DNA of 64,000 nt. It comes from Escherichia coli. Its GTDB lineage: Bacteria > Pseudomonadota > Gammaproteobacteria > Enterobacterales > Enterobacteriaceae. The notes below the pieces were generated by a model. It searched no databases, was not told the origin of the DNA, and saw nothing but the letters and a program-made list of their open reading frames with translations. This document shows, in pieces, positions 1-64,000 of the stretch (position 1 is the first letter of the stretch; the number at the start of each line of letters is the position of its first letter). Location of the stretch: NCBI RefSeq assembly GCF_041248615.1, contig NZ_CP158426.1, one strand, 5' to 3'. A program made the position numbers and the translations under genes.

Positions 1-1
1 T

Positions 2-1117
2 CGCCGCGAAACACTGGTAATCGGGCAGTATGGGCGTGACGGTATCAGCCTGGCAGAAGCGCGAGAAGAACTGATTGCTGCAAAGAAGCTGCTTAAAGCA
101 GGCCAGTCGCCGGCCGCGGCTAAACGTGACGGTATCAAAAAGATTCGTGGTGCCGAGACGTTTGCGGTACATACCGACAGTTATATGAAACACGTCATCC
201 TGGCTGAAAGTACCCGCGCAATGAAGCAGGCAGTGATCGACCGTGACATACTTCCGGTTCTTGGCAACAAAATGATGGCTGAAATTACCACATCGATGGT
301 TCGTGATTTGTGTGACCGGATTGTCGAACGCGGTGGTCGGGCAACAGCAGTACAGGCCAGGGAGATCATCAGCAGCGTATACCGTCACGCCAATGACCGT
401 GGTCATGGTTTGTTTAATCCTGCGGCTGACATTAAACCTTCGTCTATCGCCATATTTAAACCACGAGAGCGAACACTGACACCAGAAGAAATTGGTCTGT
501 TCTTCCGCACGCTGGATGCCATTGGTGCTATGGGCACTATGAAAATGGCTTTAAAGCTGGTGCTTATCACTATGGTCCGTAAAGGCGAATTCACCAATGC
601 AACGTGGGATGAAATAGATTTTAAAAAATGGACATGGACAATTCCTTCAGACCGCATGAAGGGAAGTCGGGCGCACGTTATTTACCTGCCTAAACAGGCA
701 CAGGATATATTAGTCGGGTTGCAGATGTGCGCTGGTGGAAGTGAATATCTGGTTCCTGGTCGTTACAATTTCCGGAAGCCATTATCTAATGCCGCGCTGA
801 ACTCTCTGATCGACAGAACGGTGAAAATAATAAATGAAGATGGTGAGCATATTCAGGACTTCACCGTACACGATATGCGCCGTACAGCCAGTACGTTGTT
901 GCATGAGGCTGGTTATCCTTCAGACTGGATTGAAAAGGCTCTGGCACATGAGCAGAAAGGTGTGCGCGCCGTATATAACAAAGCGGAATACGCCAGACAG
1001 CGCGCCTACATGTTGCAGCAGTGGGCCGATATGATTGATTCCTGGATTAACGGGGAGCATACGGATCTGATTCCGTTCTCCCCGTCGAAGTTTGAGAGGT
1101 GGATGGCGGGGGAATAA
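2..1117 (+). CDS. Tyrosine integrase, P4-type (5' end truncated by the window edge)
   Basis: The frame is open from base 2 (RRETLVIGQYGRDGISLAEAREELIAAKKLLKAG, resembling a DUF4102-type arm-binding domain). The C-terminal catalytic region has HDMRRTAST and ALAHE motifs with a downstream Tyr (VRAVYNKAEY). Confidence 0.9.
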   Translation, partial: RRETLVIGQYGRDGISLAEAREELIAAKKLLKAGQSPAAAKRDGIKKIRGAETFAVHTDSYMKHVILAESTRAMKQAVIDRDILPVLGNKMMAEITTSMVRDLCDRIVERGGRATAVQAREIISSVYRHANDRGHGLFNPAADIKPSSIAIFKPRERTLTPEEIGLFFRTLDAIGAMGTMKMALKLVLITMVRKGEFTNATWDEIDFKKWTWTIPSDRMKGSRAHVIYLPKQAQDILVGLQMCAGGSEYLVPGRYNFRKPLSNAALNSLIDRTVKIINEDGEHIQDFTVHDMRRTASTLLHEAGYPSDWIEKALAHEQKGVRAVYNKAEYARQRAYMLQQWADMIDSWINGEHTDLIPFSPSKFERWMAGE

Positions 1118-1120
1118 CGT

Positions 1121-1315
1121 TTAATTATTCTGCTGATTTTCTTCCATCTCGGCTTCTGCTGCCAGTGATTCAATTTTATCTGCGAATATTGCTGACAGTG
1201 TTGCAAATTCAGCATCAGTGACAGCGGGAATTGGAACAAACCTGATCCCGCTGTGTGCAAGCATGTTTGCAGTTTCAAGGCATTTCCTTAAATCTGCTGG
1301 TGATGCCCTGTTCAT
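1121..1315 (-). CDS. Small hypothetical protein (64 aa), exo-xis-region type
   Basis: Start is an internal ATG at 1315 forming an ATGA overlap with the stop of the upstream methylase gene. The longer 104-aa ORF in the track would overlap that gene. Confidence 0.55.
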   Translation of the reverse strand: MNRASPADLRKCLETANMLAHSGIRFVPIPAVTDAEFATLSAIFADKIESLAAEAEMEENQQNN

Positions 1316-1962
1316 GCTGCACGCTCCCGCCCCTGGTTGTCTGTTGGTGACAGCGGAGCATTGCTGAATGCATTTGTTAATCTGGCAATATCCAACGCGT
1401 ATCCAGGGTGTAGTTGCACTGCCGGGTCTTCGCACTGATTACCCCAAACATCGAAACCATGAGACGACTGGCGGGCGAACAGTTCAATGCGAGAAACATC
1501 GCCTAACAATTGCACAAGTTTTTCACGAACGATATCTGGTTTTCTTGAATGCTCAAGCCGCGGTGCGGTAAATGACTGAACGATCCCTGCATTAATGCGC
1601 GTAGGTAGTTTTCCCTTTACCGCAAACAGGCAATCTTCACTATTGGCGCGAGTCATGTGCCCCATACCCATAACCAGTTTATCTGGTTGTCGACTACCAC
1701 ATTTTATCCACGTGAAGCCCTTCATCGTCATCAGACGAAATCCCCAGGCTTCAACAACTTTTAGTGCTTCGAGTGGTTGTGTTGGCACCCACCACATGGC
1801 CAACAGACAGTTTTCATCGGCCAAATCCCACACAGGAAGGCGGCAGATATCCATCACACTCATAACCGGATATTTAAAACCGGCACCGCGATTACCATCT
1901 GCGGCTTTGTCCCGGTATACCCAGGGTGGATCTGCATAGATTAGTGTGTATTTCTTAGTCAT
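1312..1962 (-). CDS. MT-A70 family DNA N6-adenine methyltransferase
   Basis: DPPW motif (LIYADPPWVY) and MT-A70-like sequence through FDVWGNQ. Confidence 0.85.
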   Translation of the reverse strand: MTKKYTLIYADPPWVYRDKAADGNRGAGFKYPVMSVMDICRLPVWDLADENCLLAMWWVPTQPLEALKVVEAWGFRLMTMKGFTWIKCGSRQPDKLVMGMGHMTRANSEDCLFAVKGKLPTRINAGIVQSFTAPRLEHSRKPDIVREKLVQLLGDVSRIELFARQSSHGFDVWGNQCEDPAVQLHPGYALDIARLTNAFSNAPLSPTDNQGRERAA

Positions 1963-2254
1963 AAACCACCCCGCAACATCCTATACCGCTATAGTCGCCA
2001 CGGCGAAGGCCGTTACCTTTTGTGATACATTGGTCCCTGCGAACCGCGATCCTTGCACGCTCAACATCACCAGAAGCAACATCCATACACTGAAGCCAAA
2101 GGTGAGCGGCAATGCGGAACTGTCCTTTTTTCTCTCTTTCAATTGCGCGTTTTTCGATCTCTATCGCCGCAGGAGTAACGGCGACAATCTTTGACGGACT
2201 GCGCATTGAAACCTTGTTCATGTGATATTTTTCAAGTCGGCTTAACTTTCTCAC
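1955..2254 (-). CDS. PerC/ANR-like small transcriptional regulator (putative)
   Basis: Helical pattern EREKKGQFRIAAHLWLQCMD...RRDQC resembles PerC/ANR proteins. GTG start with a GAGGG ribosome-binding site (RBS). The start is uncertain (alternative ATG at 2221). Confidence 0.5.
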   Translation of the reverse strand: MRKLSRLEKYHMNKVSMRSPSKIVAVTPAAIEIEKRAIEREKKGQFRIAAHLWLQCMDVASGDVERARIAVRRDQCITKGNGLRRGDYSGIGCCGVVYD

Positions 2255-2338
2255 TTAATCCAACCCTCTCTGAAAATTAATGCCAGCAGATAAAGCCATG
2301 CTGAAACAGAGGCCAGGAATAAGTACCATCCTGACCAT
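2255..2338 (-). CDS. Possible 27-aa hydrophobic peptide (not in the ORF track)
   Basis: ATG at 2338. Its TAA stop abuts the GTG start of the next gene (TAAGTG). Sequence MVRMVLIPGLCFSMALSAGINFQRGLD. The RBS spacing is short. Confidence 0.25.
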   Translation of the reverse strand: MVRMVLIPGLCFSMALSAGINFQRGLD

Positions 2339-2363
2339 TTGCTCCAGTGCCTTAGCAGCACAC

Positions 2364-2612
2364 TCATGCAGCGTTGCTCACAGGACGATATACACGTTGC
2401 TGAACAGGAGGCTTTTTACCCTGGAACTCTGCCGGGCTTGCTGCCTGACGTTCATCAAGCCAACGCTCAACTTCGTCACGGTTCCATGCGCAGCGTTTGT
2501 CAGTGATATACCAGCGTTTAGGAAATTCACCTGCGCGCTCCATACGGTCGATAGTGCTCCATGACAGTGGCACCACCGCCAGGAGTTCCTTCTTACCTAA
2601 TGCACCTTTCAT
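2364..2612 (-). CDS. AlpA-family DNA-binding protein / putative excisionase
   Basis: Motifs STIDRMERAGEFPKR and WNRDEVERWL are typical of the Phage_AlpA helix-turn-helix (HTH) family. Confidence 0.8.
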   Translation of the reverse strand: MKGALGKKELLAVVPLSWSTIDRMERAGEFPKRWYITDKRCAWNRDEVERWLDERQAASPAEFQGKKPPVQQRVYRPVSNAA

Positions 2613-2661
2613 AAATACCTCTCTTGGTTGCAGTGCGGCGCGCGTGGCGCCGCGGTGGTGG

Positions 2662-3543
2662 TTACATAGATGTTTCGTTTAATTCTTCCCGACGAACGCT
2701 GTAAACGTCGGTGGCTTTTGCCAGCAGTTCGTCATCATCTGAAAGTTTTTGTGCAATGTATTTGTAAGCCTTATCCAGTTCGGAGACAGTGCTGTAATTC
2801 ATCGCTGCGCTGGTAAAGGCCATCAGCATTTCTTCTGGATCACGGCTATCCGCTTTACGCGTTTGCTCATCATGCTTTTTCACTGGTTTAGCGTTGATCA
2901 GACTGTTCATTCCCGCAGCAGTAGTCGTTTGCGGAGTAATGTCTCGCTCAACGCGCGGTGCCGTTTCCTGTAATTCGTCAGGGGTGTAAACACCGAGAAG
3001 CACATCAGGAGCGTGCAGGCGAGCCCATCGTTTCGTGCAAAGATAGGCAAGCTGCTGGCGCGGATCCTGTTCCCACAATGGAGAGTTACGCACTCCGGCT
3101 TGCGCCATACTGATGGTAAGCTCACGGGGTTCTGCTTCTCCTTTAAGAACTGCTGACACAGTTACCGTCAGATTCGGTGATTTATCTGTTTTGCCGTTAA
3201 CATTCGACCAGTCACCGCTCCAGCGATAATTCAGGCGTGTCGCTAGCAGGCTGGAAGAGGATACGACCGCGTTTACCAACTGTGCTTCGTAGCCTAACGT
3301 TCCGTTTACCACATGCGTTTTCTGCGCCACGGCGAAAGGGTTCATTCCCCACTGTGCCGCCTGCATGGTCACCGCCAGACAATCGGCAGGTTTGCCTTCA
3401 AGATGTTTCGGTACAGTCGCTTTGCTTTGTGACATCAACTCCGCGAAACGCACCAGTTGATTCATGCCCTCGGGGCTGAAGATTGCCGCAGCAGTGCCTA
3501 CAGTTGCGCCTGGTTGTGATGTGATTGCGATATCATTGCTCAT
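2662..3543 (-). CDS. recT: RecT-family single-strand annealing recombinase
   Basis: RecT-like core (AVTMQAAQWGMNPFAVAQKTHVVNGTLGYEAQL). Its start overlaps the stop of the upstream exonuclease gene by 4 nt. Confidence 0.85.
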   Translation of the reverse strand: MSNDIAITSQPGATVGTAAAIFSPEGMNQLVRFAELMSQSKATVPKHLEGKPADCLAVTMQAAQWGMNPFAVAQKTHVVNGTLGYEAQLVNAVVSSSSLLATRLNYRWSGDWSNVNGKTDKSPNLTVTVSAVLKGEAEPRELTISMAQAGVRNSPLWEQDPRQQLAYLCTKRWARLHAPDVLLGVYTPDELQETAPRVERDITPQTTTAAGMNSLINAKPVKKHDEQTRKADSRDPEEMLMAFTSAAMNYSTVSELDKAYKYIAQKLSDDDELLAKATDVYSVRREELNETSM

Positions 3544-4361
3544 ACGTACATATCCTGTTTACGTGCCCAGTCAGGGCGTTTAATAATTTCCACGCCGCCC
3601 CATTCATCATTTATGCGGCATTCGTGATAGGTATTCAGATCCCGGCGGAACAGAGCGTGCCCGGCATCGACATCCGGCGCATCCAGCTCGAACACGCGTA
3701 CCGGATACCGACCACAATCAATGCTTTCGCTCACGGCAAGAAAGAAAAAACCATGCGGTTGACCAGTAACCCTCATTGCGCCTTCGCGGTACATTGCGTC
3801 CTGCACGTGGTAGCGGAATTCCTCGATGTGGCGTGCAAAACGGTCCATATCTGCAACCTTTTTCACGTCGACGATCACGTTGTGCTCGTTCAGCCATTTG
3901 TCTGGACGAATGCGGCACAACTCACCCGTCTCTTCATCGTTCCAGTACATTGATGCTTCGCAGTAACCAGGTGCTTCCAGCATCCAGCGTGCCGCCGGAT
4001 GAGCCATTGCGCTATCACGCATGAGCTCAAGTTTTCGCCACTGCTCGACATCAAGTACCGTAATACCCATATCCGCCACATCACGAAGAAATGCTTCTTC
4101 GTCAGCTTTACCTTGTTTTGTCCGACGATCGAATTTCGGTGAAACGATGAAGCGTTTGTCAAACTCTCCAGGTTCCAGAAGCAGACAGTGCAGAGCAGTA
4201 CCCATGTCCAGTGCAGACTTCTTCTCTTCGTCTTCCGGAGCAGCCTTCACCCATTTCAGAAGGGCAGGGTTCTTAGCCACCATATCTAGCTGCGACTTAC
4301 TCACGCCGTCACCGGCGTGGTAGTCCTCGTTGCTGATATCGAAATAAATTCCCGGATTCAT
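3540..4361 (-). CDS. RecE/exonuclease VIII-like PD-(D/E)XK nuclease
   Basis: N-terminal ISNEDYHAGDGVSKSQL plus the D...VDVKK nuclease motif. Paired with recT. Confidence 0.8.
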   Translation of the reverse strand: MNPGIYFDISNEDYHAGDGVSKSQLDMVAKNPALLKWVKAAPEDEEKKSALDMGTALHCLLLEPGEFDKRFIVSPKFDRRTKQGKADEEAFLRDVADMGITVLDVEQWRKLELMRDSAMAHPAARWMLEAPGYCEASMYWNDEETGELCRIRPDKWLNEHNVIVDVKKVADMDRFARHIEEFRYHVQDAMYREGAMRVTGQPHGFFFLAVSESIDCGRYPVRVFELDAPDVDAGHALFRRDLNTYHECRINDEWGGVEIIKRPDWARKQDMYV

Positions 4362-4657
4362 GCCGCGTCCCTCTGCCCATCAATCTGATCAGCCAGATCC
4401 CAGCGGGCGATAATTGCCATTGCCTCGCGCCGGTAGGCATCCATCAGTTCTTCGAACTCAGGGCTGTCTTTAGCAGCCTCCAGCACTTCCTGACGAACGC
4501 CTTTGCCTGTTACAACGTCGAAAGTTGAGGACAGTTGATGAAGTCGGATGCTCTCAATCAGTTCAACTTGTCGGTCATATAGCTGTTCTGACAGGCGGTA
4601 GTCCTTGTCGAATGCCAGCATGATTTTTTGAAGATTTTTCTGCTGATTAACGTTCAT
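4358..4657 (-). CDS. Hypothetical early protein (99 aa)
   Basis: ATG at 4657 preceded by a GGGAGGG RBS. Its stop overlaps the start of the downstream nuclease gene. Confidence 0.6.
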   Translation of the reverse strand: MNVNQQKNLQKIMLAFDKDYRLSEQLYDRQVELIESIRLHQLSSTFDVVTGKGVRQEVLEAAKDSPEFEELMDAYRREAMAIIARWDLADQIDGQRDAA

Positions 4658-4659
4658 TA

Positions 4660-4812
4660 TCAGCCCTCCCATATCTCGTTATCGTTGGCTACATCGCGAG
4701 CTTCTTTGCTGACGAAAGCCCACTTAATGCCTTCCTGTAAGGTGCGGAACTTCCAGCTCATGAATCCGCATGCAGTAACGCAGTACCAACCGTTGATGAT
4801 TTTCCACTGCAT
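4660..4812 (-). CDS. Possible 50-aa early protein (not in the ORF track)
   Basis: ATG at 4812 with a GAGG RBS. It is the first ORF of the leftward operon. Sequence MQWKIINGWYCVTACGFMSWKFRTLQEGIKWAFVSKEARDVANDNEIWEG. Confidence 0.45.
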   Translation of the reverse strand: MQWKIINGWYCVTACGFMSWKFRTLQEGIKWAFVSKEARDVANDNEIWEG

Positions 4813-4830
4813 AACTTGTTACCTCGGTCT

Positions 4831-4909
4831 GTTACTGTTGAGGTAATGATTATGCGTATCTGGTTTGATGTCAATAGATATGAGTTAAAAAAATTACCCA
4901 TAAGGTAAT
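4831..4909 (-). promoter_or_regulatory. Leftward early (PL-like) promoter with two operator sites
   Basis: On the minus strand: -35 TTGACA (4869-4874), 16-nt spacer, -10 TAATCA (4847-4852). Operators are GTTACTGTTGAGGTAAT (4831-4847) and ATTACCCATAAGGTAAT (4893-4909), with centres 62 bp apart. Confidence 0.6.
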
Positions 4910-4921
4910 CTTGTTGGCAAT

Positions 4922-4943
4922 AAAAAAGCCGCCATAAGGCGGC
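4922..4943 (-). terminator. Rho-independent terminator after the repressor gene
   Basis: GCCGCC-TTAT-GGCGGC followed by TTTTTT on the minus strand. Confidence 0.8.
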
Positions 4944-4965
4944 TTACTTACTGAAAAATATGATT

Positions 4966-5550
4966 TTATTGTTTGTTTTTTTCGTTCTGGTTGATGACAA
5001 ATTCAATGTAACTTTCGATCTTTGCCTTCTCTGTTTCAGGTAACAATGCGTAGCGCGAGCGGTCATAGTTGATAGTTGCAGGGTCATGCGGATGAATCAG
5101 TAGTTCATATCCGTGACGCCCGAATGCAGATGCAACATTCTCCAGGGTGGAAATGGAAACGCTGACTTCATTGTTTAACAGGCGGCTTATTGTCACCTGG
5201 GCGACGCCGGATGCGCGGTGAAGTTTTCCCTGAGTTGAAAGGTCGCGGCTTTCACTCATCCAGCGTTCCAGGTTGTGAGCTGCCAGCTGACCAATGTCGC
5301 TTGGGCCGACAGGCTGAAAACCTTCCTGAGAAAGCGAGCGATCGATATCAAGCCAGTTACGGGGTTTATTGGCGGCAGCTTCAATTTTTCGCGCAACCTG
5401 GTCGCCGATAACCTTCTTGCCAAGAGCCCAGCGGTTTACCAGATTTGCCTGAGTTCCAAGTTTTTCTGCCATCCGCGTCTGAACACCATTGAATTCACGG
5501 TCGATCAAGTCGTTGAGATTTTGCCTGCGGACGTCCTGGATACTTTTCAT
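4966..5550 (-). CDS. Prophage repressor (CI analogue) with two HTH units and no peptidase domain
   Basis: It lies between the leftward and rightward operator clusters and is divergent from a Cro-like gene. XRE-type HTH units are at about residues 25-50 and 115-145. No S24-type Ser/Lys autocleavage motif is visible. Confidence 0.75.
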   Translation of the reverse strand: MKSIQDVRRQNLNDLIDREFNGVQTRMAEKLGTQANLVNRWALGKKVIGDQVARKIEAAANKPRNWLDIDRSLSQEGFQPVGPSDIGQLAAHNLERWMSESRDLSTQGKLHRASGVAQVTISRLLNNEVSVSISTLENVASAFGRHGYELLIHPHDPATINYDRSRYALLPETEKAKIESYIEFVINQNEKNKQ

Positions 5551-5604
5551 TTTCTGGAAAATCGCCTCATATATGAATCAGTAGATGATTCAATTTAAAG
5601 CAAT

Positions 5605-5672
5605 ATTACCCAACAGGTAAATGCACCTCATAGGTAACTATCCTTGATTTTTGTTACCTTATGGGTGAATAT
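5605..5672. promoter_or_regulatory. Rightward operator cluster (OR-like) with divergent promoters
   Basis: Three 17-bp sites at 5605, 5622 and 5653. The plus-strand promoter is TTGATT (5644-5649), 17-nt spacer, GAATAT (5667-5672), and spans the third site. Confidence 0.6.
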
Positions 5673-5704
5673 TTATTATCTGAAATAAATATCAGGCAAT
5701 AGCT

Positions 5705-5935
5705 ATGAGCGATAACGGACATTTCGATTTCAAAAAGCACTGGCTTGCACTTACTCCGGATGAGCGTGAAGCCTTCGCACAGGAAGCCGGAACGACGAGT
5801 CACTATATCCAGACTCACTTAACAGGTAAGCGCAAAATGCCAGGTAAAGTATTGATGAATGGGCTTTTTAAAGCCTGTAAAACAAGACAATGGCTGCGCT
5901 CAAAAGCAGAACTGGCATACTTCTTCTACTCATGA
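5705..5935 (+). CDS. Cro/YdaS-like HTH regulator
   Basis: 76-aa protein divergent from the repressor gene. HTH-like segment EAFAQEAGTTSHYIQTHLTGKRKM. Confidence 0.6.
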   Translation: MSDNGHFDFKKHWLALTPDEREAFAQEAGTTSHYIQTHLTGKRKMPGKVLMNGLFKACKTRQWLRSKAELAYFFYS

Positions 5936-5957
5936 TATCCAGCCACAACCCTCTGTA

Positions 5958-5979
5958 GACCGCCACCCGGCGGTCTTTT
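5958..5979 (+). terminator. Rho-independent terminator after the cro-like gene
   Basis: GACCGCC-ACCC-GGCGGTC followed by TTTT. Confidence 0.75.
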
Positions 5980-5989
5980 CATATCTATT

Positions 5990-6006
5990 CGTACCTCAAA
6001 GGTAAT
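5990..6006. promoter_or_regulatory. Operator-type site CGTACCTCAAAGGTAAT
   Basis: Matches the dispersed ACC-N5-GGTAAT palindrome. It sits directly after a terminator and directly follows ATATCTATTCGTA, whose last four bases (CGTA) are its first four. Confidence 0.5.
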
Positions 6007-6085
6007 AAAAAACCAAATCTGGTTGATCTTTTTTTTGTGTCAGCACAAAATGACCGTAATCCCAATACTAATAACAGGGCTTACC

Positions 6086-6286
6086 ATGGAAATCATTACA
6101 CGTATTGATGCCGCAAAGCGCGGACTTAAACGCTACTACACCGGAAAAACATGTAAGCACGGACATGACAGTGAACGCTGGGTTTACAACGGACACTGTG
6201 TTGAGTGCACCATGGAATCAAACCGTCGCATCAGGGCAGAGATTAAGCAGATCATGATTAATTCCTCCCCACAACATTCAAGCTGA
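6086..6286 (+). CDS. Small zinc-ribbon-like phage protein
   Basis: YYTGKTCKHGH...NGHCVECT motif. I prefer the ATG at 6086 over the upstream TTG at 6023. Confidence 0.55.
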   Translation: MEIITRIDAAKRGLKRYYTGKTCKHGHDSERWVYNGHCVECTMESNRRIRAEIKQIMINSSPQHSS

Positions 6287-6301
6287 TAGCGGAGATTAAT
6301 C

Positions 6302-7117
6302 ATGAGCAGACATGCAACAGATTGGGCCTGGGAGACAGATCCAGGTAGCTCGTCATTAAAGCTCATACTGCTCTCGATGGCTGACAGAGCCGATGAATAT
6401 AACCTCTGCTACCCCAGCATAGAACGCCTCGTTAAAGACACTTGCCTGAATAAAAAAACCGTGCAGGCCGGGCTTATATCGCTCATGAAAATGGGGCTTA
6501 TTTCAGATACCGGAGAGAGAAAGGGGGCGACGAAAAGAGTACGGGTTTTCTCTCTTAATATAACCAAAAACGGGAACATTAAAGGCAACCGGGAGGGGGG
6601 TAATGAACCCGAAAACGGTAATGTTACCGAAAACGGGAATATACCCAAAAACGGGATGTTGAATGATCCCAAAAACGGGATGTTGAATGATCCCAAAAAC
6701 GGGATCCAGAACCAGTCATATAACCAGTCATTTAACCAAGAGAGGGAGAGCAGGACAAAAAGCGGGGATTCTGTGCCTCATGACCCCGGCGCAAACAACG
6801 CCGTGATGAATAACTTTGTTCCTCCTGGTGGGCCAGGGCAATTAGGCAAATTTGTCATGCATGAACAATGGCAGCCATCAGATGACTTTCTTCGGAAAAG
6901 CTCATTGCAGGGGATCTACCTGGACAGTCTGCCAACGGCACAGGAACTTGCAGAGTTCAGAATTTACTGGATGGCTGAGGGTAAGGCATACCATCAGGCA
7001 CAGTGGGAGCAGAAGCTGGCAAGGCGGCTGCAGATTAGCAGACAGAAGCAATCAACATTACCTGATAACAACGTTCCGCACTGGAACAGCCCTGAAGCAT
7101 GGGAGGATTTCTTGTGA
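6302..7117 (+). CDS. Replication initiator (lambda O-like) with internal origin repeats
   Basis: N-terminal winged-helix region (LKLILLSMADRADEYNLCYPSIERL), central repeat-encoded segment (PKNGMLND x2), and a C-terminal region followed by a P-like gene. Confidence 0.7.
   Translation: MSRHATDWAWETDPGSSSLKLILLSMADRADEYNLCYPSIERLVKDTCLNKKTVQAGLISLMKMGLISDTGERKGATKRVRVFSLNITKNGNIKGNREGGNEPENGNVTENGNIPKNGMLNDPKNGMLNDPKNGIQNQSYNQSFNQERESRTKSGDSVPHDPGANNAVMNNFVPPGGPGQLGKFVMHEQWQPSDDFLRKSSLQGIYLDSLPTAQELAEFRIYWMAEGKAYHQAQWEQKLARRLQISRQKQSTLPDNNVPHWNSPEAWEDFL
6564..6705. repeat. Putative origin iterons (six copies of CC[C/G]AAAACGG[G/T]A), including 24-bp tandem repeats
   Basis: Copies start at 6564, 6608, 6626, 6644, 6668 and 6692. 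The last three are spaced exactly 24 bp apart. They are followed by AACCAGTCAT(A/T)T direct repeats. Confidence 0.7.
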
Positions 7118-7899
7118 ACAACGTTTTTACCGCGATACAAAACCGTGACGGAGAAGCCCTTTCTCGCATGTCAGGTTATGAGCATCAGTACGTCAACAAT
7201 GACAATGTGGTGAACATGTCAGCAGAGAGGCTTGTTGATGCCCTTTTTAAACAGCTGAAACAACTGTTTCCGGCGGCAGTGGTAACCAACCTGAAGACGC
7301 CAGAGCAGGAAGTTGCTGCAAAACAGCAGTGGATTGCTGCGTTTGCCGAAGGGGGGATCCGAACCCGTGAACAGGTTTCTGCTGGTATGCGCCACGCCCG
7401 CGCCAGTGAATCTCCGTTCTGGCCGTCTCCAGGGCAATTTATCAAGTGGTGCAAAGACAGCAAGATGGTTCTTGGCGTCACCATTGACGATGTGATGGCG
7501 GAGTTTCACCGGTACAGCAAGGAAAAAAGTTTATATCCTGGTGGTCCCGAAAGATTCCCGTGGCGACATCCGGTTATGTACTGGGTCGTATGTGATACCC
7601 GCCGTGCAATGTATCAGCGCCAGCTTAGCGAGATTGAGGTTGAGAAACACGCGCGCAGGCTGCTCGATGATTGGGCGAAAAAGGTGGCTTCCGGACAGCA
7701 GATACCCGATCCGGTGATCAGCATACAGGCAAAGCCAGAACCCATGAGTACACCTCCGGACACAGGGAGAGACGTTTACCATCCACCAGGGCGAAGTTTC
7801 GGGTGCATGCCTAACGCCGCCACCCTTGGGGGAATAACACCGGCGCAGTGGCTGATGGAGGAATACAGGCGGGGAAAGGCGGCAGGATTTATCAAGTAA
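7114..7899 (+). CDS. Replication protein P-like helicase loader
   Basis: AAKQQWIAAFAEGGIRTREQVSAGMRHARASESPFWPSPGQFIKWC is typical of the lambda P family. GTG at 7114 follows a GGAGG RBS; an alternative ATG is at 7099. Confidence 0.75.
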   Translation: MNNVFTAIQNRDGEALSRMSGYEHQYVNNDNVVNMSAERLVDALFKQLKQLFPAAVVTNLKTPEQEVAAKQQWIAAFAEGGIRTREQVSAGMRHARASESPFWPSPGQFIKWCKDSKMVLGVTIDDVMAEFHRYSKEKSLYPGGPERFPWRHPVMYWVVCDTRRAMYQRQLSEIEVEKHARRLLDDWAKKVASGQQIPDPVISIQAKPEPMSTPPDTGRDVYHPPGRSFGCMPNAATLGGITPAQWLMEEYRRGKAAGFIK

Positions 7900-7935
7900 T
7901 ACCAGCGCGATAGCGCATTTTTTTACGCCTCGACA

Positions 7936-8014
7936 ATTACCTGTTAGGTAATAAAATATTCTAAAATCTATTGATTTCGTGTCTTATGTGGTTTTTAATT
8001 ACCTCAGAGGTAAA
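7936..8014 (+). promoter_or_regulatory. Promoter of the next rightward unit, with two operators
   Basis: -35 TTGATT (7971-7976), 17-nt spacer, -10 TTTAAT (7994-7999). Operators at 7936-7952 and 7998-8014 have centres 62 bp apart, the same geometry as the leftward promoter. Confidence 0.55.
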
Positions 8015-8016
8015 TC

Positions 8017-8370
8017 ATGAGAAAACAGATACAGGCTCTTGGTCGACTCAAAACAGGTCAGATGAACAAAACAGAATCTGCGTATTGCCAGCACCTTGAG
8101 CTGCGTAAACGTGCAGGAGAAATCGTCTGGTATCGATTTGAGGGTATCAAGCTGCGGTTAGCTGACAACTGCTTCCTGACTGTAGATTTTGCCGTGATGT
8201 TGGCTGACGGGCAGTTGGTGATGGTGGACGTTAAGGGAAGTAAGTCAGTCTTTACTGACGATGCGAGAGTCAAGATGAAGGTTGCGGCAGACAGCTATCC
8301 GTTTGTCTTTCAGGTTGCTTATCCAAAACCTAAAAAGCTCGGTGGTGGATGGGAGGTTGAGGAACTATGA
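8017..8370 (+). CDS. DUF1064-like phage protein (putative PD-(D/E)XK nuclease/resolvase)
   Basis: 117 aa. The ESAYCQHLELRKRAGEI...VDVKG pattern resembles DUF1064. Confidence 0.55.
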   Translation: MRKQIQALGRLKTGQMNKTESAYCQHLELRKRAGEIVWYRFEGIKLRLADNCFLTVDFAVMLADGQLVMVDVKGSKSVFTDDARVKMKVAADSYPFVFQVAYPKPKKLGGGWEVEEL

Positions 8371-8975
8371 GCGAGAAGCCCAATGCTGCGGGATTGATTG
8401 TATCCGGTGATAAAAACCCGAATTGGAAGGGTGGGAAAATCGAAAAGGTTTGTTCCGTATGTGGCAGGCAATATCAGGTTAAGCGAGCCAACTCATCTTC
8501 AAGGTTCTGCTCACTTCAGTGTGTAGGAATTTCACAGCGAGGCAAGACGGTAAATCGGGAACTAAAGCGAGTATTAAAAATATGCTGCGTATGCGGATCT
8601 TCGTTCTCCGTTTTCTTGAGTCATGAGAAGCGTCATAAATGCTGCTCGAAACAGTGTTCCAACATAATGCGTTCTTCTCTGATGAAGGGGGAAGGAAATC
8701 CAAACTGGTCTGGTGGATTATCGAGATTGCCGTATCCGTGGGATTTCCGAGAAACGAGCAAGAGGGTTATTGAGCGAGATGGTTTTACTTGTCAGAACCC
8801 AGGTTGTGATGGAACAGACAAAAGGCTAACAACTCATCACATCAATTACGACAAGCAAGACTGTCGTCAGGAGAACCTTATTTGCCTTTGTTCGAGCTGT
8901 AACTCGAAGGCTAATTTCGGTCGGCATAAGTGGCAAAAGTTTTATGAATCACTGATGAAAAATAGATCGGCATGA
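8367..8975 (+). CDS. HNH endonuclease with N-terminal zinc-ribbon repeats
   Basis: C-terminal HNH motif (TTHHINYDKQDCRQENLICLCSSCNSKAN). Two NPNW(K/S)GG motifs and several CxxC clusters. Confidence 0.75.
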   Translation: MSEKPNAAGLIVSGDKNPNWKGGKIEKVCSVCGRQYQVKRANSSSRFCSLQCVGISQRGKTVNRELKRVLKICCVCGSSFSVFLSHEKRHKCCSKQCSNIMRSSLMKGEGNPNWSGGLSRLPYPWDFRETSKRVIERDGFTCQNPGCDGTDKRLTTHHINYDKQDCRQENLICLCSSCNSKANFGRHKWQKFYESLMKNRSA

Positions 8976-9036
8976 ATCGACGATCTTTTTAGTTATCAAT
9001 GTAATCAATAAGTTATGCGGATAAGCGAGGGTAAAG

Positions 9037-9618
9037 ATGGAAAGTAATATCAAAGGGTTAGTTGCCGCCGGGCATGAGATGGCTTCGGAACTGAAAGCAG
9101 AATGTGGTGCCGTTGATATGCGTAGTGTGGCAAAGCTGATCAGCGATTTGGCAACGCAACTGGAAGTGCAACTGGTGCGTGCTAATGCGCTGGCCGAAGA
9201 CCAACAGAAAGCGATTGAGTCAATTAAGCAGGCTGATTCGGCTGTTAAGTTGGCACACGAGAAGTTTTCGGCGCTGGCAGCGGAGAATGCAAAGCTGAAG
9301 AAGTTCTGCAAAGACGCTGCATTCGATGCCGATTACGAAGCAGAGCTAGGTATGGAGAGAGGTGGATTCAGTGATGCGCTTAACGAAATCAAAACCCCAG
9401 CCACCGATGCTTTCCTGGCTGAAGTGCGGGCGCAGGGCGTGGATGCTGCTATAGAAGCTGCAAAAAATCTGGTGGCCCAAGAATATGAGTATAAGGATTT
9501 CAAAGCGGCGCAGAGTGATTGCTGTATGCACCCTGGTTCAGACCTGGTAGGGAAGGTTGAAATAACTGAGTGGTTAGTTGACTTTGCTGCCCAGCTTCGC
9601 AAAGGAGGCAACCAGTGA
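9037..9618 (+). CDS. Ead/Ea22-like protein
   Basis: Coiled-coil protein whose ATDAFLAEVRAQGVD...FAAQLR tail is typical of Ea22-like prophage proteins. Confidence 0.6.
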   Translation: MESNIKGLVAAGHEMASELKAECGAVDMRSVAKLISDLATQLEVQLVRANALAEDQQKAIESIKQADSAVKLAHEKFSALAAENAKLKKFCKDAAFDADYEAELGMERGGFSDALNEIKTPATDAFLAEVRAQGVDAAIEAAKNLVAQEYEYKDFKAAQSDCCMHPGSDLVGKVEITEWLVDFAAQLRKGGNQ

Positions 9619-10100
9619 CTGGACATGCAGCAATCCTCGACATGTGCTGTGGCAGTCGCATGTTCTGGTTCGATAAGAATGACGACCGGGCGATATTTAG
9701 CGATATCAGAAAGGAAGAGCACACATTGTGTGATGGACGACGGCTGATAATTAGCCCTGACCTGATAGCAGATTTTCGTGCATTACCATTTGCAGACGCA
9801 TCGTTTCCGGTTGTTGTATTCGACCCTCCGCATCTTGAGCGTGTTGGTGATAACGCTTGGATGGGAAAGAAATATGGACGGCTGAATAAAGATACCTGGC
9901 GTGATGATTTGCAGCAGGGATTTAAAGAAGCCTTTCGTGTGTTGTGGCCATACGGCGTTCTGATTTTTAAATGGAATGAAACGCAAATACCTGTTCGCCA
10001 AATATTGGCACTGACCGACAGAAAGCCTGTTATCGGTCAACGAACAGGAAAGGGTGACAAGACCCACTGGATTATTTTTATGAAGGAGGGCAACCAGTGA
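9615..10100 (+). CDS. SAM-dependent DNA methyltransferase (DPPH motif)
   Basis: LDMCCGS (SAM-binding motif I) and VVFDPPH (catalytic motif IV). GTG start 6 nt after an AGGAGG RBS. Confidence 0.7.
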   Translation: MTGHAAILDMCCGSRMFWFDKNDDRAIFSDIRKEEHTLCDGRRLIISPDLIADFRALPFADASFPVVVFDPPHLERVGDNAWMGKKYGRLNKDTWRDDLQQGFKEAFRVLWPYGVLIFKWNETQIPVRQILALTDRKPVIGQRTGKGDKTHWIIFMKEGNQ

Positions 10101-10864
10101 GCAAAATTGACTATCAGGCACTGCGTGAAAAGGCAGAGAAAGCAACGTGTGGTGTGTGGTCGCTCGAATATGGAGAGAGCCGATTTGATTGTGATGATGC
10201 GCTAATTCATCGTGACGTTGTTGGATATCTTCCCATTTGCAGAATTGAAGGAGCGCATCCTGAAAGCGGTTTCGATGAAGATTTCCAGATGGAACAGCAG
10301 GCCAATGCTGAATTTATTGCTGCCTTTAATCCAAAGGTTGCTTTGGCACTACTGGATGAACGGAAAAAAAACCAGCAATACATCAAATCCCGCGACCAGG
10401 AGAACGAGGATATTGCGCTAACGGTAGGGAAGCTGCGCGTTGAGCTGGAAGCAGCAAAAAAGCGCATAGCAGAACTGGAGAAAAGCGAAGAGCAACTCAT
10501 CAACGAGCGTGACCATGCTGAGTCTGCTTTAGCTGATATGTACTTTGCAGCAACCGGGGATAGGCCTGAGTGGAGTAACTGGTTCGGCTTTTCAGATGCC
10601 GTCGATGCCGTAGTTGACAGAATTGCTGATTTAGAAGCTAAACAATGCATTGAAGAGATGAGTAAACAAAGTTGCGAAGCTCGGGAGCGTGATTTGTTTG
10701 AATCATGGGTAATGCATTCAATTTGTATTTCCAAATCGACGCTTGAAGGATTGCGCACCGAAACTGGATACCGTAACGCGACCTTATCAGGAACAGACTT
10801 CAACCGCATGTGGGAACAATGGAAATCTATCCGCGCCGCTGGCATTCGCATCAAAGGAGAGTGA
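10097..10864 (+). CDS. Ead/Ea22-like protein (second copy)
   Basis: ANAEFIAAFNPKVALALLDE motif followed by a coiled coil. Confidence 0.6.
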   Translation: MSKIDYQALREKAEKATCGVWSLEYGESRFDCDDALIHRDVVGYLPICRIEGAHPESGFDEDFQMEQQANAEFIAAFNPKVALALLDERKKNQQYIKSRDQENEDIALTVGKLRVELEAAKKRIAELEKSEEQLINERDHAESALADMYFAATGDRPEWSNWFGFSDAVDAVVDRIADLEAKQCIEEMSKQSCEARERDLFESWVMHSICISKSTLEGLRTETGYRNATLSGTDFNRMWEQWKSIRAAGIRIKGE

Positions 10865-10865
10865 T

Positions 10866-11414
10866 ATGACCACTATAACCGATAAGAAACAGTATCCCAG
10901 CGAGCAATATCTTAATGAGCTGATCACCAACATAGAGTTTGCTGCAAGGGCACCAGTTGAAGTCGTGAGAGCGATGGCAGCAGAGCTACAGAAGCGGCGC
11001 GAAGCTGATAGTGCAGAACCTGCAAGTAATCATGAAGAGTTGCCGCTTGATTATCTCCAAGGTCAAAAAGATGGTCTTGAATGGGCTGCGCAGCTTGCAG
11101 AAGCAAATCACCCACAAACTGGCGACTGGCTTTACGATGACCCGCTGGAGCTGGCTAAAGCTATCAGAAAAGGTCCTGACATGCCCGAATTCGATGGACC
11201 AACTCCGGTAACTCCGGATGGTTGGATAAGCTGTAGTGAGCGAATGCCCGCTCAAGATGATTGGATTTTAATTTATTCAAAGCACGGCGAGTATATGGCA
11301 GGACAGGTACAAGGGGAATACGTGGAGTTGAGCGACGGCACTTTATCGTGGTTAGGGAACGCCTTGTACTGGATGCCTCTACCGGAACCGCCGCAGGAGG
11401 TTAACCGTGGCTAA
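10866..11414 (+). CDS. DUF551 domain protein
   Basis: ATG at 10866 after a GGAG RBS. The C-terminal WISCSERMP...WMPLPEPP is typical of DUF551. Confidence 0.65.
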   Translation: MTTITDKKQYPSEQYLNELITNIEFAARAPVEVVRAMAAELQKRREADSAEPASNHEELPLDYLQGQKDGLEWAAQLAEANHPQTGDWLYDDPLELAKAIRKGPDMPEFDGPTPVTPDGWISCSERMPAQDDWILIYSKHGEYMAGQVQGEYVELSDGTLSWLGNALYWMPLPEPPQEVNRG

Positions 11415-11688
11415 CCTGCAACTAGCCGTTAAAGGTGAATACTTCGATGCCATCATTCGCGGAGAGAAAACGGAAGAGTATCGCCTGTGTAATGACTACT
11501 GGAATAAGCGAATTATGTTCAGGGATTATGACCGACTGATTATCACAAAGGGATATCCGAAGCGCGACGACTCCAGTCGTAGAATTGACGTCCCGTATGA
11601 CGGATATGAAATCAAGACAATCACACATCCCCACTTCGGCGATAAACCGGTAAAGGTATACGCGATAAAGGTAAATATTGATGGCTAA
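11407..11688 (+). CDS. ASCH/PUA-like domain protein
   Basis: VKGEYFDAIIRGEKTEEYR pattern; 93 aa. Confidence 0.55.
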   Translation: MANLQLAVKGEYFDAIIRGEKTEEYRLCNDYWNKRIMFRDYDRLIITKGYPKRDDSSRRIDVPYDGYEIKTITHPHFGDKPVKVYAIKVNIDG

Positions 11689-12019
11689 ATCAGCAGCAGA
11701 GCGCAAAGCCGCTCAGAGAGCCAGACAAGCTGCATCTGGTGTGCGTAAGCTGGAGATTGTGCTTGATGCTCAGGAAATTGAAATGCTGGAGCGTAACTGC
11801 GCCGCCCGGCGCCCTGGTCGAGATCCCTATGAAATGGCCGAGTACATCGCGCTGCTGATCCGCCAGGATGATGCCCGGGTGCGCGGGCGTATAAAATCGA
11901 TCAGCAGAAAACGTTGCGGTAAGTGCGGCGAGAGAGTTCCAGTTAATTCATGCCCGTGCAATGGTGACTCGCAATGCTGGGTGACTAAAGGCTGGCATGA
12001 AACGAAATTAATAGTGTGA
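11681..12019 (+). CDS. Hypothetical protein with C-terminal Cys cluster (possible late regulator)
   Basis: CGKCGERVPVNSCPCNGDSQC. It is the last gene before the terminase operon. The regulatory role is only inferred. Confidence 0.5.
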   Translation: MAKSAAERKAAQRARQAASGVRKLEIVLDAQEIEMLERNCAARRPGRDPYEMAEYIALLIRQDDARVRGRIKSISRKRCGKCGERVPVNSCPCNGDSQCWVTKGWHETKLIV

Positions 12020-12027
12020 CATGTCAC
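12016..12027. repeat. Perfect palindrome GTGACATGTCAC (copy 1 of 3)
   Basis: Exact 12-mer, also present at 14281 and 31824. Confidence 0.9.
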
Positions 12028-12068
12028 GAGTAGATTATGCATGATGAATTTGATGTGTTTTGAATACT

Positions 12069-12094
12069 GCCGCCAACTATGGCGGCTTTATTTT
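12069..12094 (+). terminator. Rho-independent terminator ending the early-right region
   Basis: GCCGCC-AACTAT-GGCGGC followed by TTTATTTT. Confidence 0.75.
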
Positions 12095-12104
12095 GCATGG
12101 TACT

Positions 12105-12139
12105 ATTACCACAACGGTAACTATTACCACGGTGGTTAT
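12105..12139. promoter_or_regulatory. Two operator-type sites upstream of terS
   Basis: ATTACCACAACGGTAAC (12105) and ATTACCACGGTGGTTAT (12123). They lie within the direct repeat ACTATTACCAC x2. Confidence 0.5.
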
Positions 12140-12734
12140 GATGCCTGCTGAACCTAAAACCTATAAACGCAAATCAACGCAATTTAAGCCACTAACAGCA
12201 ATGCAGGAGGCTTATTGCCAGTCATACATCAAAACGCCTGAAAACCAGACTCAGGCAGCGATTAACGCAGGATTCTCCCCAAATACAGCGGCAGTTAAAG
12301 CCAGTGTCATGATGCGCGATGAACGCATTCAAAAACGGATTGCCGAGTTGATGGAGGAGCGCAACAAACGAATGCGCGTCAGTGCTGATTACGTTCTCAT
12401 GCGCCTGGTGGAGATCGACCAGATGGACGTGATCGATATCCTCAACGACGATGGGAGCCTTAAACCAATCCGTGAGTGGCCGAAAATCTGGCGCACTACG
12501 CTTAGTGGCTTTGATCTGTCATCGACCATCATGAACATGAACGAGGATTCGATAGAGACAATCCTCAAAAAAATTAAATGGCCTGACAAGGTGAAGAACC
12601 TCGAACTGATTGGTAAGCACGTCGACGTCAACGCATTCAAAGAACGCCTGGATGTTAATGTGAATGTGACAATTGCTGATCGCATAGCGGCAGCCAGGAA
12701 GAGACTGAAAGAACGTCAGGATGGCAATCAGTGA
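12138..12734 (+). CDS. Terminase small subunit
   Basis: Terminase_2-like N-terminus (QEAYCQSYIKTPENQTQAAINAGFSPNTAAVKASVMM). It lies directly upstream of terL with a GTGA overlap. Confidence 0.8.
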   Translation: MMPAEPKTYKRKSTQFKPLTAMQEAYCQSYIKTPENQTQAAINAGFSPNTAAVKASVMMRDERIQKRIAELMEERNKRMRVSADYVLMRLVEIDQMDVIDILNDDGSLKPIREWPKIWRTTLSGFDLSSTIMNMNEDSIETILKKIKWPDKVKNLELIGKHVDVNAFKERLDVNVNVTIADRIAAARKRLKERQDGNQ

Positions 12735-14206
12735 CAGATACAGCGTTATCTCCTGAAGAGCAGTTAATCGAGGATATTGCAGGGTTCACTCACGATCCGC
12801 TTGGCTATGCCCTCTATGCGTTCCCGTGGGGGGAAGAGGGTACTGAACTGGCACATGCCACCGGTCCACGTCAGTGGCAGGCCGATGCGTTCCGAGAGAT
12901 ACGTGATCACCTGCAGAATCCAGAGACGCGATATCAGCCGCTTATGCTGGCACGTGCTTCTGGTCACGGTATTGGTAAATCCGCATTCATCTCAATGCTG
13001 ATCAACTGGGGCATGTCCACTTGCGAGGATTGTAAGGTCGTGGTGACCGCCAACACCGACAACCAGCTACGAACGAAGACCTGGCCGGAAATTATCAAGT
13101 GGTCGAACCTTGCTATCACGAAAGACTGGTTTACCTGTACCGCTACCGCGATGTACAGCAATGACCCTGGGCACGACAAGCGGTGGCGAGCTGACGCAAT
13201 CCCCTGGTCTGAGCACAACACTGAGGCATTCGCCGGACTACACAACGAGCGCAAACGCATCATCGTGGTATTCGACGAAGCATCCAACATTGCCGATCTG
13301 GTGTGGGAGGTAGCAGAGGGTGCGCTGACGGACGAAGACACTGAGATTATCTGGGTGGCATTCGGAAACCCTACACGTAACACCGGGCGTTTCCGCGAAT
13401 GTTTCCGCAAATATAAACACCGCTGGAAAACTGCGCAGATTGACAGCCGGACGGTGGAAGGCACTAACAAACAGCAGTTGCAGAAATGGGTTGATGACTA
13501 CGGGGAAGACAGCGACTTCGTTAAAATCCGTGTGCGCGGCATATTCCCGGATGCATCTGAATTGCAGTTTATCCCTACCGGCCTTACTGACGAGGCAATG
13601 AAACGGGTGGTAACCGCTGCGCAGGTTGCACATGCTCCGGTGATAATCGGCGTTGACCCGGCATACTCCGGCGTTGATGACGCTGTGATATACCTGCGGC
13701 AGGGGCTGCACAGTAAGGTGCTATGGACTGGTAACAAGACCACCGACGATCTGATTATGGCGAAGCGTATCGCTGACTTTGAAGACCAGTACCAGGCTGA
13801 CGCAGTGTTCATCGACTTCGGTTACGGAACTGGTCTGAAGTCAATCGGTGATGGCTGGGGACGTACATGGCAACTTGTTCCGTTCAGCGGTGCGTCCACT
13901 GACCCGCAGATGCTTAACAAGCGTGGGGAGATGTTCAACTCATGCAAGACATGGCTGAGGCTGGGCGGCATGCTGGATGACCAGGAAACAGCAGACGACC
14001 TGTCGGCGGCAGAGTACAAAGTTCGAGTGGACGGTAAAATCGTTATCGAACCGAAGGAAGATATCAAGGAGCGGCTTGGGCGTTCTCCTGGTAAAGGCGA
14101 TGCGCTACTGCTGACGTTTGCGTTCCCTGTGTCGAAGCGTCTGCGAATTCCCGGGCAGCAGAACCAGCAAGGCAAGGCCATCACAGATTACGATCCATAT
14201 GCTTAA
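12731..14206 (+). CDS. Terminase large subunit
   Basis: Walker A-like RASGHGIGKS, a Walker B/DE-like motif (IIVVFDEAS) and a C-terminal nuclease region; 491 aa. Confidence 0.9.
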   Translation: MTDTALSPEEQLIEDIAGFTHDPLGYALYAFPWGEEGTELAHATGPRQWQADAFREIRDHLQNPETRYQPLMLARASGHGIGKSAFISMLINWGMSTCEDCKVVVTANTDNQLRTKTWPEIIKWSNLAITKDWFTCTATAMYSNDPGHDKRWRADAIPWSEHNTEAFAGLHNERKRIIVVFDEASNIADLVWEVAEGALTDEDTEIIWVAFGNPTRNTGRFRECFRKYKHRWKTAQIDSRTVEGTNKQQLQKWVDDYGEDSDFVKIRVRGIFPDASELQFIPTGLTDEAMKRVVTAAQVAHAPVIIGVDPAYSGVDDAVIYLRQGLHSKVLWTGNKTTDDLIMAKRIADFEDQYQADAVFIDFGYGTGLKSIGDGWGRTWQLVPFSGASTDPQMLNKRGEMFNSCKTWLRLGGMLDDQETADDLSAAEYKVRVDGKIVIEPKEDIKERLGRSPGKGDALLLTFAFPVSKRLRIPGQQNQQGKAITDYDPYA

Positions 14207-14256
14207 TCCGCTGGTGGGGATAATACTGCTGATATCCTCTGGTGAGGATAAAACAA

Positions 14257-14280
14257 AGCCAGCTCATCGGCTGGCTGTTT
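14257..14280. terminator. Bidirectional terminator between terL and the gp49-like gene
   Basis: AGCCAGC-TCATCG-GCTGGCT flanked by AAAACAA on one side and GTTT on the other. Confidence 0.7.
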
Positions 14281-14292
14281 GTGACATGTCAC
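14281..14292. repeat. Perfect palindrome GTGACATGTCAC (copy 2 of 3)
   Basis: Exact 12-mer abutting the terminator. Confidence 0.9.
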
Positions 14293-14296
14293 GGTG

Positions 14297-14653
14297 TTAT
14301 TGCTCGCTTAACTTCTGCTTCAGCAAGTAACCTTCGAGCATCCAGATTTTGTTTACAGCATTCTGCCGGGCAATCTTCCGACCAATTTCTGCATCAAAAT
14401 TTTCCGGACTTGCACAGGCACTCTCTCCGGTGACGGTGAAGCCATTCTTCAGTACCAATACGCAGAAAGTCAGGAGGTCTGTAGATTTATGCGCTGTCCA
14501 TGAATCGCCAACACCCATATTGGCAGCACGAATGCCGTCATAAGCAGTAAAGAAATGCTCTTCAAGAATGATGCTTTCGATATATTGAGGCGTAACGCGC
14601 GGTGCCGTTTTGCCTTTCTCAACGATTTCTTTTTCGATTTGCTGGTCGTTCAT
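14297..14653 (-). CDS. N4 gp49 / Sf6 gp66-family protein
   Basis: LTFCVLVLKNGFTVTGESACASPENFDAEIGRKIARQNA is the hallmark of this family. Function is unknown. Confidence 0.8.
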   Translation of the reverse strand: MNDQQIEKEIVEKGKTAPRVTPQYIESIILEEHFFTAYDGIRAANMGVGDSWTAHKSTDLLTFCVLVLKNGFTVTGESACASPENFDAEIGRKIARQNAVNKIWMLEGYLLKQKLSEQ

Positions 14654-14766
14654 AATCTCACCTTAAAAAAATGCCCGGCGAACCTGGCGAACTGGAAGCA
14701 ATGAGTTATGCCTTCCGTGGCTGTACGGGTTTACAGCATGAAGTCATCGCAATGGCGTCCTGCTGT

Positions 14767-14809
14767 AAAAAAGGGCGGTGATAGTCCTTCAAGGGAAACT
14801 ATCACCGCC
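14767..14809 (-). terminator. Strong Rho-independent terminator downstream of the tRNA
   Basis: 12-bp stem GGCGGTGATAGT / ACTATCACCGCC, then CTTTTTT on the minus strand. Confidence 0.85.
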
Positions 14810-14852
14810 AAGCCCCTGGAACTTCTGGCATCACGGTCCTTAGGCGTGATTC

Positions 14853-14929
14853 TGGCGTGGCATGCAGGATTCGAACCTGCGACCAACCGCTTAGAAGGCG
14901 GTTGCTCTGTCCGACTGAGCTAATGCCAC
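14853..14929 (-). tRNA. tRNA-Arg (anticodon UCU) with encoded CCA
   Basis: Full cloverleaf folded by hand: acceptor GTGGCAT/ATGCCAC, D arm GCTC/GAGC, anticodon arm ACCGC-CTTCTAA-GCGGT, T arm GCAGG-TTCGAAT-CCTGC, discriminator G, CCA. Confidence 0.93.
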
Positions 14930-15245
14930 AACGCTGAGAGCACTTAGCCTGTTAAGGCGCCACACTTTGTCGCGGCTCCATAAATGCTCTCATCGTTGTA
15001 CCCTCGTCTCTTCCGAGGCGTCACACCGAATCGCCGGGATGGTGAATCCCCGTGCGCGGAATAAAACCGCTCGACTTGCACATTCCGGCTACCTGGTTCG
15101 TTTGCCCGAGCAAGGGAGGGTGCCCCTTAAACGTATCCAGACCGCTATCGGCGCATGTGCCATACACCGTACTGCTCAAAATAAAATCTCACTCCACCTG
15201 TTCAATTTAACGACAGGCCAGTCAGGTTAGTAACCGGAATGAACT
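14930..15245 (-). ncRNA. Candidate structured 5' leader / non-coding RNA upstream of tRNA-Arg
   Basis: About 320 nt with no credible ORF. It lies between the divergent promoter region and the tRNA and contains several stems, including a long-range stem 14936-14942/14985-14991 next to the tRNA 5' end. The class is unknown. Confidence 0.35.
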
Positions 15246-15250
15246 CTTTG

Positions 15251-15329
15251 GTTACCTGAAAGGTAATAATTTGTGCGTTAAATGTCAACTGTCTACGATA
15301 AATAAATCATATGTGGTTAAATTGGTAAT
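15251..15329. promoter_or_regulatory. Divergent control region upstream of the portal operon
   Basis: Operator GTTACCTGAAAGGTAAT (15251-15267) and variant GTGGTTAAATTGGTAAT (15313-15329) have centres 62 bp apart. CATATGTGGTT motif at 15308-15318. Confidence 0.5.
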
Positions 15330-15356
15330 AATTTAATTGCGTACGGAGTCATTGAT

Positions 15357-15563
15357 ATGTGCATGGGTAGCTCACCATCAGTGCCTGCAACACCAGAAGT
15401 TCAGGCAGCACCACAGGAGCAGGATGCCGCCGTTGTTGATGCCCGCGACGAAGAAACTCGTCGCCGTCGCGCTGCTGCTGGTCGTAGTTCTACGCTGCTT
15501 ACCGGTTCTCAGGGCGACACATCAACCGCTAATACCAGCGGTAAAACGCTGCTTGGTCAGTAA
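15357..15563 (+). CDS. Small hypothetical virion-module protein (68 aa)
   Basis: GGAG RBS 8 nt upstream. Low-complexity Ala/Arg-rich protein. Preferred over the overlapping 15337 frame. Confidence 0.6.
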   Translation: MCMGSSPSVPATPEVQAAPQEQDAAVVDARDEETRRRRAAAGRSSTLLTGSQGDTSTANTSGKTLLGQ

Positions 15564-15577
15564 CCGGAGTCATTGAA

Positions 15578-17257
15578 ATGGCGGAAACAACTAAAGAGCG
15601 ATTGAACAAACAGTTCGCACAACTTGAAAGCGAGCGTCAGTCGTTCGAGCCGCACTGGCGCGAGTTGAGTGATTACATCAACCCACGTGGTTCCCGCTTT
15701 CTGACTTCTGAGGTCAACCGTAACGATCGACGCAATACACGCATTATTGATTCGACCGGGACTATGGCGGCGCGCACTCTCGCCAGCGGCATGATGTCAG
15801 GCATCACAAGCCCCGCGCGTCCGTGGTTTCGCCTGGCTACGCCAGATCCTGAAATGATGGATTATGGCCCTGTTAAGTTGTGGCTTGAGGCAGTTCAGAA
15901 CCGCATGAACGATATGTTCAATAAGTCGAATCTCTACCAGTCTCTTCCGCAGTTATACGGAAGCCTCGGCACATACAGCACTGGTGCAATGGCAGTGCTG
16001 GAGGATGACGAGGACATCATTCGCACAATGCCATTCCCGATAGGCAGTTACTACCTGGCTAACTCACCTCGTGGCAGTGTTGACACCTGTTTTCGCAAGT
16101 TCTCTATGACTGTTCGTCAGCTTGTTCAGGAGTTCGGGCTAAATAACGTCAGCGAATCCGTAAAAAGCATGTGGGAAAGCGGCACCTACGAGAAGTGGAT
16201 CGAAGTGATGCATTCGGTTTACCCGAACATTGACCGCGATACATCGAAGCTGGATAGCAAGAACAAGCCATTCAAATCGGTTTATTACGAGGTTGGTGGA
16301 GATAACGACAAGTTGTTGCGTGAGTCCGGATTCGATGAGTTTCCAATTATGGCTCCGCGCTGGGAAGTTAACGGCGAAGATGTTTATGGATCATCATGCC
16401 CGGGTATGCTGGCGCTTGGACCTGTTAAGGCATTGCAGCTTCTCCAGAAGCGCAAGTCGCAGTTGATTGATAAAGCCACCAATCCGCCGATGGTTGCTCC
16501 GACTTCCCTCAAGAATCAGCGCGCCTCCCTTCTTCCTGGCGACATCACGTATATCGATCAGATTACTGGTCAGGATGGCTTCAGGCCTGCTTATCTGGTT
16601 AACCCCAGTACAGCAGATTTGGTGGCAGACATTCAGGACACTCGTCAAATCATTAACAGCGCCTACTTTGTCGATCTGTTCATGATGTTGCAGAACATCA
16701 ATACCCGCTCGATGCCTGTTGAAGCGGTGATCGAAATGAAAGAAGAAAAACTTCTGATGTTGGGGCCGGTTCTGGAGCGTCTGAACGACGAATGTCTTAA
16801 TCCTCTCATTGACCGCGCTTTCTCGATGATGGTGCGCAAAAACATGCTGCCGCCACCGCCTGACGCGATGGAAGGCATGCCCCTGAAGGTCGAATACATT
16901 TCCGTCATGGCTCAGGCGCAGAAGTCTATCGGCCTGTCCAGTCTGGCGTCCACGGTTAACTTCATTGGTCAACTTGCGCAAGCGAAACCAGAAGCTCTCG
17001 ACAAACTCAACGTTGATCAGGCGATCGATGCATTCGCTGATATGTCCGGAGTGTCTCCAACCGTCATTGTTCCGCAGGAACAGGTTGAGCAGGCTCGCCA
17101 GCAACGGGCACAGCAACAACAGCAGCAACAAATGATGGCGATGGGGATGGCGGCGGCACAGGGGGCCAAGACGCTAAGCGAAGCTAAAACTTCGGATCCG
17201 AGTGTGTTGTCAGCTATGGCGAATGCAGTTAGTGGTCAGGGTGGGCAATCACAATGA
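15578..17257 (+). CDS. Portal (head-to-tail connector), podovirus/T7 type
   Basis: 559 aa. The N-terminal LESERQSFEPHWRELSDYINPR is typical of T7-like connector proteins. It has a Gln-rich C-terminus. Confidence 0.85.
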   Translation: MAETTKERLNKQFAQLESERQSFEPHWRELSDYINPRGSRFLTSEVNRNDRRNTRIIDSTGTMAARTLASGMMSGITSPARPWFRLATPDPEMMDYGPVKLWLEAVQNRMNDMFNKSNLYQSLPQLYGSLGTYSTGAMAVLEDDEDIIRTMPFPIGSYYLANSPRGSVDTCFRKFSMTVRQLVQEFGLNNVSESVKSMWESGTYEKWIEVMHSVYPNIDRDTSKLDSKNKPFKSVYYEVGGDNDKLLRESGFDEFPIMAPRWEVNGEDVYGSSCPGMLALGPVKALQLLQKRKSQLIDKATNPPMVAPTSLKNQRASLLPGDITYIDQITGQDGFRPAYLVNPSTADLVADIQDTRQIINSAYFVDLFMMLQNINTRSMPVEAVIEMKEEKLLMLGPVLERLNDECLNPLIDRAFSMMVRKNMLPPPPDAMEGMPLKVEYISVMAQAQKSIGLSSLASTVNFIGQLAQAKPEALDKLNVDQAIDAFADMSGVSPTVIVPQEQVEQARQQRAQQQQQQQMMAMGMAAAQGAKTLSEAKTSDPSVLSAMANAVSGQGGQSQ

Positions 17258-17550
17258 CAGATTACGAAGACGATCAACTGAAAGAAGAAAACGCCCGTAA
17301 GCAACGTGACATGGCGCAGCGTGAAATTGATGACATTCGCTTTGTCATGAGCAGTGAACAGGGGCGTCGCGTTGTCTGGTCGGTGCTGGAGAAAGGCCGT
17401 GTGTTTTCCGCTATCTCACCGATGGACGCTATGGCAATGGCATTTAATGAGGGGCAACGCAATCTGGCGCTGGAACTGTTTCAGCGCGTTATGGCGCATT
17501 GCCCTGAACAGTATTTGAAGATGGCCAAAGAGGCCAGTGAACAGGAGTGA
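17254..17550 (+). CDS. Hypothetical head-module protein (98 aa)
   Basis: ORF whose start overlaps the portal stop by 4 nt, located between portal and scaffold. Confidence 0.6.
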   Translation: MTDYEDDQLKEENARKQRDMAQREIDDIRFVMSSEQGRRVVWSVLEKGRVFSAISPMDAMAMAFNEGQRNLALELFQRVMAHCPEQYLKMAKEASEQE

Positions 17551-17552
17551 TC

Positions 17553-18248
17553 ATGAATTTATTTGAGCGTTTGCTGTATCGCCGTCTTTGCAATGAGCAA
17601 CCAGTCGATGGTGGAGCAGCTCCGGCTGCGTCAGAACCGTCAGCGCCTGCAGGTGATAACCATGCTCCAGTTGGTGATCCATCACAACCGGAAGGTGATA
17701 AGTCACAACCTGTTGCTGATGGCGATAAACCTGCTGATGACAAAAATCCTGAAAACGATAAGCAGGATGAAAAAAAGGACGGCGATAAACCAGAGGGTGC
17801 GCCTGAGAAGTACGAGTTTCAGGCTGCCGAAGGCGTAGAGCTGGATACAGAAGCGTTGAAGGAATTCGAGCCGGTGGCGCGAGAACTAAACCTGACCAAC
17901 GAGCAAGCGCAAAAGCTGGTTGATGCTTATCCGAAGATTCTGGCAGGTGTTCAGCAGCGCCAGGTAGAAGCCTGGCAGAAAACAACCGAGCAGTGGGCTG
18001 CGGATGTAAAAGCTGACAAAGAAATCGGTGGCGACAAGTTGATTTCTAACCTTAGCGCCGCACAGCGTGCGCTTGACCAGTTCGGGACACCTGAACTCAA
18101 AGAATATCTGAACACCACCGGGCTGGGTAATCACCCTGATCTGGTCAAAACGTTCGTGAAAATCGGAAAGGCGATGTCTGAAGATGGCATGGTCACCGGT
18201 GGTAATGAAGGCCAGCGTAGTGCGGCCGAAGTGCTCTATGGCAAATAA
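17553..18248 (+). CDS. Scaffolding protein (putative)
   Basis: Acidic, Pro/Asp-rich N-terminus then helical. It sits immediately before the capsid gene. ATG at 17553 after an AGGAG RBS. Confidence 0.65.
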   Translation: MNLFERLLYRRLCNEQPVDGGAAPAASEPSAPAGDNHAPVGDPSQPEGDKSQPVADGDKPADDKNPENDKQDEKKDGDKPEGAPEKYEFQAAEGVELDTEALKEFEPVARELNLTNEQAQKLVDAYPKILAGVQQRQVEAWQKTTEQWAADVKADKEIGGDKLISNLSAAQRALDQFGTPELKEYLNTTGLGNHPDLVKTFVKIGKAMSEDGMVTGGNEGQRSAAEVLYGK

Positions 18249-18256
18249 GAGAGGAA

Positions 18257-19249
18257 ATGACAATGGCTGTTAAAGGCTTAACTGCGCTAACGCTGGCTGA
18301 CTGGGGTAAGCGCGTCGATCCAAACGGGAAAGTCGATAAGATTATCGAGCTTCTCGGTCAAACTAACCCGATCCTTCAGGATATGCCTTTTGTCGAAGGG
18401 AACCTTCCTACCGGACACCGAACCACCATTCGTTCTGGTTTACCTTCAGCTACCTGGCGTTTGCTGAACTATGGCGTACAGCCAAGCAAATCAACCACAG
18501 TGCAGGTAACCGATTCCGTTGGCATGCTGGAAACCTATGCGGAAGTCGATAAGTCACTGGCTGATCTGAACGGCAATACCGCCGAATTCCGCCTGTCTGA
18601 AGACCGCGCATTTATTGAAGCGATGAATCAGCAGATGGCGCAGACGCTGTTTTATGGTGATTCCAGCGTTAACCCTCAGCAGTTTATGGGACTGTCCTCC
18701 CGCTATTCCAGCCTGTCTGCGGGTAATGCTCAGAATATCATTGATGCTGGTGGCACGGGTACAGATAACACCTCAATCTGGTTAGTGGTGTGGGGCGAAA
18801 ACACCGTGCATGGCATCTTCCCGAAAGGGCAGAAGGCTGGCATCCAGATGGAAGATAAAGGCCAGGTGACACTGGAAGATGCTAATGGCGGCAAGTACGA
18901 AGGCTATCGCACCCATTACAAATGGGATAACGGACTTGCTCTGCGTGACTGGCGTTATGTTGTTCGCATTGCAAACATCGATGTCAGCAATCTTTCAGAA
19001 CCATCCTCTGCCGCAAATATTGCGAAGTTGATGGTTAAAGCACTACATCGCATTCCAAACCGTGGCATGGGCCGCCCGGTGTTCTACATGAACCGCACTG
19101 TAGGCCAGGCTCTTGATCTGCAGTCTCTGGAGAAAACATCTCTGGCTATCAGCGTAAAAGAGACAGAAGGCGAGTGGTGGACTTCATTCCGTGGTGTACC
19201 AATCCGTGAAACTGATGCGCTTCTGGAAACAGAAGCCCGCGTGGTGTAA
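18257..19249 (+). CDS. Major capsid protein
   Basis: 330 aa in the expected position, followed by a stem-loop (GTGGGTC/GACCCAC at 19266-19285). Calling it epsilon15-type is from memory only. Confidence 0.8.
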   Translation: MTMAVKGLTALTLADWGKRVDPNGKVDKIIELLGQTNPILQDMPFVEGNLPTGHRTTIRSGLPSATWRLLNYGVQPSKSTTVQVTDSVGMLETYAEVDKSLADLNGNTAEFRLSEDRAFIEAMNQQMAQTLFYGDSSVNPQQFMGLSSRYSSLSAGNAQNIIDAGGTGTDNTSIWLVVWGENTVHGIFPKGQKAGIQMEDKGQVTLEDANGGKYEGYRTHYKWDNGLALRDWRYVVRIANIDVSNLSEPSSAANIAKLMVKALHRIPNRGMGRPVFYMNRTVGQALDLQSLEKTSLAISVKETEGEWWTSFRGVPIRETDALLETEARVV

Positions 19250-19300
19250 CGCCTGTTATTAACCTGTGGGTCGTAACAGACCCACTAATGGAGAAAGAAG

Positions 19301-19738
19301 ATGATCACCGACAAACTGTTGATGTTCTCCGAAGCTCAGGCGGTTACGAATACCGCGGCTTCTACTGACGTAATCGATCTCGGTCCAATTGACGGAAAAC
19401 GTCGTGATATCGGCGTGGGTTACCCGCTTGAGTTTTGGGTGCTGGTTAACGCAGCCGCCGCAGCAAGCGGTGATGCAACTGTAAACATCCAGTTGCAGAC
19501 GAGTGAGAATAACACCTCATGGACCACTATTTATGATAGTGGCGCACTGGTAAAGACCGCCCTGACAGCAGGTAAACGAGTTGTTTCTGCAAAGGTGCCT
19601 GCCGGTGTTCAGCGATATCTGCGTGTTAACTACTCCGTCGCAACTGGCCCACTAACGGCCGGCAAATTCACTGCGGGTATCAGTCTGGATGCTGATGCCA
19701 ATACGCCGTACCCGATCCGCTCAAAAGTAACTGGTTAA
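19301..19738 (+). CDS. Capsid decoration/cement protein (Bbp16 / epsilon15 gp10-like, putative)
   Basis: 145-aa protein directly after the capsid gene. The family assignment is from recollection. Confidence 0.5.
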   Translation: MITDKLLMFSEAQAVTNTAASTDVIDLGPIDGKRRDIGVGYPLEFWVLVNAAAAASGDATVNIQLQTSENNTSWTTIYDSGALVKTALTAGKRVVSAKVPAGVQRYLRVNYSVATGPLTAGKFTAGISLDADANTPYPIRSKVTG

Positions 19739-19748
19739 GGTGATATCG

Positions 19749-20084
19749 ATGTCAGGTGAGAAACCAAGATACCGCGTTCTGCGCCTCTCTCATATCCATA
19801 ACACACTGTGGCCGGAGGGGGCAGAAATCGAATACGAAGGTGAGCCTGGTAGCGCACTGGAACCTGTTAACGATGCAGCCAGACAGGCAAAAGCAAAAGT
19901 TGCAGGAAAGGTGTCTATGGCAGCAACCAGCATCAAAATCATCAACGATGTGTCAGATGATGGTGAACTGGATAAGCTCCGTGAAGAGTACGAATTGCTC
20001 TTTAACGAGAAGCCACACCATAACGCCAAAGCAGAAACGCTCCGCGAGAAGATCGCAGATAAGCGTAAAGAACTGGGCGTGTAA
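19749..20084 (+). CDS. Hypothetical head-module protein
   Basis: ATG at 19749 after a GGTG RBS. Followed by a terminator. Confidence 0.55.
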   Translation: MSGEKPRYRVLRLSHIHNTLWPEGAEIEYEGEPGSALEPVNDAARQAKAKVAGKVSMAATSIKIINDVSDDGELDKLREEYELLFNEKPHHNAKAETLREKIADKRKELGV

Positions 20085-20100
20085 GCCTCGCGAATCAGAC

Positions 20101-20122
20101 AAGGGGCTTCGGCCCCTTTATT
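20101..20122 (+). terminator. Rho-independent terminator/attenuator inside the late operon
   Basis: AAGGGGC-TTCG-GCCCCTT followed by TATT. Confidence 0.65.
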
Positions 20123-20134
20123 GCAGGAGTGTAT

Positions 20135-20458
20135 ATGGAACTCGTAAACCTCAAAACCGGCACTGACAGCTACCAGGATGAGAGCGGAGAAACCAGAACT
20201 CGCGATGAATACCCGTGGGGGCTGTGCATCACGCTGAATAACGACACATTGAATAAGCTGAAGGCGCAACCTAAGGGCGTCGGAACAGAAGTGATGATAA
20301 CTGCAAAGGCTGTTATTCGAGGCCTGTCTGCCAGAGAAACTGACGATGGTGTTAATCGCAGCGCCGATCTGCAGATCACTGATATGGCGATCGCTACTGT
20401 TTCCGGGGATGTAGAAAAATCAGCGGCTGAAACTCTGTACGGCAATGGGGGTGAGTAA
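20135..20458 (+). CDS. Hypothetical virion protein (107 aa)
   Basis: ATG at 20135 after a GGAG RBS. Its stop overlaps the start of the next gene. Confidence 0.55.
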   Translation: MELVNLKTGTDSYQDESGETRTRDEYPWGLCITLNNDTLNKLKAQPKGVGTEVMITAKAVIRGLSARETDDGVNRSADLQITDMAIATVSGDVEKSAAETLYGNGGE

Positions 20459-21063
20459 TGGCCTCTGTAGTAGAGATCTGCAATCGTGCGCTGTCCAATA
20501 TTGGCAATAGCCGTAGCATTAACAGCCTGACGGAAGCCAGCAAGGAAGCGGGGGAATGTTCGCTGCACTTTGAGGCCTGCCGTGATGCTGTGCTTTCTGA
20601 TTTTGACTGGAACTTTGCTACCAAACGCGTGGCGCTTGCAGATACGAACAATCCGCCGCCAGACTGGGAATACGCATACCAGTACCCGTCCGATTGTCTG
20701 CGCATTACTGAAATTATGCTTCCTGGTGTACGCAATCCAACAGCAGCAATGCGCGTTCAGTACGAAGTTGGTGCAGACACCAACGGAACAGGAAAGTTGA
20801 TCTACACAGACCAGCCGCAGGCATGGCTCAAGTATGTATCTCGCGTTTCAGATGTGAACATGTTTGATGCCATTTTTATGGAGGCGTTGGCCTGGCGTCT
20901 TGCGGCAGCTATTAACATGGCGCTGACTGGGAATGCAGACCTCGGTACGTTTGCCCTCAATATGTACAATCGCGTGATTCTTAGTGCTGGCTCGCATAGC
21001 CAGAATGAATCACAGGAACCACAGCCACCGGTTGATGAGTTTACCATTGCGAGGTTGTCCTGA
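20458..21063 (+). CDS. Head-tail adaptor / tail tubular protein A-like
   Basis: ICNRALSNIG...DFDWNFATKRVALA N-terminus is typical of podovirus adaptor proteins. Located just before the nozzle gene. Confidence 0.6.
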   Translation: MASVVEICNRALSNIGNSRSINSLTEASKEAGECSLHFEACRDAVLSDFDWNFATKRVALADTNNPPPDWEYAYQYPSDCLRITEIMLPGVRNPTAAMRVQYEVGADTNGTGKLIYTDQPQAWLKYVSRVSDVNMFDAIFMEALAWRLAAAINMALTGNADLGTFALNMYNRVILSAGSHSQNESQEPQPPVDEFTIARLS

Positions 21064-23534
21064 TGGCTATCAGTTGGATCCAGCCCAGCTTTGCCGGTGG
21101 TGAGATTGGACCGTCTTTGTACGGTCGTATCGACATGGCGAAGTACCAGGTGGCATTGCGCAAGTGCGATAACTTTATCGTGCGGCAGTATGGCGGCGTT
21201 GAGAATCGACCTGGTACGCGTTTTGTCGGTGCCGCCAAATACCCAAATCGGAAATGCCGCCTGATCCCGTTCCAGTTCTCGACGGTTCAGACCTATGCTC
21301 TGGAGTTCGGACACCAGTACATGCGCGTTATCAAAGATGGTGCGTTGGTGCTGAACAGCAGCAATGTTATTTATGAAATTGCCACGCCATATACTGAAGC
21401 CGATCTGTTCCGAATTAAATTCACGCAAAGCGCCGACGTGCTTACGCTGGTTCACCCGGCATACCCGCCGAAAGAGTTGCGCCGATATGCTCATGACAAC
21501 TGGCAACTGGTTGATGTGGTAACGAAGAACGGGCCATTTGAAGATATCAATATTGACGAGTCAGTGACGGTTTATGCCAGCGCCAGCACCGGGACAATTA
21601 CGTTAACGGCAAGCGCCTCTATTTTTGGCGCGGAGCAGGTAGGCAAATTGTTCTATCTGGAACAGCCTGCAGTGGATTCAGTGCCGGTATGGGAAACCAG
21701 TAAGAGTACGTCGATTGGCGATATTCGCCGTGCAGACAGTAACTACTATCGCGCCGTTACAGCAGGCAAAACAGGTACTTTGCGCCCTTCGCATACAGAA
21801 GGCACATCATGGGATGGCTGGGGCGGATCCGGTGATGATGATACTGGCATTGAGTGGGAGTATCTGCACAGTGGTTTTGGCATTGCCCGTATAACTGCTG
21901 TAAATGGCACTACTGCAACTGCTGAGGTGATTTCCTATATCCCTTCGCAGGTCGTTGGCGAGGATAATGCCAGCTATAAATGGGCTAAATATGCCTGGAA
22001 CAGTGTTAACGGTTATCCTGGCACGGTTGTTTATTATCAACAACGTCTTTACTTCGCCGCATCGACAGCGTTCCCTCAGACTATCTGGGCCAGCCGTACT
22101 GGGGATTATAAGGATTTTGGCAAAAGCAATCCTACGCAGGATGACGACAGAATTATCTACACCTATGCCGGGCGTCAGGTTAATGAGATCCGCCACCTGA
22201 TTGATGTCGGTTCGCTGGTGGCACTGACTTCCGGAGGTGAGTACGTCATCACCGGCGACCAGAACAAAGTGTTAACCCCATCATCATTTGCATTCAGCTC
22301 TCAGGGATCAAATGGCTCAAGCAACGTCCCACCAATTGCCGTGGCGAATATTGCTCTGTTCGTCCAGGAGAAAGGCAGTGTTGTCCGTGATCTAGCCTAC
22401 TCATTCGATGTTGACGGCTATCAGGGGAACGACCTGACCATCCTTGCCAATCATCTTTTTCAGAAGCACAGCATTGTTGACTGGTGCTTCTCTATTGTCC
22501 CTTACTCCAGCGCCTTCTGCATTCGTGATGACGGTAAATTACTGGTGATGACCTATTTGCGTGATCAGCAGGTTTTTGCATGGGCACCACAATCCAGTAC
22601 CGGAAAATATGAAAGTACATGCAGTATCAGCGAAGGCAATGAAGATGCGGTGTATTTCGTCGTTAACCGAACCGTTAACGGGCAAAGAGTGAGATACATC
22701 GAGCGACTGTCCAGCCGTTTATTTACCAGCGATGAAGATGCTTTCTTTGTTGATTCTGGCCTTAGCTATGATGGAAGAAATACGTCTGACAGAACGATGA
22801 TCATCACTGGTGGTTCTGGCGAATGGGATTACCGCGCGGAATATACAATCAGTGTTTCTGGTGGTGCGTACTTCACCAGTAGTGATGTTGGTGCGCAACT
22901 ACAGTTCCCTTATACCGGAGCTGGTCCTGATACTGGCTATGAAGTGTCAAAAGAATTACGTTGCGACATTATTTCTGTAACCAGCAATACCGCAGTAGTG
23001 GTTCGTGCTAACAGGAACGTCCCGCCATCCCTCAGGAATGTGGCCACCACGAACTGGCAGATGGCGCGCCGGACATTTGGCGGCTTGTCTCATCTTGAAG
23101 GCCAGACCGTAAACATCCTCTCTGATGCGAACGTGGAACCACAAAAAGTGGTTTCCGGAGGTGCCGTCACGCTGGAATCACCGGGGGCTGTTGTGCACAT
23201 CGGCCTGCCAATAACTGCTGAATTCGAAACACTGGATATCAACATTAACGGACAGGAAACGCTGCTGGACAAAAAACAGGTGATCCCGTCCGTTACTCTG
23301 GTTGTGAATGCCAGTCGCGGCATCTGGGCGACTACGCCCGGCGGTAAATGGTACGAATATCCACAGCGTGAATTCGAGTTCTACGATGATCCTGTTGATG
23401 ATGCTACCGGAAAAGTAGAAGTGAAACTGGACAGTAACTGGGGCAAAAACGGGCGTGTAAAAATCCGTCAGCTTGACCCGTTGCCGCTGTCTGTTCTTGC
23501 CGTTATTCCTCGCCTTACTGTTGGGGGATTCTGA
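21063..23534 (+). CDS. Tail tubular protein B-like (nozzle/tail hub)
   Basis: 823 aa. The N-terminal SFAGGEIGPSLYGRIDMAKYQVALRKCDNFIVRQYGGVENRPGTRF pattern occurs in podovirus nozzle proteins. Confidence 0.6.
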   Translation: MAISWIQPSFAGGEIGPSLYGRIDMAKYQVALRKCDNFIVRQYGGVENRPGTRFVGAAKYPNRKCRLIPFQFSTVQTYALEFGHQYMRVIKDGALVLNSSNVIYEIATPYTEADLFRIKFTQSADVLTLVHPAYPPKELRRYAHDNWQLVDVVTKNGPFEDINIDESVTVYASASTGTITLTASASIFGAEQVGKLFYLEQPAVDSVPVWETSKSTSIGDIRRADSNYYRAVTAGKTGTLRPSHTEGTSWDGWGGSGDDDTGIEWEYLHSGFGIARITAVNGTTATAEVISYIPSQVVGEDNASYKWAKYAWNSVNGYPGTVVYYQQRLYFAASTAFPQTIWASRTGDYKDFGKSNPTQDDDRIIYTYAGRQVNEIRHLIDVGSLVALTSGGEYVITGDQNKVLTPSSFAFSSQGSNGSSNVPPIAVANIALFVQEKGSVVRDLAYSFDVDGYQGNDLTILANHLFQKHSIVDWCFSIVPYSSAFCIRDDGKLLVMTYLRDQQVFAWAPQSSTGKYESTCSISEGNEDAVYFVVNRTVNGQRVRYIERLSSRLFTSDEDAFFVDSGLSYDGRNTSDRTMIITGGSGEWDYRAEYTISVSGGAYFTSSDVGAQLQFPYTGAGPDTGYEVSKELRCDIISVTSNTAVVVRANRNVPPSLRNVATTNWQMARRTFGGLSHLEGQTVNILSDANVEPQKVVSGGAVTLESPGAVVHIGLPITAEFETLDININGQETLLDKKQVIPSVTLVVNASRGIWATTPGGKWYEYPQREFEFYDDPVDDATGKVEVKLDSNWGKNGRVKIRQLDPLPLSVLAVIPRLTVGGF

Positions 23535-23998
23535 TGATCGATGTTCAAATTATTCCCGCTACCGAAGAGCATCTTCAGATGATTTTGCCGGATGTTCGTC
23601 AGGCTGATATTGACGAACTGTATGCGGTATCGCTGATGACTACCGAAGATGCGCTGCGCGTTGGTCTTCGCACTGCGACTATGGCCTGGTCAGGGTTCGC
23701 GAACGGAGAACTGGTAACCATGTTTGGTGTATCTCCGGCGTCAATGATCGGTGGCAATGGTACGCCCTGGCTGGTAGGAACCAGCCGTATTGAAAAATAT
23801 CAGAAGACATTTCTGCGCCACTGCCGCCCTGTATTGCAGCAGATGCTGGCAGTTTATCCGCGCCTGGAAAACTACGTCGACGAGCGAAACCATGTTGCCA
23901 AAGCATGGCTGCACTGGCTTGGATTCAGGCTTGAAGAAGCCGCGCCTTATGGTGCTCTTGGTCTTAATTTCCACAGATTTCACATGGAGAGAAAATAA
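23534..23998 (+). CDS. T7 gp13-like / GNAT-fold virion assembly protein (putative)
   Basis: 154 aa with a C-terminal NHVAKAWLHWLGFRLEE acetyltransferase-like motif. Located before the internal virion proteins. Confidence 0.45.
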   Translation: MIDVQIIPATEEHLQMILPDVRQADIDELYAVSLMTTEDALRVGLRTATMAWSGFANGELVTMFGVSPASMIGGNGTPWLVGTSRIEKYQKTFLRHCRPVLQQMLAVYPRLENYVDERNHVAKAWLHWLGFRLEEAAPYGALGLNFHRFHMERK

Positions 23999-24543
23999 TG
24001 TGCGATCCGGTTATTGCTGGTGGCGCAATGCTCGCCATGAGTGGCATTCAGGCATACACCCAGTACCAACAGGGAAAGTATGCCTCGAAGGTTGCAGAAG
24101 CGAACGCAGATATAGCCACAGCTCAGGCAAATGATGCAATAAACAGAGGTAACGCTGAAGCTGAGCAACGGCGCAGAGAGACCCGGCAGCGGCTTGGTAC
24201 TCAAGCGGCGACAATGGGGGCGACCGGCGCCGATTTATCTACCGGTAACGCGCTGGATATATTTGGCGACACTGCCCAGTTTGGCGCTCTTGATTCGCTG
24301 ACGACGGTGAATAACGCGCAACGCGAGGCTTACGGTTATCAGGTTCAGGCTGCCAACTATAAAGCAGAAGCCAGTTCAGCCCGTAAACAGGGGAATGTGG
24401 GAGCAGCAACAACATTGCTCACTGCGCCTCTGAAGGCATACGGTGCGTACCAGATGTTTGGTGGGACGTGGAGTCCGTTTACTCAAAGCACTCCTGCGCC
24501 AATCGGGGCAGCAGCAGGAACCAGATTACCCGGAGGATTATAA
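23998..24543 (+). CDS. Internal virion (ejection) protein, small
   Basis: 181 aa, Ala/Gln-rich. It is the first of a run of ejection-type proteins. Confidence 0.5.
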   Translation: MCDPVIAGGAMLAMSGIQAYTQYQQGKYASKVAEANADIATAQANDAINRGNAEAEQRRRETRQRLGTQAATMGATGADLSTGNALDIFGDTAQFGALDSLTTVNNAQREAYGYQVQAANYKAEASSARKQGNVGAATTLLTAPLKAYGAYQMFGGTWSPFTQSTPAPIGAAAGTRLPGGL

Positions 24544-27056
24544 TGCCAGTCGTACCAACAGTATCCGGACGTCAGGTTGAGAGCCGTGGAGTTCAGTCAG
24601 CAGGCTTGCAGACGTTTTCTCAGCCAGGTATTGGTGATGCTTTTGTTCGGGCAGGGGCAGAGGCTATTGATGTTTTTGGTCAGGCAAAACAGCGTGCCAA
24701 TATCGCTCTGGCTCAGGAGGCATCTCTTAACCTCAGTCAGATAAGCAGCGATCTGCTGAATAACCCTGAAACAGGTTTGCTTAACCTGAAAGGGAAAAAT
24801 GCTATTGGAAAAGGTCAGGAGTATACGCAGCAGTTTGATGCTCGGGCCGAACAACTGGCTATGTCGCTGCCGGATGAACAGGCTCGTAATGCTTTCATGC
24901 AGCAGGCGCAGCAGCAGCGCATTCAGTTCACTACGCAGGCAGGGCGGCACGAGATAGGGCAAATAAATGCCTACGAAGAAGGCCAGTTTCAGGCTACGCT
25001 GCTGAACAATGGTAAAAATGCCGCAGCATTGTATGGCGACAACGCCGCATACGTATTGGCTAATAAGCAAACTTTCCAGCAAATTGAGGATTACGGCATT
25101 GCACATGGCTGGAGTGACGAGCAAATCCAGGCCAAGAAAATCGAGTTTAAAGAGAAGGTTGCTGATGCCGCATTGTCCCAGTGGTCGGCAAACAATGCGA
25201 CCGCATTCATCCAAAGTAATGGCGAGTTAAGTGATACTGCTGCTGGAGCTCGCCGTGCTGTAGCAGATAGTGACTCTTCCGAGCGTGCCCGTGGCATACG
25301 CAACAATAACCCAGGAAATCTCGAATACAGCAAAACTAATCCGTGGGTAGGCCAGACCGGTGATGATGGTCGATTTGCTAAATTCGAAACACCTGAACAC
25401 GGGATTCGTGCATTAGGGCGGAACCTGATGTCGTATCAGAGGCAGGGTATTGATACCGTCAGCGAGATAATTAATCGCTGGGCACCGCCTACTGATAAAA
25501 ATGACACTATGTCGTATATCAAAGCAGTGTGCGAACAACTTGGCGTTTCTGCTGATGAGCCTCTCGATGCATCTAATCCTGATACCCTGAAGGCGCTTTG
25601 TGCAGCCATTATCCATCATGAGAACGGTAGCCAGCCATACAGTGATCAGCAGTTAACTGCTGGTGTCAGTGCAGCACTTGGTTTATCAACAATTCCAACC
25701 AACACCAAACGCTATACCGGTAATGCAGCATTCGATGCGGCATCTCCTGAGGCGCAGGCAAGTTTTATGCGACAGGCGGATCAACTGCGTCGGCAGCAGC
25801 AGGCTGAATATAAAACGATGATTGACAGCCAGGTTCGCGATGCGACAGCTGCGTATATGCGTGGCGTTGAATTTCCTAACCCACCTGGTGAGGCTGATTT
25901 TATTGCAGCTTATGGAGTAAGAGAAGGAAACCTGCGATATACCGAGTTCAGAAATACGCAAATCGCCGGACAGTATATAGGCTCTTTCCGCAACATGCCG
26001 ACAAGCAGCATTACAGCATATGTTGAGCAATTACGCCCGGATACTGGTGAGACAGGGGAGGGTTATGCGGCACGAGCCGCTCTTTATGACAACGTTGTGT
26101 CGGCTGCAAGTCAGGTGATAAAGCAGCGACAGGCTGATCCTGTACAGTTCTCTCTTGCCGCCGGACAGGCAAAGCCTATCGACATGAGCAATAAGGATAA
26201 CTTTGGACAGAGCGTTGCCTTGCGTGCTGCTCAGGTCAGTGACCTTGCTAAGTCATATGGCACTCCACTGACGTTCTTTTCCAAAGACGAGGCCAATCAG
26301 ATCGGTGTTTTCTTTCGTGATGCGCCCGTTTCCCAACAGGCAGCATATCTCGATACCATCAGGCAGAGCACTGGTGGTGGGCAGGTGTATATGTCAGCAC
26401 TACAGCAGATCAGTGCCAACGCTCCATCTGCTGCCGTTGCCGGGATACTGATGGATAAGCCAGGTGGTATTTTGGCAGAAAAAAACTGGTTTAATCCGGA
26501 TGTTTCCGTGTCTCCTGAAACCGCTGCGCAGACAATTCTTGCTGGCGCGGCGGCTCGTAAAGGTACTGATGATGCGAAAGGTATTCCGATGCCTAAAGAT
26601 GCTGATCTTCGCCTTGAGTTTTCTGACATGGTGAAGGATGCATTTGCTGGTGACGCTCAGGGGGCATCAATGGCATACGAGATCGCAAAGGATTATTACG
26701 CTGGTGTGATGGCGAAAAAAGGCGTGGTATCAGGCGAAATTGACAATGATGTCTGGAAACAGGCTGTTAACGTAGCTACAGGTGGCGTGCATGACTATAA
26801 CGGAATGGGGAATGTCCTTTTGCCGTGGGGAATGTCTGCAGAGCAATTCGATAAGCAGGTTAATCAGGTTTGGAATGAACAAGTTGTCGGCTCCGGGATA
26901 AAAACACCGCCTGGTCAGTATGGTTTGCAAAGTTACGGCGATAGTCAGTATCTGGTGAAACTTGGTACTGGTTATCTGCTGAAAGATGATGGTTCTCCCG
27001 TTGTTCTTAATCTGACACAGAAGCGTCAGAGATTCTCCGGAGATATTCCGCAATGA
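24543..27056 (+). CDS. Internal virion protein with a peptidoglycan-hydrolase-like domain
   Basis: ATG at 24543 (TAATG overlap, GGAGG RBS). GIRNNNPGNLEYSKTNPWVGQ...FETPEHGIRALGRNL resembles virion-associated muralytic domains. Confidence 0.65.
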   Translation: MPVVPTVSGRQVESRGVQSAGLQTFSQPGIGDAFVRAGAEAIDVFGQAKQRANIALAQEASLNLSQISSDLLNNPETGLLNLKGKNAIGKGQEYTQQFDARAEQLAMSLPDEQARNAFMQQAQQQRIQFTTQAGRHEIGQINAYEEGQFQATLLNNGKNAAALYGDNAAYVLANKQTFQQIEDYGIAHGWSDEQIQAKKIEFKEKVADAALSQWSANNATAFIQSNGELSDTAAGARRAVADSDSSERARGIRNNNPGNLEYSKTNPWVGQTGDDGRFAKFETPEHGIRALGRNLMSYQRQGIDTVSEIINRWAPPTDKNDTMSYIKAVCEQLGVSADEPLDASNPDTLKALCAAIIHHENGSQPYSDQQLTAGVSAALGLSTIPTNTKRYTGNAAFDAASPEAQASFMRQADQLRRQQQAEYKTMIDSQVRDATAAYMRGVEFPNPPGEADFIAAYGVREGNLRYTEFRNTQIAGQYIGSFRNMPTSSITAYVEQLRPDTGETGEGYAARAALYDNVVSAASQVIKQRQADPVQFSLAAGQAKPIDMSNKDNFGQSVALRAAQVSDLAKSYGTPLTFFSKDEANQIGVFFRDAPVSQQAAYLDTIRQSTGGGQVYMSALQQISANAPSAAVAGILMDKPGGILAEKNWFNPDVSVSPETAAQTILAGAAARKGTDDAKGIPMPKDADLRLEFSDMVKDAFAGDAQGASMAYEIAKDYYAGVMAKKGVVSGEIDNDVWKQAVNVATGGVHDYNGMGNVLLPWGMSAEQFDKQVNQVWNEQVVGSGIKTPPGQYGLQSYGDSQYLVKLGTGYLLKDDGSPVVLNLTQKRQRFSGDIPQ

Positions 27057-28855
27057 GTTACTTTGGCCTTAATCCAGTAAACCAGAATCAGCAGCTTGAC
27101 GAAGCAGCATCAAATCCAGCTGGCTTTAACAGCGATGTTGGTTTTTTCGACAATGCTGTAGGAGCGGCATTGTCTGGTTTGTACTCCGGGCTGGTGGCAA
27201 AGCCAGATCAGTTGCTATGGGCAGGGATGGATAAAATCGTATCCCCGATTGCTCAGTTTGTTAACGAAAACACCTCGCTCAATGACACTTCAGTTTCATA
27301 CATTGCTGAGCAGAGAAAACTAGCAGAGCAGCAGGTTAAGCGGCTGACGCCTGATGCCGCGACAACCGGAACCGCCGGGCAGGTTCTTTATGGGTTGTTC
27401 GATATGGGCGGGCAGGCTGTTGTCGGTACAACGCTCGGTGGTCCTGTCGGAGGTGCAGCGGCGGTAACTTCGCTACAGGGTTTTTCTGAGTTTGAACGGC
27501 TGACAGCACAGGGTGTTGATTTCAGGACGGCGAAGGAAGCGGGATTAGTGCAGGGCATTACTGCTGGTGCCGGAACACTGATCCCTATGAGCCTCGGGTT
27601 ACGTGCTGGTGGTGCGCTGGCGGAAGGTGTGGCGGCTCAGCTTGCGCGGACGGGTGAAAGTTCAGTGCGACGCGCCGCAGCAACAGCAGTACGTGCAACG
27701 CCAGATATTGCCTATGCCGCAGGTACAAATATTGCGTTCGGTATGGCACAGCGTGGGCTTACTGCAAAAACGCTTCGTGATGGTGGCTATAGCGAAATGG
27801 CTAACCAGTATGATGTGTTGGATCGACAGGCAATTGCTATTGATGCTGTTCTTGGGGTGGCGTTTGGTGGTGTCGGCAGATTTATTAACTCTCGCGGCGA
27901 GTCTACAAGCGCACCAAATTTTTCACCAGTTGATATTGATGCTGCACTGGCGGCGAATGCCGCTCATCATGCTGAAATTGATATTGCTCCCGGCGTTCCG
28001 ATCAACGTGCTTTCGCGTAATTCGCACATTCAGGCTCTGCGAAAAGCCATGTCTGATGTTAGCCAGGGGAGACCTGTAGACGTTGCCAGCATTGTTGAGT
28101 CTGCATCTTTCAGTGAAATTCCTGGGCCCAAGAGTCTGCTGTCTCAGGCAGTTAATGAGGCTCTGTCATCTGTAGATGATGGAGTAACGGCGCGCGCTAT
28201 AGAAAATCGGTTGCTTGAAGAACAGGCCGCGCAGCTTTTGTCGCGTGGCGATAGACAGGTTTACCAGTCTGAAATCGCTAATAGCCAACGAATTATTGAA
28301 AATCTCACTGAACAGCGCGCACAAATTCTTGCAGAAGAGCCAACCGGGAGCGGTAAGGCTTTATCTCGTGCTCGATCAGATAAACAGGCCAGACTTCGCG
28401 ATATTGATCAACGAATCCGGCAGGCACAAGAACGCCTGGAATTTTCCCGTAACGCGTTGGCACCGCACGAGCCTGGCGGTCAGTTTTTTGAAGCTCGAGC
28501 AGAACTGGCACGACGACAGCAGGCAGAAAGTGAACTTAATGCTCAGGCTGTTTCATTCTATAAAACAGCAGAGGTCAGGACGCCAGACGAAGTAGCTCCT
28601 TTTGAGCCCGGTAAGATATTGCAACAGACAGAACAAAAAATGATGGCAGATCCGGCAGGAGATATTGATCTGCGTATAGCTGAAGACTCGCTGCTTGAAT
28701 CTCCGGACATGATAATCACCGTGCTGGATGATGATGGTAATCCACAATCGCGCAGTGCGCGTGAAGTACTGGATGAAGCGAACAGGGAAAGTGAGCAGGC
28801 AATACAGGATTCCAGCCTGTTTGATGTCGCTGTGGCGTGTTTCTTGAGAGGTTAA
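27053..28855 (+). CDS. Internal virion (ejection) protein
   Basis: 600 aa with Gly/Ala-rich hydrophobic segments and a coiled coil. Its start overlaps the preceding stop by 4 nt. Confidence 0.55.
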   Translation: MSYFGLNPVNQNQQLDEAASNPAGFNSDVGFFDNAVGAALSGLYSGLVAKPDQLLWAGMDKIVSPIAQFVNENTSLNDTSVSYIAEQRKLAEQQVKRLTPDAATTGTAGQVLYGLFDMGGQAVVGTTLGGPVGGAAAVTSLQGFSEFERLTAQGVDFRTAKEAGLVQGITAGAGTLIPMSLGLRAGGALAEGVAAQLARTGESSVRRAAATAVRATPDIAYAAGTNIAFGMAQRGLTAKTLRDGGYSEMANQYDVLDRQAIAIDAVLGVAFGGVGRFINSRGESTSAPNFSPVDIDAALAANAAHHAEIDIAPGVPINVLSRNSHIQALRKAMSDVSQGRPVDVASIVESASFSEIPGPKSLLSQAVNEALSSVDDGVTARAIENRLLEEQAAQLLSRGDRQVYQSEIANSQRIIENLTEQRAQILAEEPTGSGKALSRARSDKQARLRDIDQRIRQAQERLEFSRNALAPHEPGGQFFEARAELARRQQAESELNAQAVSFYKTAEVRTPDEVAPFEPGKILQQTEQKMMADPAGDIDLRIAEDSLLESPDMIITVLDDDGNPQSRSAREVLDEANRESEQAIQDSSLFDVAVACFLRG

Positions 28856-28860
28856 ATTAA

Positions 28861-31335
28861 ATGAGACAGGAATGTATACAAGCGGTCCAGCAGGCGGCGC
28901 AGCGCACGTTAACGGCGCGAGAAATACAGAACATTGAAGACCGCATTTATCGAAATATGCGCTCCATTGCTCGTGATGACCCGATGTCGTGGAGACAACT
29001 TTCCGAATCAGAGCGGCTATATCGTGCAGCACAATTGGCATCTGAGGAATTACAGCGAGAAGCGGCATTAAAGAAACGTCGTGTGGCCCTCACTATAGCC
29101 GCACGTCAGAGATTGGATAAATTTATCAATAGCTATCAAGGGGCTGATGGGAAACTTGGCGCTCTTAACCGTACTATTGCTTTTAATGCAGACGGTAAAT
29201 CGAATTTCCTCTCTGTTGAGTCCAGAACAAAAGCCACTCGTGATTATGCATTGAGTCAATTGCAGGAGGCATTCGAAGCAGTTGATCCTCGCTTTTTTGG
29301 TCTGTTTGAAGATGAAGCGGGCGTACGTGACCTGGTATATGAAATGCGAGGGCAAAATACTGGCAATTCTAAAGCAAGAAAAGGTGCTAAGGCGTGGAGA
29401 GAAGTGACAGATCTACTGCGCCGCCGGTTTAATGATGCTGGTGGGGACATTGGCTATCTCGAAAACTGGGGGATCCCTCAGCATCATTCTATGGAAAAGG
29501 TTGGGGCGGTATCAAAGGATAAGTGGGTTAGCGATGTTATAGGTAAGCTGGATCGCAAATATTATATCCGAGCCGATGGACAACTGATGAACGATGCCGA
29601 GTTGTCTGCATTTCTTGGAGAGGCTTATAACACGATCGCTACTGGTGGGCTGAATAAGCTTACTGATACCGGAATGCGAATTTCCGGCGCACGTGCTAAC
29701 CGTGGTAATGCATCACGACAGATACATTTCAAAGATGCAGATTCCTATCTGCAATATCAGCAACTTTATGGCGATCGCTCTCTATGGGAAATCATGGTCG
29801 GTCACCTGGAAGGTATCAGTAAAGATATTGCACTGGTGGAAACATATGGCCCAAACCCCGATCATGTTTTCCGCTCTCTTCTTGATCAGGTGAAGGCAGA
29901 AACGGCAACAGCTAACCCGAGTAAAACCGGTAAAGTCGAGCGGCTGGCGAACAACACAGAGAATCTGTACAACTTTATTTCCGGAAAGACACAGCCTGTA
30001 GCGAATCCGCACATCGCGCGATGGTCTGACAATATCCGCAACTGGCTGGTTGCCAGCAGACTCGGATCTGCGTTGCTATCATCGTTCTCTGATCTTGGAA
30101 CCATGTATCTGTCTGCGAAGGTGACCAACCTTCCAATGAACCAGTTATTCCGCAACCAGCTTGAAGCTATGGACCCAACGAACCGTACAGAACTTGCGCG
30201 GGCGCGCCGCGCTGGTCTGGCGATGGAATCTCTACTTGGCAGCGTTAACCGCTGGGCGATGGATAATATGGGGCCGTCAGTGTCTCGTTGGGCGGCAACG
30301 GCGGTAATGCGTGCCAGTGGGCTTACAGCATGGTCAGATGCGCACAAGCGCGCCTATGGCGTAACCATGATGGGAAGCCTGGGAGAAGTAGTGTCACGGA
30401 CACCAGACCTTCGTAGCCTCGATGATTCTGATTTTCGTATCCTGAAAAGCAAAGGGATTACTGACACAGACTGGAGCGTATGGAAGCTGGCGCAACAGGA
30501 GGACTGGGGGAACGGTAATAATACGATGCTGACACCGGAAAGCATTATGCGTATCCCTGATTCAGCAGTTAAACATCTTGGTGAGCCTGAGCGCGTGAAA
30601 TTTGAGGCAATGCGTAAATTGCTAGGTGCCGTAACTGAAGAAGTTGATATGGCTGTTATTACACCGGGAGCTCGTGAGCAACTGATAACCGGTTCTGGTA
30701 TTCAGCGTGGAACATGGAAAGGTGAATTAACGAGAAGTGTTTTCCTGTTTAAATCTTTCCCTATCTCGGTTGTTATGCGTCACTGGTCACGCGCTATGGG
30801 TATGCCGTCTGCTGGTGGGCGTGCGGCATATATTGCGACGTTTATTGCCAGTACGACCATTCTTGGCGCTTTGTCGCAGCAACTTAACGACCTTGCGTCT
30901 GGTCGTAATCCTCGAGAGATGACAGGAGAAGATGCCGCAAAATTCTGGCTTGGTGCTCTACTGAAAGGTGGTGGTCTTGGCCTTTACGGTGACTTTTTAT
31001 TGTCAGATCACACCAGGTACGGAAGCGGCGCGCTGGCGTCGATGCTTGGCCCGGTAGCTGGTCTGGTTGATGACGTGGTGAAGATTGCTCAGGGCATACC
31101 GTTAAATGCTGTGGAAGGGAAGAGTGAGCAGACTGGTGGTGATCTGGTGAAGCTGGGGAAAGGTTTGATGCCTGGTGCGAATCTCTGGTATTTGAAGGCG
31201 GCTCTCGATCACATGATCTTTAACCAGATGCAGGAGTATTTTTCACCAGGCTATTTGCGTAAAATGGAGCAACGTTCGAAGAAAGAGTTTAACCAGACAT
31301 ACTGGTGGCGACCTCAGGATGTCACTCCGCAATAA
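28861..31335 (+). CDS. Large internal virion (ejection) protein
   Basis: 824 aa with C-terminal hydrophobic segments. It is the last large gene of the injection module. Confidence 0.55.
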   Translation: MRQECIQAVQQAAQRTLTAREIQNIEDRIYRNMRSIARDDPMSWRQLSESERLYRAAQLASEELQREAALKKRRVALTIAARQRLDKFINSYQGADGKLGALNRTIAFNADGKSNFLSVESRTKATRDYALSQLQEAFEAVDPRFFGLFEDEAGVRDLVYEMRGQNTGNSKARKGAKAWREVTDLLRRRFNDAGGDIGYLENWGIPQHHSMEKVGAVSKDKWVSDVIGKLDRKYYIRADGQLMNDAELSAFLGEAYNTIATGGLNKLTDTGMRISGARANRGNASRQIHFKDADSYLQYQQLYGDRSLWEIMVGHLEGISKDIALVETYGPNPDHVFRSLLDQVKAETATANPSKTGKVERLANNTENLYNFISGKTQPVANPHIARWSDNIRNWLVASRLGSALLSSFSDLGTMYLSAKVTNLPMNQLFRNQLEAMDPTNRTELARARRAGLAMESLLGSVNRWAMDNMGPSVSRWAATAVMRASGLTAWSDAHKRAYGVTMMGSLGEVVSRTPDLRSLDDSDFRILKSKGITDTDWSVWKLAQQEDWGNGNNTMLTPESIMRIPDSAVKHLGEPERVKFEAMRKLLGAVTEEVDMAVITPGAREQLITGSGIQRGTWKGELTRSVFLFKSFPISVVMRHWSRAMGMPSAGGRAAYIATFIASTTILGALSQQLNDLASGRNPREMTGEDAAKFWLGALLKGGGLGLYGDFLLSDHTRYGSGALASMLGPVAGLVDDVVKIAQGIPLNAVEGKSEQTGGDLVKLGKGLMPGANLWYLKAALDHMIFNQMQEYFSPGYLRKMEQRSKKEFNQTYWWRPQDVTPQ

Positions 31336-31344
31336 GGAAGTGTT

Positions 31345-31518
31345 GTGTTTTTAATTATTTTGAGTGTAATAATTTCTGGTGGATTGTTATTTATTGACCA
31401 CTACAAATATTTTCTTAACCCTCAGACTCAAGCTATTTGCTGGTTCATCTTTGTTGTGCAGGGAGTAGTTCTTGTTGCAAGCCTTATTGAGGGGAGGCCT
31501 CTTATTTTTACTGGGTAA
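31345..31518 (+). CDS. Possible 57-aa two-pass membrane protein (not in the ORF track)
   Basis: GTG at 31345 after an AAGGAAG RBS. Sequence FLIILSVIISGGLLFIDHYKYFLNPQTQAICWFIFVVQGVVLVASLIEGRPLIFTG. AT-rich. Confidence 0.45.
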   Translation: MFLIILSVIISGGLLFIDHYKYFLNPQTQAICWFIFVVQGVVLVASLIEGRPLIFTG

Positions 31519-31530
31519 ATAGGTGACTAC

Positions 31531-31827
31531 ATGCAAGCTATAGGATTCATTGTTTATATCGTCGTTGGTCTTTTTCAGTTGGCAGCAATTATGGCTGGGC
31601 TTGAATCATGGTGGGGATTGCACTGGATAATTGCAGCCCCCATCGCTTTCATCGTGAGCTATATTCCATTTGTTGGAGCGATTGTTGGTATGGTTGGCGC
31701 TGTGGATGTATGGCGGTGGGAGTGGTGGCAGGCTGGCCTTCTATTCTTTGGTGGGATAATCTTTGCTATTGTCTGCGGTGGAATGTCATCATTTTTCGAA
31801 TGGCTATCATTCAGAAAAGAGACGTGA
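31531..31827 (+). CDS. Small integral membrane protein (98 aa, about 3 transmembrane helices (TM))
   Basis: Very hydrophobic and Trp-rich. It is the last plus-strand gene before the accessory island. Confidence 0.6.
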   Translation: MQAIGFIVYIVVGLFQLAAIMAGLESWWGLHWIIAAPIAFIVSYIPFVGAIVGMVGAVDVWRWEWWQAGLLFFGGIIFAIVCGGMSSFFEWLSFRKET

Positions 31828-31835
31828 CATGTCAC
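31824..31835. repeat. Perfect palindrome GTGACATGTCAC (copy 3 of 3)
   Basis: Exact 12-mer overlapping the stop codon and abutting the terminator. Confidence 0.9.
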
Positions 31836-31860
31836 AGGCCGCTTTCGCGGCCTTGTTTTT
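31836..31860 (+). terminator. Rho-independent terminator at the end of the late structural operon
   Basis: AGGCCGC-TTTC-GCGGCCT followed by TGTTTTT. Confidence 0.8.
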
Positions 31861-32020
31861 AACGAATGCCACCGCCGCCCGGGCGGGAATCCGCAGAACG
31901 CCCACCGCAGCGGGAGCCGTCAGCGGCAGTATCGCTGTCGTGCTGACAACGGCCGGCAAAGGCCTGAGTTGAAGCTACCAGAGACAACAAAACGAACAGT
32001 GCAGCAAATGCTTTTTTCAT
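31859..32020 (-). CDS. Small secreted Gly/Cys-containing peptide (53-aa precursor)
   Basis: Signal peptide MKKAFAALFVLLSLVASTQAFA, then GRCQHDSDTAADGSRCGGRSADSRPGGGGIR. ATG at 32020. Confidence 0.55.
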   Translation of the reverse strand: MKKAFAALFVLLSLVASTQAFAGRCQHDSDTAADGSRCGGRSADSRPGGGGIR

Positions 32021-32035
32021 TGTGAAAAATTTCCA

Positions 32036-32063
32036 TCTATAAGCCACCTCAATGTGGCGTCAA
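32036..32063 (-). promoter_or_regulatory. Sigma70-type promoter for the small secreted peptide gene
   Basis: On the minus strand: TTGACG (32058-32063), 16-nt spacer, TATAGA (32036-32041). No operator motif is nearby. Confidence 0.5.
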
Positions 32064-32094
32064 TGAGTGTAGCACTGACTTTTGTTTCGTCCAC

Positions 32095-32116
32095 AAAAAA
32101 GCCCGCAGCGCGGGCT
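32095..32116 (-). terminator. Rho-independent terminator after the 179-aa gene
   Basis: AGCCCGC / GCGGGCT stem followed by TTTTTT on the minus strand. Confidence 0.8.
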
Positions 32117-32655
32117 TACCAAAACTTGTACCACGGGGATTTATCCTTCAATGGACAATCCTTCCATCGTGTGGCCAACCATTCATATTCTTTAAAATAT
32201 GTGTTTATGTTTTCTTTTTCTCTAATGGCTTGTATAAGAGGTAGCGCAATCTGATAGTTATTTACAACGGAGCTGTAAAATACTTCCTTAATCATGGTCT
32301 CATCATAAGTTTTCCGCTTCACGCTCACAGCCATGCGTTCGTAGAAACCTAGACAGTAAATTATTTCTCTCTTCTCTGTCTTTTCTTCATCCGTAAGATC
32401 AGCCTGCCCATTGCTTGGATACATATAAGAGCGGAATGATTTGTTCGATTCGTGAATGCGGCGCATAGTAGATAGGCCTTTCTTATAATCTACATCAAAC
32501 CTGCTTTCACCAAGGAATACTGAAGTGTGTACTTTTCTCGCTGTATTTACATTATAAATAATAGTAGCGATAGCTATGAACAAGCCAAGCGAAACCGCGA
32601 CTGCACTTACGATTTGAGCCACAGCCATGGCAAATTGCATTTCTTCACTTAACAC
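32116..32655 (-). CDS. Membrane-anchored accessory protein (179 aa), possibly DUF4760-like
   Basis: N-terminal TM helix (AMAVAQIVSAVAVSLGLFIAIATIIY) and a helical cytoplasmic domain ending EYEWLATRW. AT-rich. GTG start with a GGAG RBS. The family call is from memory. Confidence 0.7.
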   Translation of the reverse strand: MLSEEMQFAMAVAQIVSAVAVSLGLFIAIATIIYNVNTARKVHTSVFLGESRFDVDYKKGLSTMRRIHESNKSFRSYMYPSNGQADLTDEEKTEKREIIYCLGFYERMAVSVKRKTYDETMIKEVFYSSVVNNYQIALPLIQAIREKENINTYFKEYEWLATRWKDCPLKDKSPWYKFW

Positions 32656-32670
32656 AAACTGTCTCCAGAC

Positions 32671-32696
32671 ATGAAAACGGGGCCTAATGGCCCCGT
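32671..32696 (-). terminator. Strong intrinsic terminator immediately upstream of the 179-aa gene
   Basis: ACGGGGCC-ATTA-GGCCCCGT followed by TTTCAT on the minus strand, about 20 nt before the RBS. Confidence 0.75.
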
Positions 32697-32714
32697 CATT
32701 AAACTATCCGAATG

Positions 32715-32747
32715 TTAAACGCCTTCGTACTCGTCAAATTTTCTCAT
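32715..32747 (-). CDS. 10-codon mini-ORF (MRKFDEYEGV) with a strong RBS
   Basis: AGGAGG lies 7 nt before the ATG. The ORF sits between an operator site and the terminator. Whether it is translated is unknown. Confidence 0.25.
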   Translation of the reverse strand: MRKFDEYEGV

Positions 32748-32783
32748 GTGGGCTCCTCCTGTATCGGTGCCTAATCGCTATGG

Positions 32784-32800
32784 ATCACCCGTGAGGTAAT
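32784..32800. promoter_or_regulatory. Operator-type site ATCACCCGTGAGGTAAT
   Basis: Matches the dispersed palindrome. On the minus strand a TACTAT -10-like hexamer abuts it. Confidence 0.5.
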
Positions 32801-32865
32801 AGTAAGCTATTCACCTGCAATCTGTACAGAATTATTTAAAGGCACATCCCTGTGCCGCCGCCCCG

Positions 32866-33576
32866 TCAGAAGAACCCTGCCTTGTCGTTGATGTATTCCG
32901 CGTGAGTCTGGATATCACGCAGGCATTTGCTCACACCGACGATGTAGCAAAACATGGTGGTCAGCTCCGCCGCCGCGCCCGATACGTCGTGCCCGTCGTC
33001 CTGTAACTGGTTCAGCAGATTCATCAGCAGTGAGTTCTCCGTCAGGCCGAGAACACCAGACGGAGAATGAATCAGACTGCGGTAGCCGGGCTTCAGTGGG
33101 GCGCTGTAGGTTTTGTTCTCTATCTTCATTGCCTGCATCACTGCTGATGCTGTGGCGTTGGCTACCTGGTCGGCAACCATCTTTATGCGTTCTTCCTGCG
33201 GGAGCGAGTTTTTAATGTAACTTCCGGTGCGGCGGATCTGAGGAAGAACCTCACCTGTAACCCATTTACGAAAGCGGTAGGGGATAGTGCCTGGTGTCAC
33301 CGCATCGCGGCAGCGGAGGATCAGTGTGTAGAGGCCTGACTCGGAGATGATGTTGATCTCTTTTACTCGGCTGTCAAAAATCGCACGATGTTCATGCCCT
33401 ATGTTGAACATAGACCTTTCATCATCATCCAGTTTTTCAAGTGATTGGGTGACGTTTTGGATACGCAGCGCACTACAAACGTCTTGGGCTACAAACCATG
33501 GTTGGCCATCGATAATGATGGAACGGATAGGGTTAACAGATTCAAATTTGAAGATGGCAGTTTGAGCATTAGCCAT
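32866..33576 (-). CDS. ant: Antirepressor (Bro-N domain plus C-terminal domain)
   Basis: IFKFESVNPIRSIIIDGQPWFVAQDVCSAL is a Bro-N/Ant N-terminus. ATG at 33576 has a GGAG RBS. The C-terminal roughly 70 aa are about 48% identical by eye to the 85-aa protein upstream. Confidence 0.8.
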   Translation of the reverse strand: MANAQTAIFKFESVNPIRSIIIDGQPWFVAQDVCSALRIQNVTQSLEKLDDDERSMFNIGHEHRAIFDSRVKEINIISESGLYTLILRCRDAVTPGTIPYRFRKWVTGEVLPQIRRTGSYIKNSLPQEERIKMVADQVANATASAVMQAMKIENKTYSAPLKPGYRSLIHSPSGVLGLTENSLLMNLLNQLQDDGHDVSGAAAELTTMFCYIVGVSKCLRDIQTHAEYINDKAGFF

Positions 33577-33730
33577 GGTGGTTATCTCCACTTAGTGATT
33601 TTAATCACCACCGCAACGCCAATTACTGGTGGTGAACTGGACAAGGTTGGCGTACCGGCCTAAGTGGTACCGGCGTCCTTTCGGACCCCTGCCCAGCCCA
33701 CCATAATTCGGATATAGCTGTGCTTAACGC

Positions 33731-33852
33731 ATAAAAAAACCACGTCTGGCGTGGTATGCGCCACTTAGTAACTCGGGACGCCAATCCCGGCACTGGATTT
33801 TGCCAGTGCCAGATTACTATGGCACAAGAGGAGTGCGATGTAAATTTACCGC
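33731..33852 (-). ncRNA. Candidate roughly 120-nt terminated leader RNA / small RNA upstream of ant
   Basis: It would start at the predicted promoter (33860-33888) and contains hairpins at 33789-33810 and 33775-33788. It ends at terminator ACCACG-CCAGA-CGTGGT + TTTTTTT (33731-33755). Confidence 0.4.
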
Positions 33853-33888
33853 AAAGGTAAATATAAGCACTCCAGTTGGTAATTGCAA
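33845..33888 (-). promoter_or_regulatory. Operator-controlled promoter upstream of the ant leader
   Basis: On the minus strand: TTGCAA (33883-33888), 17-nt spacer, TATATT (33860-33865). Operator TTTACCGCAAAGGTAAA (33845-33861) overlaps the -10 and +1. Confidence 0.55.
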
Positions 33889-33891
33889 ACC

Positions 33892-34149
33892 TTATCTGGT
33901 TTGTTTTCGTAATTGTTCGGCACAATAGTCGAGATGTGTTTGCAGATCCCGCATAGACATCTGTGAGCTGGTGACGTAGTTAATCAGTGCAGTCAGTTCG
34001 GCAAGTGGGCCATCGACATTAAATCCATCCTTATCGAGATCCCGGAGTAATTTCATCAAGTGCGATCCCTCCACCAGTGACCTGACGCCTCCCGGCGTGT
34101 GAATCCTTTCGGTAAATCCGTCTTCCAGTGGATAGTGATACTGCTGCAT
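33892..34149 (-). CDS. Small protein (85 aa) paralogous to the Ant C-terminal domain; putative second antirepressor
   Basis: ATG at 34149 with a GGAG RBS. A LexA box lies just upstream. The longer 126-aa ORF would run through the promoter/operator region. Confidence 0.65.
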   Translation of the reverse strand: MQQYHYPLEDGFTERIHTPGGVRSLVEGSHLMKLLRDLDKDGFNVDGPLAELTALINYVTSSQMSMRDLQTHLDYCAEQLRKQTR

Positions 34150-34168
34150 CTTATCTTCTCCATGCAAT

Positions 34169-34188
34169 AACTGTATATTTATACAGTA
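34169..34188. promoter_or_regulatory. LexA (SOS) box
   Basis: AACTGTATATTTATACAGTA, a perfect CTGT-N8-ACAG core with an AT-rich centre. It lies 20 nt upstream of the 85-aa gene. Confidence 0.8.
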
Positions 34189-34224
34189 GCAAATAATTTG
34201 TTTGCTATCCAGCACGTTTTGCAA

Positions 34225-34291
34225 ATCACCTGAAAGGTAATATCTATTCGTATTTACAGTCTTTCTATCCATATGTGGTTTTTCAGGTAAT
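34225..34291. promoter_or_regulatory. Divergent control region upstream of the tailspike gene
   Basis: Operator ATCACCTGAAAGGTAAT (34225-34241), ATATCTATTCGTA (34240-34252), and CATATGTGGTT-N5-GGTAAT (34270-34291). Confidence 0.5.
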
Positions 34292-34344
34292 AGAATAACC
34301 AGATATGCGGCGCAACGGGTGCTGCGACTATCTGGAGATTTAAC

Positions 34345-36927
34345 ATGACGGTCTCAACCGAAGTTGACCACAACGAATACACCGGTAACGGAGTTACGAC
34401 ATCGTTTCCGTATACTTTCCGCATTTTCAAAAAATCCGACCTGGTTGTTCAGGTGTCTGACCTGAACGGGAACGTAACAGAATTGGTTCTGGATACCGGT
34501 TATACAGTAACTGGAGCTGGCACTTATAGTGGCGGTTCTGTGGTTCTTCCGTCTCCGCTTGCTACTGGATGGAGAATTACGATAGATCGTGTGCTTGATG
34601 TAGTACAGGAGACAGATCTTCGCAATCAGGGAAAGTTTTTTCCCGAAGTGCATGAAGATGCCTTTGACTACCTGACGATGCTGATCCAGCAATGTTTTGG
34701 GTGGTTCAGACGTGCATTGATGAAACCATCTTTGCTTGCAAAATATTACGATGCAAAGCAAAACAGAATTTCTAACCTTGCAGATCCATCACTTGAGCAG
34801 GACGCTGTAAATAATCGCTCAATGCGTAATTATGTCGATGCTGCAATCGCCGGAGTTGTTGGTGGTTTTGGTTGGTTTATTCAGTATGGTTCTGGGGCAG
34901 TATACAGAACGTTCCAGGATAAGATGCGTGACGTTTATAATGTTAAAGATTATGGGGCGAAAGGTGACAATATTAACGATGATACGCTAGCATTTATTGC
35001 AGCAGCAAATGCTCTCGGAGAGGGCGGAAAGTTATATATTCCAACAGGAACATACAATTTAACTGGTCCAGTTAATATACCACCAGTGAATATGTGCGGC
35101 GATGGGCAGGGTGAAACAGTTATTGTGTTTGACAATACCACATCACCAAAAGACGGCTTTGTTTTCGCTGCGCCAACTAAATATGATATTGAATTTGGTT
35201 TAAGTCACCTTACAGTTAAAAGAAAAGGCGGGAATGGAGCTAATGCTATATATACCCCAAGAGGTGTCGGGCTTAACCATCTAAGACCAAAACCAACATT
35301 TAGATTTTTATCTTTCTGTTCTGAAACTGCAAATATTGATTCTGATGAATTCGCTCAGAAATACGGCTGGGAATGGTCTTTTAACTGTGGTGATAGTTGG
35401 CAGTTCACAATCGAACGCATTGATGCTGTTGGATGTTATCAGATAGCCAAAAGTTATAATGAACAGTTCCTTGATGGATTCATTCGCACCGCTCCAGAAG
35501 AGGGGATTTTATCAATGCGTGTGAGTGATATCACAACGCATAATGTTGCAAATTTTTTTGAAATTAAGCAGAAGACATATTTTACATTGCTTAATATTGA
35601 TGCCGCCAAGGCATTACGAGGCATTTACGACGCTGATGATCGTATATTTGAAACGAATCGTTATGCTTATGGTGAATGTATATGCACAAATGTTGGTATT
35701 AATGCCCAACTTGAACCAGTACGGCTGGATAACAGATTCCTGCTCATCATGAATGGTATGTTTATTCACCGCGCAGCAAAAGGTTACGATCATGGTCTGG
35801 AATGGGTTGGTCTTAAGCTTAGTCGTGCTCGCGTGTGTTCATTCCAGGGAATTGAGATCGGCACTGCCAGAGGGTATTCAGGGACTAAGAAAGGGATTGT
35901 TCTTGACGCCGGTGATGCAAATAACTTTACCAATGTAACTTTTGGTTTGCTTGATGTGTGCGCACAGATTGGCGATTCCAATTCACAGTATGGTGCCAAC
36001 TTTGCAACATGCTTTAATAATGTGAGCATTAATGCTGACACCGTATTGTTATTCGATTTGCAGCTATGCAGAAATTTCCATTGTGATGGATACGGAGCAT
36101 CTTCTGCCTACACTCTTCAGCAATTCCATAGGAACAGTGATGACACAAGCAATACTTATACATTTAGTAATGTAGGTAAACACAATCTCTACACTGACAA
36201 CTCGCTGTACCTACATAATTCTGCTTCGCTGGAGAACGGGAAGAATATACGTATTGATACACGAAACGGATTATCTGTTAGCACTCAAGCAGATACTGGT
36301 TCCGCAGGAAATAACTTCCTTATAATTCGTAGGACTGGTGTTGATATAGACAGTTTTGAGTTAAGGACTCGCAGTACAGCAGGTGCATATACATATATTA
36401 ATACACCTGAAACTCATTTTTCTGGCCTTATAAAACCAACTGTTGATAATGTTAACTCAAACGGAACATCAGCATTTCGATGGTCACAGGTATACGCTGG
36501 TACTGGCAGTATCAACACGTCGAATGAAGAGCTGAAATTGCGTATTGAGGCTGACGAGAAAACAACAGAATCAGAGCGTCTTGCTGCGCTTGAAATAAAG
36601 GAAAATATCTGGAGGTTTAAATTTAAAGATGCAGTAAAGATCAAGAGTGATGGCGCTCGGATTCATTTCGGTGTTGGTGCACAAACTGTAGGTAATATTC
36701 TCAGAAAATACGGTCTTGACCCTAATAACTATGCGTTCTGGTGTTATGATGAATGGGATGATATTTATGCTCCAGAAGTATTGATTAGGAGTGTTAAAAA
36801 CAATGAAACAGGAGAGTGGTACGACGAGGAATATTACACAGGAAGGCAGATTATTATTAAACCTGCTGGCTATCAGTATGGTATCAGATACGAGGAACTT
36901 CTGATGTTTATTCTTATGTTTATTTAA
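34345..36927 (+). CDS. Tailspike: conserved N-terminal particle-binding domain, pectate-lyase-type beta-helix, C-terminal S74 chaperone
   Basis: MTVSTEVDHNEYTGNGVTTSFPYTFR N-terminus; YNVKDYGAKGDNINDDTLAFIAAA (Pectate_lyase_3-like); C-terminal TSNEELK...RIHFGVGAQTV intramolecular-chaperone motif. Confidence 0.9.
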   Translation: MTVSTEVDHNEYTGNGVTTSFPYTFRIFKKSDLVVQVSDLNGNVTELVLDTGYTVTGAGTYSGGSVVLPSPLATGWRITIDRVLDVVQETDLRNQGKFFPEVHEDAFDYLTMLIQQCFGWFRRALMKPSLLAKYYDAKQNRISNLADPSLEQDAVNNRSMRNYVDAAIAGVVGGFGWFIQYGSGAVYRTFQDKMRDVYNVKDYGAKGDNINDDTLAFIAAANALGEGGKLYIPTGTYNLTGPVNIPPVNMCGDGQGETVIVFDNTTSPKDGFVFAAPTKYDIEFGLSHLTVKRKGGNGANAIYTPRGVGLNHLRPKPTFRFLSFCSETANIDSDEFAQKYGWEWSFNCGDSWQFTIERIDAVGCYQIAKSYNEQFLDGFIRTAPEEGILSMRVSDITTHNVANFFEIKQKTYFTLLNIDAAKALRGIYDADDRIFETNRYAYGECICTNVGINAQLEPVRLDNRFLLIMNGMFIHRAAKGYDHGLEWVGLKLSRARVCSFQGIEIGTARGYSGTKKGIVLDAGDANNFTNVTFGLLDVCAQIGDSNSQYGANFATCFNNVSINADTVLLFDLQLCRNFHCDGYGASSAYTLQQFHRNSDDTSNTYTFSNVGKHNLYTDNSLYLHNSASLENGKNIRIDTRNGLSVSTQADTGSAGNNFLIIRRTGVDIDSFELRTRSTAGAYTYINTPETHFSGLIKPTVDNVNSNGTSAFRWSQVYAGTGSINTSNEELKLRIEADEKTTESERLAALEIKENIWRFKFKDAVKIKSDGARIHFGVGAQTVGNILRKYGLDPNNYAFWCYDEWDDIYAPEVLIRSVKNNETGEWYDEEYYTGRQIIIKPAGYQYGIRYEELLMFILMFI

Positions 36928-36930
36928 AAT

Positions 36931-36962
36931 ATAGCGCAGGGATGCGCTATTCAACTATTTTA
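36931..36962 (+). terminator. Terminator after the tailspike gene
   Basis: ATAGCGCA-GGGA-TGCGCTAT followed by a T-rich tail. Confidence 0.6.
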
Positions 36963-37343
36963 TAAAATTAATAACTATTCATGCGATATAATGTGGCCTC
37001 TTTTATCTTTGCAGAATTAAAAACTATAGAAAATATTTTGTATTATTATAAATGCTTCTGGATCATATTAATCAGTTTGCCATCTATTAGAACTTTGATT
37101 ATTGATGCATCAATTATTTAACATAGTGGTTGTGCGCAACTCCACTAACGATTGAATATAGATTGTTATTTTTGTTTACACTGTCACACAAGAACATCCT
37201 TACCTGTCAATCAACATTATTATTTTTTGATTCCATGATGTTGATTTGTGATGTAAAAAAATACATATTAAACCATATATGGATTGTAATTCGTGGTTAC
37301 AATTCTTGTTGTTTTTTTATGGTGAGATAAAAAAGGTGTTTTA

Positions 37344-37745
37344 ATGTCATTTCAATTAACAGGAGAGTCAATAAATCAATGGCTTAGCCTTGGTTCTCTA
37401 GCAGCGGTGATAGCAGGAGTGCCTCCAGAAGTAGCTCTTGGGTCTTTGTCAGGAGCGGTAATTTTTGTTACCTCTGCTGTAGAGTATCCTGTTCGTCGTC
37501 GTGTACTCTTGTCGATACTCAGCTTTCTTTGTGGTCTTCTCTTTTACAAACCAACTGCATCAATTCTTATAGGCATAGCCAGTCTAATTCCTACCATTAC
37601 TCAGGACTCTTTCGAGAAAGGGATTGTTTTCTCTGCTGGCGCATTTGTGTCAGCAATAGTCGCAGTGCGAATTGGCATCTGGCTCTATCACCATTCCGAT
37701 AATCCACGCGAGTTAATTCCTGGGAGAAAAGACGATGGTAACTAA
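37344..37745 (+). CDS. Holin (class with 3-4 TM helices), putative
   Basis: 133-aa multi-TM protein with a charged C-terminus. It is the first gene of the lysis cassette. Confidence 0.65.
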   Translation: MSFQLTGESINQWLSLGSLAAVIAGVPPEVALGSLSGAVIFVTSAVEYPVRRRVLLSILSFLCGLLFYKPTASILIGIASLIPTITQDSFEKGIVFSAGAFVSAIVAVRIGIWLYHHSDNPRELIPGRKDDGN

Positions 37746-38043
37746 TGAGCTTGTTTTGCTTATCACCAATGCAGTTATTTGTACTGGCATAGCAATTCGC
37801 GTTGTCACATTCCGGCGTAACGGCTCTCAACACCGAAGGTTGGGAGGCTGGCTTGCTTATTTCCTGATTGTTGCTGCAGCTAGTATTCCTGTTCGTGTCG
37901 TCTATGCAATCTGGTTACGTACGCCAATGGCTGTGGATTTATCTGAGGTCATTATCAACGCTGTCATGCTTGCAGCGGTTATTAAAACGCGCGGTAACGT
38001 CGTGCAGATTTTTAAAATAACGAGGTCTAAACATGGAGATTAA
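37735..38043 (+). CDS. Second holin/antiholin-like membrane protein
   Basis: 102 aa with about 3 TM helices and a basic tail. It overlaps both neighbouring genes. Confidence 0.6.
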
Positions 38044-38662
38044 ACAATTCCAGCGAGCTGCTGGTATTAGCGAGGCGCTGGCCGCACGCTGGTTCTCGCA
38101 TATAACTTCTGCGATGAAAGAGTTTGGTATCAGCAAAACCGAAGATCAGGCAATGTTTATTGCTCAGGTCGGGCATGAGTCTGGTGGTTTCACCAGGTTG
38201 CAGGAGAATTTCAACTACAGTGTCAGCGGTCTAGCTAACTTCGTTCGGGCTGGGCGTCTCACTCAGGGGCAGGCTAATGCACTTGGTCGCCGTGCTGGTG
38301 AACCACCATTGCCACTTGAGCGCCAGCGCGCGATCGCAAATCTGGTATACAGCAAACGCATGGGTAACAATGCTCCCGGCGATGGCTGGAATTACCGTGG
38401 GCGCGGGCTTATCCAGATTACCGGTTTGAATAACTATCGTGACTGCGGAAACGGCCTAAAAGTGGACCTGCTGGAGAATCCTGAGCTGTTGACGCAGGGC
38501 GAATACGCGGCTCGTAGCGCGGCGTGGTTCTTCTCCAGCAAAGGCTGCATGAAGTATACCGGCGATATTGCACGTGTAACTTTGATTATCAATGGTGGCA
38601 GGAACGGCATCGACGACCGGAGAGCGCGGTACATCACTGCCAGTAAGGTGCTGGCGGTATGA
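38033..38662 (+). CDS. Endolysin, glycoside hydrolase family 19 (chitinase-like)
   Basis: [25 protein letters not shown] and INGG motifs. Confidence 0.9.
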
Positions 38663-39141
38663 TCTGGGCATTCGTAAAAGCATACTGGAAACAGTTGCTT
38701 ATCGTGGCGGTGCTTGCTGTTCTGGTCATATCAGGAGTTGTTGCCTGGAATGTACACGGTAGCCGTCAGTACGACGCCGGGTATGCACAGGCGAAGGAAG
38801 ACCGCAAAGCTGAAGATGAGAGAGTTCGTCAGCACTACGAACAGGAGAAAGCGACCAATGAACGTGAAGCTCAGCAGAGGATCGACCAGGCGCGCAATGA
38901 TGCTCTTGATGCTGCCGCTCGCGCTGGCCGGTTGCAGCAACAACTCTTTGCCATCCGTGAGCAGCTCAGGCAGTATAACGCCATTGTCGGCGCTGGGACA
39001 TCAGCCGCAGACACCGGAGTTTTGCTTGCCGACGTGCTCAGCAAATCTCTCGAGAGAAACAGACAACTGGCAGAGTATGCTGACCGGGCAGCCGAAGCCG
39101 GAAGAGTCTGCGAAAAACAGTACGACACTCTGACCAGATAG
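38659..39141 (+). CDS. i-spanin (Rz-like)
   Basis: N-terminal TM helix then a coiled coil. Directly follows the endolysin gene. Confidence 0.8.
38858..39133 (+). CDS. o-spanin (Rz1-like lipoprotein) embedded in the +1 frame of Rz
   Basis: [26 protein letters not shown] carries a lipobox. AGGAG RBS. The mature part is Pro-rich. Confidence 0.75.
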   Translation: MNVKLSRGSTRRAMMLLMLPLALAGCSNNSLPSVSSSGSITPLSALGHQPQTPEFCLPTCSANLSRETDNWQSMLTGQPKPEESAKNSTTL

Positions 39142-39251
39142 CATGGCATTTTTCATGGTACTGATTTCCGGTGACGGTATATAAAACGGTACTAGAAAAA
39201 TGAAGTTTTGGAAAAATGTTATCACTCAATTTGTTATGATTGTCGTAAATA

Positions 39252-39266
39252 ATTGAGTGGGAATGA
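39252..39266 (+). other. guaA: guaA 3'-terminal codons at the right prophage junction (attR core region)
   Basis: ATT GAG TGG GAA TGA = IEWE-stop, the GMP synthase C-terminus, with no guaA body upstream. The native terminator follows. Confidence 0.7.
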
Positions 39267-39294
39267 TTTTGATCCCTGCACTATGAATGAACAA

Positions 39295-39322
39295 AACCCT
39301 CTGTTACTACAGAGGGTTTTTT
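39295..39322. terminator. Bidirectional terminator between guaA and yfgI
   Basis: AACCCTCTG-TTACTA-CAGAGGGTT followed by TTTTT. Confidence 0.8.
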
Positions 39323-39360
39323 ATCTTCAAGAATTATAGGCTTGAAGTTACTTACATCGA

Positions 39361-39900
39361 TTAATTAAACCAGCTGTCCGATTTGTTCTCTTCTGCTTTG
39401 CCCACGCTTTTCATCATATCTCGACCGCCCTCAGTCATATTCCTGTTTGCGTCAGCTTCAGATTGCACCACATCGGTTTGCGCAGCTTTGTGCTTCAGTT
39501 CCTGATCGATAAATTCGTTTTCTCGCTTAACGCGGGCTTCTTCTTTCGCCAGCGCCAGTTTTTGTTTCTGAATCTCTAAACTGCGCAGCTCATCTTCATA
39601 ACTTTGATCGCGTTTTTTGTCCGCAGTGGCTTCGGCGTCCAGTTTATCCTGACGAGCTTTCTTATTCGCCGCTGCCGTTGCCGCTCTTTTATTAGCCGCG
39701 GCCTGGGCGTTTGCGCGACGTTGCTTCTCTTGCTGGATTTCCCTGTTGCGCTCCGCGACCCATTCGTCATGCTGCCTTTGCTCTTCATTTTTACCTTGCT
39801 GTTCCGCTTCTGCGACAGCAGAGAGTTGATCCTGCAATGATGAGGCGATAGCCGGATAGCTTAAGGAGGCTAAGATGGCGCAAAGAAAAACTTTCTTCAT
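39361..39900 (-). CDS. yfgI: YfgI, periplasmic protein
   Basis: 179 aa with a signal peptide and a Lys/Glu/Ala-rich sequence matching K-12 YfgI. Synteny agrees. Confidence 0.85.
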   Translation of the reverse strand: MKKVFLCAILASLSYPAIASSLQDQLSAVAEAEQQGKNEEQRQHDEWVAERNREIQQEKQRRANAQAAANKRAATAAANKKARQDKLDAEATADKKRDQSYEDELRSLEIQKQKLALAKEEARVKRENEFIDQELKHKAAQTDVVQSEADANRNMTEGGRDMMKSVGKAEENKSDSWFN

Positions 39901-39915
39901 GACTCCTCCTGATTA

Positions 39916-40434
39916 TTAGCTCTTTTCAGGACATTTGGTATTTGGCTGAATACGCGTTTCGTTATACGTCGTGGTAATAACAACGGCTAAACCTGTCGTA
40001 AACTGGCACTCTTTACCCACCTGGGTGGAGGTATACACTTTGGTGCCTTCCTTATACGTTAGAGAAACACCTTCCACTAAGGTTTTATCATTCACCATAG
40101 AACCCGCTGCCGCGCCAACAGCTCCGCCGCCAACTGCACCTGCCGTCGTTCCGGAATTGCTGCCAGACCCCACGTTGTGGCCGATTACACCGCCAGCGAC
40201 TGCACCAATAAGCGCGCCGAAGGCTTGTGCGTTTCGTTTATTTTGGGAGTTGTCTACGGCAACTTTTGCGGGAAGAATGGAAATAATATTAACGGTTTTA
40301 GTTTCTTGTTTGGTATTCAGTTGATCGGTTTGATAAACATCGGCGGCATGATCATCAGCATTTGACTGGCATCCTGCCAGAGTGAATGACGCCAACATTG
40401 CCACAGGCAGAAGACATTTTTTAAATTTCATCAC
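39916..40434 (-). CDS. yfgH: YfgH, glycine-zipper outer-membrane lipoprotein
   Basis: Lipobox LAGC and a Gly-rich GAVGGGAVGAAAG segment; 172 aa. Confidence 0.85.
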   Translation of the reverse strand: MMKFKKCLLPVAMLASFTLAGCQSNADDHAADVYQTDQLNTKQETKTVNIISILPAKVAVDNSQNKRNAQAFGALIGAVAGGVIGHNVGSGSNSGTTAGAVGGGAVGAAAGSMVNDKTLVEGVSLTYKEGTKVYTSTQVGKECQFTTGLAVVITTTYNETRIQPNTKCPEKS

Positions 40435-40744
40435 TATTCCTTGTTATACACATTACGAAAAATAAGACATTTAAGATCATCAAAAGAGGAAAGTAAATGT
40501 ATTGCGTATAAAGGAATAGATTAAATTTATTAAAATTCATGTGGAAAATAATTTATAAAAATACATCATTAAAACATATGTATTAATTTTATATTTATTT
40601 CGCAGCCAAACAGGATAAACATCAGTCAGGACAAAGACGTAAAATTTAAGATGAAAGAATATCTGCCGCTTTGATAATCCCAAAGAGCAAAAGCATCCGA
40701 CAGCGAGGTGCCGTTATGTTCTGTGAAAGTGGAGAAGGTAACCG

Positions 40745-40936
40745 CTAACGTTGTACCGGTGATTCGACGGAGAGTGTGGATTGCTGAGCTTCTTTTTTGC
40801 TCTGATGGTGCTGCCATGCACCGACGGACGAGTAGATAAAACGGCCAAAGAAGAAGATAAAGCTGATGAGCAGTACGATACGGGTCATGCGACTGTTAAA
40901 TCGGTGTCGTTTTCGCATACTGGTTGCCTGACTCAC
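40745..40936 (-). CDS. yfgG: YfgG, small membrane protein
   Basis: 63 aa with a single TM helix. Synteny agrees. Confidence 0.8.
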   Translation of the reverse strand: MSQATSMRKRHRFNSRMTRIVLLISFIFFFGRFIYSSVGAWQHHQSKKEAQQSTLSVESPVQR

Positions 40937-41287
40937 AAAAGGTTCCTTGAAGTATGTCCCACGCTGTGGACGGTACTTACATTAAGGCACAACAGGACAA
41001 AATGGTCAATTCTTCGTTATGTAAAAAAGCGTCAGTGGATACATATTTTAATGTTATGGAAGTTAATTTAATTATTTACAATGATGATGTAATAATGATG
41101 AATTAACATGATAAACGTAATAATTCATTAATCAGGGTTATTTTGTTTGATATATATCAATTGGAACTTTCATATGACACTTAGAATCAATGCTCTCTAT
41201 AGTGATGAATAATCATCATTCGAAGTCAGGTGGGATGCCTGTCTGAATACACCTCCTTCAGGATGTGGGGGATTCTGCTGAGCATCT

Positions 41288-43531
41288 ATGAAACTGAATG
41301 CAACTTATATAAAAATACGTGATAAATGGTGGGGGCTTCCGCTGTTCCTGCCTTCTTTAATCTTGCCCATTTTCGCCCACATTAATACTTTCGCGCATAT
41401 TTCTTCCGGTGAGGTTTTTCTCTTTTATCTGCCTCTGGCTCTGATGATCAGCATGATGATGTTTTTCAGCTGGGCGGCATTGCCAGGGATCGCCTTAGGG
41501 ATTTTTGTCCGCAAATATGCAGAGCTGGGTTTTTACGAAACGCTCTCATTAACGGCTAATTTTATTATCATTATCATTCTCTGTTGGGGCGGTTACAGGG
41601 TCTTTACTCCCCGGCGTAACAACGTTTCACATGGTGATACCCGTTTAATTTCCCAGCGTATATTCTGGCAGATTGTGTTTCCTGCAACGCTGTTTCTGAT
41701 ACTTTTCCAGTTTGCTGCGTTTGTAGGATTACTGGCGAGCAGAGAAAATCTGGTCGGCGTCATGCCTTTTAACCTCGGGACCTTAATCAATTATCAGGCC
41801 TTACTGGTGGGCAATCTGATTGGTGTCCCGCTGTGCTACTTCATCATTCGTGCAGTGCGAAATCCGTTTTATTTACGTAGTTATTATTCGCAATTAAAAC
41901 AGCAGGTTGATGTAAAAGTCACCAAAAAAGAGTTCGCACTCTGGCTACTGGCATTAGGTGCTTTACTGCTGCTGTTATGCATGCCGTTAAATGAAAAAAG
42001 CACAATTTTTAGCACCAACTATACCTTGTCATTATTGCTGCCCCTGATGATGTGGGGAGCGATGCGCTATGGTTATAAGCTAATTTCGCTGCTCTGGGCG
42101 GTCGTGTTGATGATCAGCATCCACAGCTATCAAAATTACATTCCCATTTATCCTGGCTATACCACGCAGCTGACCATAACCTCCTCCAGTTATCTGGTAT
42201 TCTCTTTTATTGTCAATTATATGGCTGTACTGGCAACCCGTCAGAGAGCGGTAGCCAGACGCATTCAGCGGCTTGCGTATGTGGACCCGGTGGTTCATCT
42301 GCCAAATGTTCGCGCCCTGAATCGCGCGTTGCGTGATGCCCCCTGGTCTGCGCTTTGTTATTTACGCATCCCCGGCATGGAAATGCTGGTTAAGAACTAT
42401 GGCATCATGCTACGGATTCAATACAAGCAAAAACTTTCTCACTGGCTGTCACCATTGCTGGAACCGGGTGAAGATGTTTATCAGCTATCGGGTAACGATC
42501 TCGCGCTGCGACTGAATACAGAATCGCACCAGGAGCGCATTACCGCACTGGATAGCCATCTCAAGCAATTTCGTTTCTTTTGGGATGGAATGCCGATGCA
42601 ACCGCAGATTGGCGTCAGTTACTGCTATGTGCGCTCGCCAGTGAATCATATCTACTTACTGCTGGGAGAGCTAAATACGGTCGCCGAACTTTCCATCGTG
42701 ACCAACGCCCCAGAAAATATGCAGCGTCGCGGGGCAATGTATTTGCAACGCGAATTGAAAGATAAAGTCGCGATGATGAATCGACTACAGCAGGCGCTGG
42801 AACACAACCATTTTTTCCTGATGGCCCAGCCGATTACCGGTATGCGTGGCGATGTCTACCATGAAATTCTTCTGCGCATGAAAGGTGAGAATGATGAACT
42901 GATCAGCCCCGACAGCTTCTTGCCGGTCGCGCACGAATTTGGTTTATCGTCGAGTATCGACATGTGGGTCATTGAGCATGCGCTGCAATTTATGGCTGAA
43001 AACAGAGCGAAGATGCCCGCTCACCGTTTTGCCATTAATCTGTCGCCAACCTCGGTATGTCAGGCTCGTTTTCCCGTTGAAGTCAGTCAGCTGCTGGCTA
43101 AATATCAAATTGAAGCGTGGCAACTTATTTTTGAAGTCACCGAAAGTAATGCTCTGACAAATGTTAAGCAGGCGCAAATCACCTTGCAGCATCTTCAGGA
43201 ATTAGGCTGCCAGATTGCGATTGATGATTTCGGCACCGGCTACGCCAGCTATGCGCGGCTTAAAAATGTGAATGCCGATCTGCTTAAAATTGACGGCAGT
43301 TTTATCCGCAATATTGTGTCAAATAGTCTGGATTATCAGATAGTGGCGTCGATTTGCCACCTGGCGCGAATGAAGAAAATGCGGGTAGTGGCAGAGTACG
43401 TTGAAAACGAAGAGATCCGCGAGGCGGTGCTCTCTTTGGGGATCGATTATATGCAGGGTTATCTTATTGGTAAGCCGCAACCGTTAATTGATACGCTGAA
43501 TGAAATCGAACCCATTCGCGAAAGTGCCTGA
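41288..43531 (+). CDS. pdeF: c-di-GMP phosphodiesterase PdeF (MASE1 + degenerate GGDEF + EAL)
   Basis: 747 aa with an N-terminal multi-TM region and a C-terminal EAL domain (EVTE, DDFGTGYA motifs). Confidence 0.9.
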   Translation: MKLNATYIKIRDKWWGLPLFLPSLILPIFAHINTFAHISSGEVFLFYLPLALMISMMMFFSWAALPGIALGIFVRKYAELGFYETLSLTANFIIIIILCWGGYRVFTPRRNNVSHGDTRLISQRIFWQIVFPATLFLILFQFAAFVGLLASRENLVGVMPFNLGTLINYQALLVGNLIGVPLCYFIIRAVRNPFYLRSYYSQLKQQVDVKVTKKEFALWLLALGALLLLLCMPLNEKSTIFSTNYTLSLLLPLMMWGAMRYGYKLISLLWAVVLMISIHSYQNYIPIYPGYTTQLTITSSSYLVFSFIVNYMAVLATRQRAVARRIQRLAYVDPVVHLPNVRALNRALRDAPWSALCYLRIPGMEMLVKNYGIMLRIQYKQKLSHWLSPLLEPGEDVYQLSGNDLALRLNTESHQERITALDSHLKQFRFFWDGMPMQPQIGVSYCYVRSPVNHIYLLLGELNTVAELSIVTNAPENMQRRGAMYLQRELKDKVAMMNRLQQALEHNHFFLMAQPITGMRGDVYHEILLRMKGENDELISPDSFLPVAHEFGLSSSIDMWVIEHALQFMAENRAKMPAHRFAINLSPTSVCQARFPVEVSQLLAKYQIEAWQLIFEVTESNALTNVKQAQITLQHLQELGCQIAIDDFGTGYASYARLKNVNADLLKIDGSFIRNIVSNSLDYQIVASICHLARMKKMRVVAEYVENEEIREAVLSLGIDYMQGYLIGKPQPLIDTLNEIEPIRESA

Positions 43532-43536
43532 ATAAT

Positions 43537-43563
43537 GCGGGCCGACATTTCTTGTCGGCCCGC
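43537..43563. terminator. Bidirectional terminator between pdeF and ppx
   Basis: 11-bp stem GCGGGCCGACA / TGTCGGCCCGC. Confidence 0.75.
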
Positions 43564-43569
43564 AAAGCA

Positions 43570-47182
<3,613 letters not shown>

Positions 47183-47311
47183 TACCACTTTTACTCCGTT
47201 TTATTCACGGGACACTGCCTGGATATTATGGCGAGCAATATTGGCAGATGTCCAACTATGCCAGAAAAGGGGGAAAAAAACTGCTGGAGCTTGCGATTTA
47301 CAGGTGAATTG

Positions 47312-47338
47312 AAAAACGCCAGCGGCAGAGCTGGCGCT
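47312..47338 (-). terminator. Terminator after purN
   Basis: CGCCAGC / GCTGGCG stem followed by TTTTT on the minus strand. Confidence 0.7.
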
Positions 47339-47353
47339 TTAACTACGGGGGCA

Positions 47354-47991
47354 TTACTCGTCGGCAGCGTAGCCCTGCGGCGGCAGACGTTGACCATCCA
47401 GCCACGCGGCGTTTTCGTGCATTTTCAGACGACCATCGGCAAACCAGCTAATCACCAGTGGATAAATAGCGTGTTCCTGGGTTTGCACGCGGGCGGTGAT
47501 GTCATCCTCCGTATCACCAGCAAATACCGGGACTTTCGCCTGTAAAATAACCGGGCCACCGTCCAGTTCATCGGTGACGAAATGCACCGATGTACCGTGC
47601 TCTTCATCGCCATTTTCCAGCGCCTGACGATGGGTGTGTAATCCGGGATATTTCGGCAGCAGAGAAGGGTGAATGTTCAGCAAACGCCCGGCATAGTGGG
47701 AGACAAACGCCGGGCTGAGAATGCGCATAAAACCAGCCAGCACGACCACATCGGGTGCGTACATGTCGATTTCATGAATCAACTCCCGGTCATAGGCTTC
47801 ACGACTGTCAAACGCGCTGGCGATGAGCGTATGCGTTGCAATACCCGCCTGGCGGGCGCGTTCAAGGCCGAACGCGTCGGCCTTATTGCTGAAAACTGCC
47901 CGTACGGTGCCTTTAATTTTATTGGTTTTGCAGGCGTCAATAATTGCCTGCAAATTACTTCCGTTGCCGGAAATAAGCACCACAATATTCA

Positions 47992-47992
<1 letters not shown>
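47354..47992 (-). CDS. purN: Phosphoribosylglycinamide formyltransferase
   Basis: 212 aa, starting MNIVVLISGNGSNLQAIIDA. Confidence 0.95.
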
Positions 47993-49047
<1,055 letters not shown>

Positions 49048-49092
49048 TTACTTGCGGTAGAAAAATAAAATTCGGCGCAATTCTAACAGGGA

Positions 49093-49108
49093 AAGCAAAC
49101 GTTTGCGA
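49093..49108. promoter_or_regulatory. PurR operator (pur box) of purMN
   Basis: AAGCAAACGTTTGCGA, a palindrome matching the PurR box consensus. Confidence 0.8.
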
Positions 49109-49283
49109 GACTGCTTTACACAACCTTTTTGCACGTCTTTTCCCCAGGCGCGCGGCAAAACAATACTTGTACCAGGGCAAAGGATCGTTTTCGGATGGAA
49201 TAATCTTCTTCCATAACCATTTGAATACAAAATAACTTTATCTCAAACCGTTATCATTTTGACTAAAGTCAACGAAAATAATA

Positions 49284-49327
49284 TTGCCGGCTTGAAGAAA
49301 GGAGGTATAATCCGTCGATTTTTTTTG
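49284..49327 (+). promoter_or_regulatory. upp-uraA promoter with a T8 initially transcribed tract
   Basis: TTGCCG, 16-nt spacer, TATAAT (49306-49311), then GATTTTTTTTG. This is the known UTP-sensitive reiterative-transcription control region. Confidence 0.75.
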
Positions 49328-49353
49328 TGGCTGCCCCTCAAAGGAGAAAGAGT

Positions 49354-49980
49354 ATGAAGATCGTGGAAGTCAAACACCCACTCGTCAAACACAAGCTGGG
49401 ACTGATGCGTGAGCAAGATATCAGCACCAAGCGCTTTCGCGAACTCGCTTCCGAAGTGGGTAGCCTGCTGACTTACGAAGCGACCGCCGACCTCGAAACG
49501 GAAAAAGTAACTATCGAAGGCTGGAACGGCCCGGTAGAAATCGACCAGATCAAAGGTAAGAAAATTACCGTTGTGCCAATTCTGCGTGCGGGTCTTGGGA
49601 TGATGGACGGTGTGCTGGAAAACGTTCCGAGCGCGCGCATCAGCGTTGTCGGTATGTACCGTAATGAAGAAACGCTGGAGCCGGTACCGTACTTCCAGAA
49701 ACTGGTTTCTAACATCGATGAGCGTATGGCGCTGATCGTTGACCCAATGCTGGCAACCGGTGGTTCCGTTATCGCGACCATCGACCTGCTGAAAAAAGCG
49801 GGCTGCAGCAGCATCAAAGTTCTGGTGCTGGTCGCTGCGCCAGAAGGTATCGCAGCGCTGGAAAAAGCGCACCCGGACGTCGAACTGTATACTGCATCGA
49901 TTGACCAGGGACTGAACGAGCACGGATACATTATTCCGGGCCTCGGCGATGCCGGTGACAAAATCTTTGGTACGAAATAA
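49354..49980 (+). CDS. upp: Uracil phosphoribosyltransferase
   Basis: 208 aa counted from [16 protein letters not shown]. Confidence 0.95.
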
Positions 49981-49996
49981 AGAATAAAAATAATTA

Positions 49997-50025
49997 AAGC
50001 CGACTTTAAGAGTCGGCTTTTTTTT
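49997..50025 (+). terminator. Intercistronic terminator/attenuator between upp and uraA
   Basis: AAGCCGACT / AGTCGGCTT stem followed by TTTTTT. Confidence 0.7.
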
Positions 50026-50065
50026 GAGTAAAGCGCCTATAACACATAATACAGAGGATAATACT

Positions 50066-51355
50066 ATGACGCGCCGTGCTATCGGGGTGAGTGAAAGACC
50101 GCCACTTTTACAGACAATCCCGCTTAGTTTGCAACATTTGTTCGCCATGTTTGGTGCAACCGTCCTGGTGCCCGTCTTATTTCATATTAACCCGGCGACT
50201 GTACTGTTATTTAACGGTATAGGAACACTGCTGTATCTCTTCATCTGTAAAGGGAAAATTCCGGCTTATCTTGGTTCCAGCTTTGCCTTTATTTCACCGG
50301 TATTGTTACTGTTGCCGTTGGGGTATGAAGTCGCGCTGGGCGGCTTTATTATGTGCGGCGTGCTGTTCTGCCTGGTTTCTTTTATCGTGAAGAAAGCGGG
50401 GACCGGCTGGCTGGACGTGCTGTTTCCACCTGCGGCAATGGGCGCAATCGTTGCCGTCATCGGTCTGGAGCTGGCGGGCGTAGCTGCCGGTATGGCAGGT
50501 TTACTCCCGGCTGAAGGGCAAACTCCAGACTCCAAAACCATCATCATCTCCATTACCACGCTGGCGGTTACGGTTTTAGGTTCCGTGCTGTTTCGTGGTT
50601 TCCTGGCAATTATCCCGATTTTAATTGGCGTGCTGGTGGGCTACGCGCTCTCTTTCGCAATGGGAATTGTCGATACCACGCCGATTATTAATGCTCACTG
50701 GTTTGCGCTGCCAACTCTCTATACGCCGCGCTTCGAGTGGTTTGCCATTCTGACTATTCTGCCAGCGGCGTTAGTGGTTATTGCCGAACACGTAGGGCAC
50801 CTGGTGGTAACGGCTAATATCGTCAAAAAAGATCTGCTGCGCGATCCAGGTCTGCACCGTTCGATGTTTGCTAACGGCTTGTCGACCGTGATCTCCGGCT
50901 TCTTTGGCTCCACGCCAAATACCACCTACGGGGAAAACATTGGCGTGATGGCGATCACCCGTGTTTACAGTACCTGGGTTATCGGCGGGGCAGCGATTTT
51001 CGCTATCCTGCTTTCCTGCGTCGGTAAACTGGCTGCTGCTATCCAGATGATCCCATTGCCGGTGATGGGCGGCGTTTCGCTGCTGCTTTATGGTGTCATC
51101 GGTGCTTCCGGTATTCGTGTTTTGATCGAATCGAAAGTGGATTACAACAAAGCACAGAACCTGATCCTGACTTCCGTGATTTTGATCATCGGTGTCAGTG
51201 GCGCGAAGGTAAACATCGGCGCGGCGGAGCTGAAAGGTATGGCGCTGGCGACCATCGTCGGTATCGGCTTAAGTTTGATCTTCAAACTGATTAGTGTGCT
51301 GCGCCCTGAAGAAGTGGTGCTGGACGCAGAAGACGCGGATATAACAGACAAATAA
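50066..51355 (+). CDS. uraA: Uracil:proton symporter
   Basis: 429 aa counted from [16 protein letters not shown]. Confidence 0.95.
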
Positions 51356-51449
51356 TGTACCGACCGGGCAGTGTTGCTGCCCGGTTCAAACATCATGGGA
51401 TTCTGTGGTAAACTTCTCGCGATTTTGTGAAATCCTGGTTGAGGTATCT

Positions 51450-52151
51450 CTGAACACACCGGCACAGCTCTCTTTGCCACTTTATCTTCCTGACGACGAA
51501 ACCTTTGCAAGTTTCTGGCCGGGGGATAACTCCTCTTTACTGGCCGCGCTGCAAAACGTGCTGCGTCAGGAACATAGCGGTTACATCTATCTCTGGGCAC
51601 GCGAAGGCGCGGGGCGCAGCCATCTGCTGCACGCGGCTTGCGCGGAATTGTCGCAGCGTGGCGATGCGGTGGGCTATGTCCCGCTGGATAAACGCACCTG
51701 GTTTGTTCCGGAAGTGCTCGACGGTATGGAGCATTTGTCGCTGGTCTGTATCGACAACATTGAGTGTATTGCAGGCGATGAGTTGTGGGAGATGGCGATT
51801 TTCGATCTCTACAATCGAATTCTGGAATCGGGCAAAACACGGTTGTTAATCACCGGCGATCGTCCACCGCGGCAGTTGAATCTGGGATTACCGGATCTCG
51901 CGTCGCGTCTCGACTGGGGGCAGATCTACAAATTGCAGCCACTTTCTGATGAAGATAAGTTGCAGGCGCTACAGTTACGCGCGCGTTTGCGTGGTTTTGA
52001 ACTGCCGGAAGATGTGGGGCGTTTCTTGTTGAAGCGGCTCGACAGAGAGATGCGCACGTTATTTATGACGTTGGATCAGTTGGATCGTGCGTCGATTACC
52101 GCGCAACGTAAGCTGACCATTCCGTTTGTGAAAGAAATTCTGAAACTGTAG
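51450..52151 (+). CDS. hda: DnaA regulatory inactivator Hda
   Basis: 233 aa if the known CTG start ([19 protein letters not shown]) is used. The ORF-track start at 51405 is probably too long. Confidence 0.85.
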
Positions 52152-52164
52152 ACAAGACGTTTAT

Positions 52165-52228
52165 TGTCGGATGCGCACCCATAGTATTCGTCGGCCGGAT
52201 AAGACGCGGCAAGCGTCGCATCCGGCAA
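52165..52228. repeat. REP (repetitive extragenic palindrome) element(s)
   Basis: GCCGGATAAGACGCGGCAAGCGTCGCATCCGGCA plus a partial TGTCGGATGCG copy. Confidence 0.75.
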
Positions 52229-52256
52229 TGTGCTTCAACTAGCGATGGAGCACTTC

Positions 52257-52616
52257 TTAACCCACGATTTCCAGCACCTGCTCCGGTGGACGACCAATTC
52301 GCGCTTTGCCATTCGCGACCACAATCGGGCGCTCCATTAGCTTCGGATTATCCACCATTGCCTGAATCAGCGCCTCTTCGCTAAGCGAACTGTCAGCCAG
52401 GTTCAGTTCTTTATAAAGATCCTCTTTCTGGCGCATCAATTCACGAGCGCTATTCATCCCCAGCATTTTCAGCAAATCACGCAGCGTTGCCGCATCGGCG
52501 GGTGTCTCAAGGTAGAGCACCACTTCTGGCTCCACGCCGTTTTCTTTCAGCAGGTTTAGCGTTTCCCGGCTCTTTGAACAGCGTGGGTTATGGTAGATTT
52601 TTACCTGTTTGGTCAT
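52257..52616 (-). CDS. yfgD: ArsC/Spx-family reductase-like protein YfgD
   Basis: 119 aa with IYHNPRCSKSR near the N-terminus. Confidence 0.9.
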   Translation of the reverse strand: MTKQVKIYHNPRCSKSRETLNLLKENGVEPEVVLYLETPADAATLRDLLKMLGMNSARELMRQKEDLYKELNLADSSLSEEALIQAMVDNPKLMERPIVVANGKARIGRPPEQVLEIVG

Positions 52617-52636
52617 TGTTCTTCCTTTAATGCGAA

Positions 52637-54100
52637 TTACATCTTGGTATAAGGCTTAAAGCGTTCCTGCAGCTGGCGCAACTGGTCGATGCGCGCATCG
52701 TAACGCGCTTGTTGCAGGCTGCCTAATTTCACCTGAGAACTGGCGCTACTCAACAAGGAAATGGCCTGATCGAGTCGCCCGGCGAGCGCATAACCTTCTG
52801 CTCGCGCAGCCAGTTCCTGATCGCGGTTATTTAGCGCGGCTTCCGCCTGTGCCAGTAAATCCCAGCCGTTGCTGTCATCTTTATTGTTAAAAGTGTAGCG
52901 ATTCAGAATATTGGCCGCTTCTTGTGGTTGACCGCCTTGCAGATAAGCGTTCGCCAGGTTGAGCTGCAACACTGGATTGGTGCGCAAATCGCGGGCATTT
53001 TTCAGGCGATTGATAGCGTCATTGGCTTTGTTTTGCCCAAGATCGATATCGGTAGCCAGATCGAGATACCATGCGTTGCCAGGTTCTGCCGCCAGTAACG
53101 GTTGCAGCGTTTTACGCGCTTCGTCGTATTTATTGGCTTCCATCGCCTGTAAAGCACGACCATATTGCGCCGCTCGTTGCTGACGAACGTTTCCTTTCGC
53201 CCATTCATCCAGCAAATCACTGGTGAGCTGGTTACGTCCGGAATTATACATCCCCAGTGTGCGCGCTTTCGCCAGATAGAAATCTTCCGACGACTGCACC
53301 ACCATCGGACGCATCTGATTAGCACGGTTGCGGGCATCTGCCAGACGACTTTCCGGCAACGGGTGAGTCAATAAAATTTCCGGCGGACGCGAGGAGTAAC
53401 GCGCCTGATCGAGCAATTTTTCGAGGAAGGTCGGCATCGCCTGCGGATCGAATCCCGAGCGTTGCAGCACCTGAATACCAATGCGGTCCGCTTCCTGTTC
53501 ATTTTGCTGGGTGAAACTGATCATCCCCTGGCGCGTTCCCGCCAGTGTACCGGTCAGCGCAGCCATCCCCGCCTGCGGACTGGCCATCGCCAGTAAAATA
53601 GAACCTAATGCGCCGACCCAGGTCAGCGGCGCGCTGCGCTGCTGATCTTCCATCGCTCGCGCCAGGTGACGTTGGGTGACGTGGGAGATTTCGTGCGCCA
53701 TAACTGAAGCCAGTTGACTTTCGTTATCGGAATAACGGAACAGGGCAGAGTGCAGCACCACGTTGCCGCCAAAGAAAGCAAAGGCGTTAATTTCGTCGTT
53801 GTTGATCAGAAAGAAATGAAACGGTGTCTTAACCGAATTGGCATGCGAAACCAGACGCATACCCAGCGAATTAATATATTGCGTTAACAGCGGGTCATTA
53901 ATTAACGGCGCGCTGCCGCGTAGCTGGCGGACATAATAGTCGCCCATCTGCATTTCCTGGCCAATGGAAAGCGTGCTTCCTGCGGAGGTTCCCATATCCG
54001 GCAAGGTGTCTGCGCTGTCGGCAAACGCCGGGGCTACCTGACCAATGGTCATAGCAGCAATGAGGGTTGCAACCAGGTTTTTTTTCAACTGCCTGAACAT
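52637..54100 (-). CDS. bepA: Periplasmic M48 metalloprotease/chaperone BepA
   Basis: Signal peptide, HEISH zinc motif and C-terminal TPR repeats; 487 aa. Confidence 0.95.
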
Positions 54101-54312
54101 AACCTCTATCCTGTATTTCTGAAGATAGTCATTTGACCGATACTGTGAAATATCGTTCCCACCGCGCCGCCTTTGAGTGTAACGGCGAAGATTAGCCCAC
54201 TCAAATGACTTTTCAGTTTCCTGAATCCGTCATAAAAAGCGAAGTCTTTTTTGTGACATTTCGATACAATTGCGGATCGCAATCCCGCTCTTGAGGTTCA
54301 GGGAAGGTCTTT

Positions 54313-55374
54313 ATGCTCGAAATGTTGATGCAATGGTATCGCCGCCGTTTTAGCGACCCGGAAGCGATTGCCTTGCTGGTTATTTTAGTTGCCGGATTTG
54401 GCATTATCTTTTTCTTTAGTGGCCTGCTTGCTCCGTTGCTGGTGGCTATTGTGCTGGCCTATTTGCTGGAATGGCCAACCGTGCGCCTGCAATCTATTGG
54501 CTGCTCCCGCCGCTGGGCGACGTCGATTGTATTGGTGGTTTTCGTCGGTATATTGCTACTGATGGCGTTCGTGGTACTGCCTATCGCCTGGCAACAGGGC
54601 ATCTACTTAATCCGCGATATGCCGGGGATGCTCAATAAGCTTTCTGACTTTGCCGCCACGTTGCCGCGCCGCTATCCGGCGTTGATGGATGCGGGCATTA
54701 TTGATGCAATGGCCGAAAATATGCGCAGTCGGATGCTTACCATGGGCGATTCGGTGGTGAAAATTTCCCTCGCCTCGCTGGTCGGTTTGCTCACCATAGC
54801 TGTCTATCTGGTGCTGGTGCCATTGATGGTCTTCTTCCTGTTGAAAGACAAAGAGCAGATGCTGAACGCCGTTCGTCGGGTGCTACCGCGTAACCGCGGA
54901 CTGGCAGGACAGGTGTGGAAGGAGATGAATCAACAAATCACCAACTATATCCGCGGCAAAGTGCTGGAGATGATCGTGGTGGGGATTGCCACCTGGCTGG
55001 GATTCTTACTCTTCGGGCTGAACTATTCGCTGCTGCTGGCGGTGCTGGTCGGCTTCTCGGTACTTATTCCGTACATTGGTGCATTTGTGGTGACCATTCC
55101 GGTGGTTGGCGTGGCGCTATTCCAGTTTGGTGCTGGCACGGAATTCTGGAGCTGCTTCGCGGTGTATCTGATTATTCAGGCGCTGGACGGTAACCTGTTA
55201 GTACCTGTGTTGTTCTCCGAAGCGGTTAACCTGCATCCGCTGGTCATTATTTTATCAGTAGTGATCTTCGGTGGTTTGTGGGGATTCTGGGGCGTATTCT
55301 TCGCCATTCCATTGGCGACGCTGATCAAAGCCGTGATTCACGCCTGGCCCGATGGGCAAATCGCGCAAGAATAA
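54313..55374 (+). CDS. perM: AI-2E family transporter PerM (YfgO)
   Basis: 353-aa multi-TM protein. Synteny agrees. Confidence 0.9.
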   Translation: MLEMLMQWYRRRFSDPEAIALLVILVAGFGIIFFFSGLLAPLLVAIVLAYLLEWPTVRLQSIGCSRRWATSIVLVVFVGILLLMAFVVLPIAWQQGIYLIRDMPGMLNKLSDFAATLPRRYPALMDAGIIDAMAENMRSRMLTMGDSVVKISLASLVGLLTIAVYLVLVPLMVFFLLKDKEQMLNAVRRVLPRNRGLAGQVWKEMNQQITNYIRGKVLEMIVVGIATWLGFLLFGLNYSLLLAVLVGFSVLIPYIGAFVVTIPVVGVALFQFGAGTEFWSCFAVYLIIQALDGNLLVPVLFSEAVNLHPLVIILSVVIFGGLWGFWGVFFAIPLATLIKAVIHAWPDGQIAQE

Positions 55375-55410
55375 TCTTCAGCCCGACGAACTGTTTCGCC
55401 GGGCTGATTT

Positions 55411-56259
55411 TTAGGGTTCCTGACGTAAATAAATAGCCCGATAACAAATACTCACCAGCACTGCACCGCCGATAATATTACCCAGCATCACCGGGAGCAG
55501 ATTGGCGGTAATAAAATGGCTGACCGTCAGTGCCGGAAAATTGTCTGCGCTACTGTGCGCCAGTTGCCAGAAGGGGGGAGGGGCGAAATGGCGAATGGCA
55601 ATGGCGAACGGAATCACAAACAAATTGGCGATACAGTGCTCAAAGCCACTGGCGACAAACAGGGTGATGGGCAAAATCATGGCGACGATTTTGTCGCATA
55701 ATGAACGCCCGCAATAACTCATCCACAGCGCCAGGCAAACCATCAGATTGCACATAATGCCGAGGCTGACAGATTCAGTAAATGTATGATGCATTTTGCC
55801 CTCGGCGCATTGTAAAACCGCGACTCCCCACATCGCGTTTTCACTCATCACCAGCCCGGAAAACCAGATTAACAAACTGAAACAGGCAATACCTGCCAGA
55901 TTACCGCAGGCCACCAGAAGTGCATTAATCAGCCATGTTCGCCAGCTAATAACGCCCCGACTTTTTGCCATCACCGTCATTACCGACGAGGTGAACAGGC
56001 TGGTGCCGCAAACCGCCAGCAAAATAAAGCCGAGTGTAAAGCAAAGGCCACCCACCAGATGGGTTAATGCCTGTGAAGACGGGGCATCGGCGATAACGGA
56101 AAGGTAAAAAGTAAATCCGATCGCCATAAACACGCCAGCGGACATCGCCATTAAAAAGACCGACACTTTGCTGCGGGCAATTTTATGGGCGGCAATCCGT
56201 TCAGCGATTGCCGCTTTTCTGGCGCTCAACTGCAAGTCGAAAGAGAGTTTGTTTCTCAT
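55411..56259 (-). CDS. focB: Formate channel FocB (FNT family)
   Basis: 282-aa FNT-type membrane protein downstream of hyfR. Confidence 0.9.
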   Translation of the reverse strand: MRNKLSFDLQLSARKAAIAERIAAHKIARSKVSVFLMAMSAGVFMAIGFTFYLSVIADAPSSQALTHLVGGLCFTLGFILLAVCGTSLFTSSVMTVMAKSRGVISWRTWLINALLVACGNLAGIACFSLLIWFSGLVMSENAMWGVAVLQCAEGKMHHTFTESVSLGIMCNLMVCLALWMSYCGRSLCDKIVAMILPITLFVASGFEHCIANLFVIPFAIAIRHFAPPPFWQLAHSSADNFPALTVSHFITANLLPVMLGNIIGGAVLVSICYRAIYLRQEP

Positions 56260-56280
56260 GAATACTCCTGCAAAAGCAGA

Positions 56281-58293
56281 TTACAACACCTCGCGAACCG
56301 AGATCCCCAGACGCTGCATTCGTGACAGCAGCGTGGTGCGCTTCATCCCTAATCGTGTCGCCGCGCCACGGGGCCCGGCAACAATGCCATTGGTTTCTCG
56401 CAATACCTGAACAATGCGCTGACGTTCTTCTTCGTCATTCTCTGGCGTCGTCGGGTGCAGCAACTGTGCCATTGAACTGCGAAGCGCTGAATCTTCATTT
56501 AGCGTCGGCAGTAAACGGCTTTGTCGGACATTAAGATGTAAATTCAGACTGTTACCGCGAGTCAGTAGTACCGCCCGCTCAATCACGTTTTCCAGCTCGC
56601 GCACGTTGCCCGGCCAGTCCCACGACATCAACTGGCGTAGCGCCTCGGTCGGGATGGCGTCAATTGCGCGATTCATATGGCGCGCCATTTTTTGCGTGAA
56701 ATGTTTTGCTAAAAGAGGGATATCTTCCGGACGGTCGCGTAGCGGGGGCAATTCCAGTGGGAAGACATTCAGGCGATAAAAGAGATCGCTGCGAAACTGG
56801 CGATCTTCAACCATTTGCCACAAATCACGGTTGGTGGCGGCAATGACTCTGACATTTACCGGGATCGTTCTACTCCCGCCGAGACGCTCAATCTCCCGTT
56901 CCTGCAATACGCGCAGCAGTTTAGGCTGAAGTTCTAACGGCAGATCGCCAATTTCATCGAGAAACAACGTGCCGCCATCGGCAATTTCAAAACGACCACG
57001 ATGGGTATTAATCGCACCAGTAAATGCCCCTTTGTCATGACCGAATAACTCACTTTCCAGAAGACTGGCGGGGATGGCAGCGCAGTTGATTTTGACCAGT
57101 GGCTTGTCGCGTCGTGGGCTAAGTTGATGGATCGCTCTGGCGATCACCTCTTTGCCGGTTCCGGTTTCACCACAAATCAACACCGTACTGTCGCTCTTCG
57201 CCACAATATCTACCTGCTGGAGCAAATCTTCCATTGCCTGGCTTTGATAGATAATGTCACCGACGCCCAGATTCGAAAGGAGCTGCTCGCTAAGCTGGTG
57301 GTTTTCTTGCTGCAAGCTTTCCTGCAAATCGGTCATGCTGCGCCAGGCATCGGCATTGCCAACGGCAATAGCGATGCGATCGGCAATATGTTGTAGTAGC
57401 TGGCAGTTTTCCTCACTAAAGAGAGTGGAAGAGGTATGCGCCAGCAACAATGCGCCCGGTGTATGGTTGCCAAAGGTGAGCGGTATAAGGAGCGCAGATT
57501 CGCAGCCGTTAGATGCAAGTAAGTGTAATAACGGGTCGCGTTGCCAGAGAAACAGATCGTCTGCACGGTGCGTCAAGGTCGGTTGTCGGGTTTGTAGCGT
57601 TTGTGTCAGCAATACACTTTCGCCAGGCATACAGCGTGGCAGACACGCACAATGTGAGGCAGAAAGATCGCTGCACCACAGGCTGAACTTCTCGTTCTTT
57701 CGATGATCGCCCAGTACCATACTGACTGAAGCCAGACCGAAAAAATGATGGATCTCACGAGCGACGTCAGCGATCAGATCGTCGAGATCAAGATGTGACA
57801 ACACTGCATTAGTGATATCCACCAGTACCCGATGATGATCGCGATCTTTCTCCAGCAAACGCAGCGCCACCTGCTGTTCTTCATCATTGAGCCATGATTG
57901 CAGAACCGGAGTGATTATGTGTGCCAGCCAGTTAAACAGTGTGCAATCCTGGGGAGTAAAACGACTGCCGTGGGTGCGAATAAAGCGTAGCTCCGCCATT
58001 CCACTACTGCCGAGAAGGACGGCGTGGCGCGAATAATCGACCATCTCACCCTGATACTCTGTTGTTGCCGTCACATCGCTGCCATCATCATGGTAGCGGT
58101 AATAGAAGTTGCTTTTGAGAACATGCAGTTCAATAAGTTGTACCGGGCTGAACGGCGGCGGCAGCGGGATGAAGGCGCGTAATAAAGACGCCTTGCCGTG
58201 TTTCTGCGCTAACCGCTCCGCGAGCATTCCGTTTACCGCTTCAATTGTTATTCCTTGCGGCGGGGCAAACATCGCCTCGTCTGACATAGCCAT
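56281..58293 (-). CDS. hyfR: Sigma54-dependent activator HyfR
   Basis: GAF region, AAA+ domain ([14 protein letters not shown]) and a C-terminal Fis-type HTH; 670 aa counted from the second Met. Confidence 0.9.
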
Positions 58294-58322
58294 CAACAGT
58301 CCTTATTAATGAGAAATCCTTC

Positions 58323-58736
58323 TCACGCAATTTTTCTGGCCATCAGATAGATGGCCGGTTCCTGCACAATTTCATCCAACAGATGAATGAATTGAATGCT
58401 ACGCGCCTGCCACACAGACGTCGCGTCATCCGCCAGTGGCGCGAATGCCCGGGTCAACAGGGCGGTGTGGCTGGTGTCAATAACAATCTCACCAAAAGTC
58501 ATCACCCCCAGCATCTTACGTCGGGCTTGCTCCTCTTCGACCAGTGCAAGCCAATCTTCGTATTCCGTCAGTGGGCAGCGGAAGGCGACATTCAGACAAT
58601 CAATCACGCCAACGTGATGGCCGATAGCCAACGAGTAATACATTACCTGGGAGCTGTGTTCCGGCATCTCGTCGCTACTGGCGATAAATTTTTTTCGCAG
58701 CGTCCAGAAAACAATTTCCCTGCACTCCTCAGCCAT
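58323..58736 (-). CDS. hyfJ: Hydrogenase-4 maturation/accessory protein HyfJ
   Basis: 137 aa. Assigned by synteny within the hyf operon. Confidence 0.85.
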
Positions 58737-59487
58737 GTAACCCCCGGAGAACGCGAAAGAGTTGCTGAACGATACTATTGAGACGCGGATCGTCGGCTTC
58801 GCGCAACCAGGTGTTAACCCGATTTCCTGTGGGATCGTCGCTTAAATGGCGCAGGAGTCGATCGCAAATTTCTCGCCCTTGACGATAGCCCGCCAGCCGC
58901 CTCGCTTCTCGCTCAATGGCGATACGCTGTGATGGCGGGATCTGCGGCCACAGCGGTTGCATGGTCACCCCGGTGGGATCGCGATAATCCACCGCGTGAA
59001 TCTTCTGTTGCAGCAAACCGAGCGCCACGGCGAAACCGTGAATGGTGGCGGCCGGTGTTGGCGGGCAGCCGGGGATCCAAACATCAATGGGGACAATGGT
59101 GTCGCTGCCGCCCCAGACGCTGTAGAGATCGTGGAAAATACCGCCGCCGACACCGCACGCGCCGTAGGAAACACAGATTTTATGATCGGGGGCAGACTCA
59201 TACGCCCGAAGTGCAGGCATACGCATCGCCCGGGTGACTGCGCCAGTAAATAACAAAATATCGGCGTGACGCGGTGATGAAACAACCTTAATGCCAAAAC
59301 GTTCTGCGTCGAATACTGGTGTGATGGCGGCAAAAATTTCGATTTCACAGGCGTTGCAGCCGCCGCAATCGACGCGATAAACGTAGGCTGAGCGACGGAT
59401 ATCCTGTAGCAAATGCCGCTTCATCTTTTGCGTTTGCTCGTCCAGCGTGATGGGCTGGCTGACATGTTGTGTAAGCACTGGACTCAT
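58729..59487 (-). CDS. hyfI: Hydrogenase-4 small subunit HyfI (NuoB-like)
   Basis: CGGCN and GCPP iron-sulfur cluster motifs; 252 aa. Confidence 0.9.
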
Positions 59488-60029
59488 AGCTGCTCCTTAG
59501 CCACCAGCGGTACATCTGTGTTGTCGTTAATCAGCGTCGCGTGTTGTTTGCATTCCGGGCAGACGCTCGCTTGCGCCCGCAACATTTCGCGGTTTTGTGG
59601 CGCATTTTGTTGCTGTGCCAACAGTTCTGCAGCCAGTGCGACGGTTTTTTGCGGGGCAAACGGGCGTTCGCAACGGCTGCAGCGTTGTAGATGGAACGTC
59701 GCGCGGGTATAGAGATCGGCTTTATTGGTGACGGTCAGTTCAAAGTTATTGGTAAGCTGGATGGCTCTGGTCGGGCACACTTCTTCACAACGTCCGCAGT
59801 AAATACAACGCCCCAGATAGAGCTGCCAGGTGCGCGAATTTTGCTGGTCGTTGGTCTGGATAGTCAGCGCATTTGCCGGACAAGCACAGGCGCAGGCACC
59901 GCAGGCAATACATTGGCTGGGCATCAGGTCCGGTTTCCCGCGAAAGCCTGGGCTGACCTCCAGTGGCGCGAAGGGATATTTCACCGTCGCGGTTCCGGCG
60001 CGCATAATAGTTTTAAGTAACTTCAGCAT
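59484..60029 (-). CDS. hyfH: Hydrogenase-4 ferredoxin-type subunit HyfH
   Basis: Two CxxCxxCxxxCP 4Fe-4S motifs; 181 aa. Confidence 0.9.
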
Positions 60030-60038
60030 TTTCTGTCC

Positions 60039-61754
60039 TTACTTCAGCGGCGAACGGTTACGATCAATGCCGTAGCGTTCGATCTCTTTATACGGCACGG
60101 TTTTTGACTGGCGCTTGCGCACATCAACCAGCGTCACACGGTCGGTACAGGAGTAGCAGGGATCAAGGCTACCGATAATTAGCGGTGCGTCAGAAACGGT
60201 ATTGCCGCGCAGCATGTAACGCAGCACTGGCCAGTTGGCGTAGGTGGCGGCACGACAGCGCCAGCGGAACAATTTTTGGTTATCACCGAGCATGCTCCAG
60301 TGCACGTCTTCACCACGTGGCGCTTCAACAAAGCCCAGCGCGAATGCGTGAGGTTTATAGCTAAAGCCTTCGGTCAGCAGTGGGGTATCTGGCATGTTGT
60401 CGAGGGCAAATTCCAGCATTGCCAGCGAATCAAACGTCTCTTTGACACGGACCATCACGCGGGAGAAGACATCGCCGCCGGTAAAGGTAAACAGCGTTTT
60501 GGGAATATTGCCGTAGTCGGCGTAGGGGTGATCAAAGCGCAAATCACGGGCAAAACCACTGCCGCGGATCAGCGGCCCGACAGGGCTATAATCACGGGCG
60601 ATTTGTCGGTCGAGAATGCCAATGCCCTGAGTGCGTTGTTCCATATTCGGCGTGGCAAGTAGCATCTCTACCAGCTCCGACACGTCGGCGCGCATCTCGC
60701 GCACCAGTTTCAGCGTTTGCAGACGTTGCTCTTTGAGAATATCGCGGCGCACACCACCAATCAGATTCAGACCGTAGGTTTTACGCGACCCGGTCAGCAA
60801 TTCCGCCATCGTCATCGACTTTTCCCGCACGCGGAAAAATTGCATAAAGCCGGTATCAAAACCAACAAAATGGCAGGAGAGGCCAAGGTTGAGCAAATGA
60901 CTATGCAGCCGTTCGACTTCCAGCAGAATCGAGCGAATAGTATGCGCTCGTTGCGGCACCTCAATCCCCAGTGCATTTTCAACCGAGTTGGTATAGGCCA
61001 CACTGTGGGCAAAACCGCAAATCCCACACACGCGGTCGGATAAGAAGGTCACTTCGTTGTAGCCCATCCGCGTTTCTGCCAGTTTCTCCATGCCGCGATG
61101 GACATAAAACAGGCGGTAATCAGCATCGACAATTTGCTCGCCATCCACAAACAAGCGGAAGTGACCTGGTTCATCGGAGGTGATATGCAGCGGGCCGACA
61201 GGGATCACCCGCGCATCGCTGTTGCCCTCGTTGATAAACGGATACGTTTCGGTATCAGTCGTCGGTTCTGGGCGCAGTCGATAATCCATCGCGTCTTTGC
61301 GCAGCGGATGCATATCTTCCGGCCAGTCATCGGGCAACACCAGCCGACGCTGATCCGGCAGGCCAACCGGAATCAGCCCGTACATATCGCGAATTTCTCG
61401 CTCGCCCCAGACCGCGGCAGGGACGCGCGGTGTGACTGACGGAAACTCCCGACTGTCGGCATCGACCAGTGCCTTCACCACGATCCAGCATTTTTCGGCC
61501 CCTTCCATAGAAAGGGCATAATAAACCGCGTAATGACCGTTAAGTGTCCGCTCGTCGTTGCCAAACAGGACTGGAAGCCAGCCATCATGTTGATAATAAA
61601 GATAATGCACAACGTCAGGCAGCAGATTGATTTTCACCGTAATGGTGACCTGTTCAGGCGTTTGTCGCTCTTCATCCAGCACCGCGCCGGGGAACTGCAT
61701 TTTCAGGGCGGCGAGAATCGCTTCGCCACGATTTGACGATGAATTAACGTTCAC
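60039..61754 (-). CDS. hyfG: Hydrogenase-4 large subunit HyfG (NuoCD-like)
   Basis: RVCGICG and DPCYSCTDR NiFe-binding motifs. The start is uncertain; I chose the GTG at 61754 ([10 protein letters not shown]). Confidence 0.85.
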
Positions 61755-63324
61755 TGTGTTTCTCCGAAACAGATGCGGTGCCTGAAGGCAAAAAATCATG
61801 CCAGGTGCTACGTTGTGCAGGCAGGTCGTGCGTCCCTGAGAGGACTATAGTGGAAGCGCCCGCCAGGATCCTGATGACAGGTTGTGGAATATGCGTTCCC
61901 ATCGCCAGCATCATGACCAGCAGAATCACCATTGGCGAGGTGGTCAACCAGCCAAGTTCACCCCGGTTAACGGCCTGCGGCGGTTTCGCCATTAACACCC
62001 GCGCAGCCATCCGTACCAGGCCCGCCAGCACCAGCGTTAACAGCAATAACAGCAGGACGATAAGCAGCAGATGATTACGCGCCAGTCCGGCGGTAACGGT
62101 CATAAATTCGCTAAGAAAAATGTTGAAGGGCGGCATCCCTGCCAACGCCAGCGCACCGCCGCCAAACAGCACGGCGGTAAATGGCATGATTTTAAGCATT
62201 CCGCAGACGACGTTGAGATCGCGCGTGCCGTACTTGAGCAGTACATTGCCGGAACCGCAGAACAGCAGCGTTTTTGCCAGACTGTGGTTTAAGGTGTGCA
62301 GCAGCGCAGCAAAAATTCCCAGCGGCCCGCCAATGCCTAGCGCCACCGCGACCAGTCCCATGTTCTCCACGCTGGAGTACGCCAGCAGACGCTTAATGTC
62401 CCGCTGTACCAGAATGAAAAATGCCGCCACGGCAACCGACAACATGCCGAAGATGAGCAACAACCGGTTGGGGAAATCGCTGCCGATGGCCTGGCAGATA
62501 ATGATGTAATAGCGAATCAGCACCAACAGCGCGCAGTTCAGCAATACGGCGGAGAGCAGGGCGCTGACCGGACTCGGCGCTTCACTGTGAGCATCTGGCA
62601 GCCAGGCGTGCATGGGGAATAGCCCGGTTTTGGTGCCAAAGCCAATTAGCACAAACACAAAGGCCAACAGCATTAATGTTGGGTCAAGCAAGGACGATTG
62701 CTTAAGAACCTCGCTCCAGAATATCGCCATTTCTGCCTGCGGCATAACGCTGGCGGCGTTGGCGTATACCAGCACGGTACCGAACAGACCAAAAGCGACA
62801 CCAACAGTACAAATAATGATGTACTTCCATGCAGCTTCCAGCGATGAACGCTGACCGTAAATGCCTACCAGAAACGCCGAGCTTAAGGTGGTGGCTTCGA
62901 TTGCCGCCCACATCACAATCAGGTTATTGCTGGTAACAACCAGCAGCATGGTGAACAAAAACAGATGGAAGAAACCGTAGTAATCGCACAGCGTAACGGG
63001 TGAAAGCTCGCCGTGTGCCACTTCATGACGCATGTAGCCAATCGAGTAAACACCGGTGAGAAAGCCAATCACACCAAGAATGGCGAGGAACAAACCGCCC
63101 AGACCATCAATGTGAAGCCACAGTCCCGCAGCGAATATTTCTCCCGCATCAGCGGCAGTTTGGACCACCCACAGTGCCAGAATCAGCAGCAGTGTGATCC
63201 CTAAGCCATGTAGTACTGTCACCGTGCGAGTCGCAGAGTGCCCCCGTTTCCGGCAGGCAAAACAGAGCAGCGAAAAAAGCAGCGGCGTGAGCAGGAGTAA
63301 AGCGAACATCACAGAATAACTCAT
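61744..63324 (-). CDS. hyfF: Hydrogenase-4 membrane subunit HyfF (NuoL/M/N-like antiporter)
   Basis: 526-aa polytopic protein. Synteny agrees. Confidence 0.9.
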
Positions 63325-63328
63325 CTCA

Positions 63329-63979
63329 TTATCCCTTCAGCGCGGTCAAGTTATTCACGTCCAGCGTGCCGTGGGTACGCCATATTTTTCTTGCCAGTAA
63401 CACCATCACAATGACGGCGAAGATGGCGTCGGTAGCGATACCAATTTCCACCAGTTCCGGTGCACGCCAGGCAAGAAGCGCCAGTACCAGATGGGAGCCG
63501 TTTTCCATCAGGCAGTAACCAAAAATTTGCCGCAGGATATTGCGCTGGCTGACAATGCACAGCAGGCCAAGCAGAAAATGACCTAACGCCACCGCCAGCG
63601 CTGGTTTCAGCCCGGTAGCCATCGGTAGCTTCACGGGCTGAACGACAAATGCGCAAAGCAGGACAATTAACGCCGCGAGCAGTGTCATCATTGCCGGACC
63701 GAGTAACGCTTTTTCCGGGATGTTCTGGGGAATATTTCGTGCAGCGTAAGTCATGACTAACGGTACCAGCAGCACTTTGGTGATAAAGGCGCTGGCGGAC
63801 CAGATCAGCAGTTGCTCTGCGACGAACAGGCACGAGAGGGTGGCGAAAATAGACACCAGCACCAGCGACTGGCAGGCGTAAAATCCGCATGACAGGCGAT
63901 AGCTTTTGACGCTAATCACAAACAGCGATGTCAGCATCATCAGTCCCGCCAGATTATTTACGATCATAGAACCGGTCAT
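63329..63979 (-). CDS. hyfE: Hydrogenase-4 membrane subunit HyfE
   Basis: 216-aa polytopic protein. Synteny agrees. Confidence 0.9.
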
Positions 63980-63982
63980 TCA

Positions 63983-64000
63983 TCATCTCCTTACTGCAAC
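63983..64000 (-). CDS. hyfD: 3' tip of hyfD (truncated by the window edge)
   Basis: Only the last few codons and a stop lie upstream of hyfE. Assigned by operon order; the frame is not certain. Confidence 0.35.
   Translation of the reverse strand, partial: VAVRR

What the first reader, a model, noticed from the sequence alone, without database searches (positions are those of the whole stretch)
33577..33890. The ant leader has an operator-controlled promoter, a terminated ~120-nt RNA and repeated segments that could switch the ant RBS on or off
The 300 nt between the 85-aa gene and ant are non-coding but highly organised on the minus strand.
- Promoter: TTGCAA, 17-nt spacer, TATATT (33860-33888), with operator TTTACCGCAAAGGTAAA over the -10 and +1.
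- Two hairpins: GGCACTGG/CCAGTGCC (33789-33810) and GGGA/TCCC (33775-33788).
- A single-stranded CUAAGUGG segment (33761-33768).
- An intrinsic terminator: ACCACG-CCAGA-CGTGGT followed by U7 (33731-33755).
- Downstream of the terminator: the exact complement CCACUUAG (33660-33667), then CACCACC (33628-33634) and GGUGGUG (33606-33612).
- A second CUAAGUGG copy overlaps the ant Shine-Dalgarno sequence (33588-33595).
- ACCACC lies directly before the AUG (33577-33582).

There are therefore two X / X' / X triplets. One set of pairings (the middle CCACUUAG with the RBS copy of CUAAGUGG, and GGUGGUG with ACCACC) would occlude the RBS. The other set (CCACUUAG with the upstream copy, and CACCACC with GGUGGUG) would free it. 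The short terminated RNA carries the upstream copy, so it could also act in trans. The logic resembles the P1 c4 and P22 sar immunity RNAs, but I do not recognise the sequence. An 8-mer occurring twice plus its reverse complement once within 200 nt is very unlikely by chance.
Basis: partly seen in the sequence, partly recalled or inferred. Interest (0 to 1): 0.75.

Follow-up and report, generated by a model that had tools for sequence, protein, structure and literature searches.

The report
P1-type C4/IsrK antirepressor control leader
The organised 300-nt leader in front of the prophage antirepressor gene is a textbook member of two already catalogued phage RNA families, the IsrK/a1b1 leader RNA and the C4 antisense RNA of phage P1, so it is real and functional-looking but not new.

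Summary
Rfam explains the region. isrK (RF01394) matches 33733-33809(-) at 67 bits (cut-off 50). C4 antisense RNA (RF01695) matches 33625-33708(-) at 66 bits (cut-off 45). c4-a1b1 matches at 43.5 bits (cut-off 46.7).

The layout maps one to one onto the annotated immI region of phage P1 and onto the tested isrK-"orf45"-anrP locus of Salmonella prophage Gifsy-1.

Among 42 distinct homologous C4 loops, 81% have a perfect run of 7 nt or more against their own b2. Only 6.5% do against another locus's b2.

CACCACC is the 3' strand of the C4 closing stem. Its pairing with GGUGGUG is nevertheless conserved and covaries.

The conserved promoter is the proximal one, which gives a ~77-nt RNA rather than ~120 nt. 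The palindrome belongs to a 16-copy repressor-operator family.

Most likely mechanism: processed C4 RNA blocks the ant RBS, and the IsrK-like RNA titrates C4.

Verdict: already known, low novelty.

The parts
33860..33888 (-). By position it is a possible analogue of P1 P51a.
   Evidence: Consensus scan scores 9 of 12. In operator-bearing relatives a -35/-10-like pair stays at this position although its sequence differs, for example TTGATT...TATCAT. No transcript data.
33844..33862 (.). Operator palindrome ATTTACC-N5-GGTAAAT (core TTACC-N5-GGTAA, 33846-33860). It overlaps the distal -10 and +1 and abuts the proximal -35.
   Evidence: The core occurs 16 times (up to 1 mismatch) in the window against 1.09 expected. 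Two copies lie between a divergent HTH_3 repressor-like gene and a cro-like gene. It sits at a fixed -51 in 27 of 85 upstream contexts. The epsilon15 record annotates the same motif as a 'repressor (lysogeny)' binding site.
33816..33844 (-). Proximal promoter TTTACA-17-(TGn)CATAGT. Predicted start is about 33809, the first base of hairpin 1.
   Evidence: Found by the consensus scan. A TTGACA-17-TATA(T/G)T consensus lies at the same distance from hairpin 1 in 85 distinct contexts. It aligns with the Gifsy-1 isrK promoter TTGACA-17-TATATT and with P1 P1c4/P51b, whose -10 is TATAGT.
33733..33809 (-). IsrK-like leader RNA, about 77 nt: hairpin 1 (33790-33809), hairpin 2 (33774-33789), linker, and intrinsic terminator.
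   Evidence: Rfam isrK RF01394 scores 67.2 bits against a cut-off of 50, full length. c4-a1b1 RF03163 scores 43.5 bits over 33770-33822. MFE -29.7 kcal/mol, z -2.87.
33778..33785 (-). a1 site AUUGGCGU, in the loop of hairpin 2.
   Evidence: It occupies the same position as P1's annotated a1 TTGACAG. It is complementary to a' at -12.7 kcal/mol. It contains the residues equivalent to Gifsy-1 IsrK G28 and G31, which were shown to pair with C162 and C159 (PMC4825925).
33761..33768 (-). b1 site CUAAGUGG, the upstream copy of the variable specificity site.
   Evidence: Confirmed at these coordinates. A perfect run of 7 nt or more with the cognate C4 loop occurs in 74% of 42 classes, against 1.3% for non-cognate pairs.
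33733..33755 (-). Intrinsic terminator ACCACG-CCAGA-CGUGGU followed by U7. This is the 3' end of the IsrK-like RNA, and read-through is needed to make C4 and ant mRNA.
   Evidence: Found by the terminator scan. It matches the 3' hairpin of the Rfam isrK model. A run of five or more T follows a hairpin in all 66 distinct homologous 3' parts, and predicted RNA lengths are 74-85 nt with a mode of 77.
33625..33708 (-). C4 antisense RNA. The predicted mature form is 33628-33704, 77 nt, starting at GGU.
   Evidence: Rfam C4 RF01695 scores 66 bits against a cut-off of 45. MFE -43.6 kcal/mol, z -4.80. The closing stem is 98.6% paired in 56 sequences, with 9 of 17 pairs changed on both sides. The ends are inferred from P1's annotated 77-nt c4 and the GGW RNase P site (PMC5320573).
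33660..33667 (-). b' CCACUUAG, in the loop of C4 hairpin 2.
   Evidence: Position confirmed. It forms 8 of 8 Watson-Crick pairs with both b1 and b2, -12.6 kcal/mol each.
33647..33653 (-). a' ACGCCAA, the single-stranded junction of C4.
   Evidence: Coordinates and energies. Four co-varying a1/a'/a2 types are seen: GGCGU/ACGCC, GGCAU/AUGCC (L057), GGCAG/CUGCC (L032) and GACAG/CUGUC (P1).
33605..33635 (-). a2-presenting hairpin. UCACCACC (the 3' strand of C4) pairs with GGUGGUGA, and a2 AUUGGCGU (33616-33623) is in the loop. It cannot form together with the C4 closing stem.
   Evidence: MFE -16.8 kcal/mol, z -4.18. It is 90.9% paired, 7 of 10 pairs are changed on both sides, and the covariation score is 0.276 against 0.151 for shuffles (0 of 500).
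33586..33595 (-). b2 CUAAGUGG (33588-33595), overlapping the ant Shine-Dalgarno GGAG (33586-33589).
   Evidence: Confirmed at these coordinates. In homologues the b2 match ends 6-15 nt before the start codon. A cognate run of 7 nt or more occurs in 81%, against 6.5% for non-cognate pairs.
32866..33576 (-). ant, a Bro-N antirepressor-type gene (236 aa, ATG at 33576). It is the regulated gene.
   Evidence: Pfam Bro-N PF02498, E = 3.4e-19. phiV10 annotates the homologue as a 'putative anti-immunity protein'.

Best explanation
This is a P1-type immI antisense control module placed directly in front of a Bro-N antirepressor gene.

Transcription starts at a conserved promoter just upstream of hairpin 1. 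A second, distal promoter may also contribute. Both lie beside or under a binding site for the prophage repressor.

Most transcripts stop at the intrinsic terminator and give a ~77-nt IsrK-like RNA that carries sites a1 and b1. Transcripts that read through contain the C4 RNA followed by the ant mRNA.

C4 folds into a tRNA-like structure. By analogy with P1, RNase P releases it at the GGU. Its b' loop and a' junction pair with b2, which covers the ant Shine-Dalgarno, and with a2. This blocks ribosome binding and keeps Ant off in the lysogen and on incoming homoimmune phage.

The IsrK-like RNA carries the same two target sites. It competes for C4, in cis within the long transcript and in trans as the short RNA. 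The balance of IsrK, C4 and ant mRNA therefore sets whether Ant is made.

The variable b sites act as an immunity specificity code.

Shown here: family membership, the architecture, three-way covariation, overlap of b2 with the SD, and the operator family. Inferred from P1 and Gifsy-1 work: processing, the direction of regulation, and trans action.
For: - Rfam isrK scores 67.2 bits (cut-off 50) and C4 scores 66 bits (cut-off 45), in tandem on the ant strand.
- The order is identical to P1's annotated Oc4 operator, P51a, P51b, a1, b1, c4, a2, b2 and RBS. P1's own leader scores 35 bits on isrK.
- The Gifsy-1 isrK locus has the same order. C4 scores 69 bits inside its 'orf45'/STnc1160 region.
- There are 42 distinct C4 hairpin-2 loops. 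A perfect run of 7 nt or more occurs for cognate b':b2 in 81% against 6.5% non-cognate. For b':b1 the figures are 74% against 1.3%.
- The b2 match ends 6-15 nt before the start codon.
- Four co-varying a types are seen.
- The C4 fold covaries and is very stable.
- Duplex energies: b':b2 -12.6, a':a2 -9.8, b':b1 -12.6, a':a1 -12.7 kcal/mol.
- Downstream genes in 84 homologous modules are antirepressor-type: Bro-N, ORF6N, Rha and P22_AR_C.
- The operator motif occurs 16 times against 1.09 expected, and epsilon15 annotates it as a repressor site.
- Literature: c4 RNA represses Ant synthesis in trans (PMC8546580). It is processed by RNase P at GGW, and the b' loop occludes the RBS (PMC5320573). 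IsrK acts in trans to switch on antirepressor translation, and a1:a' pairing was proven by compensatory mutations (PMC4825925).
Against: - There are no expression, processing or mutational data for this prophage. Everything functional is by homology.
- The module lacks P1's icd ORF. The Gifsy-1 'orf45' frame is only 14 codons here. Neither published downstream coupling step can therefore apply as described.
- In Gifsy-1, cis mutations in a1 raised basal translation (PMC4825925 Table 1D). A pure decoy role for a1b1 does not predict this, so the cis role of a1/b1 is unresolved.
- The covarying hairpin between the C4 3' strand and GGUGGUGA competes with the C4 fold and has no assigned role in this model.
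- MFE cofolding cannot model loop-loop kissing, so it neither supports nor refutes the pairing.
Confidence: 0.85

Rival explanations
1. A purely cis-acting RBS switch. The unprocessed leader toggles between two folds. In one, b':b2 and GGUGGUG:ACCACC pair and the RBS is closed. In the other, b':b1 and CACCACC:GGUGGUG pair and the RBS is open. No processed trans-acting C4 RNA is required.
For: - All segments exist at the stated coordinates.
- CACCACC:GGUGGUGA pairing covaries.
- GGUGGU:ACCACC forms in the MFE fold of the target region. phiV10 has the compensated pair AGUGGU/ACCACU.
- Gifsy-1 work did find two conformers of the long transcript with different translational activity (PMC4825925).
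Against: - The middle elements are locked in a 17-bp closing stem with strong covariation and z -4.8. This stem forms before the downstream partners are transcribed.
- The RNA matches a family whose founding member is a processed 77-nt trans-acting repressor (P1 annotation; PMC8546580; PMC5320573).
- A stable processed species, STnc1160, exists at the homologous Gifsy-1 position.
- G-segment pairing with the pre-AUG segment is only weakly enriched: 24% against 8.4%.
Confidence: 0.1
2. The Gifsy-1 mechanism applies exactly as published. The short IsrK RNA opens the RBS of a small ORF that starts at the AUG of AUGGUGG, and ant is translated only by coupling to that ORF.
For: The locus is homologous to Gifsy-1 isrK-orf45-anrP. 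The AUG is present at 33706.
Against: - Here the frame stops after 14 codons at the UAG inside the b' loop, about 85 nt before the ant AUG.
- In 41 of 71 unique leaders the frame stops early, and lengths range from 8 to 108 codons. The ORF is therefore not conserved, whereas the RNA structure is.
- b2 covers ant's own SD.
Confidence: 0.04
3. Control by transcription termination, as with P4 CI RNA and its seqA/seqC sites. C4 pairing with a1b1 and a2b2 mainly controls termination or read-through rather than ribosome binding.
For: Hershko-Shalev et al. note the structural similarity of IsrK to P4 seqA and raise this idea for STnc1160. In P1, repression of icd translation causes polarity on ant (own knowledge of Heinrich et al. 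1994, cited in PMC8546580).
Against: - b2 overlaps the SD in nearly all homologues. This is the signature of translational occlusion.
- No terminator-like site lies between C4 and ant on the minus strand.
- The Gifsy-1 authors' own test did not support the termination idea.
Confidence: 0.08

Closest known systems
Phage P1/P7 immI region: C1 operator Op51, promoters P51a and P51b, a1, b1, c4, a2, b2, icd, ant1/2
   Same: - The order of every RNA element is the same.
- The C4 fold is the same, and the predicted mature RNA is 77 nt starting at GGU.
- The a site sits in the loop of hairpin 2 and again just 3' of C4.
- The b site lies over the RBS of the first downstream ORF.
- A terminator-like hairpin lies between b1 and c4.
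- Two promoters flank a site for the phage's main repressor.
- The output is an antirepressor.

   Different: - There is no icd ORF. b2 covers the SD of the antirepressor gene itself.
- The antirepressor is a Bro-N protein, not Ant1/Ant2.
- The a sequence is UUGGCGU/ACGCCAA rather than UUGACAG/CUGUCAA.
- The operator is a TTACC-N5-GGTAA palindrome rather than the asymmetric C1 site. It lies between the two promoters rather than over the -35 of the distal one.
- The host element is an integrated epsilon15/phiV10-like podophage, not a plasmid prophage.
Gifsy-1 isrK-orf45(STnc1160)-anrP locus (Hershko-Shalev et al. 2016, PMC4825925)
   Same: - Direct homologue: isrK scores 79 bits against 67 here, and C4 scores 69 against 66.
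- The a1/a'/a2 sequence is identical.
- The promoter position and terminator match.
- b2 lies over the antirepressor SD (AAUCACCGGAGG).

Experimental results there include a terminated short RNA, read-through mRNA, trans activation and a1:a' pairing. They are the best available proxy for this locus.
   Different: - The b specificity differs: CUAAGUGG here, UCACCG in Gifsy-1.
- The 45-codon frame is reduced to 14 codons here.
- The antirepressor is Bro-N here and ORF6N-type there.
- No isrJ lies downstream and no antQ lies upstream.
- The Gifsy-1 paper does not call the orf45 region a C4 RNA.
APSE phages of Hamiltonella (PMC7313666)
   Same: A c4-family RNA, an isrK-family RNA and an adjacent BRO-N gene were reported together. 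The a'/b' sites match the region upstream of the BRO gene.
   Different: The host and phage are different, and only a genome annotation is available. I did not compare sequences.
P22 immI sar RNA
   Same: A small RNA that limits antirepressor (ant) translation in a temperate phage of enterobacteria.
   Different: - sar is transcribed from the opposite strand across the ant RBS, so it is a true cis-antisense RNA.
- Here all elements are on the ant strand.
- No + strand promoter-like site was found in the leader.
- No sar match appeared in Rfam at E up to 1.
P4 CI RNA with seqA/seqC
   Same: A processed, tRNA-like small RNA flanked upstream and downstream by copies of its target. The Gifsy-1 authors cite it as a structural analogue.
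   Different: It acts by transcription termination on replication genes. Membership was not tested here beyond the absence of any further Rfam hit.

Membership tests
C4 antisense RNA (Rfam RF01695; P1/P7 c4) | Covariance-model score at or above the curated gathering score. | tested here: met
   66.0 bits against 45, E = 1.4e-10 over the 64-kb window, full-length match 1-87.
C4 antisense RNA (Rfam RF01695; P1/P7 c4) | A long closing stem enclosing a tetraloop hairpin and a second hairpin, supported by covariation. | tested here: met
   MFE -43.6 kcal/mol, z -4.80. The closing stem is 98.6% paired in 56 sequences, 9 of 17 pairs are changed on both sides, and 0 of 500 shuffles reach the observed value.
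C4 antisense RNA (Rfam RF01695; P1/P7 c4) | The b' loop is complementary to a site (b2) over the RBS of the first downstream ORF. | tested here: met
   CCACUUAG pairs 8 of 8 with CUAAGUGG at 33588-95, which overlaps GGAG at 33586-89. It covaries in 81% of 42 classes against 6.5% for non-cognate pairs.
C4 antisense RNA (Rfam RF01695; P1/P7 c4) | a' is complementary to a site (a2) just 3' of C4, with upstream duplicates a1 and b1. | tested here: met
   ACGCCAA at 33647-53 against AUUGGCGU at 33616-23 and at 33778-85. b1 is at 33761-68. The positions are the same as in P1's annotation.
C4 antisense RNA (Rfam RF01695; P1/P7 c4) | Processing from a longer transcript by RNase P to about 77 nt, followed by trans repression of ant. 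| not testable with these tools
   [quoted passage not shown] The requirement comes from PMC5320573 and PMC8546580.
P1 immI operon (c4-icd-ant) | A small icd ORF lies between c4 and ant, and its translation is the direct target and is needed for ant expression. | tested here: not met
   C4 ends at about 33628 and the ant ATG is at 33576, with b2 over ant's own SD. There is no intervening ORF. Some homologous modules do have a 63-72-aa first ORF.
isrK (Rfam RF01394; Gifsy-1 IsrK) | Covariance-model score at or above the gathering score, with two 5' hairpins, a linker and an intrinsic terminator. | tested here: met
   67.2 bits against 50, full length 1-77. The terminator is found independently.
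isrK (Rfam RF01394; Gifsy-1 IsrK) | Its own promoter lies immediately upstream of hairpin 1. | tested here: met
   TTTACA-17-CATAGT ends 7 nt before 33809. The same geometry is kept in 85 contexts and in Gifsy-1. This is sequence evidence only.
isrK (Rfam RF01394; Gifsy-1 IsrK) | A downstream orf45 is translationally coupled to the antirepressor gene. | tested here: not met
   The frame from AUG 33706 stops after 14 codons. It is not conserved in 41 of 71 leaders.
isrK (Rfam RF01394; Gifsy-1 IsrK) | Hfq binding and trans activation of antirepressor translation. | not testable with these tools
   Known only for Gifsy-1 (PMC4825925).
c4-a1b1 (Rfam RF03163) | Covariance-model score at or above the gathering score. 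| tested here: not met
   43.5 bits against 46.7 at 33770-33822. This is just below the cut-off, and the same hairpins are claimed by isrK. P1 scores 51 bits and Gifsy-1 scores 48 bits.
P22 sar-type cis-antisense control | An RNA transcribed from the opposite strand across the ant RBS. | tested here: not met
   No + strand promoter-like site was found in 33577-33890. No sar hit appeared at E up to 1. All conserved structure is on the ant strand.

The most novel reading that the evidence does not exclude
Two literatures describe one and the same device. The IsrK 'dual-function sRNA/mRNA' of Gifsy-1 is the a1b1 leader RNA of a P1-type immI module. Its 'orf45'/STnc1160 is a C4 antisense RNA rather than a coding ORF.

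On this reading, IsrK activates the antirepressor by titrating C4. The hypervariable b1/b'/b2 triple, with at least 42 classes, serves as an immunity barcode.

The covarying hairpin between the C4 3' strand and GGUGGUGA competes with the C4 closing stem. It would then be a processing-dependent switch that decides whether a read-through transcript yields repressor RNA or translatable ant mRNA.

The distal, operator-covered promoter would produce a longer RNA in which b1 is masked.
Probability: 0.3. Interest if true: 0.45.

Novelty: already known. Interest (0 to 1): 0.22.

Why it matters
The finding assigns a function to an unannotated 300-nt gap. Close copies of this gap occur in 456 of 5,426 complete E. 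coli genomes, and RefSeq lists no RNA gene there. The assignment predicts which prophages are homo- or hetero-immune at the antirepressor level, because that is set by their b-site sequence.

There is some broader value. The comparison shows that the Gifsy-1 IsrK system and the P1 c4 system are the same module. The 'orf45' reading frame is not conserved, while the C4 fold is. This bears on how the published IsrK mechanism should be read. It does not reveal a new kind of regulator.

Tried and rejected
- **RNAcofold and duplexfold on whole RNAs.** Cofolding predicts no intermolecular pairs because loop-loop kissing lies outside its model. Whole-molecule duplexfold unfolds everything. Neither is informative, so I used local site-to-site duplex energies instead.
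- **A strict terminator classifier for homologues.** It under-counted because the stems run into the U tract. I report only that every homologue has a hairpin plus a run of five or more T.
- **Primary papers.** I tried to read the primary P1 papers (PMC312442, PMC196329) and the SPC32H paper (PMC3807360). None is held. Those points rest on secondary citations, GenBank annotation and my own knowledge.
- **RefSeq annotation.** I checked whether RefSeq annotates an RNA at this locus. It does not.
- **Coding explanation, rejected.** The 100-aa TTG ORF at 33623-33925 is not credible because homologues differ there by loop indels that are not multiples of three.
- **P22 sar-type antisense, rejected**.
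CACCACC is the C4 acceptor-like strand.
- **Large searches not used.** I did not run the protein or structure searches because the RNA families settled the question.
Full report
**1. Observation**

I read 33400-34300 on the minus strand and checked each claimed motif by script. The consensus scans recover TTGCAA-17-TATATT (9 of 12) and the terminator ACCACGCCAGACGTGGT plus T-run independently. They also find a second promoter-like site closer to the hairpins, TTTACA-17-CATAGT with a TGn extension, at 33844-33816.

An 8-mer present twice plus its reverse complement once arises in about 1.3% of Markov-1 simulations of a 314-nt region. That is suggestive but not overwhelming on its own.

**2. What it is**

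A gathering-threshold Rfam scan of the whole window returns three hits. Two of them lie inside the finding:
- isrK (RF01394) at 33733-33809(-), 67.2 bits, cut-off 50
- C4 antisense RNA (RF01695) at 33625-33708(-), 66 bits, cut-off 45

A permissive scan adds c4-a1b1 (RF03163) at 33770-33822, 43.5 bits against a cut-off of 46.7. It covers the same two hairpins as isrK. No P22 sar match appears.

The gene downstream is a Bro-N protein. The window is an epsilon15/phiV10-like prophage of E. coli. It is 98% identical to phage HEMP4 and 89% to phiV10 across this region, and the 341-nt leader query is 100% identical to NZ_LT599825.

**3. One-to-one mapping onto P1 and Gifsy-1**

The P1 GenBank record annotates, in order:
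- the C1 operator Oc4
- promoters P51a and P51b
- a1 (TTGACAG) and b1 (GTTAGTGC)
- the 77-nt c4 RNA
- a2 (TTGACAG)
- b2 (GTTAGTGA), described as the site for 'repression of icd ant translation'

Reading the P1 sequence and the Rfam alignments shows the following:
- a1 is the loop of leader hairpin 2.
- b1 follows it.
- A terminator-like hairpin comes next.
- b' is the loop of C4 hairpin 2.
- a' is the single-stranded junction.
- a2 lies just 3' of C4.
- b2 covers the SD.

The window has the same layout:

| Site | Sequence | Coordinates |
|---|---|---|
| a1 | AUUGGCGU | 33778-85 |
| b1 | CUAAGUGG | 33761-68 |
| b' | CCACUUAG | 33660-67 |
| a' | ACGCCAA | 33647-53 |
| a2 | AUUGGCGU | 33616-23 |
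| b2 | CUAAGUGG | 33588-95, over GGAG at 33586-89 |

P1's own leader scores 35 bits on the isrK model.

In Gifsy-1, where IsrK was defined, the same scan gives isrK 79 bits, c4-a1b1 48 bits and C4 69 bits. The C4 hit lies exactly in the region published as 'orf45'/STnc1160. Its b2 (AAUCACCGGAGG) covers the anrP SD.

**4. Comparative test**

A pattern for the two leader hairpins retrieved 120 viral contigs, which gave 91 unique leaders. The b sites differ widely between loci but change together within a locus.

Among 42 distinct C4 hairpin-2 sequences:

| Pairing | Cognate, perfect run of 7 nt or more | Non-cognate |
|---|---|---|
| b':b2 | 81% | 6.5% |
| b':b1 | 74% | 1.3% |

The b2 match ends 6-15 nt before the start codon. 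In one group it covers the start codon itself.

The a sites occur in four compensated types: GGCGU/ACGCC, GGCAU/AUGCC, GGCAG/CUGCC and P1's GACAG/CUGUC. The search pattern fixed most of a1 but did not constrain a' or a2.

On an alignment of 56 distinct sequences, the C4 fold is strongly supported:
- The closing stem is 98.6% paired.
- 9 of 17 of its pairs are changed on both sides.
- No shuffle reaches the observed covariation.
- Slid controls are far lower.

They do conserve it.

**5. The CACCACC / GGUGGUG / ACCACC set**

CACCACC is the 3' strand of the C4 closing stem, and it pairs with AUGGUGG at 33698-33704.

Its pairing with GGUGGUGA also covaries: UCGCCACC/GGUGGCGA, GCUACCAC/GUGGUAGC, CCAUCACC/GGUGAUGG and CCCUCCC/GGGAGGG. 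That hairpin is 90.9% paired, with 7 of 10 pairs changed on both sides. It places a2 in an 8-nt loop (-16.8 kcal/mol, z -4.18).

The two helices share a strand and cannot coexist. This is a real, conserved feature without an assigned role.

GGUGGU:ACCACC before the AUG forms in the MFE fold, and phiV10 has the compensated pair AGUGGU/ACCACU. Across loci the enrichment is weak, however: 6 bp or more in 24% of cognate pairs against 8.4% of non-cognate pairs.

**6. Promoters and operator**

In 85 distinct upstream contexts, a TTGACA-17-TATA(T/G)T consensus ends 7 nt before hairpin 1. This matches the Gifsy-1 isrK promoter and P1 P51b. The conserved start is about 33809, so the terminated RNA is about 77 nt. 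Homologues predict 74-85 nt.

In relatives that carry the operator, a promoter-like pair stays at that position although its sequence differs.

Evidence on the palindrome core TTACC-N5-GGTAA:
- It occurs 16 times in the window against 1.09 expected.
- Two copies lie between a divergent HTH_3 repressor-like gene and a cro-like gene.
- It sits at a fixed -51 in 27 of 85 contexts.
- The epsilon15 record annotates it as a 'repressor (lysogeny)' binding site.

'Operator-controlled' is thus well supported as an inference. This arrangement, a repressor-controlled distal promoter plus a proximal one, parallels P1.

**7. Mechanism**

From P1:
- c4 is a processed trans-acting RNA that represses Ant synthesis (PMC8546580).
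- RNase P cuts at a GGW motif, and the b' loop occludes the RBS (PMC5320573).

From Gifsy-1 (PMC4825925):
- Most transcripts end at the IsrK terminator.
- Read-through RNA is translationally silent.
- Short IsrK in trans activates antirepressor translation more than 100-fold.
- G28 and G31 of IsrK, which are a1 residues, pair with C162 and C159, which are a' residues.

I therefore propose that C4 blocks the ant RBS through b':b2 and a':a2, and that the IsrK-like RNA titrates C4.

Local duplex energies are -12.6 (b':b2), -9.8 (a':a2), -12.6 (b':b1) and -12.7 (a':a1) kcal/mol.

Two published downstream steps cannot apply here:
- There is no icd.
- The 'orf45' frame is 14 codons here and stops early in 41 of 71 leaders.

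The Gifsy-1 double mutants did not restore low basal expression (Table 1D). That fits a' being needed to pair with a2.

**8. Comparison and novelty**

The isrK + c4 + BRO-N adjacency has already been reported for APSE phages (PMC7313666). Both RNA families have been curated since 2008-2010 (PMC2864571).

RefSeq and phage records do not annotate the RNAs at this locus. A 2025 review still lists IsrK and c4 as unrelated entries. The only mildly new point is therefore the explicit unification, together with the non-conservation of orf45.

**Verdict**

The element is a regular member of known families. Interest is low.

Noticed in passing
window 34171-34186: A perfect LexA box, CTGTATATTTATACAG, lies just upstream of the 85-aa gene (33892-34149, minus strand). 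That gene is the homologue of the small 'ant' antirepressor of Salmonella phage SPC32H and of epsilon15 gp19. The prophage therefore appears to carry two antirepressor systems in tandem, one SOS-controlled and one C4-controlled. No terminator-like site on the minus strand separates them.
   Followed up: partly
window 4832-15266, 32785-32799, 33846-33860, 34226-34240: TTACC-N5-GGTAA palindromes occur at 16 sites against 1.09 expected. They include pairs at 5606/5654 and 7937/7999 and a site upstream of the DUF4760 gene. This looks like a dispersed operator set for the 194-aa HTH_3 repressor-like protein at 4966-5550(-).
   Followed up: partly
window 32116-33890: The block isrK-C4-ant(Bro-N)-DUF4760 is absent from epsilon15 and SPC32H, where the small ant gene is followed directly by the convergent membrane-protein gene. 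It therefore looks like an inserted accessory module in phiV10-like phages.
   Followed up: partly
window 33812-33822 with 33761-33772: An RNA started at the distal promoter (121 nt, -48.9 kcal/mol, z -5.08) is predicted to pair CCAUAGUAAUC with GUUACUAAGUGG. This would mask b1, whereas the 77-nt RNA from the proximal promoter leaves b1 open. The flanking UAGUAAUC/GAUUACUA complementarity recurs in phiV10-like relatives.
   Followed up: no
L124 (Gifsy-1, NC_010392) 34131-34214, minus strand: The published 'orf45'/STnc1160 region of Gifsy-1 scores 69 bits as Rfam C4. The orf45 start codon is the AUG of the conserved AUGGUGG at the 5' end of C4. The frame is not conserved in 41 of 71 homologous leaders.
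   Followed up: yes
loci L018, L024, L029 and L054, L069, L119: In the first group, b2 overlaps the start codon and first codons (AUGACUACUCAA) instead of the SD. In the second group, b':b2 contains a G.U pair, so the exact-match test under-counts it. L004 carries a complete IsrK-C4 unit whose downstream part has been replaced.
   Followed up: no
window 14856-14929, minus strand: A tRNA gene (73 bits) lies within the prophage region.
   Followed up: no
L021 3966-3994 and 7228-7256: One viral contig carries two IsrK-C4 modules with different b specificities (UCCGUAC and GUUUCGA), each in front of an ORF6N-type gene.
   Followed up: no
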